Positions 1 through 64,000 of a stretch of 64,000 nt of DNA are shown piece after piece (positions within the stretch are counted from its first letter, which is position 1; the number at the start of each line of letters is the position of its first letter). The translations under genes and the position numbers were made by a program. This stretch comes from Polyangiales bacterium (lineage in GTDB: Bacteria > Myxococcota_A > Polyangia > Polyangiales > JADJQN01). The stretch is from positions 1 to 64,000 of the forward strand of contig CAXNJO010000001.1 in NCBI GenBank assembly GCA_964202905.1. The letters are read 5' to 3'. The notes under the pieces are model-generated. The model saw nothing but the letters and a program-made list of their open reading frames with translations. It made no database searches and was not told the origin of the DNA.

Positions 1-2266
1 CGCAAATTGAACGGTGTAGTACCCGAGCGACCGTGGAACCGATGGGCCCATGTCGCCGTAGTCTACGAAGCTACCCATCACATCCCGATCGTCGAAGTGC
101 TCCACCCTGCTCACGCACGCCGACGTACTCGACAAGACCGAGCGAAGGCTCCGAATCGTCCCACGGCCGTCGTTGCGAAGCGTGATGTCGAAACGCACCC
201 GCTCTCCAGGCTCGATTCGCCCGTTGGCGTTGTTGACGGTGCTGAGCGAAGTACCGTCCGAAAGCGTGTGCGACACGTACACCGGAGACGAATCCGTCGG
301 TGTGACCATCACCGAGTAGCGCTGCATCCATCCATTGCCAGCAGCGTCGCTGAGGTTCAGCTCGAACATCACCGATGTCCCGGTCGAACACGTCGGCGCA
401 AATTGAACGGTGTAGTACCCGAGCGACCGTGGAACCGATGGGCCCATGTCGCCGTAGTCTACGAAGCTACCCATCACATCCCGATCGTCGAAGTGCTCCA
501 CCCTGCTCACGCACGCCGACGTACTCGACAAGACCGAGCGAAGGCTCCGAATCGTCCCACGGCCGTCGTTGCGAAGCGTGATGTCGAAACGCACCCGCTC
601 TCCAGGCTCGATTCGCCCGTTGGCGTTGTTGACGGTGCTGAGCGAAGTACCGTCCGAAAGCGTGTGCGACATGTACACCGGAGACGAATCCGTCGGTGTG
701 ACCATCACCGAGTAGCGCTGCATCCATCCATTGCCAGCAGCGTCGCTGAGGTTCAGCTCGAACATCACCGATGTCCCGGTCGAACACGTCGGCGCAAATT
801 GAACGGTGTAGTACCCGAGCGACCGTGGAACCGATGGGCCCATGTCGCCGTAGTCTACGAAGCTACCCATCACATCCCGATCGTCGAAGTGCTCCACCCT
901 GCTCACGCACGCCGACGTACTCGACAAGACCGAGCGAAGGCTCCGAATCGTCCCACGGCCGTCGTTGCGAAGCGTGATGTCGAAACGCACCCGCTCTCCA
1001 GGCTCGATTCGCCCGTTGGCGTTGTTGACGGTGCTGAGCGAAGTACCGTCCGAAAGCGTGTGCGACACGTACACCGGAGACGAATCCGTCGGTGTGACCA
1101 TCACCGAGTAGCGCTGCATCCATCCATTGCCAGCAGCGTCGCTGAGGTTCAGCTCGAACATCACCGATGTCCCGGTCGAACACGTCGGCGCAAATTGAAC
1201 GGTGTAGTACCCGAGCGACCGTGGAACCGATGGGCCCATGTCGCCGTAGTCTACGAAGCTACCCATCACATCCCGATCGTCGAAGTGCTCCACCCTGCTC
1301 ACGCACGCCGACGTACTCGACAAGACCGAGCGAAGGCTCCGAATCGTCCCACGGCCGTCGTTGCGAAGCGTGATGTCGAAACGCACCCGCTCTCCAGGCT
1401 CGATTCGCCCGTTGGCGTTGTTGACGGTGCTGAGCGAAGTACCGTCCGAAAGCGTGTGCGACATGTACACCGGAGACGAATCCGTCGGTGTGACCATCAC
1501 CGAGTAGCGCTGCATCCATCCATTGCCAGCAGCGTCGCTGAGGTTCAGCTCGAACATCACCGATGTCCCGGTCGAACACGTCGGCGCAAATTGAACGGTG
1601 TAGTACCCGAGCGACCGTGGAACCGATGGGCCCATGTCGCCGTAGTCTACGAAGCTACCCATCACATCCCGATCGTCGAAGTGCTCCACCCTGCTCACGC
1701 ACGCCGACGTACTCGACAAGACCGAGCGAAGGCTCCGAATCGTCCCACGGCCGTCGTTGCGAAGCGTGATGTCGAAACGCACCCGCTCTCCAGGCTCGAT
1801 TCGCCCGTTGGCGTTGTTGACGGTGCTGAGCGAAGTACCGTCCGAAAGCGTGTGCGACATGTACACCGGAGACGAATCCGTCGGTGTGACCATCACCGAG
1901 TAGCGCTGCATCCATCCATTGCCAGCAGCGTCGCTGAGGTTCAGCTCGAACATCACCGATGTCCCGGTCGAACACGTCGGCGCAAATTGAACGGTGTAGT
2001 ACCCGAGCGACCGTGGAACCGATGGGCCCATGTCGCCGTAGTCTACGAAGCTACCCATCACATCCCGATCGTCGAAGTGCTCCACCCTGCTCACGCACGC
2101 CGACGTACTCGACAAGACCGAGCGAAGGCTCCGAATCGTCCCACGGCCGTCGTTGCGAAGCGTGATGTCGAAACGCACCCGCTCTCCAGGCTCGATTCGC
2201 CCGTTGGCGTTGTTGACGGTGCTGAGCGAAGTACCGTCCGAAAGCGTGTGCGACACGTACACCGGA
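1..2266. repeat. Tandem direct repeat, 396-bp unit, at least 5.7 copies
   Basis: cgcaaattgaacgg recurs at 1, 397 ... 1981; identity ends at 2266. The only variant I spotted is cgacaCgtac/cgacaTgtac. Confidence 0.97.
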
Positions 2267-2418
2267 AGTGCGTTCGGAACCGAACCGGCGTCGAGAACGC
2301 TTCCGCCATCGATCAAGGGAGATTCCCTGTCGAAGGGGTTGTCACGTGCATAGCGGTTGCAGCCTGCTGCCAGGAGCAAGATCGCCACGAGGTGAAATTC
2401 AAAGATCCAGCGTCTCAT
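1..2418 (-). CDS. Lipoprotein with tandem 132-aa beta-rich (Ig-like) repeats; runs off the left edge
   Basis: Manual translation from ATG 2418: MRRWIFEFHLVAILLLAAG-CNRYARDNPFD (lipobox), then repeats of PVY[V/M]SHTLSDGTSLSTVNNANGRIEPGERVRFDITLRNDGRG...FELNLSDAAGNGWMQRYSVMVTPTDSS with no stop to base 1. Start overlaps the end of the upstream gene. Not in the ORF track. Confidence 0.85.
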   Translation of the reverse strand, partial: MRRWIFEFHLVAILLLAAGCNRYARDNPFDRESPLIDGGSVLDAGSVPNALPVYVSHTLSDGTSLSTVNNANGRIEPGERVRFDITLRNDGRGTIRSLRSVLSSTSACVSRVEHFDDRDVMGSFVDYGDMGPSVPRSLGYYTVQFAPTCSTGTSVMFELNLSDAAGNGWMQRYSVMVTPTDSSPVYMSHTLSDGTSLSTVNNANGRIEPGERVRFDITLRNDGRGTIRSLRSVLSSTSACVSRVEHFDDRDVMGSFVDYGDMGPSVPRSLGYYTVQFAPTCSTGTSVMFELNLSDAAGNGWMQRYSVMVTPTDSSPVYMSHTLSDGTSLSTVNNANGRIEPGERVRFDITLRNDGRGTIRSLRSVLSSTSACVSRVEHFDDRDVMGSFVDYGDMGPSVPRSLGYYTVQFAPTCSTGTSVMFELNLSDAAGNGWMQRYSVMVTPTDSSPVYVSHTLSDGTSLSTVNNANGRIEPGERVRFDITLRNDGRGTIRSLRSVLSSTSACVSRVEHFDDRDVMGSFVDYGDMGPSVPRSLGYYTVQFAPTCSTGTSVMFELNLSDAAGNGWMQRYSVMVTPTDSSPVYMSHTLSDGTSLSTVNNANGRIEPGERVRFDITLRNDGRGTIRSLRSVLSSTSACVSRVEHFDDRDVMGSFVDYGDMGPSVPRSLGYYTVQFAPTCSTGTSVMFELNLSDAAGNGWMQRYSVMVTPTDSSPVYVSHTLSDGTSLSTVNNANGRIEPGERVRFDITLRNDGRGTIRSLRSVLSSTSACVSRVEHFDDRDVMGSFVDYGDMGPSVPRSLGYYTVQFA

Positions 2419-3748
2419 GATTCCACTCTTGTACGCCCTTGAACGCATCGATGAGGTTGACGATCCAGAACACGCCCGCCACCACTAGACACGTAACTGC
2501 ACCTGCGTAACGCCCCATGACCCTGTCATAAGCGGTGTCGGCGGCCGCAGGGTCGGTCACGGCGAGATACTCCGCATAGCCGCGGTCTGCGGCATGGAGG
2601 AGGTAAACTCCGCTCGCGGCGAGCGAGCCAACGCCTGCGAACGCGAGGAAGCTGGCCACGCCACGCCCCGTGTACAGCTGCCCGAGGCCAGGCACGACGG
2701 ACAAGGTCAACGCCAGCCCGGGAAGTTTCCGGCGCCCCTCGATCCGAGCAAGCCCCGCGCGGGCCTCGGGAAGCTCAACTCTGGAGAGCGCGGCTCGAAA
2801 GCTCGACGACGCAGCAGAAAAACTCTCACGCGCCTCCAATTCGAGCCCAGCATTCAAGAACCCGTCGGCTCGGACACGGCGCTCGGTGGAGTCGAGAGAC
2901 GATCGCAACTCCGAGAGTTCAGTTTCCTGCAGACCGATCACGGGCGTAGCGAGATCGGCGACCCACGAACGTGCTCGCGCAAAGTCGTTCGCAGCGATGG
3001 AGGCCCGGAACTCGTTGGTCAGCGCGCGGATGAACCGCGGGCGGAGTAGCATCAGCAGACGAGTTCGTTCACGGTCTGACACGGGCGCGCTCTGTATATC
3101 CCGGAATACAGCCTGAACCTGCTCTGGCCGAGCATCGTCAGGAAGAGTGCCCACGGTACCGCGCAACGCGACGAGGCGTCGTTCGACGGCCGCCTCAAGG
3201 TCGGCTCGACGAGCCGCTTCTTCCGCCTGTATGGCTCGCTGCTCCGCAGCGGCCTCACATCGCTGGAGTTCGTATTCCTCGTCGTCCCCCGGACAACGTC
3301 GTGACTCGCTCTCCTCTTCTCCCTCGGACCACTCGGATTCGTTGTCTTGCTCGCGTGGCGGCGGACCCAGCGGAGCGCAGCGCGCGCGGCACGGCTGTAG
3401 TAGTTCACTACCGCACCGACCCAACGCGTAAGGGCGCTTCCGATTGGCGCGCACGCAGGCAGAATGCCGGACGAAACAGGCGTCTTCGCAATCCTGCAAA
3501 CGTCTGAGCGAGATTGCGTCCGCCCGTGCTCGGGCCGCGCTCGCCCGCGCCTCCGCTGCCTCACTGCTCTCACGACAGCGTTCCTGCTGCCCGCGGCTGC
3601 GTTCGTACGCGTCGCGCTCTACAACACACTCGCGAACCTGCGCGAGCGCAGCCGTCGACCACGCGAACAACGCGACGACCAGACACACCCATCCTGCGCT
3701 CAAGGACAAGGTCAGCGCTGTGCTGACCGCACCATCGTCGGGGGCCAT
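2399..3748 (-). CDS. Hypothetical exported/membrane protein (signal peptide, Cys-rich and coiled-coil regions, C-terminal TM segments)
   Basis: 449 aa; hydrophobic N-terminus; C-terminal LSVVPGLGQLYTGR (TM2/DUF5683-like) followed by two TM helices. Confidence 0.7.
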   Translation of the reverse strand: MAPDDGAVSTALTLSLSAGWVCLVVALFAWSTAALAQVRECVVERDAYERSRGQQERCRESSEAAEARASAARARADAISLRRLQDCEDACFVRHSACVRANRKRPYALGRCGSELLQPCRARCAPLGPPPREQDNESEWSEGEEESESRRCPGDDEEYELQRCEAAAEQRAIQAEEAARRADLEAAVERRLVALRGTVGTLPDDARPEQVQAVFRDIQSAPVSDRERTRLLMLLRPRFIRALTNEFRASIAANDFARARSWVADLATPVIGLQETELSELRSSLDSTERRVRADGFLNAGLELEARESFSAASSSFRAALSRVELPEARAGLARIEGRRKLPGLALTLSVVPGLGQLYTGRGVASFLAFAGVGSLAASGVYLLHAADRGYAEYLAVTDPAAADTAYDRVMGRYAGAVTCLVVAGVFWIVNLIDAFKGVQEWNHETLDL

Positions 3749-3753
3749 AGAGG

Positions 3754-3786
3754 CTTATAACACCGCAACAGCCCTGTTGCTGTCAA
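3754..3786 (-). promoter_or_regulatory. Putative promoter with palindromic operator
   Basis: On the minus strand: TTGACA (3786-3781), perfect inverted repeat GCAACAG-N2-CTGTTGC (3765-3780), and TG-T-TATAAG ending 5 nt before ATG 3748. The -35/-10 spacing is long (21 nt). Confidence 0.45.
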
Positions 3787-3975
3787 GGTTCACCGGCGTC
3801 GGGCGCGCAGCCGACCCTGCCATGCATCCCGGAGCGAGTAGGTGCCATATGGCTGCAATCCGAGCACGTGGCTGAGTCGCAGCAGGCGCCTCGACGGCAG
3901 CCACCGCCGCGGCAGCCCGGCGCGTGACGACCCGCATTGCCGGGCGCTGCGACCCGGCGCACGTTCCGGCCCGCC

Positions 3976-6939
<2,964 letters not shown>

Positions 6940-6979
6940 GCCGCAGCGCGAGCGACGCGCCGGCCTCCGGGCGCGCCGC

Positions 6980-8581
6980 TCAGAGCCGCAACACCCGCAC
7001 CGCGCGGCCGTTCGCCGTCGAATGTGCCTCTTCGCGCACACGCTCCTCGAGCGGTGGCGCATCGCTGCGCCGGTCGAAGAGCACGAGCACGCCCGCATCG
7101 AGGCCGACCCGCGCGAGGTATTCGTCGAGCTGCACGAGGCCTTCGGCGAGCGGGTCTTTGCGCTTGTCGCGCCAGACCTTCATCTCGATCGCTTCGCGCT
7201 GGAGCTGCTGTTTTCCCGCCGCATCCGAATACGGCCATTCGATCAGCAGATCGATGCGGCGGCGGCCAATGCCGTATTCGCGCGACACCAGCCCACCACC
7301 GTTCACGACGCGTTGCAGATAGGCCATCAGCACGAGCTGTGCGCCTGATTCCGCGTACGTCGCGCCCTCGGTCATCGACTCGCCCTGTTCGACCCAGAAG
7401 GCCGCGAACTCACGCAGCAGAACATCGATGTCGAAGCGCCCATCGGCGCGCACGAAGCGGCGCGGATCGGCGGTCACGCTGCTCTGCGCCGACGCCGAGA
7501 GCACGCGCGCGATTACCTCGCGGTAGATGTCGTTCGCGACGCGCAGCGGGGGATTCTTCACGAGCCCGAGGTCGACGACGTAGGAGACATCGTCGTTGAA
7601 CACCGGGTCGACCGGCGCCAACTCGCCCGCGAACAGCGGCCCGATCACGCGCCGCACGCGCGGCTCGGCGAGCTTGCTCGCGAGCGAGTCGAGGTGCGTC
7701 GCGCGGGCGAGGATCAAGCGCTCTTTCGCCATCTCGACGTGCGCGCGCTCGATGGCGCCCGTCACGCCCATCTCGCTCACGGCCTCGTTGGCGAGCGCGT
7801 TCACGAGCCACGGCTGGCCACCGGCGAGCTCGGAGAGCCGCGTGAGCGCGTCGTCGGAGCACATTTGCCCAGTCGCCGCGGAGTGCTGTTCCACGAGCGC
7901 CCGCACCTCCGCGTCGCTGAACGTGCCGAGCGTCAGCGACTTCAGCTTCACGTTGAACGGGCTCGCCGTACCGAGCCGATTCGCGTCACCGCCGCTCGCC
8001 ATCTTGTAGTCGCGCACATCGCGCAGGCCGCACAGCATCACCGACCACGGCGCCCGCGCGGGGCGATCGGGGAAGCCCGCGCGCAGCTGGCGCAGCACGG
8101 CGATGAGGCTCTGGCCGCGCAGCGCGTCGATCTCGTCGAGGAGCAGCACCACGCGCCGCGGGCACCTCACGCACCAGGCCGCGAGCACGTCGGTGAGCAG
8201 CGACTGCGAGTCGAGGCGCTCGGGGAGCGCCGCCGGCCGCAGCGCCGGAGGGAGCTGCGCGTCGGCCTCCTGCGCGAGCCGTCGCACCAGCGTCTCCTGG
8301 GCCGCGACGGTGTCGTCCCCCGCCGCCTCGGCCGCCTCGCAGCTCATGTAGAGCGCGGCGTAGTCCTCGCCCGCCGAGAGCGACTTCGCGAAGGCCCGCA
8401 GGAACGTCGTCTTCCCCGACTGCCGCGGCGCATGGAGGACGAAGTAGCCCCCCATCGCCACGATCCCCGGCGCCTCGGGCACGCGCGGGAGCGGCGGCAC
8501 CATGTAGTGCTGATGCTCCTCGCACGGCCCCGTCGTGTTGAAGTACTTCGGAATCGGCGGATAGACGCGCTTCTCGACCAT
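6980..8581 (-). CDS. AAA-family ATPase with C-terminal PD-(D/E)XK nuclease-like domain, copy 1 (intact)
   Basis: FNTTGPC, Walker A APRQSGKTT, Walker B LLLDEID, C-terminal REY..GRRRIDLLI...EMKVW...QLDEYL. Confidence 0.85.
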   Translation of the reverse strand: MVEKRVYPPIPKYFNTTGPCEEHQHYMVPPLPRVPEAPGIVAMGGYFVLHAPRQSGKTTFLRAFAKSLSAGEDYAALYMSCEAAEAAGDDTVAAQETLVRRLAQEADAQLPPALRPAALPERLDSQSLLTDVLAAWCVRCPRRVVLLLDEIDALRGQSLIAVLRQLRAGFPDRPARAPWSVMLCGLRDVRDYKMASGGDANRLGTASPFNVKLKSLTLGTFSDAEVRALVEQHSAATGQMCSDDALTRLSELAGGQPWLVNALANEAVSEMGVTGAIERAHVEMAKERLILARATHLDSLASKLAEPRVRRVIGPLFAGELAPVDPVFNDDVSYVVDLGLVKNPPLRVANDIYREVIARVLSASAQSSVTADPRRFVRADGRFDIDVLLREFAAFWVEQGESMTEGATYAESGAQLVLMAYLQRVVNGGGLVSREYGIGRRRIDLLIEWPYSDAAGKQQLQREAIEMKVWRDKRKDPLAEGLVQLDEYLARVGLDAGVLVLFDRRSDAPPLEERVREEAHSTANGRAVRVLRL

Positions 8582-8624
8582 GACCGCGCGCAGCGTATCA
8601 CCGTGGGAGGCGGGGCGTGTTCGC

Positions 8625-10227
8625 TCAGAGCCGCAACACCCGCACCGCGCGGCCGTTCGCCGTCGAATGTGCCTCTTCGCGCACACGCTCCTCGAGCGGT
8701 GGCGCGTCGCTGCGCCGGTCGAAGAGCACGAGCACGCCGGCATCGAGCCCGACGCGCGCGAGGTATTCGTCGAGCTGCACGAGCCCCTCGGCGAGCGGGT
8801 CTTTGCGCTTGTCGCGCCAGACCTTCATCTCGAGGGCTTCGCGCTGGAGCTGCTGTTTGCCGGCGGCGTCGGAATACGGCCATTCGATGAGCAGATCGAT
8901 GCGGCGGCGGCCAATGCCGTATTCGCGCGACACCACCCCACCGCCGTTCACGACGCGCTGCAGATACGCCATCAGCACGAGCTGTGCGCCGGATTCGGCG
9001 TACGTCGCGCCCTCGGTCATCGACTCGCCCTGCTCGACCCAGAAGGCCGCGAACTCACGCAGCAGAACATCGATGTCGAAGCGCCCATCGGCCCGCACGA
9101 AGCGGCGCGGATCGGCGGTGACGCTCTGCTGCGCGGCGCTCGAGAGCACGCGCGCGACGACCTCCTGGTAGATGGGATTCGCCATGCGCAGCGGCCGGCT
9201 CTTCACGAGGCCGAGGTCGACGACATAGGAGACGTCGTCGTCGAACACGTCGTCGACCGGCGCGATTTCGCCCGCGAGCAGCGGCCCGATCACGCGTCGC
9301 ACGCGCGGCTCGGCGAGCTTGCTCGCGAGCGAGTCGAGGTGCGTCGCGCGGGCGAGGATCAAGCGCTCTTTCGCCATCTCGACGTGCGCGCGCTCGATGG
9401 GGCCGGTGATGCGCATCTTCGACACGATCTCCCACGCGAGCGCGTTCACGAGCCACGGCTGGCCACCGGCGAGCTCGGAGAGACGCGTGAGCGCGTCGTC
9501 GGAGAACATTTGCCCAGTCGCCGCGGCGTGCTGTTCCACGAGCGCTCGCACCTCGGCGTCGCTGAACGTGCCGAGCGTGAGCGACTCGAGTTTCACGTTG
9601 AACGGGCTCGCGGTGCCGAGCCGATTCGCGTCACCGCCGCTCGCCATCTTGTAGTCCCGCACATCGCGCAGGCCGCACAGCATCACCGACCACGGCGCAC
9701 GCGCGGGGCGATCGGGGAAGCCCGCGCGCAGCTGGCGCAGCACGGCGATGAGGCTCTGGCCGCGCAGCGCGTCGATCTCGTCGAGGAGCAGCACCACGCG
9801 CCGCGGGCAGCGGGCGCACCACGCCGCGAGCACGTCGGTGAGCAGCGACTGCGAGTCGAGGCGCTCGGGGAGCGCCGCCGGGCCGCAGCGCCGGAGGGAG
9901 CTGCGCGTCGGCCTCCTGCGCGAGCCGTCGCACCAGCGTCTCCTGGGCCGCGACGGTGTCGTCCCCCGCCGCCTCGGCCGCCTCGCAGCTCATGTAGAGC
10001 GCGGCGTAGTCCTCGCCCGCCGAGAGCGACTTCGCGAAGGCCCGCAGGAACGTCGTCTTCCCCGACTGCCGCGGCGCATGGAGGACGAAGTAGCCCCCCA
10101 TCGCCACGATCCCCGGCGCCTCGGGCACGCGCGGGAGCGGCGGCACCATGTAGTGCTGATGCTCCTCGCACGGCCCCGTCGTGTTGAAGTACTTCGGAAT
10201 CGGCGGATAGACGCGCTTCTCGACCAT
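8625..10227 (-). pseudogene. AAA-ATPase/PD-(D/E)XK nuclease, copy 2 (one frameshift near 9881, possibly a sequence error)
   Basis: Near-identical to copy 1; an extra g (gccgccgggccgc versus gccgccggccgc) splits it over ORFs 9631-10389 and 8625-9833. Confidence 0.75.
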
Positions 10228-10270
10228 GACCGCGCGCAGCGTATCACCGTGGGAGGCGGGGCGTGTTCGC

Positions 10271-11882
10271 TCAGAGCCGCAACACCCGCACCGCGCGGCC
10301 GTTCGCCGTCGAGTGCGCCTCTTCGCGTACGCGCTCCTCGAGCGGCGGCGCGTCGCTGCGCCGGTCGAAGAGCACGAGCACGCCCGCATCGAGGCCGACC
10401 CGCGCGAGGTATTCGTCGAGCTGCACGAGCCCCTCGGCGAGCGGGTCTTTGCGCTTGTCGCGCCACACCTTCATCTCGAGGGCTTCGCGCTGGAGCTGCT
10501 GTTTGCCGGCGGCGTCCGAATACGGCCATTCGATGAGCAGATCGATGCGGCGGCGGCCAATGCCGTATTCGCGCGACACCACCCCACCGCCGTTCACGAC
10601 GCGCTGCAGATACGCCATCAGCACGAGCTGTGCGCCGGATTCGCGCGTACGTCGCGCCCTCGGTCATCGACTCGCCCTGCTCGACCCAAAAGGCCGCGAA
10701 CTCACGCAGCAGAACATCGATGTCGAAGCGCCCATCGGCGCGCACGAAGCGGCGCGGATCGGCGGTGACGCTCTGCTGCGCGGCGCTCGAGAGCACGCGC
10801 GCGACGACCTCCTGGTAGATGGGATTCGCCATGCGCAGCGGCCGGCTCTTCACGAGGCCGAGGTCGACGACATAGGAGACGTCGTCGTCGAACACGTCGT
10901 CGACCGGCGCGATTTCGCCGGCGAGCAGCGGCCCGATCACGCGCCGCACGCGCGGCTCGGCGAGCTTGCTCGCGAGCGAGTCGAGGTGCGTCGCGCGGGC
11001 GAGGATCAAGCGCTCTTTCGCCATCTCGACGTGCGCGCGCTCGATGGGGCCGGTGATGCGCATCTTCGACACGATCTCCCACGCGAGCGCGTTCACGAGC
11101 CACGGCTGGCCACCGGCGAGCTCGGAGAGACGCGTGAGCGCGTCGTCGGAGAACATCTGCCCCGTCGCCGCGGCGTGCTGTTCCACGAGCGCACGCACCT
11201 CGGCGTCGCTGAACGTGCCGAGCGTGAGCGACTCGAGCTTCACGTTGAACGGGCTCGCGGTGCCGAGCCGGTTCGCGTCGCCGCCGCTCGCCGTCTTGTA
11301 GTCCCGCACATCGCGCAGGCCGCACAGCATCACGGACCACGGCGCATGGCCCGGCCGCTTCGGGAAGCCCGCGCGGAGCTGCCGCAGCACCGCGATGAGG
11401 CTCTGCCCGCGCAGCGCGTCGATCTCGTCGAGCAGCAGCACCACGCGCCGCGGGCAGCGGGCGCACCACGCTGCGAGCGTCATCCGTGAGCAGCGTCGTC
11501 CGAGTCGAGCGCGTCCGGCGGAGCGGCGCCGGGACGCAGCGCCGCGGGCAGCTGCAGCGCGCGCCTCCGCGACGAGGTCCGCGCACCAGCGATCTCCTGG
11601 GCCGCCACGGTGTCGTCCCCCGCGGCCTCCGCCGCCTCGCAGCTCATGTAGAGCGCGGCGTAGTCCTCGCCTACGGAGAGCGACTTCGCGAAGGCACGCA
11701 GGAACGTCGTCTTCCCCGACTGCCGCGGCGCGTGGAGGACGAAAGTAGCCCCCCATCGCCACGATCCCCGGCGCCTCGGGCACGCGCGGGAGCGGCGGCA
11801 CCATGTAGTGCTGATGCTCCTCGCACGGCCCCGTCGTGTTGAAGTACTTCGGAATCGGCGGATAGACGCGCTTCTCGACCAT
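10271..11882 (-). pseudogene. AAA-ATPase/PD-(D/E)XK nuclease, copy 3 (several frameshifts)
   Basis: Same motifs spread over ORFs 9990-11996, 11480-11938 and 10271-10624; indels near 11743, 11480-11600 and 10645. Confidence 0.75.
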
Positions 11883-12028
11883 GACCGCGCGCAGCGTATC
11901 ACCGCGGAACGCGGAGCTGAGCCGTCGCGACGGCTCATTCGCCCGCTCCCGCGCGAGACCCGGGGTCAGGAGATCGAGCGGGGCGCGGTCGGTCAAGGCT
12001 CCGAGTACGAAGCTGGCGTAGCGTCACA

Positions 12029-14430
12029 TCAGCGCGAACAGCCAGGCACCGTTGTCCAGGTCGCGCCACTCGTGAGAGTCGCGCTGTAGCCTGAACCGCT
12101 ACTGTCCGCTGCGATGGTCCCCGCGCCCTCCTCGAACCGCCAAAGAGCCGTCGTATTCGCGTCTGCGGTCAGAGGCACTGAGGGCCGGAGTGAATGCACG
12201 CTGAATACCGGACTACGTTAGAGATTCGCACATCATCGAGCTCGTCCTAACCATCCATACATGCCTGACCATCGGTATCCTGCGCGATCCGCATAGAAGC
12301 AGGCATGGTTGTGCTCGTCGGCGCCACAATCAGTCCCACTTCCTACCGACACACCATTCAAGCCACAGGGTGCCTTGGGAGGCATTGTGCGATCATAGGT
12401 ATAGGCCACGTGAAACCAACGTCCAATCAGGCGTCGAGGCTCGACGACTGCAACGCGAGGTCCCCCATCGCCTCCTGATTGGTACCAGTATGAGCTCTTC
12501 CTGAGTCGTACCACCGCAACCTGGTCCCTGGACGGCAAAGATCCATCCATCGGCCGACTCCCGACCCCCTCTTGGTCAGCCAAAGTATTGTTGCAGATAG
12601 GCTGCGAAATCCGTTGCATAAGCCCACATTTCGACGGTGAAGGACGTCGTTGAGAGTCGAAGCGGAGTTGCATCCGCCACCTGCGCATAACCACCCCGCG
12701 TCGGCGTCGACATGGCTCCGCACGCCTCACTCCCACACGCACTCGAGCACCCATCGCCGCTCATCATATTCCCGTCATCACACGTCTCGCCGCTGCCCAC
12801 GATGCCGTCACCGCAGCGGACGGCGCAGACACCGGTGTTGCAGCTCTGGCCACTTGCGCAGGGGATGCTCGTGAAGCCGAGTCCGTCGGCGGTGCAGGCC
12901 TGGCGGGCGGTGAGGAGGCCCGGGGTGCAGAGCGCGGTTGCGGCGCCCGGGGAGCACTCGCGCGGGGTGCAGGTGCCGGCGCCCGTGCAGGCGTAGCCGT
13001 CCGGGTCGGGGCCGGTGCAGGCGACGGACGAGGCGCCGAGGCCGTCGGCGTTGCAGAGCGCGCGGGTGTTGACGTCCGTGCAGCTGTAGGTGCCCGGCGT
13101 GCAGGTCCACGGCGCGCAGACGCCCGCGGTGCAGGTCTCGCGCGAGGCGCAGGCCGTCGCGGTGCGGGCGAGTCCGTCGGCGTTGCAGACGCTGCGCGTC
13201 GAGGCGGAGTCGCACGACGCGGTGCCCGGCGTGCAGATCCACGCGCCGCAGCGCCCCGTGCCGGGCGTGCAGCTCTGGCCCGAGGGGCAGCTCGTCGTCG
13301 CGGTGTAGTCGAGGCCCGTCGGCAGGCACTCGCGCGTCGACGACGCGCTCACGCACTGCGCGACGCCGGGCGAGCAGATGCGCAGTCCGCACGCGCCGGT
13401 CGATGGATTGCAGCTCTGCGTGTCGGCGCAGGGCGAGGACGTCCACGCGAGGCCGTCCGCGGCGCAGACCTCGCGCGCGGTGAGGCTGCCCATCACGCAG
13501 CGGCCCGTGCCCGGCGTGCAGATGCGGTCGAGGCAGGCGCCGCCGCTACACGACTGCGCGGGGCCGCACGGCGTCGCGGTGTAGGCCGCGCCGCGCGCGT
13601 CGCACTCCTCGCGCGCGCCCCCGGCCGAGCAGCGCAGGCTGCCCGGGACGCAGGCCTGCGCCATGCACGTACCCGCCGCGCAGTAGCGCCCGGCGCCGCA
13701 GGGCGTCTCCGTGCGCATCGTGCCCGTCGCGTCGCAGGAGAAGGCCACGAAATCACCCGTACAGCCCATCTCGCCGGCCGTGCACACCACCGCTGCACAC
13801 GATGCCGAAGTGCCACTCACGACGCAGCGTGAATCCGTCGCGCACGACTCCATCGCTTCCATCGTGCCGTCGGCGTTGCAGCGCAGGACGGTGCGGTTGT
13901 CGGCGCTGCACGCCTCTTCGCCCGCGTCGCAGACGATCGGGTCGATCGAGACGCACTCGAAGCGCACGCACTCGAAGCCACCGCTGCAATCGCGCGTCGT
14001 CTCGCACTCGCGCGCGGCGCACGCGCCCGTGTCCATGCGGCAGAACTCGTCGGCGTCGCAGGCGGCGTCTTCGCGGCAATAGAACGCGCATGCGTTCGCC
14101 GTGCACTGCTCGTTGCGGCCGCAGTCGGCGTCCGCGCTGCATTGCACGCAGTAGTCGAGCGTCGCGTCGCACACGCCGAGCGGCGCCGTGCAGTCGCCGT
14201 CGTTCGCGCAGGTCGTGCGGCAGAAGCTGTCGCGGCACACCTCGCCGCCGCCGCAGTCGCGGTTGCTGTCACAACGGTCCATCGAGAGCGCCGCATCGCG
14301 GCCGGCGTCGACGACACCCGCGTCGGGCGTCATCGCGGGCGCATCGTCACCGCACGCGGTGACGAGCGCGAGGAAGGCAGCAATTACCCCCCCGCCCCAC
14401 AAATCGCGAAATTACAAGGCTTTTTGGCAT
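12029..14430 (-). CDS. Cys-rich myxobacterial-type lipoprotein with myxococcal disulfide repeat (DUF4215-like) and frameshifted C-terminal LamG-like domain
   Basis: Lipobox ALVTA-CGDD; ~40-aa CTPG..C....CNADG repeats; CGDGIVGSGETCDDGNMMSGDGCSSAC; LamG pieces SFTVEMWAY, GRWFHVAYTYD and ADANTTALWRFEEGAGTIAADSSG lie in separate reading-frame segments, ending at TGA 12029. Start uncertain (14402 or 14430). Confidence 0.75.
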
Positions 14431-14640
14431 CTTTGGCATGGTCTGCGCTCCAGCGTCGAGGCGCACCGCGAAGTCGCGGCGCGCGGCATCGCGGGCGATG
14501 GTGCCGTCAACAGGGATGGGGATGCAATCGTGGTGCGCAGCGGTGTGCGGAAGCGCGCAGCCTCCCCCTCCCGCTGAGTTCGCCGCTCCGCGGGCCCACG
14601 AGACACGCGAAACAGCCAGCCGGCTGGCTGTCTCGACGCG

Positions 14641-15693
14641 CTATCCGTGCAGGCCGCGGCGGAGCGCGTCGATCGCGCGGGCGCGCTGCGTGTGCGCCGC
14701 GGGGATCACACCGGACATCGTGAAGAAGCCGTGCACGAGCGTGGGCGCCTCGACGCGCGTGACCGGGACGCCCGCGCTTTGCAGGCGATCGGCGTAGGCG
14801 GCGCCCTCGTCGCGGAGCGGATCGAAGCCCGCCGTGACCACGCAGGCGGGCGGGAGATCGGTGTGGCGCTCGGCGAAGAGCGGCGACGCGTGGGGATGCG
14901 GTGCGCTGGGCCGCGTCGGGCACGTAGTGATCGAGAAACCACGTCCATCGTGGCCGCGTCGAGGAAGGGGCCCGCGGCGTGCTCGCGGTGCGAGGGCAGC
15001 GCGCGGGTCATGTCGGTCGCGGGATAGACGAGCCACTGGAAGATGGGGCGCGGGCCGCCCTCGTCGCGCGCGCGGAGCGCGGTCACCGCCGCGAGGTTGC
15101 CGCCCGCGCTGTCCCCGCCGACCGCGACGCGCGTGAAGTCGCCGCCGAGCGAAGCGGCGTTCGCAGAGACCCAGCGGAATGCGGCGAGCGCGTCGTCCGC
15201 CGCAGCCGGGAAACCGATGCTCGGGCGCGAGTCGGTAATCGACCGAGACGACCACGCAGCGCGCCTCGACGGCGACGGTGCGACAGCCCGCGTCGTACAC
15301 GGCCGGACTGCCGACGACGAAGCCGCCGCCGTGGAAGAACACGAGCACGGGCAGCACGCCCATCGCAGCAGGCGGCGTGTAGATGCGCGCCGGGAGCGGA
15401 CCCGCGGCGCCGTCGATCATGCGCTCTTCGACGCGCACGCCGGGCGGTGGCGCGGCCTCGACGACGGCGACGCCGAGCGCGAGCTCCGCACGTGCGGCCG
15501 CGACGGAAATCTCCGAGTATCCGGGGCGCTGCGCGAGCTTCTGCAGGCGGGCGAGCAGCTGCGCGTGCGGGTCGAGCTCGGCGGCGAGGGCGTTGCGCTG
15601 CGGAGGACCTGCGAGCGCGCGCACGACGCTCGGGGGCAGCGAGAGCAGGGCGCGCACCGCGCGCGCCTGCGTGCGTTCGACGAAGGAGGCCAT
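14641..15693 (-). CDS. HSL-family alpha/beta hydrolase (esterase/lipase) with two compensating frameshifts
   Basis: HGGGF; GDSAGG in an alternate frame between ~15210 and ~14940; FDPLRDEG and HGF. Confidence 0.85.
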
Positions 15694-15759
15694 GGTGCGC
15701 GAGTATGCCTTCGCTGCGGCGCGTTGTTGTTGGGGAAGCGCGTGGGTCGCGGAGCGCGC

Positions 15760-16660
15760 TCAGCGGCGCGCGAGGCGCACGCGGCGGCGAATCACGACGG
15801 CCGTGAGGTTCAGCGAGAACGTCAGCGCGAGCAGCACGAGCACCGTGCCGTGCAGCGCGGGCTGCGCGGCGTCGACGTCGGGCGACTGCGTCGCGAGCAC
15901 GTAGACGTGGTGCCCGAGGTGCATGAACATGTCGCGCGCATCCGTCGGCAACCACGGCAGGTACGTCGCCGCGCCGATGAACATGATCGGTGCGACCTCG
16001 CCCGCACCGCGGCTCACCGCGAGGATGACGCCCGTGAGGATCCCGCCCGTCGCGTGCGGCAAGACCACGCGCGCGACCGTCTGCAGCCGCGTCGCGCCGA
16101 GCGCCGCGGAGGCCTCGCGCAGCTCCTTCGGCACGGCGCGGAGCGACTCCTCCGTCGCGACGATGACGACGGGCATCGTGAGCAGCGCGAGGGTGAGCGA
16201 CGACCAGAGGATCGCCGGCTTGCCCCACAGCGGCGCCGCGTTGCCGAGCGCGGCGTCGAGCCCGCGGCCCACGAAAAGCACGAAAAAACCGAGCCCGAAG
16301 AGCCCGAACACGATCGACGGGACGCCCGCGAGGCTCAGCACCGCGCCCCGCACCAGACCCGCGAGCCGCGAGCGCGGCGGCGCGTACTCGTGCAGGTACA
16401 CGGCCGTCGCGACACCGGCGGGCACCACGGCCACGGTCATGAGCAGCGTGAGCAGCACCGTGCCGTAGATCGCGGGGAAAATGCCGCCCGCAGAGACGTC
16501 GGTGCGCGGCGCGCTGCCGAGGAACTCGGGCGAGATCGTCGCCGCGCCGAACCACGCAATGCGCCCGACGAGCAGCGTCGAGCAGCGCGACGACGAACAG
16601 CGTCGCGAGGCCGGTCGCGGCGGCGAGCACGCGATCGCGTGGGGTCGGCGGGGACTGCAC
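15760..16660 (-). CDS. pstA: Phosphate ABC transporter permease PstA (frameshift near 16580)
   Basis: GGIFPAIYGT, LAGVPSIVFGLFG, REASAALGATRLQT, SRGAGEVAP. Confidence 0.85.
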
Positions 16661-16781
16661 GGCCCCGGCTGTGTAGCAGGCGCGCGCCCGCCCCGCGGGG
16701 CTGGCACACGATCGACACGCGACGCGGCGCCGACCTGCGCGCGAGGGCCCCGAGAGGCCCGGAATCCGGACTTTCGAGGGC

Positions 16782-17267
16782 CTACGTGCCCAGCAGGAGC
16801 CGCACGGAGCTCGCCCGCGCCTCCCGCGCGTCGGCCTCTTCTGCGGGCGTCCACGACATGTCCGCCTCGAGGCGGAACGCACCGCCCCACGGATCCGGCG
16901 GTGATCCGCCCCAGTCCTCCGGGGACAGCAGCGAGAAGTACGGCGAGCCGCTCGCGGGGCGGTAGAGGTTGTAGGTCTGGCCGACGCGCTTGCGGAACTG
17001 ACACATCGCGCGGTGCAGCTCAGCGTCGCGCTGCGTCGCGAGGAGCACGCCGCGGGCCTGCTCCTGCAGCGCGCGGATCTGGTCCGCGATGAGGGCGAGC
17101 TTGCCCGTCGCGACCGAGCCGAGCACGGCGTCCGCGCGCTGGATCTCGCGCGCGACGTCGACGAGGTCGTGCGCGGGCGCGAGCCGGCTCATCGGATACG
17201 GCGAGGTCCGCGCGGGCCCCTCGTGGCGGGCGCCGTCGTGACGCGTGCTCGGATCGTCGTGGCTCAT
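16782..17267 (-). CDS. DUF2452-like protein
   Basis: SPYPMSRLAP, KLALIADQIRALQEQA, YFSLLSPEDW, FRLEADMSWT. Confidence 0.7.
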   Translation of the reverse strand: MSHDDPSTRHDGARHEGPARTSPYPMSRLAPAHDLVDVAREIQRADAVLGSVATGKLALIADQIRALQEQARGVLLATQRDAELHRAMCQFRKRVGQTYNLYRPASGSPYFSLLSPEDWGGSPPDPWGGAFRLEADMSWTPAEEADAREARASSVRLLLGT

Positions 17268-17359
17268 GCGGAGCTCGTTCTAGGGGCAACGCGCCTTCGT
17301 TCAAGGCGCGCGTCGATCCCTGCCCCGCGCGCGGATCGGCTGCTACGTTGCCGGCCCCC

Positions 17360-19360
<2,001 letters not shown>

Positions 19361-19426
19361 GGCCGCGCCAGGGTCTCCAGCCCCAGAACCTTTACCCGGC
19401 GCCCGGATGCGTCTATCTAACGGCGT

Positions 19427-20605
19427 ATGCGCACGACCGTATCCCGCGTCCTCGTCCTGCTCGCCCTCGCCGGTTCCCTCGTTCTCCCCGCGGCGCTCGG
19501 CGCCTGCGGCTCGAAGTCCGAGCCCGCGCCCGCGGCACTTTCGGCGCCCGCCGCGCCTGCCCCGGAGCCGCTCGTCGCGCTCACGCCCCCGACGAACCTC
19601 GACGCCGCGAAGGTCGCGCTCGGCCGCAAGCTCTTCCACGACCGCATCCTCTCGGGCGACGGCACGCTGAGCTGCGCGACCTGCCACTCCCTCGAGATGG
19701 GCGGCGCCGAGCACCGCGCGACCTCCGAGGGCATCCGCGGACAGGTGGGCCCGATCAACTCGCCGACGGTGCTCAACGCGGCGCTGAATTTCGTTCAATT
19801 CTGGGACGGCCGCGCGCGGACCCTCGAGGAGCAGGCCGCCGGCCCCATCGGGAACCCCGGCGAGATGGGGTCGAGCATCGAGGCCGCGCTCACGGCGTTG
19901 AAGGCGCGCCCCGACTACGTGCAGGCCTTCGCCGCGTCGTATCCGGAGGGCATCACGCAAACGAGCCTCACGCACGCGATCGCGGAGTACGAGCGCTCGC
20001 TCATCACGCCCTCGCCCTTCGATCGCTTCCTCCGCGGTGAGCAGGGCGCGATCAGCGAGCAGGCGCGGCGCGGCTACGACACGTTCAAGTCGGTCGGCTG
20101 CCCCGCGTGCCACACGGGCCAGAACGTCGGCGGCACGATGTACCAGAAGATGGGCCTCGTGCGGAACTACTTCCAACTCCGCGGCACGCCGCTCACCGAG
20201 GCCGACAACGGCCGCTTCAACGTCACGCATCAGGAGAGCGACCGGCACATGTTCAAGGTGCCGACGCTCCGCAACGTCGCCCTCACCGCGCCCTACTTCC
20301 ACGACGGCTCGCGCCAGACGCTCGCGGAGGCCGTGAAGATCATGGGCCAGGTGCAGCTCGGCCGGGAGCTCACGGACGCGCAGGTCGCGGACATCGTCGC
20401 GTTCCTCGGGTCGCTCACCGGCGAGATCCCCGCGGCCTCGCGCCCGACGCCCGAAGAGCTCGCGCCCGCCGCGCCCGCGGCCCCGAACGGCGAAGGCTCG
20501 ATCTTGCAGGGCGAGCACACCGGCGGCGCGCGCAGCGCCAACGATCATGCCGGCCCGCGCTGGCCGGGTCTCGGCCTCGCGGGCATGGGCACCGCGGGCT
20601 CGTGA
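19427..20605 (+). CDS. Di-heme cytochrome c peroxidase (CcP/MauG family), lipoprotein
   Basis: Lipobox LGA-C; CATCH and CPACH; QFWDGRA; FKVPTLRNVALTAPYFHDG. Confidence 0.9.
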   Translation: MRTTVSRVLVLLALAGSLVLPAALGACGSKSEPAPAALSAPAAPAPEPLVALTPPTNLDAAKVALGRKLFHDRILSGDGTLSCATCHSLEMGGAEHRATSEGIRGQVGPINSPTVLNAALNFVQFWDGRARTLEEQAAGPIGNPGEMGSSIEAALTALKARPDYVQAFAASYPEGITQTSLTHAIAEYERSLITPSPFDRFLRGEQGAISEQARRGYDTFKSVGCPACHTGQNVGGTMYQKMGLVRNYFQLRGTPLTEADNGRFNVTHQESDRHMFKVPTLRNVALTAPYFHDGSRQTLAEAVKIMGQVQLGRELTDAQVADIVAFLGSLTGEIPAASRPTPEELAPAAPAAPNGEGSILQGEHTGGARSANDHAGPRWPGLGLAGMGTAGS

Positions 20606-20650
20606 CGCGACGCGCCCCCGGCGCGCGTTGCTAGACTCGCCGGCACCCCC

Positions 20651-22489
20651 ATGCGCAGCGAGCCGGTCCAGACGCATCTCCGCTGCAATCAGGCCTGCAC
20701 CTACTGCACCGCGCGCAGCGCGAAGGACGACGCCGCGTGGGTGCAGGCGCCAGCGGTCGCGCAGCGGATGGCCGCAGCGATCGCCCGCGGCGCGAGGGAG
20801 ATCGTGCTCAGCGGCGGCGAACCGACGATGCGCCGTGATCTCGCCGGGCTCGTTCGCGAGGCGCGGCATGCCGGCGCGGAGCGCGTCACGCTCGAGACGA
20901 ACGCGACGCTGATCGACGACGCGCGCGCGGCGGAGCTCGTGTCCGCGGGACTCGACCGCGCGCTCGTGAATCTCGCGGGCGCCGGCCCGTGGCTCGACGC
21001 GGTGACGCGCGACGCGGGCGGCTTCGAGGCGACGCTGCGCGGCCTCGATGCGCTGATCGCTGCGGGGCTGCGCGTCGACGTGCAGGCCGCGCTCGTGCGC
21101 TCGACCGCGGCGCGCCTGCCGGAACTCCCGTCGTGGCTGCGGCGGCGCTTCGGCAGCGGCGTGCGGACGCTCTTCCTCGTCGTGCCGGTGCGCGCGCCGG
21201 ACGCGCGCGAGCTGCTCGACTTCGATACGGCGGGCGGCGTGATCCGCGACGTCGAGGCGCGGGCCCGCGCGGCGGCGCTGCCGCTGAAGCTCGCGCCGGG
21301 CAGCGGACCGCCACCGTGCGTGCACGGGCAGGAGCCGCGCGTCGCGCACCTCTACGCGATGACGCCGGGCGCGGCGCTGCGCGAAGACCACGTGCACCTC
21401 GCGCCGTGCGAGGGCTGCGCGGTGCGCGATCGCTGTGCCGGCGTCGCGCGCGAGGTCGTGCAGCGCTTCGGGGCGCCGCAGATGACGCCCGTGGCGACCG
21501 ACCGCGCGCGGCGCCGCCTCTCGCTGATCGCCACCGTCGAGGAGCAGGTCGCGCGCGAGCTGGTGCAGCCGAGCCGCTACCACGACGCGCGCCGCGGCGT
21601 GATCGACGAGGACCTCATCCGCGTGGTCTTCCAGTGCAACCAGGCGTGCCGTTTCTGCTTCGTCTCGACGCACCTGCCCGGCGCCGACGACGCGACGATC
21701 GAGGCCGCGATCCGCACGGCCGCCGAGCGCGGCCACAAGATCAACCTCACGGGTGGCGAGCCGACGCTGCACCCGGGGCTCGCGGGGTTCGTGCGGCTCG
21801 CGAAGTCCTTGTCGACGCTGCCGGTGGTGCTGCAGACCAACGCGGTCCGCCTCGCCGACGCGGCGCGCACGCACGAGCTCGCCGAGGCCGGACTCGACGA
21901 GGTCTTCGTGTCGTTGCACGGCGCGAGCGCGGCCGTCTCCGACGCCGTCACGGGCGCGCCGGGCACGTTCGAGAAGACCGTCCTCGGCATCGACCAGCTC
22001 GTCGCAACTGGGTTGCACGTACAACTGAACTTCGTGATCTGTCAGGCGAACCTGCACGAGCTGCCGGCGTGGGTCGCGCTGCTCGCGGAGCGCTGGCCGC
22101 GCGCGTTCGCGAACATCTCGTTCGTCGCGCCCTCGACCGACGTCGTGCCGCGCGAGCGCGCGCTCGTGCCGCCCTACACGGACGTCCTCCCCATGCTCGC
22201 GGAGGCCGTCGCGCAGGCCGAGGCGCGCGGGCTCGAGCTCGGCGGCTTCGAGTCGATGTGCGGGGTGCCGCTCTGTCTGGTGCCGCGCGCGCTCGATCGC
22301 TACTTCGCGCTCGGCGAGCTCGATGCCGGCGTCGACGCGGGAGAGTTCGTGAAACCGCCCGCATGCACCGCCTGCGCGTTGTCGAGCCGCTGCCACGGGG
22401 TCCGCCGCGGCTACGTCGCGCTGCACGGCGACGGCGAGCTCGCGCCGGTCGACTCGCTTGACCCACGACGGTCCGCTCCCTTAGGCTGA
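20651..22489 (+). CDS. Tandem double radical SAM protein (HxsC-like C-terminal Cys motifs)
   Basis: CNQACTYC with SGGEPT and CNQACRFC with TGGEPT; each half ends in CxxCx5CxG (CEGCAVRDRCAG, CTACALSSRCHG). Confidence 0.9.
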   Translation: MRSEPVQTHLRCNQACTYCTARSAKDDAAWVQAPAVAQRMAAAIARGAREIVLSGGEPTMRRDLAGLVREARHAGAERVTLETNATLIDDARAAELVSAGLDRALVNLAGAGPWLDAVTRDAGGFEATLRGLDALIAAGLRVDVQAALVRSTAARLPELPSWLRRRFGSGVRTLFLVVPVRAPDARELLDFDTAGGVIRDVEARARAAALPLKLAPGSGPPPCVHGQEPRVAHLYAMTPGAALREDHVHLAPCEGCAVRDRCAGVAREVVQRFGAPQMTPVATDRARRRLSLIATVEEQVARELVQPSRYHDARRGVIDEDLIRVVFQCNQACRFCFVSTHLPGADDATIEAAIRTAAERGHKINLTGGEPTLHPGLAGFVRLAKSLSTLPVVLQTNAVRLADAARTHELAEAGLDEVFVSLHGASAAVSDAVTGAPGTFEKTVLGIDQLVATGLHVQLNFVICQANLHELPAWVALLAERWPRAFANISFVAPSTDVVPRERALVPPYTDVLPMLAEAVAQAEARGLELGGFESMCGVPLCLVPRALDRYFALGELDAGVDAGEFVKPPACTACALSSRCHGVRRGYVALHGDGELAPVDSLDPRRSAPLG

Positions 22490-22527
22490 CTTGCTGCGCG
22501 CCCGGCGGCCGCACACGAGGAGAGCGC

Positions 22528-23088
22528 ATGTCGACCGAGAAGAACCGAGACGCAGGAGCAGGCGCGAGCGGGATGGTGAGCACCTCGCGGCGGGTTTTCC
22601 TGGCCGCAGCCGGGGCGGCGTCGTGCGTCGTGTTCACGGGAGGCGTCGCGCGCGCGCTCGCCCCGCAGTCCGAGGGCGTTCGCCGCCAGCGCGTCGGGGC
22701 GAAGCCCGCCACGGCCCTGCACGCGCTCACCGCGGCGCTGCCGGTCGGCACGCCGCTGCACACCGCCACCGTCGCGGCCGTGAACCCGGTGAAGTTCGGC
22801 GCCGTCGCCGTCCTGATGCGGCGCCCCGACGGCAGCGCCTTCCAGCTCGATGTGCTCCAGCGCGCCGAGCACGACGGGTCGATCGCGCAGTCGGCGCGTT
22901 GCAGCGTGTTCGCCGTCAACGGCGGCACGGGCAGCTCGGCGACGGCCGAGCCCGATGGGCTCTCGGCGATGGCGCTCGCCCAGGCGCTCGTCGCCGCGGA
23001 GGTCGCGGGGGTCTCGGCCCTGCCGCTGCTCACGCACGCGGAGCGCGCGCGGCGTCACCCGATGGGCTCGTACCGCGTTCACGGCTGA
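22528..23088 (+). CDS. Hypothetical Tat-exported protein
   Basis: RBS gaggag; SRRVFLAAAGAA...ARA twin-arginine signal. Confidence 0.7.
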   Translation: MSTEKNRDAGAGASGMVSTSRRVFLAAAGAASCVVFTGGVARALAPQSEGVRRQRVGAKPATALHALTAALPVGTPLHTATVAAVNPVKFGAVAVLMRRPDGSAFQLDVLQRAEHDGSIAQSARCSVFAVNGGTGSSATAEPDGLSAMALAQALVAAEVAGVSALPLLTHAERARRHPMGSYRVHG

Positions 23089-23181
23089 GCAGCGCGCCCT
23101 CGGCCGGGCAGCGCGTTCACGGCCGACCACAGCGTTCAAGACTGAGCACCGCGCCAGCGTGTCGCGTACGGGGCCGCGGAC

Positions 23182-24525
23182 TCAGCGCGGGGGCCGCGGA
23201 GCGCGGCGCGGCCGCTCGTCGACGAGGGGCAGGAGCCCCTTGCGACCGTCGAGGAACAGCGTGCCGTCGTCGCCGCGCTGTACGGCAGCGACGACCCGCT
23301 CGAGGAGCCCGCGCACCTGCTCGCGCGACGGATCGCCTTCGAGCCCCGCGTAGAAGAGATTGAACGAGCGGGTGCGCGCGAGCGCCTGCTTCGCGGGGTC
23401 ACGCGCCTCGAGCACGACGTCGAGCCGTGCACCCGCGCCAAGCTCGAAGCCGTAGCGGACCTGCGTACGCGAGACCTGCACACCCGCGAGTCGAGCCTCC
23501 GCGTCCTCGACGCCCGCGAGCAGACGCCCCCAGACCCCGTGTCGATCGCGCGCCGGGTCCCCGTCGTCGACGGTCGCCTGCTCCGCCGGCGCATCGCGCT
23601 CCTTCCACGGCGTGACGCGCGGCTCGGGGCGGAGGCGTGTCTCCTCCCAGCCGAAGCGATCGATGTACGCGTGCGAGAGACCGAGACAGGAGTCGGAGTG
23701 CTCGCACACCGCCTCGAACAAACAGGAGAACTTCGGGAAGGCATCCCAGAACGACTCGACGATGATCACATCGGGTTGCGCGTTGTCGACGAGCGCGGCG
23801 CGCGTCCCGAGCAGACAGTGAGGCACGTATTTGACGAGCGCCGCGACGCCGAGTGCGTCGGCGCGGTCGAGCGCGGCGAGCAGCGCGGGCGCGACCTCGG
23901 ACACGGGGGCGAGCAGCGCATTCGCCTCGGCATGGTCGGCCATCGGCAGATAGCCCCAGAGCTCCGCGCTCGTGACGCCGTGCGCGGCCGCGAGCTCCAT
24001 GATCGCCGCCAGCTCCTGCACGTTGAGCGCCGTGATCACCGTATTGGAGAGGAGCGTGAAGCCGAGAGCGCGCGCGTTGTCGAGACCGCGGACCAGCTCG
24101 TCGAAACTCCCCGGTCGTTGCGTGATTCCGTCGTGCGTGCGGGCGTCGGCGCCATGGACGGAGACGAAGAGTTCGTCGACCCCCGCCTCGCGAAGCGCAC
24201 GGGCGTACGCGGCGTCGGCGAGACGGCGGCCATTCGTCTGGACACGGACGTGGGCGAAAGACTCGGATTCGCGGGCGACGCGCACGAAGTCGAAGAGACT
24301 CTTCTCGAGCGTGACTTCGCCCCCGGTGAAGAGGACACGCTCGTATTTGCGGCTCACCCGATTTTCGGCGGCGGTCGCGCGAAAGCGCTCGAGCGGTACG
24401 CCCCGATATCGGTTCATCCCCTCTTGGACGATGCAGAAACGACAAGCACTGTTGCAGTGGAAATCCACAGTCACCGCGAGGTCACGGAAACGGGTCGGAT
24501 GAAACGCGCCGCGGGTCGTCTCCAT
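23182..24525 (-). CDS. Radical SAM protein with C-terminal extension
   Basis: CNSACRFC, FTGGEVT, VQTNGR, VPHCLL, CLFEAVCEHSDSCLG. Confidence 0.9.
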   Translation of the reverse strand: METTRGAFHPTRFRDLAVTVDFHCNSACRFCIVQEGMNRYRGVPLERFRATAAENRVSRKYERVLFTGGEVTLEKSLFDFVRVARESESFAHVRVQTNGRRLADAAYARALREAGVDELFVSVHGADARTHDGITQRPGSFDELVRGLDNARALGFTLLSNTVITALNVQELAAIMELAAAHGVTSAELWGYLPMADHAEANALLAPVSEVAPALLAALDRADALGVAALVKYVPHCLLGTRAALVDNAQPDVIIVESFWDAFPKFSCLFEAVCEHSDSCLGLSHAYIDRFGWEETRLRPEPRVTPWKERDAPAEQATVDDGDPARDRHGVWGRLLAGVEDAEARLAGVQVSRTQVRYGFELGAGARLDVVLEARDPAKQALARTRSFNLFYAGLEGDPSREQVRGLLERVVAAVQRGDDGTLFLDGRKGLLPLVDERPRRAPRPPR

Positions 24526-24528
24526 CGC

Positions 24529-25419
24529 TCAGACCGTCCCGTAGAAGCTGGTTTTCGGCCGGGCGAGACGGCCATCCGGGCCGCTGCGATAGTCGATCCC
24601 GACGTCGAAACGCAGGTGTTCGAAGCGTCCACGACAGCGCTCGGCGAAGCTCACGAAATCCCTCGGATACTCGTAGGCGCGCAGAAACCAGAGCCACTGA
24701 TCGACGTCGATTCCGGAGAAATACAGCGCATCACACGTGCGCTTGCGCGCCACGCAGACGCGTCGACAGCTGAAGAGTTGCGGCCGCAACAGCTCGGCGA
24801 GCGAGACCCTGTCGAAATCCACGAACGTGCTGCTGCGGATTCGCGCGACCACTTCGTGAACATCCGTTTTCGGAGGCAGGAAGACGTAGTGATTCTCAAG
24901 CTCCATCCGCTCGCCCTGCACCGTGTAGGAGCGGCCGGCATGACCGCGCGGCTCGGCGAGATAGAGGTTGAGCCCGTCGACCCGACCGCGAGCGGCGGTA
25001 TCCACGCGCAAATCGTAACTGAACATGAAATAGGGCACTGACTCGCGAACGGTTGCGTCGATGCGATAGAAGGGAGCGACGGTTTCGCCGACACGGGTCG
25101 CGGTGACGGCCGCGTCACGCTTCTGGGGATCGTAGAAATAGAGTTCCCAAAACAGCTGACTGCCGTCGTATTTCACGCCCCACACCGTCGCATCGCGACC
25201 GCAGGCGTGTTGCAGCGCGCGGACGGATTCGGCGACCCGAGGCTCCGCGCCCGCGACGCGGAAGGACTGCCAGAGGAGCGACTCCGAGCGCAGACCGCCG
25301 CGCGGAGAGCGGCGAGGCTCGTAGGGCTCGAGGCAATAGTCGAAATGACGATCGTTGGGAGTCGTCTCGACGAGAACCTCGCCGTCGGACTCCGAAGCGG
25401 TGGTGAAGAGCGATGTCAC
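24529..25419 (-). CDS. Hypothetical protein, possible ABBA prenyltransferase (PT-barrel) fold
   Basis: GTG start overlaps the upstream stop (GTGA); aromatic beta-strand motifs WGVK..WELYFYD, FSYDL..LNLYL, DALYFSG, VGIDYR...TSFY. Confidence 0.65.
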   Translation of the reverse strand: MTSLFTTASESDGEVLVETTPNDRHFDYCLEPYEPRRSPRGGLRSESLLWQSFRVAGAEPRVAESVRALQHACGRDATVWGVKYDGSQLFWELYFYDPQKRDAAVTATRVGETVAPFYRIDATVRESVPYFMFSYDLRVDTAARGRVDGLNLYLAEPRGHAGRSYTVQGERMELENHYVFLPPKTDVHEVVARIRSSTFVDFDRVSLAELLRPQLFSCRRVCVARKRTCDALYFSGIDVDQWLWFLRAYEYPRDFVSFAERCRGRFEHLRFDVGIDYRSGPDGRLARPKTSFYGTV

Positions 25420-26450
25420 AGGCGACTCCAGGGGGGCGGCGGCGCACCCTCGGCCAGCACCTCGGCGACGGGCCTGCGCGCGGCTTCCGCGGCCTCGACC
25501 CGCGCGAGCGCCCAGGCGAAGAGCCCGTCGAGGAGCGCCGACTCGGCGTGTCCTTCGGCGACGCGATACGAAAGCGCGTACGCGGCCGTGCGCCGATAGC
25601 TGCGTGTCGCGGGCTCCGCGGGCTCGACGAAGAGACGCAACATCACACCGGGCGCGCGGAAGAGCGCATCCCCCTCGAGCGCGTGGAGTGCCGGCCCCGC
25701 CCCCGACGGCTTGACGTAGACCGTGTGCACGAGCGGGCCGCCGAGCGAGACGCCCACGGAGCGCGGCACGCCGGGCAGGAAGGGCAGCTCCGCCGACAGG
25801 GCGCCGGCGTCGAACCACGGGAGCTCGCGCGCGAGGGCCGACCAGCCCGACGCACGCACCGCGACGAAAAAGGCGCGTGGAGCGGCGGGGCCTTCGCCCT
25901 CCGGCACGTCGAAGGACACGACCGCGCCTGCGCTCGCGCCGGCGCGCACGGCAAGCCGCGCGAGCTCGCACGCGCGCGGCCCGAACGGGGCTGCCGCCGT
26001 CTCCGCATCACTCGCCTGGACGTAGCGCTTGCGCTCGACACGCCCATCCGCGAAGAGGTTGACGCCGACGACGTGCGCGACGGGCTCGCGCACGCATCCG
26101 AGGATGTGCTCCTCCGCGTCGGCGCGCGCCCCGATTGTATGATCGGAGGCGTTGGCGTACGCCTTCACGACCGTGCGCCCGGGTTCGCCGACGTCCCAAC
26201 CGACGATCAGCGGCAGGGACGCGCGCTCGACGCTCTCGAGCACGCGCCGACCGAGCGGACCGAGCGCGACGCCGTGCGTGGCGGCGAGCCGGAAGAGATG
26301 CTCCGGCATCGCCCGCTCGATCATCATCCGCCCGCCGCGCCACGTGGTGCCGTGGACGCGCACGCTCGCCTCGAAGGAGGCGAGATCGACGCCGTCACGC
26401 AGGGCCCACGGCTCCGAATACAGGGACGGGCTCACGGCGGTCGCCTGCAT
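25416..26450 (-). CDS. Hypothetical protein, possible ABBA prenyltransferase fold plus C-terminal module
   Basis: IVGWDV...VVKAYAN, VGVNL...RKRYVQ, VGVSL...HTVYVKP. Confidence 0.65.
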   Translation of the reverse strand: MQATAVSPSLYSEPWALRDGVDLASFEASVRVHGTTWRGGRMMIERAMPEHLFRLAATHGVALGPLGRRVLESVERASLPLIVGWDVGEPGRTVVKAYANASDHTIGARADAEEHILGCVREPVAHVVGVNLFADGRVERKRYVQASDAETAAAPFGPRACELARLAVRAGASAGAVVSFDVPEGEGPAAPRAFFVAVRASGWSALARELPWFDAGALSAELPFLPGVPRSVGVSLGGPLVHTVYVKPSGAGPALHALEGDALFRAPGVMLRLFVEPAEPATRSYRRTAAYALSYRVAEGHAESALLDGLFAWALARVEAAEAARRPVAEVLAEGAPPPPWSRL

Positions 26451-26545
26451 GCGTCGTCAGCGTACGACCCCCTGCGCGTCGCATGCAAGGTCGCGTGACG
26501 CCGCCGTGCTGGCCGAGCCCTCCGCGCGCGGGCATCCTGCGGCTC

Positions 26546-27364
26546 GTGCAGTCGCTGCCGGACATCGCGTTCGACGAGCTCTCGGCCTCCGATCGACTCC
26601 TCGATCGGATCCTCGACGGTCAGGAGCTGGGGATCGTCGTGCGCAACGTGGTCTCGCCCGACGTCGTCGCGGCGTTCCGCGAGCGGCTCCTCCACGACCC
26701 GCTCGCCCCGATGCGCATGCCCTCGGCGCACTTCGACGGCTTCACGCTCGGTCGCGTCCTCGTCGTCGAGCCTCCGCCGCTCGACGCCTATTTCGAAGAC
26801 GCAGCGCGGCACCACGCGTTTCTCGCGACGCTCGCGCCGGAGGGGCTCGACGTCGCGGCCGCCCTGCGAGGGCTGCTGACGAAGATGGCCGGCGAGGCGC
26901 GCGTCGAGGTCCCGCGAGACGCGGCCGGGAGGGCCCACGCGCCGGCCACCGGACGCATCCTCACCCCGGGCGGGCGCATTCACGTGCACTGCGAGAACGA
27001 GACGCTCCGTTTCCCGTCCATGCGCGACCTCGCCGCGCAGCTCGCCCCGGAGTCCCAGGCGAGTTTCTACCTGCCGCTCGCGCTCCCCGAAGGCGGCGGC
27101 GTGCTCCACGTCCACCGCGTCCGGCACGGCGAGGCCTCCGGCGAGCCCGTGCAGCGCCTCGCCCGGTCGGGTGAGGAGATCCGCGCCTATCTCGCGCAAC
27201 ACGAGGGATTCGTCGCGAATCCGGGGCTCGGTGACGTGCTGGTCTTCGACGCAGGGCGCCACCACCACCACGTGACGGCCGTCGAGGGGACACGTGACCG
27301 GATCACCTACGGCGGCTTCGTCGCACGGTCCCGCGGCCGCGATCACTGGCTCGCGTGGGGCTGA
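26546..27364 (+). CDS. 2OG-Fe(II) oxygenase-like protein
   Basis: IHVHCE (HxE), EGGGVLHV, GDVLVFDAGRHHHHVTAVEGTRDRITYGGF (distal His and Arg). Confidence 0.75.
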   Translation: MQSLPDIAFDELSASDRLLDRILDGQELGIVVRNVVSPDVVAAFRERLLHDPLAPMRMPSAHFDGFTLGRVLVVEPPPLDAYFEDAARHHAFLATLAPEGLDVAAALRGLLTKMAGEARVEVPRDAAGRAHAPATGRILTPGGRIHVHCENETLRFPSMRDLAAQLAPESQASFYLPLALPEGGGVLHVHRVRHGEASGEPVQRLARSGEEIRAYLAQHEGFVANPGLGDVLVFDAGRHHHHVTAVEGTRDRITYGGFVARSRGRDHWLAWG

Positions 27365-27373
27365 GATCCGTCG

Positions 27374-28162
27374 ATGCCTTCCCTCTCGTACACGCCGGTG
27401 AGACGGGTTCACCGACCCTCGCGCGAGGCCTTCGCCGCGCTCGCGCGCGCGGGTGAGCCGCTCGTCCTCGAGGGCGCGCTCGATGACTGGCCGGCCGTCG
27501 GTGGTTGGTCGCCGGAGGCGCTGCGCGCGCGGATCGGCGCGCAGCGCATGCAGACATACGTCGTCGAGAACCGCAGCGTGGTGCTCGATCCGAAGCGGGG
27601 ATTTCGCGTCGAGACGCTGAGCGTCGCGGACTACGTCGAGCGCGTGCTCGCGGGGGGGGCGCCGACCCACTATCTGCGCGCGCCCCTCGAGGCGTTTCCC
27701 TCCGCGCTGCGCGAGGAGATCGGCGTGCCCGAGTACTGCGCGAACGCCCTCTACGTGCGGCGAAACGTGTGGTTCAGCGCGCCGGACACCGTGAGCCGAC
27801 TGCACTTCGATCTGCTGCACAACCTGATCGCGCAGCTCCACGGAGAGAAGGAGTTCCTCTTCTTCCCCTTCCGCGAGCGGCGGAATCTCTACCCGCACAG
27901 TCTGTGGTCGGCGATGCCGCAGTTCAGCCACGTGGACCTCGAAACCCCGGATTTTCAGGCCTTTCCGCGGCTCGCTGCCGCGAAGGGCCAGCGATGCGTC
28001 CTGCGCGAGGGCGACCTGCTCTACCTGCCGTCGCGCGTCTGGCACCACGCGCGCTCGGTCGGGCCGAGCATCACCGTGAACTTCTGGTGGCCACCGCTCG
28101 CGATGCTGCCGCTCACGCTGCTCTCCGACGCGTACAAGCGTGCGCGTGGCCTGCGCGTGTGA
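27374..28162 (+). CDS. JmjC/cupin-like hydroxylase
   Basis: DWPAVGGWS, SRLHFD, QLHGEKEF, EGDLLYLPSRVWHHARS. Confidence 0.88.
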   Translation: MPSLSYTPVRRVHRPSREAFAALARAGEPLVLEGALDDWPAVGGWSPEALRARIGAQRMQTYVVENRSVVLDPKRGFRVETLSVADYVERVLAGGAPTHYLRAPLEAFPSALREEIGVPEYCANALYVRRNVWFSAPDTVSRLHFDLLHNLIAQLHGEKEFLFFPFRERRNLYPHSLWSAMPQFSHVDLETPDFQAFPRLAAAKGQRCVLREGDLLYLPSRVWHHARSVGPSITVNFWWPPLAMLPLTLLSDAYKRARGLRV

Positions 28163-28201
28163 GCCCTCGCGCCCGGGGCCGCTCGGTGTAGGCTCGGTAG
28201 G

Positions 28202-29269
28202 ATGTCGTCCTCGCTGCTCTCTCCCGCCTCGCTCCTGCGCGCAGGCGCGCGCGCGCTCCCGATCGCGAAGCTGGGCGTGCGCCGCGCGCTGTCCCGGAAG
28301 AGCCCGTTTCAGGTCACGTTCTCGCTGACGAACCGCTGCAACTTCCGCTGCGACTACTGCGACATCCCGCTCCAACACCGCGAGGAGATGACGACGGCCG
28401 AGTGGACCGCGGCGATCGACGAGTTCGTCGCCGGGGGGCTCGGCCGCGCGAGCCTGATCGGCGGGGAGCCGCTGCTCCGCAAGGACGCCGGCGCGATCAT
28501 CCGCCACCTGCGCGCGCGCGGCATCCACGTCGCGATGAACACCAACGGCTGGCTCGTGCGCGACCGGATCGAGGACGTCGCGCTGCTCGACGTCGTCTGC
28601 GTCACGCTCGACGGCCCGCGCGAGGTGCACGACGCGCAGCGGCACAAGGGTTCGTACGACCGCGTGCTCGACGCGCTCGAGGTGCTGCGCTCGCGCGGCG
28701 TGCCCGTCGTGACGATGACCGTCATCACGCCGAAGGGCGCCGAGAACGTGGGCCACGTCCTCGAGGTCGCGCGCGACTTCGGCCACAAGGCCTTCTTCCA
28801 GCTCGAGCACGACGCGCGCTGCGACGTCGACGCGCCCATCGCGCCGCTCCTGAGCGACGAGCGCATCACGGAGATCGCGCGGGATCTGCGCGAGCGGCGG
28901 CGGCGCGGCGAACCCGTCGGCAACTCGGACTCGGTGCTCGCGCTGCAGATGCGCGACGGCCGGCGCCTCGGCGGCGATTGTTCGCACTGCTACGCGGGCC
29001 GCTACTTCGCGTACGTGCTCTCGGACGGGACCGTCGCGCCCTGCCTGCTCACGCAGTGGCAGCAGGAGGCGGGCAACGGCCGCAAGCTCGGCTTCCTGCG
29101 CGCGTTCGAGGAGATGAACCCGGCGCAGGGCCCCGGCTGCGCGTGCGTGCCAATCCACGAGGTGAACGCGATCCTCTCCCTCGACGCGGCCGTCCTCTTC
29201 GATGCGCTCGAGATCGCGCTCGCGTCGGCGCGGTCCCGCCTCGGCGCGGCCGTACTCCCCGCAGGCTGA
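28202..29269 (+). CDS. Radical SAM protein with twitch/SPASM-like domain
   Basis: CNFRCDYC, GGEPLLR, NTNG, CYAG...DGTVAPC. Confidence 0.9.
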   Translation: MSSSLLSPASLLRAGARALPIAKLGVRRALSRKSPFQVTFSLTNRCNFRCDYCDIPLQHREEMTTAEWTAAIDEFVAGGLGRASLIGGEPLLRKDAGAIIRHLRARGIHVAMNTNGWLVRDRIEDVALLDVVCVTLDGPREVHDAQRHKGSYDRVLDALEVLRSRGVPVVTMTVITPKGAENVGHVLEVARDFGHKAFFQLEHDARCDVDAPIAPLLSDERITEIARDLRERRRRGEPVGNSDSVLALQMRDGRRLGGDCSHCYAGRYFAYVLSDGTVAPCLLTQWQQEAGNGRKLGFLRAFEEMNPAQGPGCACVPIHEVNAILSLDAAVLFDALEIALASARSRLGAAVLPAG

Positions 29270-29277
29270 ATCGCGAT

Positions 29278-31356
29278 TCAGTGACCGCGTGCGCGGAGGC
29301 GCCCGGCCACGCGGTTCGCCGCCTCGACGAGCACGGCGTCCGGAGGCGAGCCCGCACCGCTCCGCGCGTAGAAGACGTCGAACGCCGCCGAGCGCGCAGG
29401 CGCCGCGAACGGCCGCGCTCCCTGCCGCACGACCTCGACGACGACGCGCACGCCGCCACGCGCGAGCGTGACGCGCGCTGCGGAATCCGCGCGCCCCTCG
29501 ATGCGCGTGACCTGCCAGCCATCGCCGAGCGAAGCGTCCTCGAGCGCGGCGCGGACCTCGGGGTCGGGGGCGCGCCGCGGGTCCGCGTGGCGCCGTTCCG
29601 GGGCGCGTGCAGGGCGCGGCGTGAACACGGCCCCCGGCGGCGCGCTCACGCGCACGAGCGCGAGCACGGGTACGCCCGAGCGCGTCGTGAAGCGCGCCTC
29701 CTCCGTGACGCGCCAGCCGAGCGCGCGCGCGGCGTCCTCGAGCGCGCGGCGGTGGAGCGCGACGCCGGGCTCGTCGATCAGGCCGACGCGGATCGGGACG
29801 ACGAAGCGCAACGGCAGCCGCCCGGGGTCGGCGAGCAGCAGCGCGAAACGCTCGACGAGGCCCTCGCGCAGGCCGAGATCGAGCCGCCGCTGCCCGAGGT
29901 AGGGCTGCCCATCGAGGGTCGAGGCGCCGAAGGCGTCGAGCACGCCGGCGAGGTTGTACGTCGTCGTGATCGCGGGCGCGTCGGGCCGCGCGCGCAGGTG
30001 TGCGACGAGCGCGCGCTCGGCGGTGAGGTTGATCGAGACCGTGGTCGTGTCGCGCAGATCGCCGCGGCGGAACGTGCTCGTGACCGCGCTGGCGACGCCG
30101 ATCGCGATGACGACGATCACCATCCGGTAAGATGGTGAGCGCATCCTGCCGCTCAGGAGTCGGCCCGCCGTGAGGAGGGCGCAGCCGAGCGAGACCGCGT
30201 GCGAGTACGTGACGGGCGCGTAGTTCGCCGCGGGCCGTTGGTCGTAGGCGAGCGTGACGAACACGATGTAGGCGAGCTGGAGCGCCCCACAGGCCGCGGC
30301 GACGGGCGAGTGCGGCCGCCCGGCGATCCTCTGCACGAGCGCGACGAGCGAGTGCGCGAAGGCGAACGTCGACAGCGTGAGAAAGGCCGGGACGAGGCCC
30401 CCGTCACCGCCGTTCGCGAGCGCGAAGTAATAACCAACGTCGCCCGCGTAGAGGAGCGCGTTGCCCACCTCCTCCACGAAGAAACGCGGATGGAGGTGCG
30501 CGGCCATCGTCGCGAGGCGCGCCCCGACCTGCGTCCCGACGCCGCCGTACGGGTCCGCGAGCGCGACGACGAGCAGCGGCGCGATCGGCGCAGCGGCACA
30601 GAGGGCCGCGATCGCGAGCCGCTTCACGCCGGCCGCGCGGAGCGGGCCCCCGCGGTGCAGCGCAGTCGCCACGAGCGGCGCCGCGACGACGAGGCCCTTC
30701 ACGTTCGTCGCGATCGAGAGCCCGACGAGGAGGCCTGCGAGCGCGAGCCGGCGCGCAGAGGGCGGCGTGCGTGGATCGCGCCGTCGCGCGACGACGAGCG
30801 CCGCGAGCGCGACGAAGAGCGAGGGCACGAACTCGTAGTAGACGAGCAGTGAATGACCGACGACGAAGCCCGAGAGCGTCGCGGCGGTCATCGCGCAGGC
30901 CGCCGCCGTGAGGGAATCGGCGACGGCCTCGACGAGCAGGAAGAGCGCGAGGATCGCGAGGGCGCCGATCACGAGGCCGCAGCGGCGCAGCGCGACGGGA
31001 TCGCCCTGGTGAATCGGTCGCAGCAGTTGCAGCGGCCAGTACGCGACGCCACCGATGTACGGCGCGACGAGCACCGGCCAGCGCAGCCCCGCGGCGCAGA
31101 GCGCGGCCGACGGCCGGGTGCGCGCGCGGAGCCACGTCGCCCCCTCGCCGCAGCCGACGTTCAACGGCAGCACGCCGCCACCGTCGTCGTCGACGGGCGC
31201 GAGCTGCGGCACGGACGGCCCCGCGTGTGTCGCGGTCTCCTCGTGCCAGACGGGGAACGTCCCCGCGAGCCACACGCCCTGCACCACGAACGTCCCGATC
31301 GCCACCAGCAGTACGAGCCGCGCCCGCGACGGGGACAGTGTGGGGACGGGCTGCAT
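29278..31356 (-). CDS. Multi-pass membrane protein, GT-C (ArnT/PMT-like) glycosyltransferase candidate
   Basis: WHEE after the first TM, PYIGG, about 10 hydrophobic segments, soluble C-terminal region. Confidence 0.6.
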   Translation of the reverse strand: MQPVPTLSPSRARLVLLVAIGTFVVQGVWLAGTFPVWHEETATHAGPSVPQLAPVDDDGGGVLPLNVGCGEGATWLRARTRPSAALCAAGLRWPVLVAPYIGGVAYWPLQLLRPIHQGDPVALRRCGLVIGALAILALFLLVEAVADSLTAAACAMTAATLSGFVVGHSLLVYYEFVPSLFVALAALVVARRRDPRTPPSARRLALAGLLVGLSIATNVKGLVVAAPLVATALHRGGPLRAAGVKRLAIAALCAAAPIAPLLVVALADPYGGVGTQVGARLATMAAHLHPRFFVEEVGNALLYAGDVGYYFALANGGDGGLVPAFLTLSTFAFAHSLVALVQRIAGRPHSPVAAACGALQLAYIVFVTLAYDQRPAANYAPVTYSHAVSLGCALLTAGRLLSGRMRSPSYRMVIVVIAIGVASAVTSTFRRGDLRDTTTVSINLTAERALVAHLRARPDAPAITTTYNLAGVLDAFGASTLDGQPYLGQRRLDLGLREGLVERFALLLADPGRLPLRFVVPIRVGLIDEPGVALHRRALEDAARALGWRVTEEARFTTRSGVPVLALVRVSAPPGAVFTPRPARAPERRHADPRRAPDPEVRAALEDASLGDGWQVTRIEGRADSAARVTLARGGVRVVVEVVRQGARPFAAPARSAAFDVFYARSGAGSPPDAVLVEAANRVAGRLRARGH

Positions 31357-31395
31357 CGCTTGGCCGGGGCGGCGGACGAGCCTATCATGCCGAGA

Positions 31396-32283
31396 ATGTC
31401 GGCCGATGGAGCGACCGCGGTCGGGGCCGCGCGGCCGAGCCGCAGCGCATCGTGGGCGTGGTGGCGCGGGCTGCGCGTGCGTGACTGGGCGCACTTCGTC
31501 GTGTTGCCGCTCGCCGCGGCGCCGCTCCGTTCGCCCGACGCCGCGGCCGCGATCGGCCTCGCGCGCGGCATGGGCATCGCCGCGCTGCTGCTCGCGTACG
31601 GCTATCTGCTGAACGGCCTCGCCGACCGCGGGCTCGATCGGGACCCGGCGAAGAACCCGTTCTCACAGGCGTCGACGAAGGCCATCGACGCCCTCGCGGC
31701 GCTCGCGTTCGCGCTCGCGCTCGGCGCGCTCGGCCTCGCGGCCGCAGGCGGCCCCGTGCCGGTCGCCGCGGCGTCGACGAGCATCGCCGCGGGCTGGCTC
31801 TACTCGGCGGGCCCGCGGCTCAAGCGGCTCCCCATCGTCGGCACGCTGCTCAACGTCGCGTGCTTCGCCCCGCTTCTCTTCGTCGGCGCGGGCCGCACGC
31901 TGCCCCCTGCGACGGCGCTCCTCACGCTCGCGTTCACGGGCCTGCTGCTCGAAAACCAGCTGCTGCACGAGGCGGCCGATGCCCGCGACGACGCGGCGGC
32001 GCAGGTGCGCACCACCTTCCTCGCGCTCGGCGCACGCGGGGCCGCGGCGCTCGCCGCATTCGCCGGGACGCTCCCCGCGGCGGCGATCGGGCTCGCGTGG
32101 CCCGGCGCGATCGGCGCCTGCGTCGCGGGCGCGACGGCGCTCGTCTTCGTGGTCGTGGTGCCGCGCGCGCTCGCCCGACACGGCGCCGACCCGCGCCGCA
32201 TGGCCCGCGCGCGGCTGCTTCACCGCGCGGCCGGCGTCGCGCTGGGGGCCCTGCTCTTCGCGGTCGCGGGCGGGCGCGGCTGA
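31396..32283 (+). CDS. UbiA-family prenyltransferase
   Basis: Multi-TM; NGLADRGLDR..KNP, YSAGPRLKRLP, HEAADARDD. Confidence 0.8.
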   Translation: MSADGATAVGAARPSRSASWAWWRGLRVRDWAHFVVLPLAAAPLRSPDAAAAIGLARGMGIAALLLAYGYLLNGLADRGLDRDPAKNPFSQASTKAIDALAALAFALALGALGLAAAGGPVPVAAASTSIAAGWLYSAGPRLKRLPIVGTLLNVACFAPLLFVGAGRTLPPATALLTLAFTGLLLENQLLHEAADARDDAAAQVRTTFLALGARGAAALAAFAGTLPAAAIGLAWPGAIGACVAGATALVFVVVVPRALARHGADPRRMARARLLHRAAGVALGALLFAVAGGRG

Positions 32284-32343
32284 GGCCCGCGACGTCGGCT
32301 ACCTCGGCGCGCCGAATGGCTGTACGATCGGGACGCTCGAGAC

Positions 32344-33387
32344 GTGAATCGCTTGGACCCACGCACGAACCCACCCGAAAACCGCACGATCGACGAGCGC
32401 ATCGCCGCGCGGGACGAGCGCGTGCACGTGCTCACCGGCGCGGTCTGCAACAACAACTGCGTCTTCTGCATGGAAGAAGACCGTGACGCCCGCTACGTCA
32501 CGAACAGCGCGACCGACGACGCGACGGTGCGCGCGCTCCTCGCGCAGAAGCGCGGCGCCGAGGAGTTCTGCTTCACCTCCGGCGAGCCGACGACGAACCC
32601 GCGCCTGCCGCACTGGGTGCGCTGGGCGAAGGAGGCGGGCGTCCGCCGCATCAGCGTGATGACCAACGGCCGCGCGCTCTCCTACGAGAAGTACGCGAAG
32701 GCGCTCATCGGCGCGGGGATGAACCGCTTCTACGTGAGCATCCACGGCCACACGGAGAAGCTCCACGAGGGCCTCACGCGCACGCCCGAGAGCTTCGCGC
32801 AGACGGTCGCCGGGCTCGACATGATCACGCGCTTCAAGCGCTACGGGGTCGAGCTCCACACCTCGACCGTGATCACCAAGCGCAACCTCCCGCACATGGC
32901 CGACATCTACCGCTTCCTGCGCGCGCACGGCGTCGATCAGGTCGTCTTCAACGTGATGCAGGCGAACGGCCGCGCCGACACGCACTTCGAGCAGATTTTT
33001 CCGCGCTACACGGAGATCGCCGCCGTCGCGCGCGCGTTCCTCGAGACGCAGTCCGCGATCGAGCCGCAGCCGCGCGCCTTCCTCGTCGACATCCCGCTCT
33101 GCACGACGTTGGGGATCCCCGACTTCAACCGCGGCTACGTCGAGTCCTACGTCCACTACGAGCCGGCCTCCAACGCGGAGAAGTTGCTGCCCGCAGAGCT
33201 GCTCCTCGGGCGCCGCGAAAACCTTGGCGGACGCGAGCTCGTCGCCGTGCGCCGCGCCGACCTCGACGACGTCGCGCGTCAGAAGCGCGCCGAGTGCAGC
33301 GCCTGCCGACACGAGCCCGCGTGCGAGGGCGTGTGGGGGAACTACCTCCGCCGCTTCGGCTGGGACGAGTTCGTCCCCGTGCCCTGA
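32344..33387 (+). CDS. Radical SAM protein (HxsC-like)
   Basis: [40 protein letters not shown]. Confidence 0.9.
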
Positions 33388-33497
33388 GCGCGCTACCCGC
33401 GCGTCACGGCGTCGCGACGCGGAGGCGCGACACGGCCCACGCCCGCTCCGCGGAACGGGATGGCACCCGCCGGAGCACGCGCGTATCCTCCCGCCCC

Positions 33498-35730
<2,233 letters not shown>

Positions 35731-35786
35731 CCGCGCGAGGCGCACGGCCGCGCGACTGAACCGTCATTCAGTCACGCGGCGCGCGC

Positions 35787-36461
35787 TCAGCGCAGCCACG
35801 CATACGCGCGCGCAACCGCGTCCGCGGCCCCCTCTTCGAGGAGTGCGCCGTGCGCGACGTGGAGGCGCTCGGGGCGCCACGCGAGCGCGCGGTCGATCGA
35901 AGACCGGAAGGCAACCTTGTCCGAGATGGTGCTGCGGAAGATGCGGCTGGCGGCGAGGCCCCCGTAGGCGCCGTTCATCCGCATGAACGTGCGCGTCCAC
36001 CAGTGCTCGGCGTGCACGACGTGAAAGAGCGCGTCGGTCGCGACGAGCGTGCGGCTCGGCGCGTGGAAGAAGAGCGTCTCCGACGACTTCGGCGAGCCGG
36101 CGAGCGTGACGGTGTCGATCGCGCCGCCGAACACGCCGAGCGCCGCGGCCGCAGGCGTGCCGAGCGTCGCGTCGATGCGCAGGCCGGGCTGCTTCGCGGC
36201 GACGCCTTCGGCGGCGAGCACGCGCGCCTCGGGGAAGGCCTCCGCCGCGCGGCCGAGGAAGAGGTGATGCAGCGCGTTCGGCGCGACGACCGCGCGCACC
36301 GGGCCGAGCGCCCGGATGGCGTCGACCTCGTCCGGCTCGAAGCGCACCGGCGAGATCACGACGACGCCACCGTCGTCGGTCGCGAGCACCGTCGTGCGCA
36401 GCCCGATCTGCACGCCGAGCAACGCGAAATCGCGGTCGATCACCCACACACCGTCCGCCAC
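35787..36461 (-). CDS. DUF4336-like (metallo-beta-lactamase-like fold) protein
   Basis: VVISPV, VVAPNALHHLF, FFHAPSRTLVATD, HVAHG. Confidence 0.7.
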   Translation of the reverse strand: MADGVWVIDRDFALLGVQIGLRTTVLATDDGGVVVISPVRFEPDEVDAIRALGPVRAVVAPNALHHLFLGRAAEAFPEARVLAAEGVAAKQPGLRIDATLGTPAAAALGVFGGAIDTVTLAGSPKSSETLFFHAPSRTLVATDALFHVVHAEHWWTRTFMRMNGAYGGLAASRIFRSTISDKVAFRSSIDRALAWRPERLHVAHGALLEEGAADAVARAYAWLR

Positions 36462-36541
36462 GCGTTCCGGAGTGCCATGCGGGGGAATCTGCCCGCCGCG
36501 TGCCGCGACGCGCCATCCCCGGGCGCTATGCTGCGCGCCCC

Positions 36542-39139
36542 ATGGCCGACCCCGCCGCTCCCGCTCCTTCCGCGACGGCGCGGGCCGAAGCCCCGTTGTT
36601 CGCGCGCCTCCCGCCCGCCGACGCCTCGACGCCCGAGGCCATCCTCGACGCCTTCCTCAGCTGGGTGGAGTCGGCGGGGATCACGCTCTACCCCGCGCAG
36701 GAGCAGGCGCTGCTCGAGCTCGCGGCGGGCAAGAACGTCGTGCTCAACACGCCGACGGGCTCGGGCAAATCGCTCGTCGCCGCGATGATGTGCTTCATGG
36801 CCGTCGCCGAGGGTCGGCGCGCCTTCTACACGTGCCCGATCAAGGCGCTCGTCAGCGAGAAGTTCTTCGATCTGTGTCGCCTGCTCGGCGCCGATCAGGT
36901 CGGCATGATGACGGGCGACGCGTCGGTGAACCGCGACGCGCCCGTGATCTGCTGCACCGCCGAGATCCTCGCGAACCTCGCGCTCGCCGACGGCGATCGC
37001 GCCGACGTCGACTACGTCGTGATGGACGAGTTCCACTACTACGCCGACGCCGAGCGCGGCGCGGCGTGGCAGCTCCCGCTGCTCACGCTGCCGCAGGCGA
37101 CGTTCCTGCTCATGAGCGCGACTCTCGGTGAAACCGCGTTCTTCGAGGCCGCGCTCACGCGCCTCAACGGCCGCGAGACGGCGCTCGTGCGCGGCACCGA
37201 GCGCCCGGTGCCGCTCGCCTTCGACTACTCGGAGCGTCCGCTGCACGAGGCGATCTCCAAGCTGCTGCAGTCGGGCCGCGCGCCCATCTACCTCGTCAAC
37301 TTCACGCAGCGCAGCGCCGCGGAAGAGGCGCAGAACCTGCTGAGCACGGACTTCTGCACGAAGGACGAGAAGCGCGCGATCCAGGAGGCGCTGCGCGGCG
37401 TGAAGTTCACGAGCCCCTACGGCAAGGAATTGCAGCGTTTCCTGCGGCACGGCGTGGGCCTGCACCACGCGGGGCTCTTGCCGAAGTACCGCCGCGCGAC
37501 GGAGAAGCTCGCGCAGCAGGGGCTGCTCAAGATCATCAGCGGCACCGACACGCTCGGCGTCGGCGTGAACGTGCCGATCCGCACGGTGCTCTTCACGCGG
37601 CTCTACAAGTACGACGGGCAGCGCACGGCGCTGCTCTCGGTGCGCGACTTCCAGCAGGTCGCAGGGCGCGCGGGGCGCAAGGGCTTCGACGAGCAGGGCT
37701 GGGTCGTCGCGCAGGCGCCCGAGCACGTGATCGAGAACATGCAGGCCGAGAGCAAGGCCGCCGGCGACGCGAAGAAGCTGCGCAAGCTCGTGAAGACGAA
37801 GCCGCCCGACAAGTACGTGCATTACGACAAGGCGACCTTCGACCGGCTGCAATCGCTGCCGCCCGAGCCGCTCACGAGCCGCTTCGCCGTGACGCCCGCG
37901 ATGATGCTGCACGTGCTCGGTCGCCCCGGCGGCGAGGGCTGCGCGGCGATGAAGACCCTCCTCCGTGATTGTCACGACACGCCGGCGCAGAGGCGCGCGC
38001 ACGGCCGCACCGCGCGCAGCCTGCTCCGCTCGCTGCACGACGGGCGCATCCTCGACCTCGTGCCGCGCCCCGGCGCGCCGCACCTGCGCGAGCTGGTGGT
38101 GCGCGCGTCGCTCGGCGAGGACTTCTCGCTGAGCCGCACGCTCTCGCTCTACGTGCACGAGACGCTGCCGCGGCTCGATCCGTCGTCGGCGACGTACGCG
38201 CTCGACGTGCTCACGCTCGTCGAGGCCACGCTCGAGAGCCCGGACGTCGTGCTCTACGCCCAGCTCTCCAAGCTCAAGGGCGAGAAGGTCGCAGAGCTGA
38301 AGTCGCAGGGCGTCGAGTACGACGAGCGCATGGCCGAGCTCGAGAAGCTCGAGCACCCGAAGCCGCTGCGCGACTTCGTCTACGAGACGTTCAACGACTT
38401 CCGCGCGCGGCACCCGTGGGTCGGGCAGGAGAACATCAAGCCGAAGTCGATCGCGCGCGACATGGTCGAGCAGTTCCTCTCCTTCCACGAGTACGTACGC
38501 GAATACGAGCTGCAGCGCGCGGAAGGCACGCTGCTGCGGTATCTGACCGACGCCTACAAGGCGCTCGTGCAGACCGTGCCCGAGGGCGCGCGGACGGCGG
38601 AGATCGACGACGCGATCACGTACCTCGGCGCCGCCGTGCGGGGCACCGACGCCTCGCTCATCGACGAGTGGGAGCGGCTGCGACGCGGCGACGAGGCGGA
38701 GATCCTCGCGGCCGAGGCCGAGCGCGAAGACCCGAACGCGACGCCCGCGGCCGCCGACATCACGCGCGATTCGCGGGCCTTCACGGTGCTCGTACGCAAC
38801 GACGCGTTCCGTCTGGTGCGCGCGATCGCGCGGGGCCGCTGGGACGGCGCGGCCGAGGTGCTCGCCGAGAGCGACCCGCCCTGGACGGCGCCGCGCCTCG
38901 CCGACGCGATGCGCGCGTATTTCGCGGAGCACGCGTTCTTGCGCACGGACCCCGACGCGCGTCTGCCGAGCCGCACGACGATCGCGCCGAGCGAAGACGG
39001 GCGCAGCTGGCAGGTCGCGCAGGTGCTCTGCGACGAAGAAGACGCGACGGACTGGGCGCTCGTGCTGCACGTCGACCTCGAGCGCTCGCGCGCGGCGGGG
39101 CGACCGGCGATCTCGCTCCTGCGCGTCGAGGGCGGCTGA
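36542..39139 (+). CDS. Ski2/HelY-like DEAD/DEAH helicase with DUF3516-like C-terminus
   Basis: TPTGSGKS, PIKAL, MDEFH, SAT, HHAG, QVAGRAGRKG. Confidence 0.9.
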   Translation: MADPAAPAPSATARAEAPLFARLPPADASTPEAILDAFLSWVESAGITLYPAQEQALLELAAGKNVVLNTPTGSGKSLVAAMMCFMAVAEGRRAFYTCPIKALVSEKFFDLCRLLGADQVGMMTGDASVNRDAPVICCTAEILANLALADGDRADVDYVVMDEFHYYADAERGAAWQLPLLTLPQATFLLMSATLGETAFFEAALTRLNGRETALVRGTERPVPLAFDYSERPLHEAISKLLQSGRAPIYLVNFTQRSAAEEAQNLLSTDFCTKDEKRAIQEALRGVKFTSPYGKELQRFLRHGVGLHHAGLLPKYRRATEKLAQQGLLKIISGTDTLGVGVNVPIRTVLFTRLYKYDGQRTALLSVRDFQQVAGRAGRKGFDEQGWVVAQAPEHVIENMQAESKAAGDAKKLRKLVKTKPPDKYVHYDKATFDRLQSLPPEPLTSRFAVTPAMMLHVLGRPGGEGCAAMKTLLRDCHDTPAQRRAHGRTARSLLRSLHDGRILDLVPRPGAPHLRELVVRASLGEDFSLSRTLSLYVHETLPRLDPSSATYALDVLTLVEATLESPDVVLYAQLSKLKGEKVAELKSQGVEYDERMAELEKLEHPKPLRDFVYETFNDFRARHPWVGQENIKPKSIARDMVEQFLSFHEYVREYELQRAEGTLLRYLTDAYKALVQTVPEGARTAEIDDAITYLGAAVRGTDASLIDEWERLRRGDEAEILAAEAEREDPNATPAAADITRDSRAFTVLVRNDAFRLVRAIARGRWDGAAEVLAESDPPWTAPRLADAMRAYFAEHAFLRTDPDARLPSRTTIAPSEDGRSWQVAQVLCDEEDATDWALVLHVDLERSRAAGRPAISLLRVEGG

Positions 39140-39187
39140 CGTCGCGCTCCGCACCGGGAGCGCGGATCGCCCATCAACACAAAGGGT

Positions 39188-40489
39188 TCAGCCGTCGACG
39201 CCGCGGAGCGCGACGAGCGCGCGCACGGCCGCGCGGGCGTCCGCGGGGAGCGGATCGGCGAAGCGCAGGCCCACGAGCGAGCCACCGCGCGCGGTGTCCG
39301 GGCGCACCCACTGCGTCTCCGTCCCCACGATCGTCGCCGCACTCGCACCCGGCGCGACGAACACGAGCGCGAGCGGCGCTCCCGGCACGGCGTCGGGCGC
39401 GTGCAGGGCGACGCCACCCTCGGAGACGTCCTCGATCCGCACTTCGATCTGCCGCCCCTCGCGCGTGCTCGTGAGCCAGCCGCGCACGGAGAAGGGCGCG
39501 CGGCGGAAGCGACGGCGCTCGCTCAGCAGCAGGATGGGCGCGGGCTCCGCGGTCTCCTCGTCTTCGCCACGGCGCGCGCGACCGAGCAGCGCGAGCGGAC
39601 GAGCGAGCGCAGCGGGCACCGCGTCGAGCAGCGCGTTGCGCAGCAGCGACACATCACCGGGGCGATCTTCCGGCTCGCGTGCGAGCGCCCGCACGAGCAC
39701 GGCGGCGAGCGCGGGCGGCACATCGGCGCGGTGCTCCCGCACATCGGGCACGGGCCGCGTCATCTGCGCGACGAGGATGTCCGCGTACATGCCCGGATAC
39801 GGCGGCCGCCCCGCGAGCAGCTCGAAGAGCGTCGCGCCGATCGCGTAGACGTCGGCGCGGCGATCGGTGGGCTTGCGCAGCGAGAGCTGCTCGGGCGCCA
39901 TGTACGAGGGCGTGCCGAGGAACGTGCCCTCCTGCGTGAGCTTGCGTCCCGCGGGCACCGCGGCCGCGGGCGCATCCGGCAGCGCGGCGATGCCGAAGTC
40001 GATGAGCTTCGCGCGCTCGTCGTTGGCGCGCGTGCGCACGACGAAGACGTTCGAGGGCTTCACGTCGCGGTGCACGAGCCCGCCGGCGTGGGCCGGGCCG
40101 AGCGCCTCGCAGAGCTCGATCGCGAGCCGCGTCGCCTCGGGCACGCCGAGCACGCCGCGACGTTGCAGGCAGGCATCGACCGTCTCGCCCTCGAGGCGCT
40201 CGAGCGCGAGATAGGGCTGCCCATCGTCGCAGCGCCCCGCGTCGAGCAGCTCGACGACGCCCGGGTGACGCGCGACCTCGAGCGCGCGCGCCTCGCGCAG
40301 GAGCCGCGCCGCGATCTCACCGTCTGGAGGCGTGCCGGGCAGCAGCACCTTCAGCGCGATCGGCCGCCCGCTGAAGACGTGCCGCACCGCGAGCACGCGG
40401 CTCATGCCGCCCTCGGCGATCAGCCCTTCGACGGCGTAGCGACCGCCGAGCGCGACACCGGCGTGCGGAGCGGGTGGCGGTGTCGGCAT
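39188..40489 (-). CDS. Ser/Thr protein kinase with C-terminal PilZ domain
   Basis: HRDVKPSN, DFG, YMAPE; PilZ motifs RRRFRR and DVSEGG. Confidence 0.88.
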   Translation of the reverse strand: MPTPPPAPHAGVALGGRYAVEGLIAEGGMSRVLAVRHVFSGRPIALKVLLPGTPPDGEIAARLLREARALEVARHPGVVELLDAGRCDDGQPYLALERLEGETVDACLQRRGVLGVPEATRLAIELCEALGPAHAGGLVHRDVKPSNVFVVRTRANDERAKLIDFGIAALPDAPAAAVPAGRKLTQEGTFLGTPSYMAPEQLSLRKPTDRRADVYAIGATLFELLAGRPPYPGMYADILVAQMTRPVPDVREHRADVPPALAAVLVRALAREPEDRPGDVSLLRNALLDAVPAALARPLALLGRARRGEDEETAEPAPILLLSERRRFRRAPFSVRGWLTSTREGRQIEVRIEDVSEGGVALHAPDAVPGAPLALVFVAPGASAATIVGTETQWVRPDTARGGSLVGLRFADPLPADARAAVRALVALRGVDG

Positions 40490-40553
40490 CAGCTGCGAGG
40501 CGGCGCGAGAACCCCGCGCGCGCTCGTTTCTCGAGAGAAAAGCGGAGTTTCGC

Positions 40554-41636
40554 TCACGGACGCACGCCCCGCGGGGGCAGCGCGGTGAAGGCGTCGCACG
40601 GCCCCTGCCGCACGCTCGTGCCGCCGACGTTCGACACCGTCGGCGCCCCCATCGTCGAGCCGTAGATGCGCACGGGCGCGTCGGTGTACGCGAGCAGCAC
40701 GCACATCTCACCGTCGTCCGCGTTGCGGTAGCGCAGGTCGAAGGACTCCGTGTTGTCGTAGCTGCACGTCATGCGGAAGCCCGTCGCGCCCATCATCTCG
40801 AAGGGCACGTCGAGCATCGCGCCGAGCGGATCGCCGACGGCCGCGTCCGTCTCGAAGATCACCTCGCCGTCGCGCGGGCCGCCGACGACCTCGAAGCGGA
40901 AGTTCGTCGCGTACTGGTGGTAGTGCGGCAGCACGTAATGGATGCGGAAATCGAGCGGCGCGCCCGTCGCGCGGGCGACGTCGCAGTCCATGGAGAGCGA
41001 CGCCGTCGACGCCGCCGGCACGAGGAAGCCCTCCTGATAGTTCAGCGAGAGCGGCTGCAGGCGCGTCGTGACCTCGGCCTCGTCGAGCAGCGTGAGGTCG
41101 AAGCCCGCGTCGGTCGTGACGGGCACGGTGTCGAAGTTGATGAGGTGCACGCCGCCCAGGATGCGGCTGTGCGGCGGGATCACGAAGGCCGCGCCCGGCG
41201 GGAACTGCTGCGTCTCGTCCTCGGCCTGCGTCGACTGTGCGAAGAACACGCCACCGAGCAGCGCGTAGCCCTCGTTGAAGCCGCGGTCGCGGCAGTTCCA
41301 CACGCCGTCCGGCCCCTCGAGCACGTCGTCGGGCACGTACATCCAGTTCGAGTGATGCCACGCCGGACCCGCGCGAAAGTGAACGGCGTTCACGTAGATC
41401 GGTTCGTCGTTGTTCAGCGTCCAGCTCATGCACGGGTAGTTCGCAGTCCCGGGGCCGAGGTCCTCGCCGGGCGCGAGGTCGACGCCCGGGAAGGTGTGCG
41501 AGGTATCCGTGAAGGGCGCGGGACCGCGGCCCGCATCGGGCGCGACGGGCGGCGGCGGCGCGGCGTCGTCGTCGCCGCAGGAGACCGAGAGCGCGAGCGA
41601 GGCGCAGAGGGCGAGTCGGAGCGCGCGGACGTTCAT
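40554..41636 (-). CDS. Copper type II (PHM-like) monooxygenase-fold lipoprotein
   Basis: Lipobox SVS-CGDD; WHHSNW, HLIN, PHYH, GEMC. Confidence 0.7.
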   Translation of the reverse strand: MNVRALRLALCASLALSVSCGDDDAAPPPPVAPDAGRGPAPFTDTSHTFPGVDLAPGEDLGPGTANYPCMSWTLNNDEPIYVNAVHFRAGPAWHHSNWMYVPDDVLEGPDGVWNCRDRGFNEGYALLGGVFFAQSTQAEDETQQFPPGAAFVIPPHSRILGGVHLINFDTVPVTTDAGFDLTLLDEAEVTTRLQPLSLNYQEGFLVPAASTASLSMDCDVARATGAPLDFRIHYVLPHYHQYATNFRFEVVGGPRDGEVIFETDAAVGDPLGAMLDVPFEMMGATGFRMTCSYDNTESFDLRYRNADDGEMCVLLAYTDAPVRIYGSTMGAPTVSNVGGTSVRQGPCDAFTALPPRGVRP

Positions 41637-41846
41637 GTCGGACCTCACGACGCGGGGTGGGTGGAAGGCGACCCGCGCTTCGGATCGAAGCCCGCGCCCC
41701 GCACGCGTTCGCCGGGGTGGGCCGCTGCTGAATGGCGGTTCATCGTGCCATGGTTTCCGGCGCGCCGGAACGCGGCGTGACACGGCCCGCACGACGCGCG
41801 GCGGGGCGCTCGCGGGGCGGCGCATCCTCGGTCAGGCTCGCGGGCG

Positions 41847-42413
41847 ATGTCGGGCGCGACGTGGATCTTCGGCTACGGCTCGCTGATCTGGCGGCCCTCG
41901 TTTCCGTTCGTCGCGCGGCGGCGCGCGGTGCTCGCGGATCATGCGCGGCGCTTCTGGCAGGGCTCGACGGATCACCGCGGCCTGCCCGGTGCGCCGGGGC
42001 GCGTCGTCACGCTGATCGAGGCGCCGGGCGAGTCGTGCGTGGGCGTCGCGTACGCGATCGACGCGGACGCGCGGGACGCCGTGCTCGCGCACCTCGACGA
42101 GCGCGAGCAGGGCGGGTACGTGCGCGGCGAGGCGGCGCTCGCGCTGAGCGACGCGGACCTCGCGCGCGCCGGCGCCGTGCCAGCGGAGGTCGTGCGCGCG
42201 GTCGTGTACCGCGCCGACCCGACGTGCGTCGAGTGGCTCGGCGATGCGCCCCTCGGCGCGATGGCCGCGCAGATCCGCGCCGCGCGCGGGCCGAGCGGCC
42301 CGAACCACGAGTACGTGCTGCGCCTCGCGGAGGCCCTGCGGGCGCTCGACGCCGACGACGCGCACGTCGAGGCCCTCGCCGCGCTCGTCGCGGGCGACAC
42401 GTCCGCGCGCTGA
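41847..42413 (+). CDS. chaC: ChaC-like gamma-glutamylcyclotransferase
   Basis: WIFGYGSLIW, DHRG..PGRVVTL, LDEREQGGY, GPSGPNHEY. Confidence 0.9.
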   Translation: MSGATWIFGYGSLIWRPSFPFVARRRAVLADHARRFWQGSTDHRGLPGAPGRVVTLIEAPGESCVGVAYAIDADARDAVLAHLDEREQGGYVRGEAALALSDADLARAGAVPAEVVRAVVYRADPTCVEWLGDAPLGAMAAQIRAARGPSGPNHEYVLRLAEALRALDADDAHVEALAALVAGDTSAR

Positions 42414-42585
42414 CCGCCCCGCGCATCGCGGCGCACGCGGCCGCGCGCGGGCCGCCGCGCCCATCGCGCACGGCGCTTCGCCGCGGAGGCCGGAACGCGT
42501 CGCGTCGCGGAGGCCGAATCGTGGGTGCCGCGTCGAATGCGCCGCCCGCATCACGCGGCGCACGAACGCGCCTAGACTCCCGCGC

Positions 42586-44376
42586 ATGCTGCGCGCCGGC
42601 CTCGCGAAGGCGGAGATCACCGCATGGGAGCCGGGCCTCCTGCTGCTCGGCTGGGGGCAGTACGACAACGTCGCCGAGGGTGTGGCCGAGCCGCTCTTCG
42701 CGCGCGCGCTCGTGCTGGAAGACGCCGCGCGGAACGAGCGCGTCGCGTACGTCTGCGTCGATCTGTGCTTCGTGACGCAGTCCGTGCGCGACGCGGTGCT
42801 CGCCGCGCTCACACGCGAGGACGCGGCGCTCGGGCTCACGGCGCGCAGCGTGATGCTCACCGCGACGCACACGCACAGCGGGCCGAGCGGCTACGCGCAC
42901 GAGGTCTATTACACGCTGATGACGGGCGGCTTCGTGCCGCGGGTGCACGCCGCGATCGTCGCGGGGATCGTGCGCGCGATCCGCGAGGCTGCGGCGCGTA
43001 TGGAGACCGCCCGCCTGCGTGTGGCGGCGGGCGCGATGCCCGGCCCGGCGATCGCCTTCAACCGGGCGCTCGGGCCCTATCTGCGCAACCGCGGCGCGCG
43101 GCACGTCCCGCGCGATCGGCCCGCGCTCGGCGTCGACCCGACGCACACCGTGCTGCGCATCGAGGACGCCGCGGGGAGACCGCTCGGCGCGCTCAGCACG
43201 TTCCCGCTGCACGGCACCTGCGTGCACGCCGATCACCGCGTGATCCACCCGGATCACAAGGGACTCGCGGCCGAACGTCTCGACGCGATCGCGCGGGCTC
43301 GGCTCGGCGCAGGCCCCGATTTCGTGGCGATCTTCGCGCAGGGCGCGGCCGGCGACGTCACGCCCAACGGGCGCGCGAGCCCGTCACGCGGCGTGCACGT
43401 CGGCCCGTCCGACGACGACTTCGAGAGCGCGCGGTGCATCGCCGAGGCGCAGGCCGCGCACGCCGCCGCGCTGCTCGTGCAGGCCGCGGACGAGCCGCCG
43501 CTCGAGCCGGTGCTCGCGGCGGCGTGCGTGCACGCGCAGCTCGCGGACGCCCCCGTCGACGACGATCTGCTCGACGGATTGCGCCCGGGCGCGCGCACGA
43601 CGGGCGCCGTCATCGGCCTCGCGATGGCGCACGGCACGCACGAGGGGCACGGCCCGCTCCACGCGCAGCGGCGCGCGACGTACGCGCTCGCGCGGCTGCG
43701 GCGCGCGGCGGGCCTCGACCCGAAGGTGCCGTTGCTCGAGGTCGATCGCGGCGACGACACCCGCGCCTTTGGGCTCGTCGCGACCCGCGCGCTCGCGGAG
43801 ACGGCGGCGCACATCGACGCGGTGCGCGCGGATCCGACCGTCGCGCGCTACCTCGGCTGGGCGCGCACGGGCACGCTGGGCGCAGCGCCGTGGGTCGCGA
43901 CGGTCGCGCCCGTGCAGGTCGTGCGCATCGGGCGGCTCGCGCTCGCGGGGATCCCCGGGGAGCCCACGCTCACGGCGGGCGCGCGGCTGCGGCACACGCT
44001 GCTCGGCGCGCTCGCGCCGCTCGGCGTGCGCGGCGCGATCGTGCAGGGCTACGCGAACGCGTACACCGGCTACGTCACGACGCCCGAGGAGTACGCGTAC
44101 CAGCACTACGAGGGCGGCTACACCGTCTTCGGTCCGCGCACCCTCGCCGCCCACCGCACGGCCCTGCGCCGCGCCGCGCACCGGCTCGTCAGCCCGCCGC
44201 GCGACGCGGACCGCGACGTCGTGCCCGGACCGGCCCCGCACGCCTGCCCGCCTGAGCTCCTCGCCGCGCGCAGCCGCAACCGGGACGCGGCCGGCGCCCC
44301 CGCGACGACGCCGGAAGGTGGGCCCGACGCACCTCCGATCACGGACTTGCTTGACAGCCTGCGGAGCCTGCGCTAA
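42586..44376 (+). CDS. Neutral/alkaline ceramidase family protein
   Basis: ATHTHSGP, HGT, GDVTPN, PGEPT, GYANAYTGYVTTPEEY..QHYEGG. Confidence 0.88.
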   Translation: MLRAGLAKAEITAWEPGLLLLGWGQYDNVAEGVAEPLFARALVLEDAARNERVAYVCVDLCFVTQSVRDAVLAALTREDAALGLTARSVMLTATHTHSGPSGYAHEVYYTLMTGGFVPRVHAAIVAGIVRAIREAAARMETARLRVAAGAMPGPAIAFNRALGPYLRNRGARHVPRDRPALGVDPTHTVLRIEDAAGRPLGALSTFPLHGTCVHADHRVIHPDHKGLAAERLDAIARARLGAGPDFVAIFAQGAAGDVTPNGRASPSRGVHVGPSDDDFESARCIAEAQAAHAAALLVQAADEPPLEPVLAAACVHAQLADAPVDDDLLDGLRPGARTTGAVIGLAMAHGTHEGHGPLHAQRRATYALARLRRAAGLDPKVPLLEVDRGDDTRAFGLVATRALAETAAHIDAVRADPTVARYLGWARTGTLGAAPWVATVAPVQVVRIGRLALAGIPGEPTLTAGARLRHTLLGALAPLGVRGAIVQGYANAYTGYVTTPEEYAYQHYEGGYTVFGPRTLAAHRTALRRAAHRLVSPPRDADRDVVPGPAPHACPPELLAARSRNRDAAGAPATTPEGGPDAPPITDLLDSLRSLR

Positions 44377-44379
44377 CTC
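44351..44379 (+). promoter_or_regulatory. Putative sigma70 promoter of tRNA-Gly
   Basis: TTGACA-N17-TAACTC upstream of the tRNA, overlapping the ceramidase stop. Confidence 0.45.
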
Positions 44380-44395
44380 CCCGCCTCGTTGTTTT

Positions 44396-44470
<75 letters not shown>

Positions 44471-44505
44471 TCTGAAGCAGCACGCTGACGGCCGACTCGA
44501 GCACA

Positions 44506-44615
44506 CGCTTGGTCGGCCGTTTCGCTTGGTCGGCGCGTTTCGGTTGCGAAGTCGTGTCGCTTGGCCGGCGCGTTTCGGTTGCGAAGCCGTGTCGCTTGGC
44601 CGTCGGTTCGCTTGG
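44506..44615. repeat. Short tandem repeat (35-bp unit, about 2.3 copies) after the tRNA
   Basis: tcgcttggYcggcgcgtttcggttgcgaagYcgtg at 44522 and 44557, partial at 44592, with extra cgcttgg cores on both sides. Confidence 0.75.
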
Positions 44616-44814
44616 CGGCGCGTGCGTGGCGCGCGGCTCCAGGGGCGGCCCGCGGTCGGGTCGGCCGGGGGGCGAGGCGCGTCGCGCAGGGCGGCGGCAT
44701 GCGTTGCCCCGCGGGCCCCCGAACATCGACCGGAGGGGCATTCCGGAGTAGGTTCAGCGCCCTCGTGCCCGACGCTCCCGTCGGTCTCCACGGCGTGGAA
44801 GACGGGAACCACCG

Positions 44815-45090
44815 ATGGCCGACCAATCTCCGACGATCTACGCGAACGCGAACGAGCCCACGTGGGGCCGAGCGATCATCACCGCCGAGCACGATGACCG
44901 CCGCGAGCTCGTGTTCGAGGACGGCTCGCGCCGCACCTTCCTCCGCACCAGCCGCGTCATCGTCGTCGCCGAGCTCGGCGAGGACGAGCGCGCCACCGTG
45001 CTGAAGGCCCTCGCGCGCAAGGTCCCCGCCGGCACCACGCCCGGGCCGCGCAAGAAGCGCGCGCCGAAGAAGAAGCCCGCCGCGTCCTGA
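44815..45090 (+). CDS. Small hypothetical protein with Lys-rich tail
   Basis: 91 aa with GC3-biased codons; WGRAII...ELVFEDGSRRTF. Confidence 0.6.
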   Translation: MADQSPTIYANANEPTWGRAIITAEHDDRRELVFEDGSRRTFLRTSRVIVVAELGEDERATVLKALARKVPAGTTPGPRKKRAPKKKPAAS

Positions 45091-45199
45091 GCGACGCACC
45101 GCCGCGCGACGCGCGCCGATGCCCCGGGCAGCCCCGGCGCGTCGGGAGTTCGACGTGCGCGGGCGGGCGTGAACACTCGGGCCTCTCACGGAGGTCCGC

Positions 45200-45565
45200 G
45201 TGCCCGTCGTTGTTCAATCGCTGCTGCTGCTGCTCGTCGCCAACGTCTTCATGACGTTCGCCTGGTACGGGCACCTCGACAAACTCCGCGGTTCCGCGAT
45301 GTGGGTCGCGATGTTGGTGAGTTGGGGCATCGCCTTCTTCGAATACTGCTTTCAGGTGCCGGCCAACCGCATCGGTTACGGCGCGCTGACGCTCGGGCAG
45401 CTGAAGGTCACCCAGGAAGTGCTGACGATGCTCGTCTTCATGGGCTTCTCGGCCTTCTACCTGAAGAAGCCGGTGTCGCTCGACTTCGTCTACGCGACGG
45501 CATGTCTCGGGCTGGCGGCGTATTTCGTGTTTCGCGGCGGCGGCGCGCAGCAGCCCGCGCCCTGA
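45200..45565 (+). CDS. DMT-family small membrane protein (DUF486-like)
   Basis: NVFMTFAWYGHL, SWGIAFFEY..QVPANRIG, QLKVTQEV. Confidence 0.85.
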   Translation: MPVVVQSLLLLLVANVFMTFAWYGHLDKLRGSAMWVAMLVSWGIAFFEYCFQVPANRIGYGALTLGQLKVTQEVLTMLVFMGFSAFYLKKPVSLDFVYATACLGLAAYFVFRGGGAQQPAP

Positions 45566-45580
45566 GGCCTCACCGCGCGA

Positions 45581-47266
45581 TCACTCGTAGCGGACGCCGT
45601 CGGCCGGCAGCAGGCGCGCGGCCCACCAGCTCGGCACGAGCGTCGCGGTGACGCAGATCGCGAGCGCGATGGCGACCGTGAGCAGGAACTCGACCGGGCT
45701 CGTCCGCACCGGCAGGTGGTCGATCAGGTACACCTTCGGATCGAGCGGGAACTCGTAGTACGTCAGCCACGCGCAGAGGGCGCCGCCGACCACGAGCCCG
45801 AGCAGCGTGCCGATGACGCCGACGACGGTGCCCTGCAGCAGGAAGATCGCGAGGATCGCGGAGTCCTTCGCACCCATCGCCTTCAAGATCGCGATCTCGC
45901 GCTTCTTCTCGAGCACGACCATGATCAGCGTCGCGACCACGTTGAACGCCGCGACGAAGATGATCGTCGCGATGACGAGGCTGAGCATCACCTTCTGGAT
46001 CTCGAGCGCCGTGAAGAGGTTGTGGTTGAGCTCCTGCCAGTCGAGCGTGTGGTACGGCCCGCCGCCGAGGGCGCGCTCGAGGGCGCGGGCGACGTCGTGG
46101 GCGCGCTCGAGGTCGTGCAGCCGCAGCTCGACGCCGGTGACCGTGTCGCCGCGGTCCGCGAGGAGCTGCGCCTGATGGAGGTCGGCGTAGACGAGGCGCG
46201 TGTCGTACTCCTGAAAGCCCGCCTCGAAGATGCCGACGACCCGGAAATCCTTGCTGCGCGGCGCGCCGGCGCCCGGGCGCCAGAGGCTCGTGTCGAGGCC
46301 CGCGAGGGGCGAGATGATCTTCACCTCGTCGCCGACCTGGATGCCGAGCGTGCGCGCGAGCGTCACGCCCACGACGAGACCGGGCAGGCGCACCTCGCGT
46401 TCGCGGAGCGCGGCCTCGGCGTTCATCTGCTCGACGAACGCGAGCTCTTGCGCCTCGCTCGGCAGCGGGAGGCCGGCGTCGGGCGCGCCATCGAGGAGCG
46501 CCTGCATCGCCTCGGGGCTGAGGACCTCCTCGTCGGGGAGCGCGTCGACCTCGACGAAGGCGGCCTCGGCGTCCGCGCCGGCGTCGGGTGCCGCGGCGAG
46601 TCCTGCGGGCTCCGGGGGCGCAGGACGCGGCGAACCGGGCGTGCAATCGGGGTCCCAGACCGGGCAGTGACGCGCGGCCAGGGCGCCCGCATCGGCGGCG
46701 GCGAGGGGCGTCGCGGCGTCCGCCTCGGTCGGCTCGAGCCCCGCGTCGGCCGAGAGATCCGCGAGGAAGCGGTCGAGGTCGACGTCCTCCGCGCCGAGGG
46801 CCGCGCGCTCGAGGTCTTCGGGGCGCGTCGGGGGCGCGGAGCCCGCGAGACGCAGGCCGTCGAGTCCGCCCGCGACGAGCTGACCGGGCAGGTCGAGCAC
46901 GTCGGGCATGAGCGCCGGATCGATGCCCTTCACGAGCACGCCGCTCAGCCGGTCGCCGCGCGCGAGCATCATCTCGTCGATCTCGAAGGGCGCCGCACCG
47001 GCGACCTCGGGCATCGCGCGGGCGCGGGCGACGACCTCGCGATAGTCCGCGAAATCGAGGCCGTAGCGCAGCACGAGGACGTGCGCGTTGACGCCGAGCA
47101 CCTTGGTGCGGAACTCCTCCTGGAAGCCCGCCGTGATGCTCATCACCGCGAGCAGCGCCGCGACGCCGAGCGCGACCCCCGTCACCGCGATCGTCGTGAT
47201 CACCGAGATCGTGGAGCGCTTCTTCGAGCGCAGGTAGCGCGAGCCGATGACGAGCGCGTACCACAT
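45581..47266 (-). CDS. LolC/E-type (FtsX-like) ABC permease with large periplasmic insertion
   Basis: RYLRSKK, GVALGVAALLAVMS, DWQELNHNLF, EKKREIAILKAMGA, VYLIDHLP. Confidence 0.87.
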   Translation of the reverse strand: MWYALVIGSRYLRSKKRSTISVITTIAVTGVALGVAALLAVMSITAGFQEEFRTKVLGVNAHVLVLRYGLDFADYREVVARARAMPEVAGAAPFEIDEMMLARGDRLSGVLVKGIDPALMPDVLDLPGQLVAGGLDGLRLAGSAPPTRPEDLERAALGAEDVDLDRFLADLSADAGLEPTEADAATPLAAADAGALAARHCPVWDPDCTPGSPRPAPPEPAGLAAAPDAGADAEAAFVEVDALPDEEVLSPEAMQALLDGAPDAGLPLPSEAQELAFVEQMNAEAALREREVRLPGLVVGVTLARTLGIQVGDEVKIISPLAGLDTSLWRPGAGAPRSKDFRVVGIFEAGFQEYDTRLVYADLHQAQLLADRGDTVTGVELRLHDLERAHDVARALERALGGGPYHTLDWQELNHNLFTALEIQKVMLSLVIATIIFVAAFNVVATLIMVVLEKKREIAILKAMGAKDSAILAIFLLQGTVVGVIGTLLGLVVGGALCAWLTYYEFPLDPKVYLIDHLPVRTSPVEFLLTVAIALAICVTATLVPSWWAARLLPADGVRYE

Positions 47267-47393
47267 CGCGGCGAAGCCTCTATCACGGGGGCGCAGCCCT
47301 GACCAGACACGCGCCCGGCCCCGCGCGACGCGGCGTGGCGCTTCCTTTCGCCGCACGGAGAGCGGGGCTAAGCTCGCCGACGAGGTCTTCGCT

Positions 47394-49064
47394 TTGTCGT
47401 ACGCACGCTCTTTCCCCGCCGCGCCCATCGCGGCGGCGCTGCTGCTGCTCGGTGGCGCGGCCTTCGGCTGCACGCTCGGCGCGGAGCTGCCCGCGCCCGT
47501 GCCACCCCCCGTCGCGGACGCCGGCACGGACGCGAGCGCGAGCGCGCGCGCCCTCGCCGTGGTGCCCGACGCCGCGCCGCGCACCGTGCTCTTCGGCGAG
47601 TCGCTCGCCTTCGCCGTCCGCTACACCGAGGCGGACGGGCGCCCCGTTTCCGGCGCGGAGGTGGCCTTCGCGATGGTCGGCGTCGCGCACGACGCGACGC
47701 TCGCCGAGACGTCGGCGCGGACGGGCGCGGACGGCGTCGCGCGGGGCACGCTGCGCGCCGGACGCACGCGCGCGGCCTTCCGCGTGCGCGCCTCGGCGAG
47801 CAGGGCCGCCGCCGCGGGCTTCGACGTCGCGATCGGCGACGCGGGCTTCGGCGCGCTCCGGGCCGAGGTGCGCTACGCCGGCGCGCGGGCGCTCGCGACG
47901 CGCACGGTCTCGCTCTACGCGGACGTGACGTGCGCGGAGGCCGACGCGGGCGCGACGCCCGACCGCGAGCAGCCGCTCGTCGAGTTCGACGACACCGTGC
48001 GCTTCGTGGCGCTGCCCGCGGGGCCCGCGTACGCGGTCGTCGCGCGCGGCGAGGGCGCGGACGGCGCGCTCCTCGCGAGGGGCTGCGTGGACGGGGCGGT
48101 CGTGGCGAACGGCGCCGAGGTCGCGACGCTCGTGACGCTGGACGACGTGCCTGCGCGGGTCGAAGGCGTCTACGACGCGACGCTCGATCTGCGCACGCCC
48201 TCCGCGACGCTCGCCGTCGGCGAGACCACGGCGCGGGTGCTCGCCGCGGCCGCGGGCAGCGGCGGCGACACGGGGTCCCTCCTCGACGCGGTCGCGCTCG
48301 ACCTCGCCGACCGCGACCCCGCGGCAGCCGCGGCCTTCGCCACCCAGCGCCTCAGCGAGGGGCTCGACACATCCCTCTCGGCTGCGCTCGACGCGGCCGG
48401 CGCGAGTCCGTCGCGCGCGCTCGTCGGCCTCGCAGCCGACGCAGCCGAAGCGATCGGCGCGCTCCGCGTGACGGGCACGCTCACCCTCGATGCGCGCGGC
48501 CGCGCGGAACCGGACGGGCTCGTGGACCTCGGCATCGCCGCAGCGCCCGAGCGCGCCGGCGGGCCCCTCGACCTCCGACTCGACATGCCGACAAACGCAG
48601 TGATTCTGAGTGGTTACGCGCCTGTCCGCGGGCTGTTGGTGGTCGAGGACCTGTCGCTGCGTCTGCCGCTCGGCGCCACGATCGCGGCGACCCTCGAGGC
48701 CGTGTCGCGCGAGCGCGGAGAGCGCACCGCCGAGGCGCTCGTCGCGCGCGATGCGGGATGTGACGCGGTCGCGCGCTGGGCCGCCGCGCAGCCCGCGATG
48801 GCAGCGGGATGCGGGGAGTCCTGCGCGCGCGCGGCGTGCGTGGGCGTCTCGCGGGCGCTCGTCGCGCAGCTCGCGGCGGCGCTCGCGGACCTCGACGCGT
48901 CGCGCGCGGCGATCGGGCTCGGCGGCGCGGTGCCCGCGACCGACGGCGATCGCGACGTGCAGATCGACGCGCTCGGGCCCGAGCGGCTGATGGGGCGCTG
49001 GGCGACGCCGGGGCGCGCAGGCGGCGACGAGGTCTCCGCGACGCTCGCGGCGCGGCGCCGCTGA
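47394..49064 (+). CDS. Hypothetical lipoprotein with Ig-like (Big_1-like) N-terminal domain
   Basis: AAFG-C lipobox; GRPVSGAEVAF...TGADGVA; start uncertain. Confidence 0.6.
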   Translation: MSYARSFPAAPIAAALLLLGGAAFGCTLGAELPAPVPPPVADAGTDASASARALAVVPDAAPRTVLFGESLAFAVRYTEADGRPVSGAEVAFAMVGVAHDATLAETSARTGADGVARGTLRAGRTRAAFRVRASASRAAAAGFDVAIGDAGFGALRAEVRYAGARALATRTVSLYADVTCAEADAGATPDREQPLVEFDDTVRFVALPAGPAYAVVARGEGADGALLARGCVDGAVVANGAEVATLVTLDDVPARVEGVYDATLDLRTPSATLAVGETTARVLAAAAGSGGDTGSLLDAVALDLADRDPAAAAAFATQRLSEGLDTSLSAALDAAGASPSRALVGLAADAAEAIGALRVTGTLTLDARGRAEPDGLVDLGIAAAPERAGGPLDLRLDMPTNAVILSGYAPVRGLLVVEDLSLRLPLGATIAATLEAVSRERGERTAEALVARDAGCDAVARWAAAQPAMAAGCGESCARAACVGVSRALVAQLAAALADLDASRAAIGLGGAVPATDGDRDVQIDALGPERLMGRWATPGRAGGDEVSATLAARRR

Positions 49065-49071
49065 GGGACGC

Positions 49072-49565
49072 GTGGCGGGCCCGGCGCGCTACCCGCTCGA
49101 GGCCGCGCGGACGCTCCGCGCCACCGAGGAGGACGACGCGCGCGCGGCGCTCGCTGCCCGCCTCGAGGCGCATCGCAGGCAGACGACGCGCACGCGCAGG
49201 CCGCACGCACGCGGCGCCGCGCATGGAGGCTGAGTACGGCGCGCGTCGCGCACGCGGAGTCGCAGGCGGACGCACGCGGCCGCGCGCTCGCCGAGTCGCT
49301 GCGCGCCGCCGACTGGCTCCGGCGTCGGCGCAGCGAGGGGGCCGCGCTCACGCACGCCCGCGAGGAAGCGGACCGCGCGCGTACACGCGCCGCAGCCGCC
49401 GTCGAGGAGGCCCGCGCCGCACTCGCCGCGGCACGCGCGGCCCGTGAAGCCGTCGAGCGCCACCACGCCGCGTGGCACGACGCGCAGCGCAGCGCGGCCG
49501 AGACGCGCGCGGAGGCCGAGTCCGAGGACGCGCAGGCCGGACGCCGCGGCCGCGCGGCGACGTAG
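49072..49565 (+). CDS. FliJ/YscO-like coiled-coil protein (frameshift near 49178)
   Basis: Manual translation: RYPLEAARTLRATEEDDARAALA ... AREAVERHHAAWHDAQRSAAETRAEAESED; not in the ORF track. Confidence 0.5.
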
Positions 49566-49703
49566 CGACCCCCGACGCGGCGAGGCGCACGCCGAGGTCG
49601 CGCGCCACGACGGGGACGGACGCGCGCCGACGTCGCCACCACCGACACGGCGTGCCGCATCCGCGCTGCGCGGAAAGGGCGCGATTCCGCGCGTCGTTCG
49701 GGG

Positions 49704-51605
49704 TCAGAACGCGGTGACGGCGAGCGTGTACGCGCCCGAAGGCAGCGTGCCTCCGGCGTAGCCGTCGACGACGAGCTGAAAGAGCCCGACCCCGCTCGCC
49801 GCGACGGCCGTGAGCCGCGACTGCAGGATCCCGCAGCCGTCGTCGTTGCACGCGAGCTCGCCTGTGGGGCCGCGCACGTGCAGGACGGTGTCGTACGTCG
49901 CGGTGCACGTGTCCGCGGAGATCGCGCGCGCCGCGCCGGGGCACTGCGTCCAGTGGTAGGCGTTTTCGCTGCTCGCCGCGCCGAGGCCGCAGCTCGCGCC
50001 GAGCGCGCCGCTCGAGCCGCTCGTCACGCCCGTGAACGAGCCCGTCGCGGAGATGCGCGTGTTCGTGCCGCGCGCGGCGGAGAGGACCTGCCAGCGCAGG
50101 CTGAGCGCGCCCGGCGTCGTGAAGCTGCCGCGGGTGTGCACCGCGAAGTAGTGCACGCCGGGCTCGACCACCACGACGAGCTGGTCCTGGAGCGTCGTGC
50201 AGTCGTCGTCTTCGCAGAGCACGGCCGCGCCGGGGCACGCGGTGCCGCGGTAGGAGAGGCTCGTGTCGAAGCCGGTGCCGAAGGTGTCGAGGTACACGAC
50301 GCTGCGCGCGGTGACGTCGACCCGGTAGAACACCTCGACGCCCGAGAGGCCGCAGTCCGTCGTGTTCGCGGTCGCACCGACGAGCGTGTCCGTCGTGCGG
50401 GTGCCGCCCGCGCCCGTCAGCAGCAGCGCGCCCGCGCAGGTGTCGTTCGTCGGTGCGCTCGGCGCGCAGACACCCTCATCCACGATGGCATCGCAGTCGT
50501 CGTCGACGCCGTTGCACGTCTCGGTGCCGGGGGTTCCCGGCGTGCAGGCCGGGGCGGCCCCGCCGACGCACCCTTCGACCGTGCGCGCGCACGCGCCCGT
50601 GCCGCACGCGCGGGTGCCGAGCCCCTCGTCGACGGCGCCATCGCAGTCGTCGTCCGCGCCGTTGCACGCCTCCGTGCCCGGCGCGCCGGGCGTGCACGGC
50701 TGCGTCACCCCGCCCACGCACGCGACGACGCTGCGCGCGCATGCGCCCGACCCGCACACGAGAGGCGCGAGCGACTCGTCGACCGCGCCGTCGCAGTCGT
50801 CGTCCGCGCCGTTGCAGACCTCGGTCCCCGGCGCACCCGGCACGCACGCCTGCGGCGCACCCCCCGAGCACGCGGCGACGGTGCGCTGGCAGCCTCCCGT
50901 ACCGCAGACGAGCGACGGGAGCCCCTCGTCGACGAGGCCGTTGCAGTCGTCGTCGCGGCCGTTGCACACCTCGGGCGTGGGCATGCCGGGCGTGCACGCG
51001 ACGGCCATCCCGCCCGCGCACGCGGACACCGTGCGGAGGCACGCGCCGAGCCCGCAAGTCGTCGCGCCGCCGAAGTCTTCGTCGATCGAACCGTCGCAGT
51101 CGTCGTCGATCGCGTTGCACGACTCGGTGCCCGCGGTGCCCGGGACGCACGTGTCGGTGCGACCGTCCGCGCACGCAGGGGCCGTGCGCGCGCAGGCGCC
51201 GACGCCGCACGTCACCGTGCCGCCGAAGTCCTCGTCGATCGAGCCATCGCAGTCGTCGTCGACCGCGTTGCAGGCCTCGGCGGCCGCGGGGTTCACGTCG
51301 GCGCGCGCGTCGTCGCAGTCCATCGCGGAGGCGCAGCCCGCGCCGCGCGGGTAGCCGTCGCCGTCGTCGTCGTCGCAGAGCCCGAGGTCGGGCGGGAGGC
51401 CGAGGTCGTCCTTCGGGGGCCCCGCGTCCTCGCCCGCCGCGTCCTCGTCGGCGGCGTCTGCGGCCGCATCACCCGGTGCGGAGAGGTCGCTGCCCGCGTC
51501 GCGCGGGGGAGCCACGCCGCCACCCGGAGCGCCGCTCGCGCAGGCCCCGAGCGCGAGGGCGCAGGCGAAGACAGAGACGAGAGCGAGCGCGCGTGTCCGG
51601 GACAT
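49704..51605 (-). CDS. Cys-rich lipoprotein with MopE-related putative metal-binding repeats
   Basis: LALGA-C lipobox; six E.CN..DDDC.G.[IV]DE-type repeats; two C-terminal beta domains (FDTSL..., YDTVLHV...CNDD). Confidence 0.82.
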   Translation of the reverse strand: MSRTRALALVSVFACALALGACASGAPGGGVAPPRDAGSDLSAPGDAAADAADEDAAGEDAGPPKDDLGLPPDLGLCDDDDGDGYPRGAGCASAMDCDDARADVNPAAAEACNAVDDDCDGSIDEDFGGTVTCGVGACARTAPACADGRTDTCVPGTAGTESCNAIDDDCDGSIDEDFGGATTCGLGACLRTVSACAGGMAVACTPGMPTPEVCNGRDDDCNGLVDEGLPSLVCGTGGCQRTVAACSGGAPQACVPGAPGTEVCNGADDDCDGAVDESLAPLVCGSGACARSVVACVGGVTQPCTPGAPGTEACNGADDDCDGAVDEGLGTRACGTGACARTVEGCVGGAAPACTPGTPGTETCNGVDDDCDAIVDEGVCAPSAPTNDTCAGALLLTGAGGTRTTDTLVGATANTTDCGLSGVEVFYRVDVTARSVVYLDTFGTGFDTSLSYRGTACPGAAVLCEDDDCTTLQDQLVVVVEPGVHYFAVHTRGSFTTPGALSLRWQVLSAARGTNTRISATGSFTGVTSGSSGALGASCGLGAASSENAYHWTQCPGAARAISADTCTATYDTVLHVRGPTGELACNDDGCGILQSRLTAVAASGVGLFQLVVDGYAGGTLPSGAYTLAVTAF

Positions 51606-51734
51606 CCAGCGAGACCTCCGCACAAAGGGCGGCGACAGCGTCCCACGCGCTCGGCGCGCTGTCACAGATCGCGGCCGACGCGGGCGCGCGCCCCGAAACT
51701 GGACCACCCCGCGCACCTCCCGCAGGCTCTCGAC

Positions 51735-54071
51735 GTGTCCGCCTCGGCGTCATCGTCGCCTCGATTGCGCGCGCGGGCGCGGTTCGCCGCGCTGGCGTTG
51801 CTCGTGGCCGCGGCGCTGCTCGCCCCCGGCGACGGCGCGACCCGCACGGCGACCGGCCCCACCCTCGCCGCGGCCGACGCACCGCCCGCCTTCGACCCCG
51901 ACGCTGCGAAGGTCGCGCCCGACGCGCCGCTCGCCCTCGCGAAGATACGCCTCGCGGCAGGCGACGCGTCCGCTGCGCGCGACCTGCTGCTCGCCGCGCT
52001 CGCCGCCACCCCGCGGGACCCCACGGGCGCAGGCGAACAGCGCTTTCTCCTCGCCAAGGTCGAGTCGGCGCGCGGCGATCGGGCCGCGGCCCTGCGCGCG
52101 CTCGCGGAGGTCGGCGCGACGACGCACCCGCTCGCGCCCTGGGCGCGGCTGCGGCAGGCCGAAGCGCTCGAGGGGAGCGACATGACAACCGCCTTGCGGT
52201 ATGCCGCGCCGCTCGCCGCGGAAGACTGGCCCGGCCGCGAGCGCGCCCGCGCGGTCGAGGCGCGCACCCTGCTCCGCACGGGCCACGAGGCCGAGGCGCT
52301 CCCCCGCCTCCGCGCCCTCGTCGCGGGCGCCCGCGCGACGGTCGGCGCCGCGTCGGTCGCGCTGCCGCTCGCCGACGCGCTCGCACAGAGCGCGGACCCG
52401 ACCGCGCGCGAAGAGGCGCTCGCCCTCTACCGCCGCGTGGCCGCGCGTGGGCCCCTCGCCGAACAGGGCCGCGCCGCCGAGACCAAGGCGATCGCGCTCC
52501 TCGCGACGCTGCCGGAGGCGCGCCGCGCGGCGCTCGCCGAGCCGACGCTCGACGACGCGACGGCGCGTGCGGAGGCGCTCACCGAGGCCGGACGCCACGC
52601 CCTCGCGGAGCAGGCCTGGGCCGCGCTCGCCGCGCGTCTCACGGGTGACCTGCTGCGCCGCTGCCACGCGCGCCTGCAGCAGGCCCGCGCGCTCGACCGC
52701 CGCCGCGCGCGGACCGAGGCCGCCGCGCTCTTCATCGCCGTCGCCGACGAGTGCGCGGACGCCGACACGCGCGCGACCGCCCGCTTCAACGCGGGGCGCG
52801 CGCTCCACAACCTCGCGCGGCTCGCCGACGCGCTCGCGCAGTTCGAGGCGCTCGAGCGCGAGACGCCCACGCACCGGCTCGCCGACGACGCGCTGCTGCG
52901 CGCGGCCGTCGTCGCGCGCGATCAGGGCGACGACACCGGCTACGCCGAGCGCCTCACCGTGCTGCCCACGCGCTACCCGCAGGGCGACATGCGCGGGGAC
53001 GCGCGCTTCCTCGCGGCCTTCCGCCTGCGCGGGCTCGGCCGCCGCGCCGAGGCGCTCGTCGAGCTGGATCGCGCGCTCGCGGACGGCCCCGCCGAGCTCG
53101 ACGACGGCCTGCGCGGCCGCGCGGCCTATTGGCGCGCCCGGCTCCTCGACGAGCTCGGTCGCAGCCCGGAGGCCGCGCAAGCGCACGCCGCGCTCTGCGC
53201 CGCCGCGCCGCTCACGTACTACGCGCAGCTCTCGCTCTCGCAGCTCGCGCGCCTCGACGCCCCGCGCGCGGAGGCCGTGCGCGCCGCGTGGCTCGGCGAC
53301 GGACGCGAGGCCCCGCTGCGCTTTCCGAGACGCCCCGAGCTCGAGCGCCCCGGCTTCGCGCGGGCGGTCGCGTTGCTGCGCGTCGGTGAGGTGGACCTCG
53401 CCCTCTCGGAGCTCGGCGCGCTCGGTCTCACGGGCGAGGGCGCGGACCCGGACGCGCTCTGGCTCGCGGTCGCGCTCCTCGATCGGGCCGCGATGTTCGC
53501 GCCCGCCGCGACGCTCTTCCGCAAGCGCCTCGTGCAGCGCCTCGCGGTCGCGCCGACGGGCCGCGCGCGCGCGCTCTGGCGCCTCGCCTACCCGCGGGCC
53601 CACGCGCCGCTCGTCGAGGAGGCCGCAAGCGCCGAGGGCCTCAGCGCGGCCTTTCTCCGCGCGGTCGCGCGCGAAGAGAGCGCGTTCGATCCCGAGGCGC
53701 GCAGCGCCGTCGGCGCGTCGGGCCTCATCCAGCTCATGTCCGGCACCGCGCGCCGCTTCGCGGAGCCGCTCGGCCTGCCGAGCGACGCGGCCGCGCTGCG
53801 CCGCCCCGAGGTGAACCTGCGCGTCGGCGCGCGCTTCCTCGGCTTCCTCACGCAGCGCTACCCGGGCCGCGCCGGGCTCGTGCCGAGCGCGTACAACGCC
53901 GGCGAGGGGGCCGTCGATCGCTGGCGCCGCGCGCGCCCCGACGAGCCGCTCGACGCCTTCGTCGAGAACATCCCGTACGACGAGACGCGCCGCTACACGC
54001 GCCGCGTCCTGCAGAGCTGGGGCACCTACGCGCTCCTCGACGAGCGCCGCCTGCCGCGCTTCTCGGAGTAG
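51735..54071 (+). CDS. slt: Soluble lytic transglycosylase with TPR-like N-terminus
   Basis: AVAREESAF, SAVGASGLIQLM, AYNAGEG, ENIPYDETRRY; start uncertain. Confidence 0.88.
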   Translation: MSASASSSPRLRARARFAALALLVAAALLAPGDGATRTATGPTLAAADAPPAFDPDAAKVAPDAPLALAKIRLAAGDASAARDLLLAALAATPRDPTGAGEQRFLLAKVESARGDRAAALRALAEVGATTHPLAPWARLRQAEALEGSDMTTALRYAAPLAAEDWPGRERARAVEARTLLRTGHEAEALPRLRALVAGARATVGAASVALPLADALAQSADPTAREEALALYRRVAARGPLAEQGRAAETKAIALLATLPEARRAALAEPTLDDATARAEALTEAGRHALAEQAWAALAARLTGDLLRRCHARLQQARALDRRRARTEAAALFIAVADECADADTRATARFNAGRALHNLARLADALAQFEALERETPTHRLADDALLRAAVVARDQGDDTGYAERLTVLPTRYPQGDMRGDARFLAAFRLRGLGRRAEALVELDRALADGPAELDDGLRGRAAYWRARLLDELGRSPEAAQAHAALCAAAPLTYYAQLSLSQLARLDAPRAEAVRAAWLGDGREAPLRFPRRPELERPGFARAVALLRVGEVDLALSELGALGLTGEGADPDALWLAVALLDRAAMFAPAATLFRKRLVQRLAVAPTGRARALWRLAYPRAHAPLVEEAASAEGLSAAFLRAVAREESAFDPEARSAVGASGLIQLMSGTARRFAEPLGLPSDAAALRRPEVNLRVGARFLGFLTQRYPGRAGLVPSAYNAGEGAVDRWRRARPDEPLDAFVENIPYDETRRYTRRVLQSWGTYALLDERRLPRFSE

Positions 54072-54227
54072 CCCGCGCCGCGCGGCGCATGGGCGGGCGG
54101 ATCGCACCGCGTCGACGAGGACACAGCGCGCGCGCCCAAACATCGCGCAGCGCAGACCCCGAAGTCAATATCGCAACTTCATTGCATCTGCAACAAGGTC
54201 GCGAAACGGCGCGGGCCGGGGCGTGCT

Positions 54228-55301
54228 TCAGCCGCGGCCGAGTTCGTCGGCGAGCTCCCCGAGCAGCTTCTTCGCGCGCGAGGAGAGCTTCTTCGGGACC
54301 TCGACGACGACGACGACCACGAGGTCGCCGCGGCCGCGCGCCTGCAAACGCTGGATGCCCGCGCCCGAGACGACGACCGTCTCGCCGGACTGCGTCCCGG
54401 CCGGGATCTTCACCTTCGTCTCGCCGCCCTCCAGCGTCGGGATGCGGACCTCCGCGCCGAGCGCCGCCTGCGGGAAGCTGATGCGCAGCTCGTGCACGAG
54501 GTCCGCGCCGTCGCGCTGGAACTGCGGGTGCGGCTCGACCTGCACGGTGACGTAGAGGTGCCCGGGCGGCCCGCCGCGACGGCCCGGCTGCCCCTGATCG
54601 CTCACGCGCAGCGTCTGGCCGTCGTCGATGCCCGCCGGGATCGTGACCTTCACGGTGCGTCGCGCCGCGACCTCGCCGCGCCCGCCGCACTTGCGGCACG
54701 GCTCGCGGACCATCGTGCCCTCGCCCTGACACTGCGGGCACGTCGACGACATCACGAAGGGACCGCGCGCGTGCGCGACCTGCCCGCGCCCGCCGCACAT
54801 CGAGCAGGCCTCGCGCCGCGTGCCGGACGCCGCGCCCGAGCCCTCACAGCCCCCGCACGCGTCGGGGAACTCGGTCTCGACGTCCGTCTTCACGCCGACG
54901 GACGCGTCCTTCAGCGTGAGCGTGACGGCGGTGCGCAGGTCCCCGCCGCGCTGCGGCCCGTCGCGGCGCCCGCGCCGCCCGCCGCCGCCGAAGAGATCGC
55001 CGAAGACGTCCGCGCCGAAGATGTCGCGGAACTGGCTGAAGATGTCGGCCGCGTTGCCGCCGCCGAAGCTCTGGTTCTCGAGCCCCGCGTGGCCGTAGCG
55101 GTCGTAGGCGGCGCGCTTCTGCTCGTCGGAGAGCACCTGATAGGCCTCCGACGCCTCCTTGAAGCGCTCCTCCGCCGTCGCATCCCCGGGGTTGCGGTCC
55201 GGGTGGAACTTCAGTGCCGCGGCGCGGTACGCCTTCTTCACGGCGTCGGGCGTCGCGCCCCGTTCGAGCTCGAGCACCTCGTAGTAGTCACGCTTCGGCA
55301 T
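54228..55301 (-). CDS. dnaJ: Chaperone DnaJ
   Basis: DYYEVL, HPDRNPG, four CxxCxGxG motifs, C-terminal domain. Confidence 0.95.
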   Translation of the reverse strand: MPKRDYYEVLELERGATPDAVKKAYRAAALKFHPDRNPGDATAEERFKEASEAYQVLSDEQKRAAYDRYGHAGLENQSFGGGNAADIFSQFRDIFGADVFGDLFGGGGRRGRRDGPQRGGDLRTAVTLTLKDASVGVKTDVETEFPDACGGCEGSGAASGTRREACSMCGGRGQVAHARGPFVMSSTCPQCQGEGTMVREPCRKCGGRGEVAARRTVKVTIPAGIDDGQTLRVSDQGQPGRRGGPPGHLYVTVQVEPHPQFQRDGADLVHELRISFPQAALGAEVRIPTLEGGETKVKIPAGTQSGETVVVSGAGIQRLQARGRGDLVVVVVVEVPKKLSSRAKKLLGELADELGRG

Positions 55302-55313
55302 GCGGCGCGGGCC

Positions 55314-55341
55314 AAGGTAAGGGACCGCCCGGGAACGTCAA
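55314..55341 (-). promoter_or_regulatory. Putative dnaJ promoter
   Basis: TTGACG-N16-TACCTT, 12 nt before the ATG. Confidence 0.45.
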
Positions 55342-55535
55342 GAGGCGCGGCATGCCCGCCGCCGAGGACGCACGACGCCGAGTCGGCGTGAAAGACCCAG
55401 CGATCGCCGCTCACATGGCGCGCTCGCCGACGCTGAGCGTCTCGTGCTCGAGGCGTGCGCGGCATGCGCAGCGTTTTGCGTCGCACGCTCCACGATCTCG
55501 CCCATGCGCTCGGCGTCACGGTCGGCGACCTCGTC

Positions 55536-55628
55536 CAGAGTCTCACGCCACCAGCGCCGGGCGGGCTCATGGAGCGGAAACGCGTCGCAATGGGCAAAGA
55601 GCAAGAGGTTGAGATCAGGGATGATCAT
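55536..55628 (-). pseudogene. vapC: Truncated PIN-domain (VapC) toxin
   Basis: MIIPDLNLLLFAH....LHEPARRWW matches VapC N-termini; similarity is lost after about 31 aa. Confidence 0.65.
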
Positions 55629-55875
55629 CGACATGAGGCGCCCGCTCGCGTCCTCTTCCGTCAGCGCATCCGCGAGCGCGCCGCAGGCGATCCGGATCGA
55701 CGCCGGGTGCGAGTGCGGAGTGATGCACGAGCGGCTCGTAGCGCTGCGCGGCCGCCTCGCGGAGCCGGCCGCGCAGGGTTTCTTCGATGACGTCACGGAC
55801 CGAGCGCTGCTCGCGTCGCGCGATCTCTTCGAGCTGGCGGTAGATTTCTTCGTCGATGGCCATCATCGTCTGCAT
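55615..55875 (-). CDS. vapB: Ribbon-helix-helix antitoxin (VapB-like), possibly frameshifted near its 3' end
   Basis: MQTMMAIDEEIYRQLEEIARREQRSVRDVIEETLR...PGVDPD; directly upstream of the PIN fragment. Confidence 0.7.
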   Translation of the reverse strand: MQTMMAIDEEIYRQLEEIARREQRSVRDVIEETLRGRLREAAAQRYEPLVHHSALAPGVDPDRLRRARGCADGRGRERAPHVDDHP

Positions 55876-56034
55876 TCCTGACGTCTGAGGCATCACGACA
55901 GTAGCGTCAAGAACGGCTCCCGCGTCGCGCTCGCGTCGCCGCCCTCTCCGGCGTCCTTGGGTCCGCGCGCACATTTTTCGCGGCAGTGCGGAACCTGCGC
56001 GGCGCAGCGATGTCGATGCGTGCGGAGGCGAGAC

Positions 56035-57492
56035 ATGGACACACGGACGCTGGCGCTCGAGGTCGTGTTGATGTGGGAGGGTGCGCCCGTGCGCGCCGAG
56101 CTGTGGAGCGCACCGGGCAGGGTCACGGTGGGCGACGCGGAGGGCGCGGACTTCGTGCTGCCGACGGAGGCGCTCGCGGCGCCGTTCACGCTCGCGGAGG
56201 CCGCTGCGGGCGAGGACGCGTGGATCGTGCGGATCCCCGCGGGCGCGGACGCGCTGCTCGAGCAGGACGAGGCCGCGGGGCCGCGCGCGATCGCCAAGGA
56301 GACGCTGCCCGCGGAGGCCGATGGCGCGCGGCTTTTGCGCTGCACGCTCGGGACGCGCGCGCAGGTGCGGCTGGGCGCGTTCTCGCTCTTCGTGCGTGCG
56401 ACGACGCCCGCCGAGAAGACGCCCGCGGCGCCGCTCGTGCGGCTCGCCGATCACCGCTGGCTGCTCGCGTCGGTCGCGGTGCACGGCGCCTTCCTCGCGG
56501 GGATGTTCTTCATGCCGCCCGCGTCGAGCGCGCTCACGCTCGACACCGACACCGCGCAGCTGCGCATGCTGCGCTACACGCTCGAGGCCGCGGAGCGCGC
56601 GGAGCCCGAGCCGATGGTGTCACCCGACACGGAGACGGGCGCGCAGAGCGAGGGGCGCGCGAGCGCGGGTGAGGCGGGCACCGCGGGCGCACGCGACGAG
56701 ACACGGCGCACCGGCGGCGGCGCACGGGCGCGCGGCCCGTCGGAGGACACGCGCATCCCGCTCACGCAGGAGTCGGTGCGCACGGCGGGCATCCTCGGCG
56801 CGCTCGCGGCGCTGCGGCTCGACACCAGCGTGAGCTCGCCTTTCGGCGCGGCCGAGGCGCAGGGCGCAGGCACCATCGACGCGTACGGCGACCTCGCGGC
56901 GCTCACCGCGGGCTTCAGCGCCGGCACGGGCGGGCTCTCGATGCACGGCATCGGGCGCGGCGGCGGCTGCCAGGGCGGCGTCTGCGGCGCGGGCACCTAC
57001 GGGCTCGGCGACCTCGACGGAATCGGCGCGCGCACCGGCACCTGCGGCGCCGACGAGTTCGCGCGGCTCTCGGCGCAGCTCGGCCGGGCGCGGGCGATGG
57101 ACCAGTGCACGGGCACGGTCGGCCACAACGTCGGCCTCAGCGGGACGCGTCGCGGCCGCGTGCCGCCCCAGCCCCAGCCGACGGTCACCACGCTCAACGG
57201 CCTCTCGCGCGAGCAGATCCGGCGCACCGTGCAGCGCCACCTCGCGGAGGTGCGTCACTGCTACGAGCAGCGCCTGATCAGCCGGCCGGACCTCGAGGGC
57301 CGCGTGAGCGTGCAGTTCCTCATCGCGCAGAGCGGCGCGGTGCAGGGCGCGGTCGTCGACGCGGGGCGCAGCGATCTCGGGGACGCGCCGGCCGCGGCGT
57401 GCGTCGCGCAGGCCGTCTCGCGCTGGTCGTTCAGCCCGTCCGAGGGCGTGACCTCGGTGACGTATCCGTTCGTCTTCGCGCGGCCCGAGTGA
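56035..57492 (+). CDS. AgmX/PglI (GltG-like) protein with TonB-C-like C-terminal domain
   Basis: LEVVLMW N-terminus, one TM, Gly-rich linker, LSREQIRRTV..H...VRHCYE...LEGRV...VTYPF. Confidence 0.8.
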   Translation: MDTRTLALEVVLMWEGAPVRAELWSAPGRVTVGDAEGADFVLPTEALAAPFTLAEAAAGEDAWIVRIPAGADALLEQDEAAGPRAIAKETLPAEADGARLLRCTLGTRAQVRLGAFSLFVRATTPAEKTPAAPLVRLADHRWLLASVAVHGAFLAGMFFMPPASSALTLDTDTAQLRMLRYTLEAAERAEPEPMVSPDTETGAQSEGRASAGEAGTAGARDETRRTGGGARARGPSEDTRIPLTQESVRTAGILGALAALRLDTSVSSPFGAAEAQGAGTIDAYGDLAALTAGFSAGTGGLSMHGIGRGGGCQGGVCGAGTYGLGDLDGIGARTGTCGADEFARLSAQLGRARAMDQCTGTVGHNVGLSGTRRGRVPPQPQPTVTTLNGLSREQIRRTVQRHLAEVRHCYEQRLISRPDLEGRVSVQFLIAQSGAVQGAVVDAGRSDLGDAPAAACVAQAVSRWSFSPSEGVTSVTYPFVFARPE

Positions 57493-57670
57493 GCGGCGCG
57501 CGCGGCACGCGCGGATCGTGAGTCTGGAAAGAATGGAAGTAGGGGGAGGCCGGCGCGGAGTGTTTCGCGTCGGCCTCCTTCGCGTTCGGGCGGTGGCGAT
57601 GCGCGGCGTGTCGAAGCGCGTGATCTGCGGGGTGCGTGCGTGCGCGCGCGCGTCGGACCAAGGTCCGCGC

Positions 57671-58834
57671 GTGGAGCGCGCCTCGGTCTACGTGCACTTT
57701 CCGTGGTGCCTGCAGAAGTGCCCGTACTGCGACTTCGCGACGCGGCCCATCGCGCGGCCCGACGTGCCGCACGACGCCTACGCGGACGCGGTGCTCGCCG
57801 AGCTCGCGCGGCGCGCGGAGTCCTTTGGCGAGCGCGCGCTCGTGTCGGTGTTCTTCGGCGGGGGCACGCCCTCGCTCTGGTCGCCGCGGGCGCTCGGGCG
57901 CGTGCTCGACGGGATCCGCGCCGCGTTCCGCCGCGAGGAAGACGCGCTCGAGATCACCGTCGAGTGCAATCCCTCGTCGCTCGACGCCGCGCGCGCGCGG
58001 GAGCTCGCCGCCGTCGGCGTGAACCGGCTCTCGGTCGGCGTGCAGTCGCTCGACCCGCAGCGGCTCCGTTTTCTGGGGCGACTGCACGATCCGGAGGGCG
58101 CGCTCGCCGCGCTCGATCACGCGCTCGCCGCCGTGCCGCGCGTGAGCGGCGACCTGATGTTCGGGCAGCCGGGTCAGACGGCCGAGGAATTCGCGCGCGA
58201 GGTCGAGGTGCTGACCGCGCGCGGCTTGCGGCACGTGTCGGCGTACGCGCTCACCATCGAGCCGGACACGCAATTCGGCGCGCTCGCGCGGAAGGGGAAG
58301 CTGCCGCTCGCCCGCGAGGACGACGTCGCGGGCACCTTCGACACGGCGCGCGCGGCCTTCGCGGCGCGCGGACTCGCGCACTACGAGGTCAGCAACCACG
58401 CGACGCCGGGCGAGGAGTCGCGCCACAACCTGCACTACTGGCGCGGCGGCGACTACCTCGGGCTCGGCGCGGGCGCCGTCGGCTGCCTCGCGGTGCCGGG
58501 CACGCGCGACGCGCGGCGCTGGCGCAACACGCCCGACGCGCCCGCCTACCTCGCGGCCGCGCACGCCGGGGACCTCGACGCGCTCACCGCGGAGACGGAG
58601 ACGCTCTCACCCGGGGACCGCGCGCGCGAGGCGCTCATGCTCGGCCTGCGCACGGCGGAGGGCGTCGACCTCGATGCGCTCGCGGCGCGCACCGGCGTCG
58701 AGGTGCGCGCGTCCCGCGCGGCGGTGCTCGCGCGACGGCAGGCCTCGGGCGATCTCGTGCGCGAGGGCGCGCGGCTCCGTGTCCCGCACGGGCGCTGGCT
58801 GTTCCTCGACGGCATCGTCGCCGACCTCTTCTGA
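57671..58834 (+). CDS. hemW: Radical SAM heme chaperone HemW
   Basis: YVHFPWCLQKCPYCDF, FGGGTPS, YEVSN, HNLHYW. Confidence 0.9.
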   Translation: MERASVYVHFPWCLQKCPYCDFATRPIARPDVPHDAYADAVLAELARRAESFGERALVSVFFGGGTPSLWSPRALGRVLDGIRAAFRREEDALEITVECNPSSLDAARARELAAVGVNRLSVGVQSLDPQRLRFLGRLHDPEGALAALDHALAAVPRVSGDLMFGQPGQTAEEFAREVEVLTARGLRHVSAYALTIEPDTQFGALARKGKLPLAREDDVAGTFDTARAAFAARGLAHYEVSNHATPGEESRHNLHYWRGGDYLGLGAGAVGCLAVPGTRDARRWRNTPDAPAYLAAAHAGDLDALTAETETLSPGDRAREALMLGLRTAEGVDLDALAARTGVEVRASRAAVLARRQASGDLVREGARLRVPHGRWLFLDGIVADLF

Positions 58835-58920
58835 TCGCCTCCGGGCGCGGACGCGCGGCGGCGCAGGCGTCGATCGCGCGGATGACCCCGCGGGCGCGGG
58901 GCGCTACGCTCGCGCGCGAC

Positions 58921-59613
58921 GTGGCCGACGCACTCGACTTCGACGCAGTCACCGCGCGCGGCCTCGTGAAGGTGTACGGGCCGACGCGCGCCCTCGCGGG
59001 CGTGGACATCACCCTCGCAGCGGGGTGTGTGACCTCGATCGAAGGCCCGAACGGCAGCGGCAAGTCCACGCTGCTCGGCCTGCTCGCGCTGCTCGCGCGG
59101 CCCACCCGCGGCGCCATCCGCTACGGCGCGCACGACGCCGAACACGGCGGTCCGGCGCTGCGCGCGCGCATCGGCGTGCTCGCGCACGCGGCGATGATCT
59201 ACCCCGACCTCACGGGCCGCGAGAACCTCCGCCTCTTCGCGGAGCTGCACGGCCTCGCGGATCGCGGCGCGCGGATCGCCGCGATCCTCGCGCGCTTCGA
59301 GGTCGGCGCCTTCGTCGATCGGCCCGCGCGCACGTACTCGCGCGGGCAGCTCCAGCGGGTCGCGCTCGCGCGCGCGCTCGTCCACGCGCCGCGGCTCCTG
59401 CTGCTCGACGAGCCCTCGACCGGACTCGACGCGCCGTCCGTCGAGCGCCTCGCGCGCACCGTCGCGGAGGAGCGCGCGCGCGGCACGATCGTGGCGCTCG
59501 TGACGCACGACGAGCCGCTCGCGGCGCGCCTCGCCGACGTGCGGATCCGCCTCGAGCGCGGGCGGGTCGTCGCCGCGCCGACGCGCGCGGTGGCCCCGGA
59601 GGCGACGGCGTGA
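58921..59613 (+). CDS. ccmA: Heme exporter ATPase CcmA
   Basis: GPNGSGKST, YSRGQLQR, LLDEP; coupled to ccmB. Confidence 0.8.
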   Translation: MADALDFDAVTARGLVKVYGPTRALAGVDITLAAGCVTSIEGPNGSGKSTLLGLLALLARPTRGAIRYGAHDAEHGGPALRARIGVLAHAAMIYPDLTGRENLRLFAELHGLADRGARIAAILARFEVGAFVDRPARTYSRGQLQRVALARALVHAPRLLLLDEPSTGLDAPSVERLARTVAEERARGTIVALVTHDEPLAARLADVRIRLERGRVVAAPTRAVAPEATA

Positions 59614-60290
59614 TCGGCACGCTGCGGACCGCGTGGCTCGTCGCCGCGAAGGATCTGCGCATCGAGGCGCGCACCGGCGAGGTGGTGCTCTCGACGTCGT
59701 TCTTCGGCGCGCTCGTCGCGGTGATCGCGTCGCTCTCCTTCTACCTCGACGACGCGACCGCGCAGCGCCTCGCGCCCGGCGTGCTGTGGGTGAGCATCGC
59801 TTTCTCGGGCGTGCTCGCGATGGGCCGCAGCTGGGCGCGCGAGCGCGAGCACGATGTGCTGCGTGGCCTGCTCCTGACGCCCGCCTCGCGCGCTGGCGTG
59901 TATCTCGGCAAGGCGCTCGGCGCGCTCGTGTTTTTGCTCGTCGTCGAGGCGCTGCTCGTGCCGCTCGTCGCGCTCTTCTTCCACGTCTGGCTGCCACCCG
60001 TGCTGCTGCCGCTCGCCGCGCTGCTCGTGCTCGGGACGGTGGGCTTCGTGGCCGCGGGCACGCTGTTCTCTGCGATGACGGTGCGGACGCGCGCGCGGGA
60101 GCTCGTGCTCTCGGTGGTGCTCTTCCCGCTGGTGTCGCCCGCGCTGCTCGCGGGCGTCGTCGCGACGCGCGAGGTGTTCGGCGGCGCCGGGCTCGGCGAG
60201 ACGCTCGGCTGGGTGCGCATCCTCGCGGCGTTCGACGTCGTGTTCCTCGCCGGCGGGCTGCTGCTCTTCGAGCCGCTCATGGCCGACTGA
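59610..60290 (+). CDS. ccmB: Heme exporter permease CcmB
   Basis: KDLRIEAR, APGVLWV, LVLSVVLFPL; six TM segments. Confidence 0.88.
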   Translation: MIGTLRTAWLVAAKDLRIEARTGEVVLSTSFFGALVAVIASLSFYLDDATAQRLAPGVLWVSIAFSGVLAMGRSWAREREHDVLRGLLLTPASRAGVYLGKALGALVFLLVVEALLVPLVALFFHVWLPPVLLPLAALLVLGTVGFVAAGTLFSAMTVRTRARELVLSVVLFPLVSPALLAGVVATREVFGGAGLGETLGWVRILAAFDVVFLAGGLLLFEPLMAD

Positions 60291-60317
60291 GGTCGTCACG
60301 CGCGACGGCGCGCGCGC

Positions 60318-60929
60318 TCAGCGGAACGACTCGATCAGCTCGAGCGCGAGCGGGCCCCCCCAATCGCGGGCGCCGTCGACGCGCGCGCGGATGAGACCGC
60401 GCTTGTCGACGATCCACGTCTCCGGGTAGAGCCGCGTCCCGTAGCGGCCGCGGACGATCGCGCGCTCCGGGTCGAAGAGCACGGTCATCCGCGTGCCCGA
60501 CGGCAGCACGCTCGCGACCGCGTCGTGGCCTGCGTCGGTGCTGATCGTGACGAGCTCGACGTCGTCGAAGCGGCGCCGCAACGTGCGGTCGAGCGCGTCG
60601 AGCGCGGGCAGCTCCTCGACGCAGGGGCCGCAGGTGATGGACCAGAAGTTCATCACGACGACCTTCTTCCCGCGGCGCTCCGAGAGACGCCAGGGCCGGC
60701 CGTCCTTGTCGCGCAGCGTGAAGTCGGGCGCCGTGCGGTCCTCGCCGTGGTAGCCCTGCGGCGGGGTCTCGCCGGCGGCGATCGCCTCGTAGGCCTGGTT
60801 GCCGATCATCGCGCGGAGGGGCGCCTCGCGGCGGCGCGCTTCGCCGTCGGCCGCCGCGCCCGCGAAGAGGAACGCGAGCGGGAAGCCGAGCAGCAGGGCG
60901 AGGAGCGTCGCGTAGGTCTCGCTGCGCAT
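60318..60929 (-). CDS. TlpA/ResA-like thiol-disulfide oxidoreductase
   Basis: APDFTL, NFWSITCGPCVEELP, YPETWIVD. Confidence 0.88.
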   Translation of the reverse strand: MRSETYATLLALLLGFPLAFLFAGAAADGEARRREAPLRAMIGNQAYEAIAAGETPPQGYHGEDRTAPDFTLRDKDGRPWRLSERRGKKVVVMNFWSITCGPCVEELPALDALDRTLRRRFDDVELVTISTDAGHDAVASVLPSGTRMTVLFDPERAIVRGRYGTRLYPETWIVDKRGLIRARVDGARDWGGPLALELIESFR

Positions 60930-61091
60930 GGACGGGGTTGCTTACGTGCGCCGCGCGCGGGGCGCAAGGCGTCCCGGCGGGACGCAGTCCTGGCACAGAT
61001 CGACACAACACGGCGCGACGCGCACGTCGGAGGGCGGGCGTTGCCCCGCGCGAAGACTTGGAATCTAATGGCTTTTCCGCCGTCCCCGGCA

Positions 61092-61107
61092 TGGCACAAC
61101 TCCTGCT
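61092..61107 (+). promoter_or_regulatory. Sigma54 -24/-12 promoter
   Basis: TGGCAC-AACTC-CTGCT, upstream of RBS GGAGG and ATG 61131. Confidence 0.7.
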
Positions 61108-61130
61108 CAAGCCCTCCGCGGAGGACGACG

Positions 61131-62420
61131 ATGACCCAACCGACCCGCACCACGCTGCCCCTGACACTCGCGGCCCTCGTCGCCGCCGGCCTGCTCGCCG
61201 GCTGCTACGAGACCCAGCCCCCCGGCACCGCGTGCCCCCCGGCCTTCGAGCCGGTGTGCGGCGACGACGGGATCACCTACGCGAACGAGTGCGACGCGGC
61301 CGCGGCCGGCGCCAGCGTCGTGCGGCGTGGCCCGTGCGAGACGGGCAACGCTTGCACGTCCGACACGGACTGCGACCTCGGTGCGGTCTGCGACGCGTCG
61401 CCATGCCCGGTGCCGAGCTGCGCCCCGGGGTCGCCCTGCCCGACGCCGCCGCGCTGCGACGCGGGGGGCACCTGCGAGGCGTGCGTGTGCACCGCGGAGT
61501 TCGCGCCCGTCTGCGGCGCAGACGGCGTCACCTACGCCAACGCCTGCCAGGCGCGGTGCGCGCACGTCGCGGTCGCACGCGCGGAGCCGTGCGACGCGTC
61601 GTGCGAACCCGTGCTCTGCGAGCTCTACTGCGAGTACGGCTTCGCCCCCGGGCCCGATGGCTGCGAGACCTGCAGCTGCAACCCGCCGCCCTCGTGTCCG
61701 GAAGACGCGCGCTGCGGCCTCTACTGCGAGTTCGGCTACGTCCGCGACGCGCGCGGCTGCGAGACCTGCGCGTGCGTGCCGCCGCCGACGTGCGAGCCCG
61801 TCCTCTGCGACCTGTACTGCCCGTACGGCTTCGCGCGCGGTCGCGACGGCTGTGAGCTCTGCGCGTGCGTGCCGCCGCCGACGTGCGAGCCCGTCCTCTG
61901 CGACCTGTACTGCCCGTACGGCTTCGCGCGCGGTCGCGACGGCTGTGAGCTCTGCGCGTGCAACCCCGGTCCGGAAGACCCCGGCTGCCTCGACGACATG
62001 GCGTGCCTCGCCTCGGGCGCGGGCGACTACTGCGACTTCTCGATGCCCATGTGCGCCACGCCGGACTGCAGGCCGGACGAGCCCTGCCCGCCCGCGGTCT
62101 GCTACGGCACCTGCGCGCGGCGCGTCGACTGCCCGGTCATCACCTGCGAGATCGCTTGCGAGTACGGCTTCGGGCGGGACGAGAGCGGCTGCGAGATCTG
62201 CGCGTGCAACCCGCCGCCCCCGACGCCGCCCGCGGTGCGGCTGTGTCTCAGCGCGTCGGCGTGCGCGCTGATGGGCGAGTACTGCGACACGAGCGTGTGC
62301 TTCGCGGCGCCCTGCCCGCCCGGCATGGCGTGTCCCGCCGTCTGCTACGGCGTCTGCGCGCCCAGCTCGAGCGGCGGTGGCAGCAGCGGCGGCAGCGGCG
62401 GCACGCCGACCCCGCGCTGA
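61131..62420 (+). CDS. Cys-rich lipoprotein with Kazal and antistasin-like protease-inhibitor repeats
   Basis: LLAG-C lipobox; two PVCG.DG.TYAN.C motifs; five C...C.[YF]G[FY]....GCE.C.C repeats. Confidence 0.85.
   Translation: MTQPTRTTLPLTLAALVAAGLLAGCYETQPPGTACPPAFEPVCGDDGITYANECDAAAAGASVVRRGPCETGNACTSDTDCDLGAVCDASPCPVPSCAPGSPCPTPPRCDAGGTCEACVCTAEFAPVCGADGVTYANACQARCAHVAVARAEPCDASCEPVLCELYCEYGFAPGPDGCETCSCNPPPSCPEDARCGLYCEFGYVRDARGCETCACVPPPTCEPVLCDLYCPYGFARGRDGCELCACVPPPTCEPVLCDLYCPYGFARGRDGCELCACNPGPEDPGCLDDMACLASGAGDYCDFSMPMCATPDCRPDEPCPPAVCYGTCARRVDCPVITCEIACEYGFGRDESGCEICACNPPPPTPPAVRLCLSASACALMGEYCDTSVCFAAPCPPGMACPAVCYGVCAPSSSGGGSSGGSGGTPTPR
61768..61961. repeat. Exact 93-bp intragenic tandem duplication
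   Basis: PPPTCEPVLCDLYCPYGFARGRDGCELCAC is encoded twice, offset by 93 bp. Confidence 0.9.
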
Positions 62421-62912
62421 TCAGCGGCGCGGCGCGAGCGGATCGGCGACGGCCTGCGGGGTGACGCGCAGGCCGTCGACGCGCAGGTGCACGCCCGCGT
62501 CGTCCTCGTCGAGCAGCGCCCCGAGCTGCACCTGCGCGTGACGGTCGAAGCGCGCCGCGAGGCGCCCGCCGCGCGCGTCGCAGTAGAGGGCGTCGTCGGG
62601 GCCGAGGCGCAGCGTCCCGGGGTCGAGCGGCTCCTCGCGGCCGTCGGAGAGCCGCAGGCGCACGTGGTCGCCCTCGATCGACACGGCGCGCACGAAGAGC
62701 GGCGCGCCCTCGATCGTCACGTACGCCCAGCCGAGCTCGTTGCGCAGGCAGAGGCGGCCGTCCTCGGCGCGGTCGACCCACGCATCGAAGGCGCGCACGA
62801 GGTTCGCGTGCTCGAGCGGCACGCCATCCTGCGACCAGCGGCCGGCCGCGTCGCGCACGATGGTCGTCTCGCGGGAGAAGCCCGGAGGGGGAACGAACGC
62901 GCCTGCTGGCAT
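62421..62912 (-). CDS. DUF1285-like hypothetical protein
   Basis: RDAAGRWSQDG, YVTIEGAPLFV, LSDGREEPLDP, ARFDRHA. Confidence 0.65.
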   Translation of the reverse strand: MPAGAFVPPPGFSRETTIVRDAAGRWSQDGVPLEHANLVRAFDAWVDRAEDGRLCLRNELGWAYVTIEGAPLFVRAVSIEGDHVRLRLSDGREEPLDPGTLRLGPDDALYCDARGGRLAARFDRHAQVQLGALLDEDDAGVHLRVDGLRVTPQAVADPLAPRR

Positions 62913-63089
62913 GCGGCCGACTGTGGGGTCGGCGGCGACGACGCGCGAGCCGTCGGCCACGCGAACGGGGGCGGCGCCCACCGCATCGACGCGCAGGCGC
63001 GGCGGGGCGCCGCACACGATTCGCACTGGCGGTGCAACGAACCGTTGACGGCGCGCCGCGCGGGGGAGAACTCTACCCATGTGCCTCGC

Positions 63090-64000
63090 ATGGGCCAACG
63101 GGGCGAGCGCCTCGGCGACTACGAGCTCCTCGAGCGCATCGGCATCGGCGGGATGGCCGAGGTGTGGCGGGCGCGCCGCGCGGGGGAGCACGGCTTCGAC
63201 CGACCGCTCGCGGTCAAACGCATCCTCCCGCACCTCGCCGCGGACGAGGAGTTCGTCGGCATGTTCGTCGACGAGGCGAAGCTCGCCGTGCAGCTCTCGC
63301 ACCCGAACATCGCCGCCGTGCACGACCTCGGCCGCTCAGGGGAGACCTGCTACCTCGTGCTCGACTACGTGCACGGCCGCGACCTGCGCCTCCTGCAGGA
63401 GCGCGAGCGCGAGTGGCGCTCTCCGCCCCACGCCGGCATCGCGTGCCACGTGATCGCGCGCACCCTCGAGGGGCTCGCGTACGCGCACGGCGCGAGCGAC
63501 GCGGTCGGGCGGCCGCTCGGGCTGATCCACCGCGACGTGACGCCGCAGAACATCCTCGTGTCGTTCGAGGGCGACGTGAAGATCGTCGACTTCGGCCTCG
63601 CGAAGGCGCAGGGCCGCGCGCAGGCCACGCAGGCGGGCGTGGTGAAGGGCAAGCTCGCCTACCTCGCGCCCGAGCAGCTGCGCGGGCTGCCGCTCGATCC
63701 GCGCGTCGACGTGTACGCGGCGGGGATCGTGCTGTGGGAGATGCTCACCGGGCAGCGGCTCTTCTATGCCGACACGGACCTCGACACGCTGCGCAAGGTG
63801 CACGCGGGCGAGGTCGAGCCACCCTCGCGCCTCAACCCCGCGGTGCCCCCGCAGCTCGACCACGTCGTGCTCACCGCCCTCGCCCGCGAGCGCGACGCGC
63901 GCTACCCGGGCGCGCAGGAGTTCCTCGACGGGCTCGAGGAGGTCATCTGGGAGTGGGGCGTCGTGTACAGCGCGCACCAGCTCGGCGCGTACATGTCGCA
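63090..64000 (+). CDS. Ser/Thr protein kinase (runs off the right edge)
   Basis: Manual translation: IGIGGMAEVW, AVKRILP, HRDVTPQN, DFGLAK, YLAPEQ. Confidence 0.92.
   Translation, partial: MGQRGERLGDYELLERIGIGGMAEVWRARRAGEHGFDRPLAVKRILPHLAADEEFVGMFVDEAKLAVQLSHPNIAAVHDLGRSGETCYLVLDYVHGRDLRLLQEREREWRSPPHAGIACHVIARTLEGLAYAHGASDAVGRPLGLIHRDVTPQNILVSFEGDVKIVDFGLAKAQGRAQATQAGVVKGKLAYLAPEQLRGLPLDPRVDVYAAGIVLWEMLTGQRLFYADTDLDTLRKVHAGEVEPPSRLNPAVPPQLDHVVLTALARERDARYPGAQEFLDGLEEVIWEWGVVYSAHQLGAYMS

Follow-up and report, generated by a model that had tools for sequence, protein, structure and literature searches.

A radical SAM gene cluster in a Polyangiales genome, split off from the rest of its type-4 His-Xaa-Ser system, carries candidate prenyltransferase cassettes

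The twelve genes at 19427–33387 of the window analysed here, a 64,000-nt stretch of Polyangiales DNA, form a fragment, set apart from the remainder, of the type-4 His-Xaa-Ser system. This myxobacterial pathway has been catalogued but not studied, and the gene for its small His-Gly-Ser repeat peptide lies at another place in the genome. Two of the twelve are core genes and one encodes a Tat-type helper; the rest form two optional cassettes, apart from a peroxidase that is a bystander (Table 1). Cassette A combines two proteins of predicted ABBA fold (unkA and unkB) with an HxsC-type radical SAM enzyme (rSAM_C) and a WelO5-like putative hydroxylase, while cassette B pairs a UbiA-family prenyltransferase with a twitch-type radical SAM enzyme, sometimes joined by GT-C-like or JmjC genes. 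On balance, we favour a reading in which this detached satellite serves the precursor HxsA4, its enzymes probably adding isoprenoid tails and oxidations to that peptide. No earlier description of the cassettes was found in the literature searched.

Table 1 Genes of the cluster, with positions in the window
Gene or product	Position	Strand	Evidence or remark
Di-haem cytochrome c peroxidase	19427..20605	+	PF03150 194 bits; bystander
rSAMx2, tandem two-domain HxsC-type radical SAM, near-core	20651..22489	+	Two CxxxCxxC and two C-terminal Cys motifs
Tat-signal protein, no known family, near-core	22528..23088	+	Twin-Arg motif
rSAM_C, HxsC-type radical SAM, cassette A	23182..24525	-	Invariant Cys set
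unkA, predicted ABBA prenyltransferase barrel	24529..25419	-	AlphaFold2, Foldseek, VIA
unkB, second predicted ABBA barrel with ~90-residue C-terminal domain	25416..26450	-	Foldseek, VIA
WelO5-like 2OG-Fe(II) enzyme	26546..27364	+	PF22814 159 bits; start uncertain, possibly 26474
JmjC (Cupin_8) hydroxylase, JMJD5-like (predicted)	27374..28162	+	PF13621 142 bits
Twitch-type radical SAM, cassette B	28202..29269	+	One short C-terminal Cys cluster
GT-C-like multi-pass membrane protein	29278..31350	-	Start uncertain, open frame to 31494
UbiA-family membrane prenyltransferase, cassette B	31387..32283	+	PF01040 51 bits, cut-off 34
HxsC4 radical SAM, core gene of type-4 His-Xaa-Ser system	32344..33387	+	NF038332 618.4 bits, cut-off 500

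The core genes and a precursor encoded on another contig

All genes named in the original prediction were confirmed, with the JmjC, 2OG-Fe(II), UbiA and di-haem peroxidase assignments upheld by Pfam and five CxxxCxxC domains distributed over four genes. Four of these domains, namely both in rSAMx2, rSAM_C and HxsC4, end in the HxsC-like motif P-x-C ... C-x2/5-C-x5-C-x-G (C-x5-C-x5-C-x-G in rSAM_C), and the fifth, of the twitch type, lacks this end. HxsC4 clears its curated NCBIfam cut-off; rSAMx2 gave its best NCBIfam matches to HxsC4 (140 bits) and HxsC (130 bits), both under cut-off, and the window enzymes scored 129.5, 75.4 and 81 bits against the HxsC model TIGR03977 (cut-off 267.9). The genes are separated by −4 to 95 bp, and a search of 19300–33500 revealed no small coding ORF standing on its own. 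Carrier-protein and ketosynthase motifs were likewise looked for in the window and not found, in agreement with the predicted lack of NRPS/PKS genes.

The predicted lack of a precursor peptide, by contrast, is true of the locus but not of the genome, since the genome-wide hunt for a His-Xaa-Ser substrate that had been proposed as a check found HxsA4 on contig C2 (G000:C2:695563-695853). This 96-residue protein reads leader-HCS(HGS)10-W, containing eleven histidines and an acidic leader, with low-complexity collagen as its sole domain match and a signal peptide judged absent by eye; the C-terminus HG[S/R]W-stop is kept in 51 of 52 precursors. HxsA4 (NF038313; 59.3 bits, cut-off 55), HxsB (TIGR03978; 552.7/370), HxsD (TIGR03976; 55.1/50) and HxsD-like (NF038315; 79.3/41) all pass their cut-offs on C2, which also encodes further HxsC-type enzymes, and HxsC4 here completes the NCBIfam type-4 set, so the cluster is not the self-contained new system originally proposed. 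The genome holds eleven HxsC4-like matches at no fewer than five loci. Of 80 related loci, 45 have HxsA4 no more than 250 bp upstream of HxsC4, an adjacency that is usual rather than universal and is not kept here, where HxsC4 is split from its precursor onto a different contig. No model of the type-4 set matches unkA, unkB, rSAM_C, rSAMx2, the Tat protein or the UbiA-twitch pair. Both cassettes, together with rSAMx2 and the Tat protein, co-occur with HxsA4 across genomes.

Orthologues of rSAMx2 (E<=1e-89) occur in 11 of 61 relatives, every one HxsC4-positive, and the Tat protein family appears in 24 of 80 HxsC4 loci. The Tat protein itself, whose N-terminus carries SRRVFL, has no match in Pfam or NCBIfam; twin-Arg motifs recur among its relatives, one of three of which passes TIGR01409. 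The peroxidase had been counted as an adjacent member of the cluster, and the gene is indeed present but does not travel with it: close homologues occur in 42 of the 61 relatives, many without HxsA4/HxsC4, and none lies beside those genes. A role as the Hxs-associated MauG-like protein was rejected on this lack of linkage and on its TIGR03981 score (105 bits, cut-off 340).

Distribution and partners of the two cassettes

Co-occurrence in other genomes, which the original prediction had made its test, was found for most of the genes, which track HxsA4/HxsC4, but the twelve are not one conserved cluster, as their exact arrangement recurs only in one close relative and the full set never reappears as a single cluster in distant genomes. 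Six of 61 relatives carry unkA, all HxsC4-positive, and 16 of the 17 unkA-positive genomes among 251 from the phylum (all but G214) have HxsA4, against a base rate of 84/251. The UbiA subfamily behaves similarly, with 15 of 16 genomes HxsA4-positive (the other being G083). Both cassettes are confined to a minority of HxsA4 genomes (16/84 for A, 15/84 for B), and the Fisher p for cassette co-occurrence with HxsA4 (~1e-7) is overstated because related genomes are not independent.

In cassette A, rSAM_C is found no farther than 1.7 kb from unkA at 53 of 67 unkA loci, is fused to it in L225, and keeps C24/C28/C31 and C237/C268/C274/C280 invariant in 29 sequences. The rSAM_C-unkA pair adjoins HxsD-HxsB-HxsA4-HxsC4 in one genome (G045), and in another (G207) unkA, another UbiA and a polyprenyl synthase sit between HxsA4 and HxsC4; a survey within 10 kb of HxsC4 at 80 loci found unkA, unkB, UbiA, JmjC and the GT-C-like gene zero times and a WelO5-like gene once. 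One close relative (L207) has lost part of cassette A and carries it in inverted orientation, and WelO5-like genes flank unkB-unkA-rSAM_C in L201, L202 and L209. The WelO5-like enzyme shares a Pfam family and a PDB match with the halogenases WelO5 and AmbO5 of hapalindole-type pathways, but its H-C-E aligns with H-V-G of WelO5 and with H-V-D of the best-matching PDB chain. The Glu at the WelO5 Gly position predicts a hydroxylase, and the H-x-G/A that replaces the iron-binding carboxylate in WelO5-type halogenases is not seen here. In cyanobacteria, WelO5 and AmbO5 also work beside ABBA enzymes.

In cassette B, the UbiA protein (PF01040, 51.3 bits against 34.2) carries Asp-rich motifs, N-x-x-x-D-R-x-x-D and H-E-x-x-D-x-x-x-D, that align with PDB 4tq3, the sole PDB match of its family profile (E 1.3e-15). 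The twitch gene lies within 1.5 kb of UbiA in 15 of 15 loci; its matches, found in 10 of 61 relatives, are all in HxsA4-positive genomes, and no NCBIfam cut-off was reached. The JmjC enzyme, a predicted hydroxylase, aligns its H-F-D...H with JMJD5 (E 1.5e-32), and its gene adjoins twitch or UbiA genes in G016, G042 and G143. The GT-C-like protein has ~8 hydrophobic segments and no PDB match, scoring 18.7 bits against PMT_2 (cut-off 26.1; three homologues 15.8–21 bits), with homologues in 3 of 61 genomes.

Predicted ABBA barrels in unkA and unkB

Regarded originally as unknown proteins, unkA and unkB are both predicted to carry the ten-stranded antiparallel barrel of ABBA prenyltransferases. 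The AlphaFold2 model of unkA (pLDDT 93) gave LimF as its top Foldseek match (E 8.5e-7, TM 0.51), and its top 19 VIA rows are all ABBA enzymes, with Z from 13.3 (rmsd 4.0, 248 aligned) to 8.7 before a drop to 6.7; the LimF match is not specific, as VIA ranks the cyanobactin representatives (Z 10.3) below indole enzymes from fungi and bacteria (Z 13.3). The unkB model (pLDDT 89) matched PriB in Foldseek (E 2.7e-9) and PatF in VIA (Z 15.9, rmsd 3.5, 229 aligned), with 19 ABBA rows down to 12.7 and the next at 7.7. At the sequence level, neither protein has a family match in Pfam or NCBIfam or a match in the PDB, and none of 118 unkA members matches the ABBA Pfam models; an Atlas lead to PF11468, independent of the fold search, covers 11% of one cluster only.

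Seven residues of unkB are invariant in 61 sequences (E27, R41, K96, Y98, K141, Y143 and Y245), matching AuraA E104/R118/K205/Y207/K278/Y280/Y354 (PMC11696170) in order and in the Glu-to-Arg spacing of 14, a likeness of pattern rather than of superposed structures. In unkA, K83, R163, K226 and R227 and six tyrosines on or near strands are invariant, as are three cysteines left unaccounted for if unkA is a prenyltransferase. The two proteins are fused in P0223 and P0091.

Both known groups with this fold differ from the pair. The cyanobactin F-family (LimF, PagF, PatF, KgpF, DciF) has the same ~300-residue barrel as predicted here and modifies ribosomal peptides by prenylating side chains that include those of His and Trp, but structural alignments give 11–16% identity without a sequence-level match; unkA and unkB keep a constant radical SAM partner, occur as paired and sometimes fused barrels, and were not seen near cyanobactin genes. 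The DMATS-type enzymes PriB, TleC, CymD, AuraA and FunA have the fold predicted here, and unkB resembles them in its Glu-x13-Arg, Lys-x-Tyr, Lys-x-Tyr, Tyr pattern, whereas unkB has a shorter barrel (~250 residues) with a separate C-terminal domain and DMATS-type enzymes act mostly on small molecules.

Candidate substrates and a proposed pathway

Several reports describe enzymes of the ABBA fold that attach prenyl groups to His and Trp in ribosomal peptides (PMC11696170, PMC13290415, PMC12715784), and the ABBA-like predicted fold of both proteins suggests that HxsA4 receives lipid tails. The prenylated, membrane-linked product of the original prediction is likely, and we infer, with slight preference, that HxsA4 is prenylated on its invariant C-terminal Trp and/or its histidines. 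In such a pathway, HxsB and two HxsD-type proteins would engage the conserved HxsA4 leader, and HxsC-type enzymes including HxsC4 and rSAMx2 would modify the His-Gly-Ser repeats, as the +8 Da change known for HxsA of E. coli suggests. Within cassette A, prenylation of the C-terminal Trp would fall to unkB, whose Glu/Arg/Lys/Tyr pattern is DMATS-like, unkA would make a second prenylation, possibly on His, and rSAM_C and the WelO5-like enzyme would oxidise or cyclise the product. From cassette B, UbiA would prenylate at the membrane with the twitch and JmjC enzymes as tailoring partners, and the GT-C-like protein might add a lipid-carried sugar on the outside. The Tat protein would then serve as carrier or binding partner of the product within the envelope, yielding a lipid-anchored, histidine-rich envelope peptide whose decoration varies by lineage.

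Cassette A has a second home. In a well-supported unkA branch, the neighbours are genes for rSAM_C, SapC, an O-methyltransferase, LEPR-XLL giant proteins and type I secretion, and no His-x-Ser repeat ORF turned up in 20 such loci (197 kb), which suggests that the cassette can likely work without HxsA4. The cassettes might be linked to the HxsA4 system yet act on other substrates. In that case cassette A would build or attach an indole or imidazole group bearing prenyl and hydroxyl substituents, and its targets would be surface proteins that are secreted (in proteobacteria the LEPR-XLL giants, in myxobacteria the cysteine-rich lipoproteins with MopE motifs) or else a derivative of a free amino acid. 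Two MopE-motif lipoproteins do flank hxsB on C2, and cassette A relatives also lie near Rieske oxygenase, O-methyltransferase, tryptophan halogenase and PhyH genes. WelO5 and DMATS-type enzymes, moreover, are small-molecule enzymes. We nevertheless consider these substrates rather unlikely, as cassette A is nearly confined to HxsA4 genomes in the phylum sample, can sit inside the precursor operon (G207), and a single SapC query recovered no homologue from this genome.

That cassette B instead makes a membrane lipid or lipid-linked sugar donor, being merely co-inherited with the peptide system or supplying a glycan, appears improbable. UbiA is closest to an archaeal-type prenyltransferase (4tq3, and PRK12875, matched by 15 of 19 members), the twitch relatives include the sugar-nucleoside enzyme BlsE, and the Hxs regions of G045 and G016 hold GT2, epimerase, aminotransferase and nucleotidyltransferase genes; however, DPPR-synthase models (PRK12324) are matched by only 2–3 of 19 members, weakly, the twitch profile finds its strongest PDB match in a peptide maturase, SkfB (E 7e-32), UbiA-twitch directly follows HxsA4-HxsC4 in G049 and G032, and GT-C-like genes neighbour only 3 of 15 short UbiA loci. 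A self-contained pathway independent of HxsA4, or a chance gathering of unrelated genes, is very hard to credit: the precursor-free window, tight spacing and gene order kept in one close relative speak for it, but HxsC4 passes its cut-off, all tested genes bar the peroxidase track HxsA4/HxsC4 and distant genomes never show the full set together, and the co-occurrence counts already largely refute the independent pathway.

Returning to HxsA4 as the substrate, a broader proposal, which we offer only tentatively, is that unkA and unkB represent two undescribed ABBA prenyltransferase families that, paired with a dedicated radical SAM enzyme, form a portable prenylate-then-radical-cyclise cassette, lipidating the His-Gly-Ser polymer and terminal Trp in myxobacteria and modifying type-I-secreted LEPR-XLL giant surface proteins in proteobacteria (e.g. 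Methylorubrum extorquens), with UbiA and twitch as a second, membrane-bound solution in which UbiA is a peptide prenyltransferase. The second home beside SapC/LEPR-XLL genes makes the cassette question testable in a harmless host amenable to genetics. HxsA4 matches occur in one third of the genomes sampled from the phylum, but the literature searched contained no paper that names the peptide; a first concrete chemistry for it would come from the three prenyltransferase-like enzymes, together with a substrate that has eleven histidines and ends in an invariant Trp, and two predicted ABBA families invisible to Pfam/NCBIfam could extend peptide-lipidation tools.

The E. coli HXS anti-phage system (PMC13128918), which acts by keeping phage DNA out of the cell, likewise combines HxsB, HxsD, HxsC-type enzymes and a His-x-Ser repeat substrate, encoded by four genes in the fixed order HxsD-HxsB-HxsC-HxsA, with HxsA bearing a signal peptide and a peptidoglycan-binding domain. 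By comparison, the precursor here lacks a peptidoglycan-binding domain, the gene order differs, and multiple HxsC4-like loci and three prenyltransferase-like genes are present. PADLOC 2.0, whose library predates the HXS paper, returned only generic viperin-model matches. Tryptophan halogenase genes lie a few kb from HxsC4 in G024 and G042.

Gene inventory and the HxsC4 anchor

All twelve predicted genes were found in the cluster, with intergenic gaps of -4 to 95 bp, and the five radical SAM domains were borne out, four carrying HxsC-type C-terminal cysteine motifs and the fifth being of the twitch type. Pfam supported the family calls for the peroxidase, the WelO5-like oxygenase, the JmjC oxygenase and UbiA, whereas the GT-C call fell under the cut-off. 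No carrier motif was found in the window, in agreement with the predicted absence of NRPS/PKS genes. The further claim that no precursor is present held for the cluster, in which no free-standing small ORF was found, but not for the genome, where contig C2 encodes a 96-residue HxsA4, the small His-Gly-Ser repeat precursor of the NCBIfam type-4 His-Xaa-Ser system; a precursor anywhere in the window was rejected, none being found. The metal triad of the WelO5-like protein, H-C-E at the position of the halogenase H-V-G, led us to reject a halogenase and to predict a hydroxylase from the sequence, and the JmjC protein kept H-x-D...H, with JMJD5 as its nearest relative by sequence comparison. Nothing useful came of searching PDB sequences with unkA, unkB, the GT-C-like protein or the single UbiA protein, and the Atlas search with the Tat protein was empty. 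The peroxidase was rejected as a MauG/MbnH-like partner and is a bystander, since it is present, unlinked, in 42 of 61 relatives.

The last gene of the cluster scored 618 bits against the NCBIfam HxsC4 model (cut-off 500), which had eleven matches in the source genome, six of them within a single block on C2 that also contains HxsB, HxsD, HxsD-like and HxsA4, each above its own cut-off, with HxsA4 ending in HCS(HGS)10W. Further conserved pieces lie on C2, C3 and C11, those on C3 and C11 being homologues of two genes found in the Hxs clusters of relatives, namely an unnamed family (13/80 loci) and an additional radical SAM enzyme. The model matches, the C2 block and these pieces together indicate that the system is spread across at least five places, of which the window is one. 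The stand-alone new system of the original prediction thus gave way to a core, HxsA4/HxsC4, that is already catalogued, with HxsC4 above a curated cut-off and its partners on C2.

Several genes in and beyond the window appeared broken. The extra base that shifts the frame of kbl was absent from contigs of two sequencing runs, and kbl was intact in a close relative, so that an assembly error is likely; the sequencing-run DNA contigs covered the region piecewise, with no single spanning record, and no RNA run was listed. Apparent frameshifts in a lipase/esterase-like and a phosphate-permease-like gene (named by eye) are consistent with indel errors of assembly, and a B12-like/HxsC-type radical SAM fusion on C2, which spans 755-778 residues in relatives, lies in pieces, probably through assembly indels as well.

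Coordinates of the features discussed (L, locus record; G, relative genome; C2, C3 and C11, contigs of the source genome)
Feature	Location	Strand
Cluster	window 19427-33387	
rSAMx2 (radical SAM gene)	window 20651-22489	+
rSAM_C (radical SAM gene)	window 23182-24525	-
unkA	window 24529-25419	-
unkB	window 25416-26450	-
unkB, residues 254-344	window 25416-25690	
HxsC4	window 32344-33387	+
kbl	window 33499-34696	
Extra base in kbl	window 33682	
Lipase/esterase-like and phosphate-permease-like genes	window 14641-17004	
Further conserved piece	C2:124867	
Homologues of two further Hxs-cluster genes	C3:122350-123108; C11:15995-17113	
B12-like/HxsC-type fusion	C2:690002-692417 (L038 6003-8418)	
Flavin tryptophan halogenases (G024, G042)	L026:17142-18881; L029:3034-4590	
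Genes between HxsA4 and HxsC4 (G207)	L240:9576-15831	
HxsA4 in frame with HxsC4	L090:9581-11005	
Peptide oxidase-zinc dehydrogenase fusion (G016)	L161:6980-9109	

Two orphan families with a predicted ABBA fold

We modelled unkA (283 relatives; pLDDT 93) and unkB (122 representatives; pLDDT 89), neither of which matched any pertinent sequence family in Pfam, NCBIfam or the PDB. For unkA, all Foldseek matches listed were ABBA prenyltransferases, led by the histidine geranyltransferase LimF (E 8.5e-7, TM 0.51), VIA placed 19 ABBA enzymes at Z 13.3-8.7 with the next fold at 6.7, and Atlas gave an independent pointer to PF11468. Indole enzymes outranked cyanobactin ones in the VIA ranking, and the LimF match is therefore no proof of histidine specificity. 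unkB matched PriB (Foldseek, E 2.7e-9) and PatF (VIA, Z 15.9) in structure. Seven residues were invariant in 61 unkB sequences (E27, R41, K96, Y98, K141, Y143 and Y245), in the same residue order as E104, R118, K205, Y207, K278, Y280 and Y354 given for AuraA in the available part of PMC11696170, a likeness of pattern rather than a superposition. Taking the models together, unkA and unkB are predicted to adopt the ABBA prenyltransferase fold as two orphan families; their profile comparison gave 0.3% probability, and homology between them is not claimed. The invariant cysteines C29, C218 and C222 of unkA would be superfluous in an ordinary ABBA prenyltransferase, and unkB carries beyond its barrel a small C-terminal domain with weak fold matches.

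Cassettes and their genomic settings

Cassette A groups rSAM_C with unkA, unkB and at least one 2OG oxygenase. In 53 of 67 loci no more than 1.7 kb separates rSAM_C from unkA, and 11 of the other 14 are short contigs (at most 4.3 kb). Gene fusions join rSAM_C to unkA (L225), unkB to unkA (P0223, P0091) and a B12-radical SAM enzyme to unkB (P0262). Cassette B comprises UbiA and the twitch enzyme, which lie within 1.5 kb of each other in all 15 UbiA loci. Both cassettes occurred together in 3 of 30 genomes, about the expectation under independence among the 84 HxsA4 genomes, so that mutual exclusion is not claimed and independent gain or loss fits. A close relative retained the gene order of the window, with cassette A inverted and partly deleted.

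Among 61 relatives, HxsC4 was above its cut-off in 16, including all 11 with rSAMx2 orthologues and all 6 with unkA; HxsA4 accompanied all 10 twitch matches, and the GT-C-like gene occurred in 3. Across 251 genomes of the phylum, HxsA4 was matched in 84, including 16 of 17 with unkA and 15 of 16 with the UbiA subfamily. Around HxsC4 itself we retained 80 loci out of 182 relatives in species genomes, just 45 of them at least 18 kb long, the named records being Myxococcota or Deltaproteobacteria. Within 10 kb of HxsC4 these held HxsB (44), HxsD (41), HxsD-like (39), the Tat family (24) and an (HGS)n precursor (52), which lay at most 250 bp upstream in 45 loci and ended in HG[S/R]W-stop in 51 of 52. 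The WelO5-like gene was near HxsC4 in 1 of the 80 loci, and unkA, unkB, UbiA, JmjC and the GT-C-like gene in none. Physical joining to the core was found for cassette A in G045 and G207 and for cassette B in G049, G032 and G042; in G207 the interval from HxsA4 to HxsC4 contains unkA together with a fatty-acid desaturase, a polyprenyl synthase and a UbiA of another kind, the last two lying between unkA and HxsC4. Flavin tryptophan halogenases within a few kb of HxsC4 in two genomes hint at the terminal Trp as a tailoring site.

A metagenome scan yielded 46 unkA loci. In a quick, midpoint-rooted tree of 49 rows, which excluded fragments below 230 residues and the duplicate L157 and from which no direction of transfer is claimed, one well-supported branch of 15 unkA sequences came from loci where genes for an O-methyltransferase and SapC, HlyD and SecA-like genes and another partner gene accompany giant proteins with RTX repeats and LEPR-XLL domains; one such cluster is named from Methylorubrum extorquens. 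In the SapC/LEPR-XLL loci L217, L219, L222, L228, L232 and L236 an unnamed family of 270-380 residues adjoins unkA. Its profile comparison with unkB gave 3% probability, although ExSxR and KLY motifs are in register, and homology is not claimed; by sequence it may represent one more family of ABBA fold, the third. Neighbourhoods with JmjC, a tryptophan halogenase and SapC were described as predicted tailoring clusters in PMC2938197, whose accessible portion does not mention the present genes.

Proposed role and alternatives

In the accessible text on E. coli HXS (PMC13128918), HxsA cleavage depends on HxsB, HxsC and HxsD, and a +8 Da change is located at a His-x-Ser repeat. By analogy, the core enzymes probably modify HxsA4 at its HGS repeats, after which the cassettes would prenylate and oxidise the terminal Trp, His or both, yielding an envelope peptide anchored by lipid. 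We lean, without firm conviction, towards this role for the cassettes. Twenty SapC-type loci (197 kb, loci only) yielded no His-x-Ser repeat ORF; with this second setting cassette A is portable, and we infer its myxobacterial substrate from linkage alone. The cassettes might instead act on something else, for example surface proteins or free indoles, though we consider this somewhat unlikely. For cassette B, a lipid or glycan role appears improbable. Its twitch profile lay nearest to SkfB, then BlsE and PqqE, an order that fits a peptide or a sugar substrate alike; profile searches matched its UbiA to PDB 4tq3 and PRK12875, DPPR synthases not being the main match, and the 15 UbiA loci had GT-C-like (3), JmjC (1) and WelO5-like (1) neighbours.

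A stand-alone or chance cluster seems to us very improbable: Fisher tests on co-occurrence with HxsA4 in the 251 genomes gave ~1e-7, a significance inflated by kinship, and in one family of 18 genomes all three with unkA were among its five with HxsA4. An anti-phage function, as in HXS, is somewhat unlikely, given that HxsA4 is without the export and wall-binding parts that E. coli HxsA has, and that genes so widespread and scattered bear more resemblance to a housekeeping pathway of the envelope.

Among the open-access papers listed by our searches, none described this system and none named HxsA4, and a term search showed Hxs or radical SAM terms to be absent from the main text of two Myxococcota BGC surveys (PMC13445942, PMC12766979). 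In the literature searched we found neither the assignment of two orphan families to the ABBA fold nor the two prenyltransferase-plus-radical-SAM cassettes, and likewise no link of these to HxsA4 and no second home of cassette A beside LEPR-XLL proteins.

Some loci had unusual arrangements. In L090, HxsA4 reads in frame into HxsC4 with no stop, either because precursor and enzyme are fused or through an artefact of assembly. Two HxsA4 genes each were present in G016 (C20), G037 (C50, C54) and G207 (C5, C1), and G016 also encodes a fusion of a zinc dehydrogenase with a peptide oxidase of the MbnB/TglH/ChrH type, flanked by two JmjC genes and a pair of twitch enzymes.
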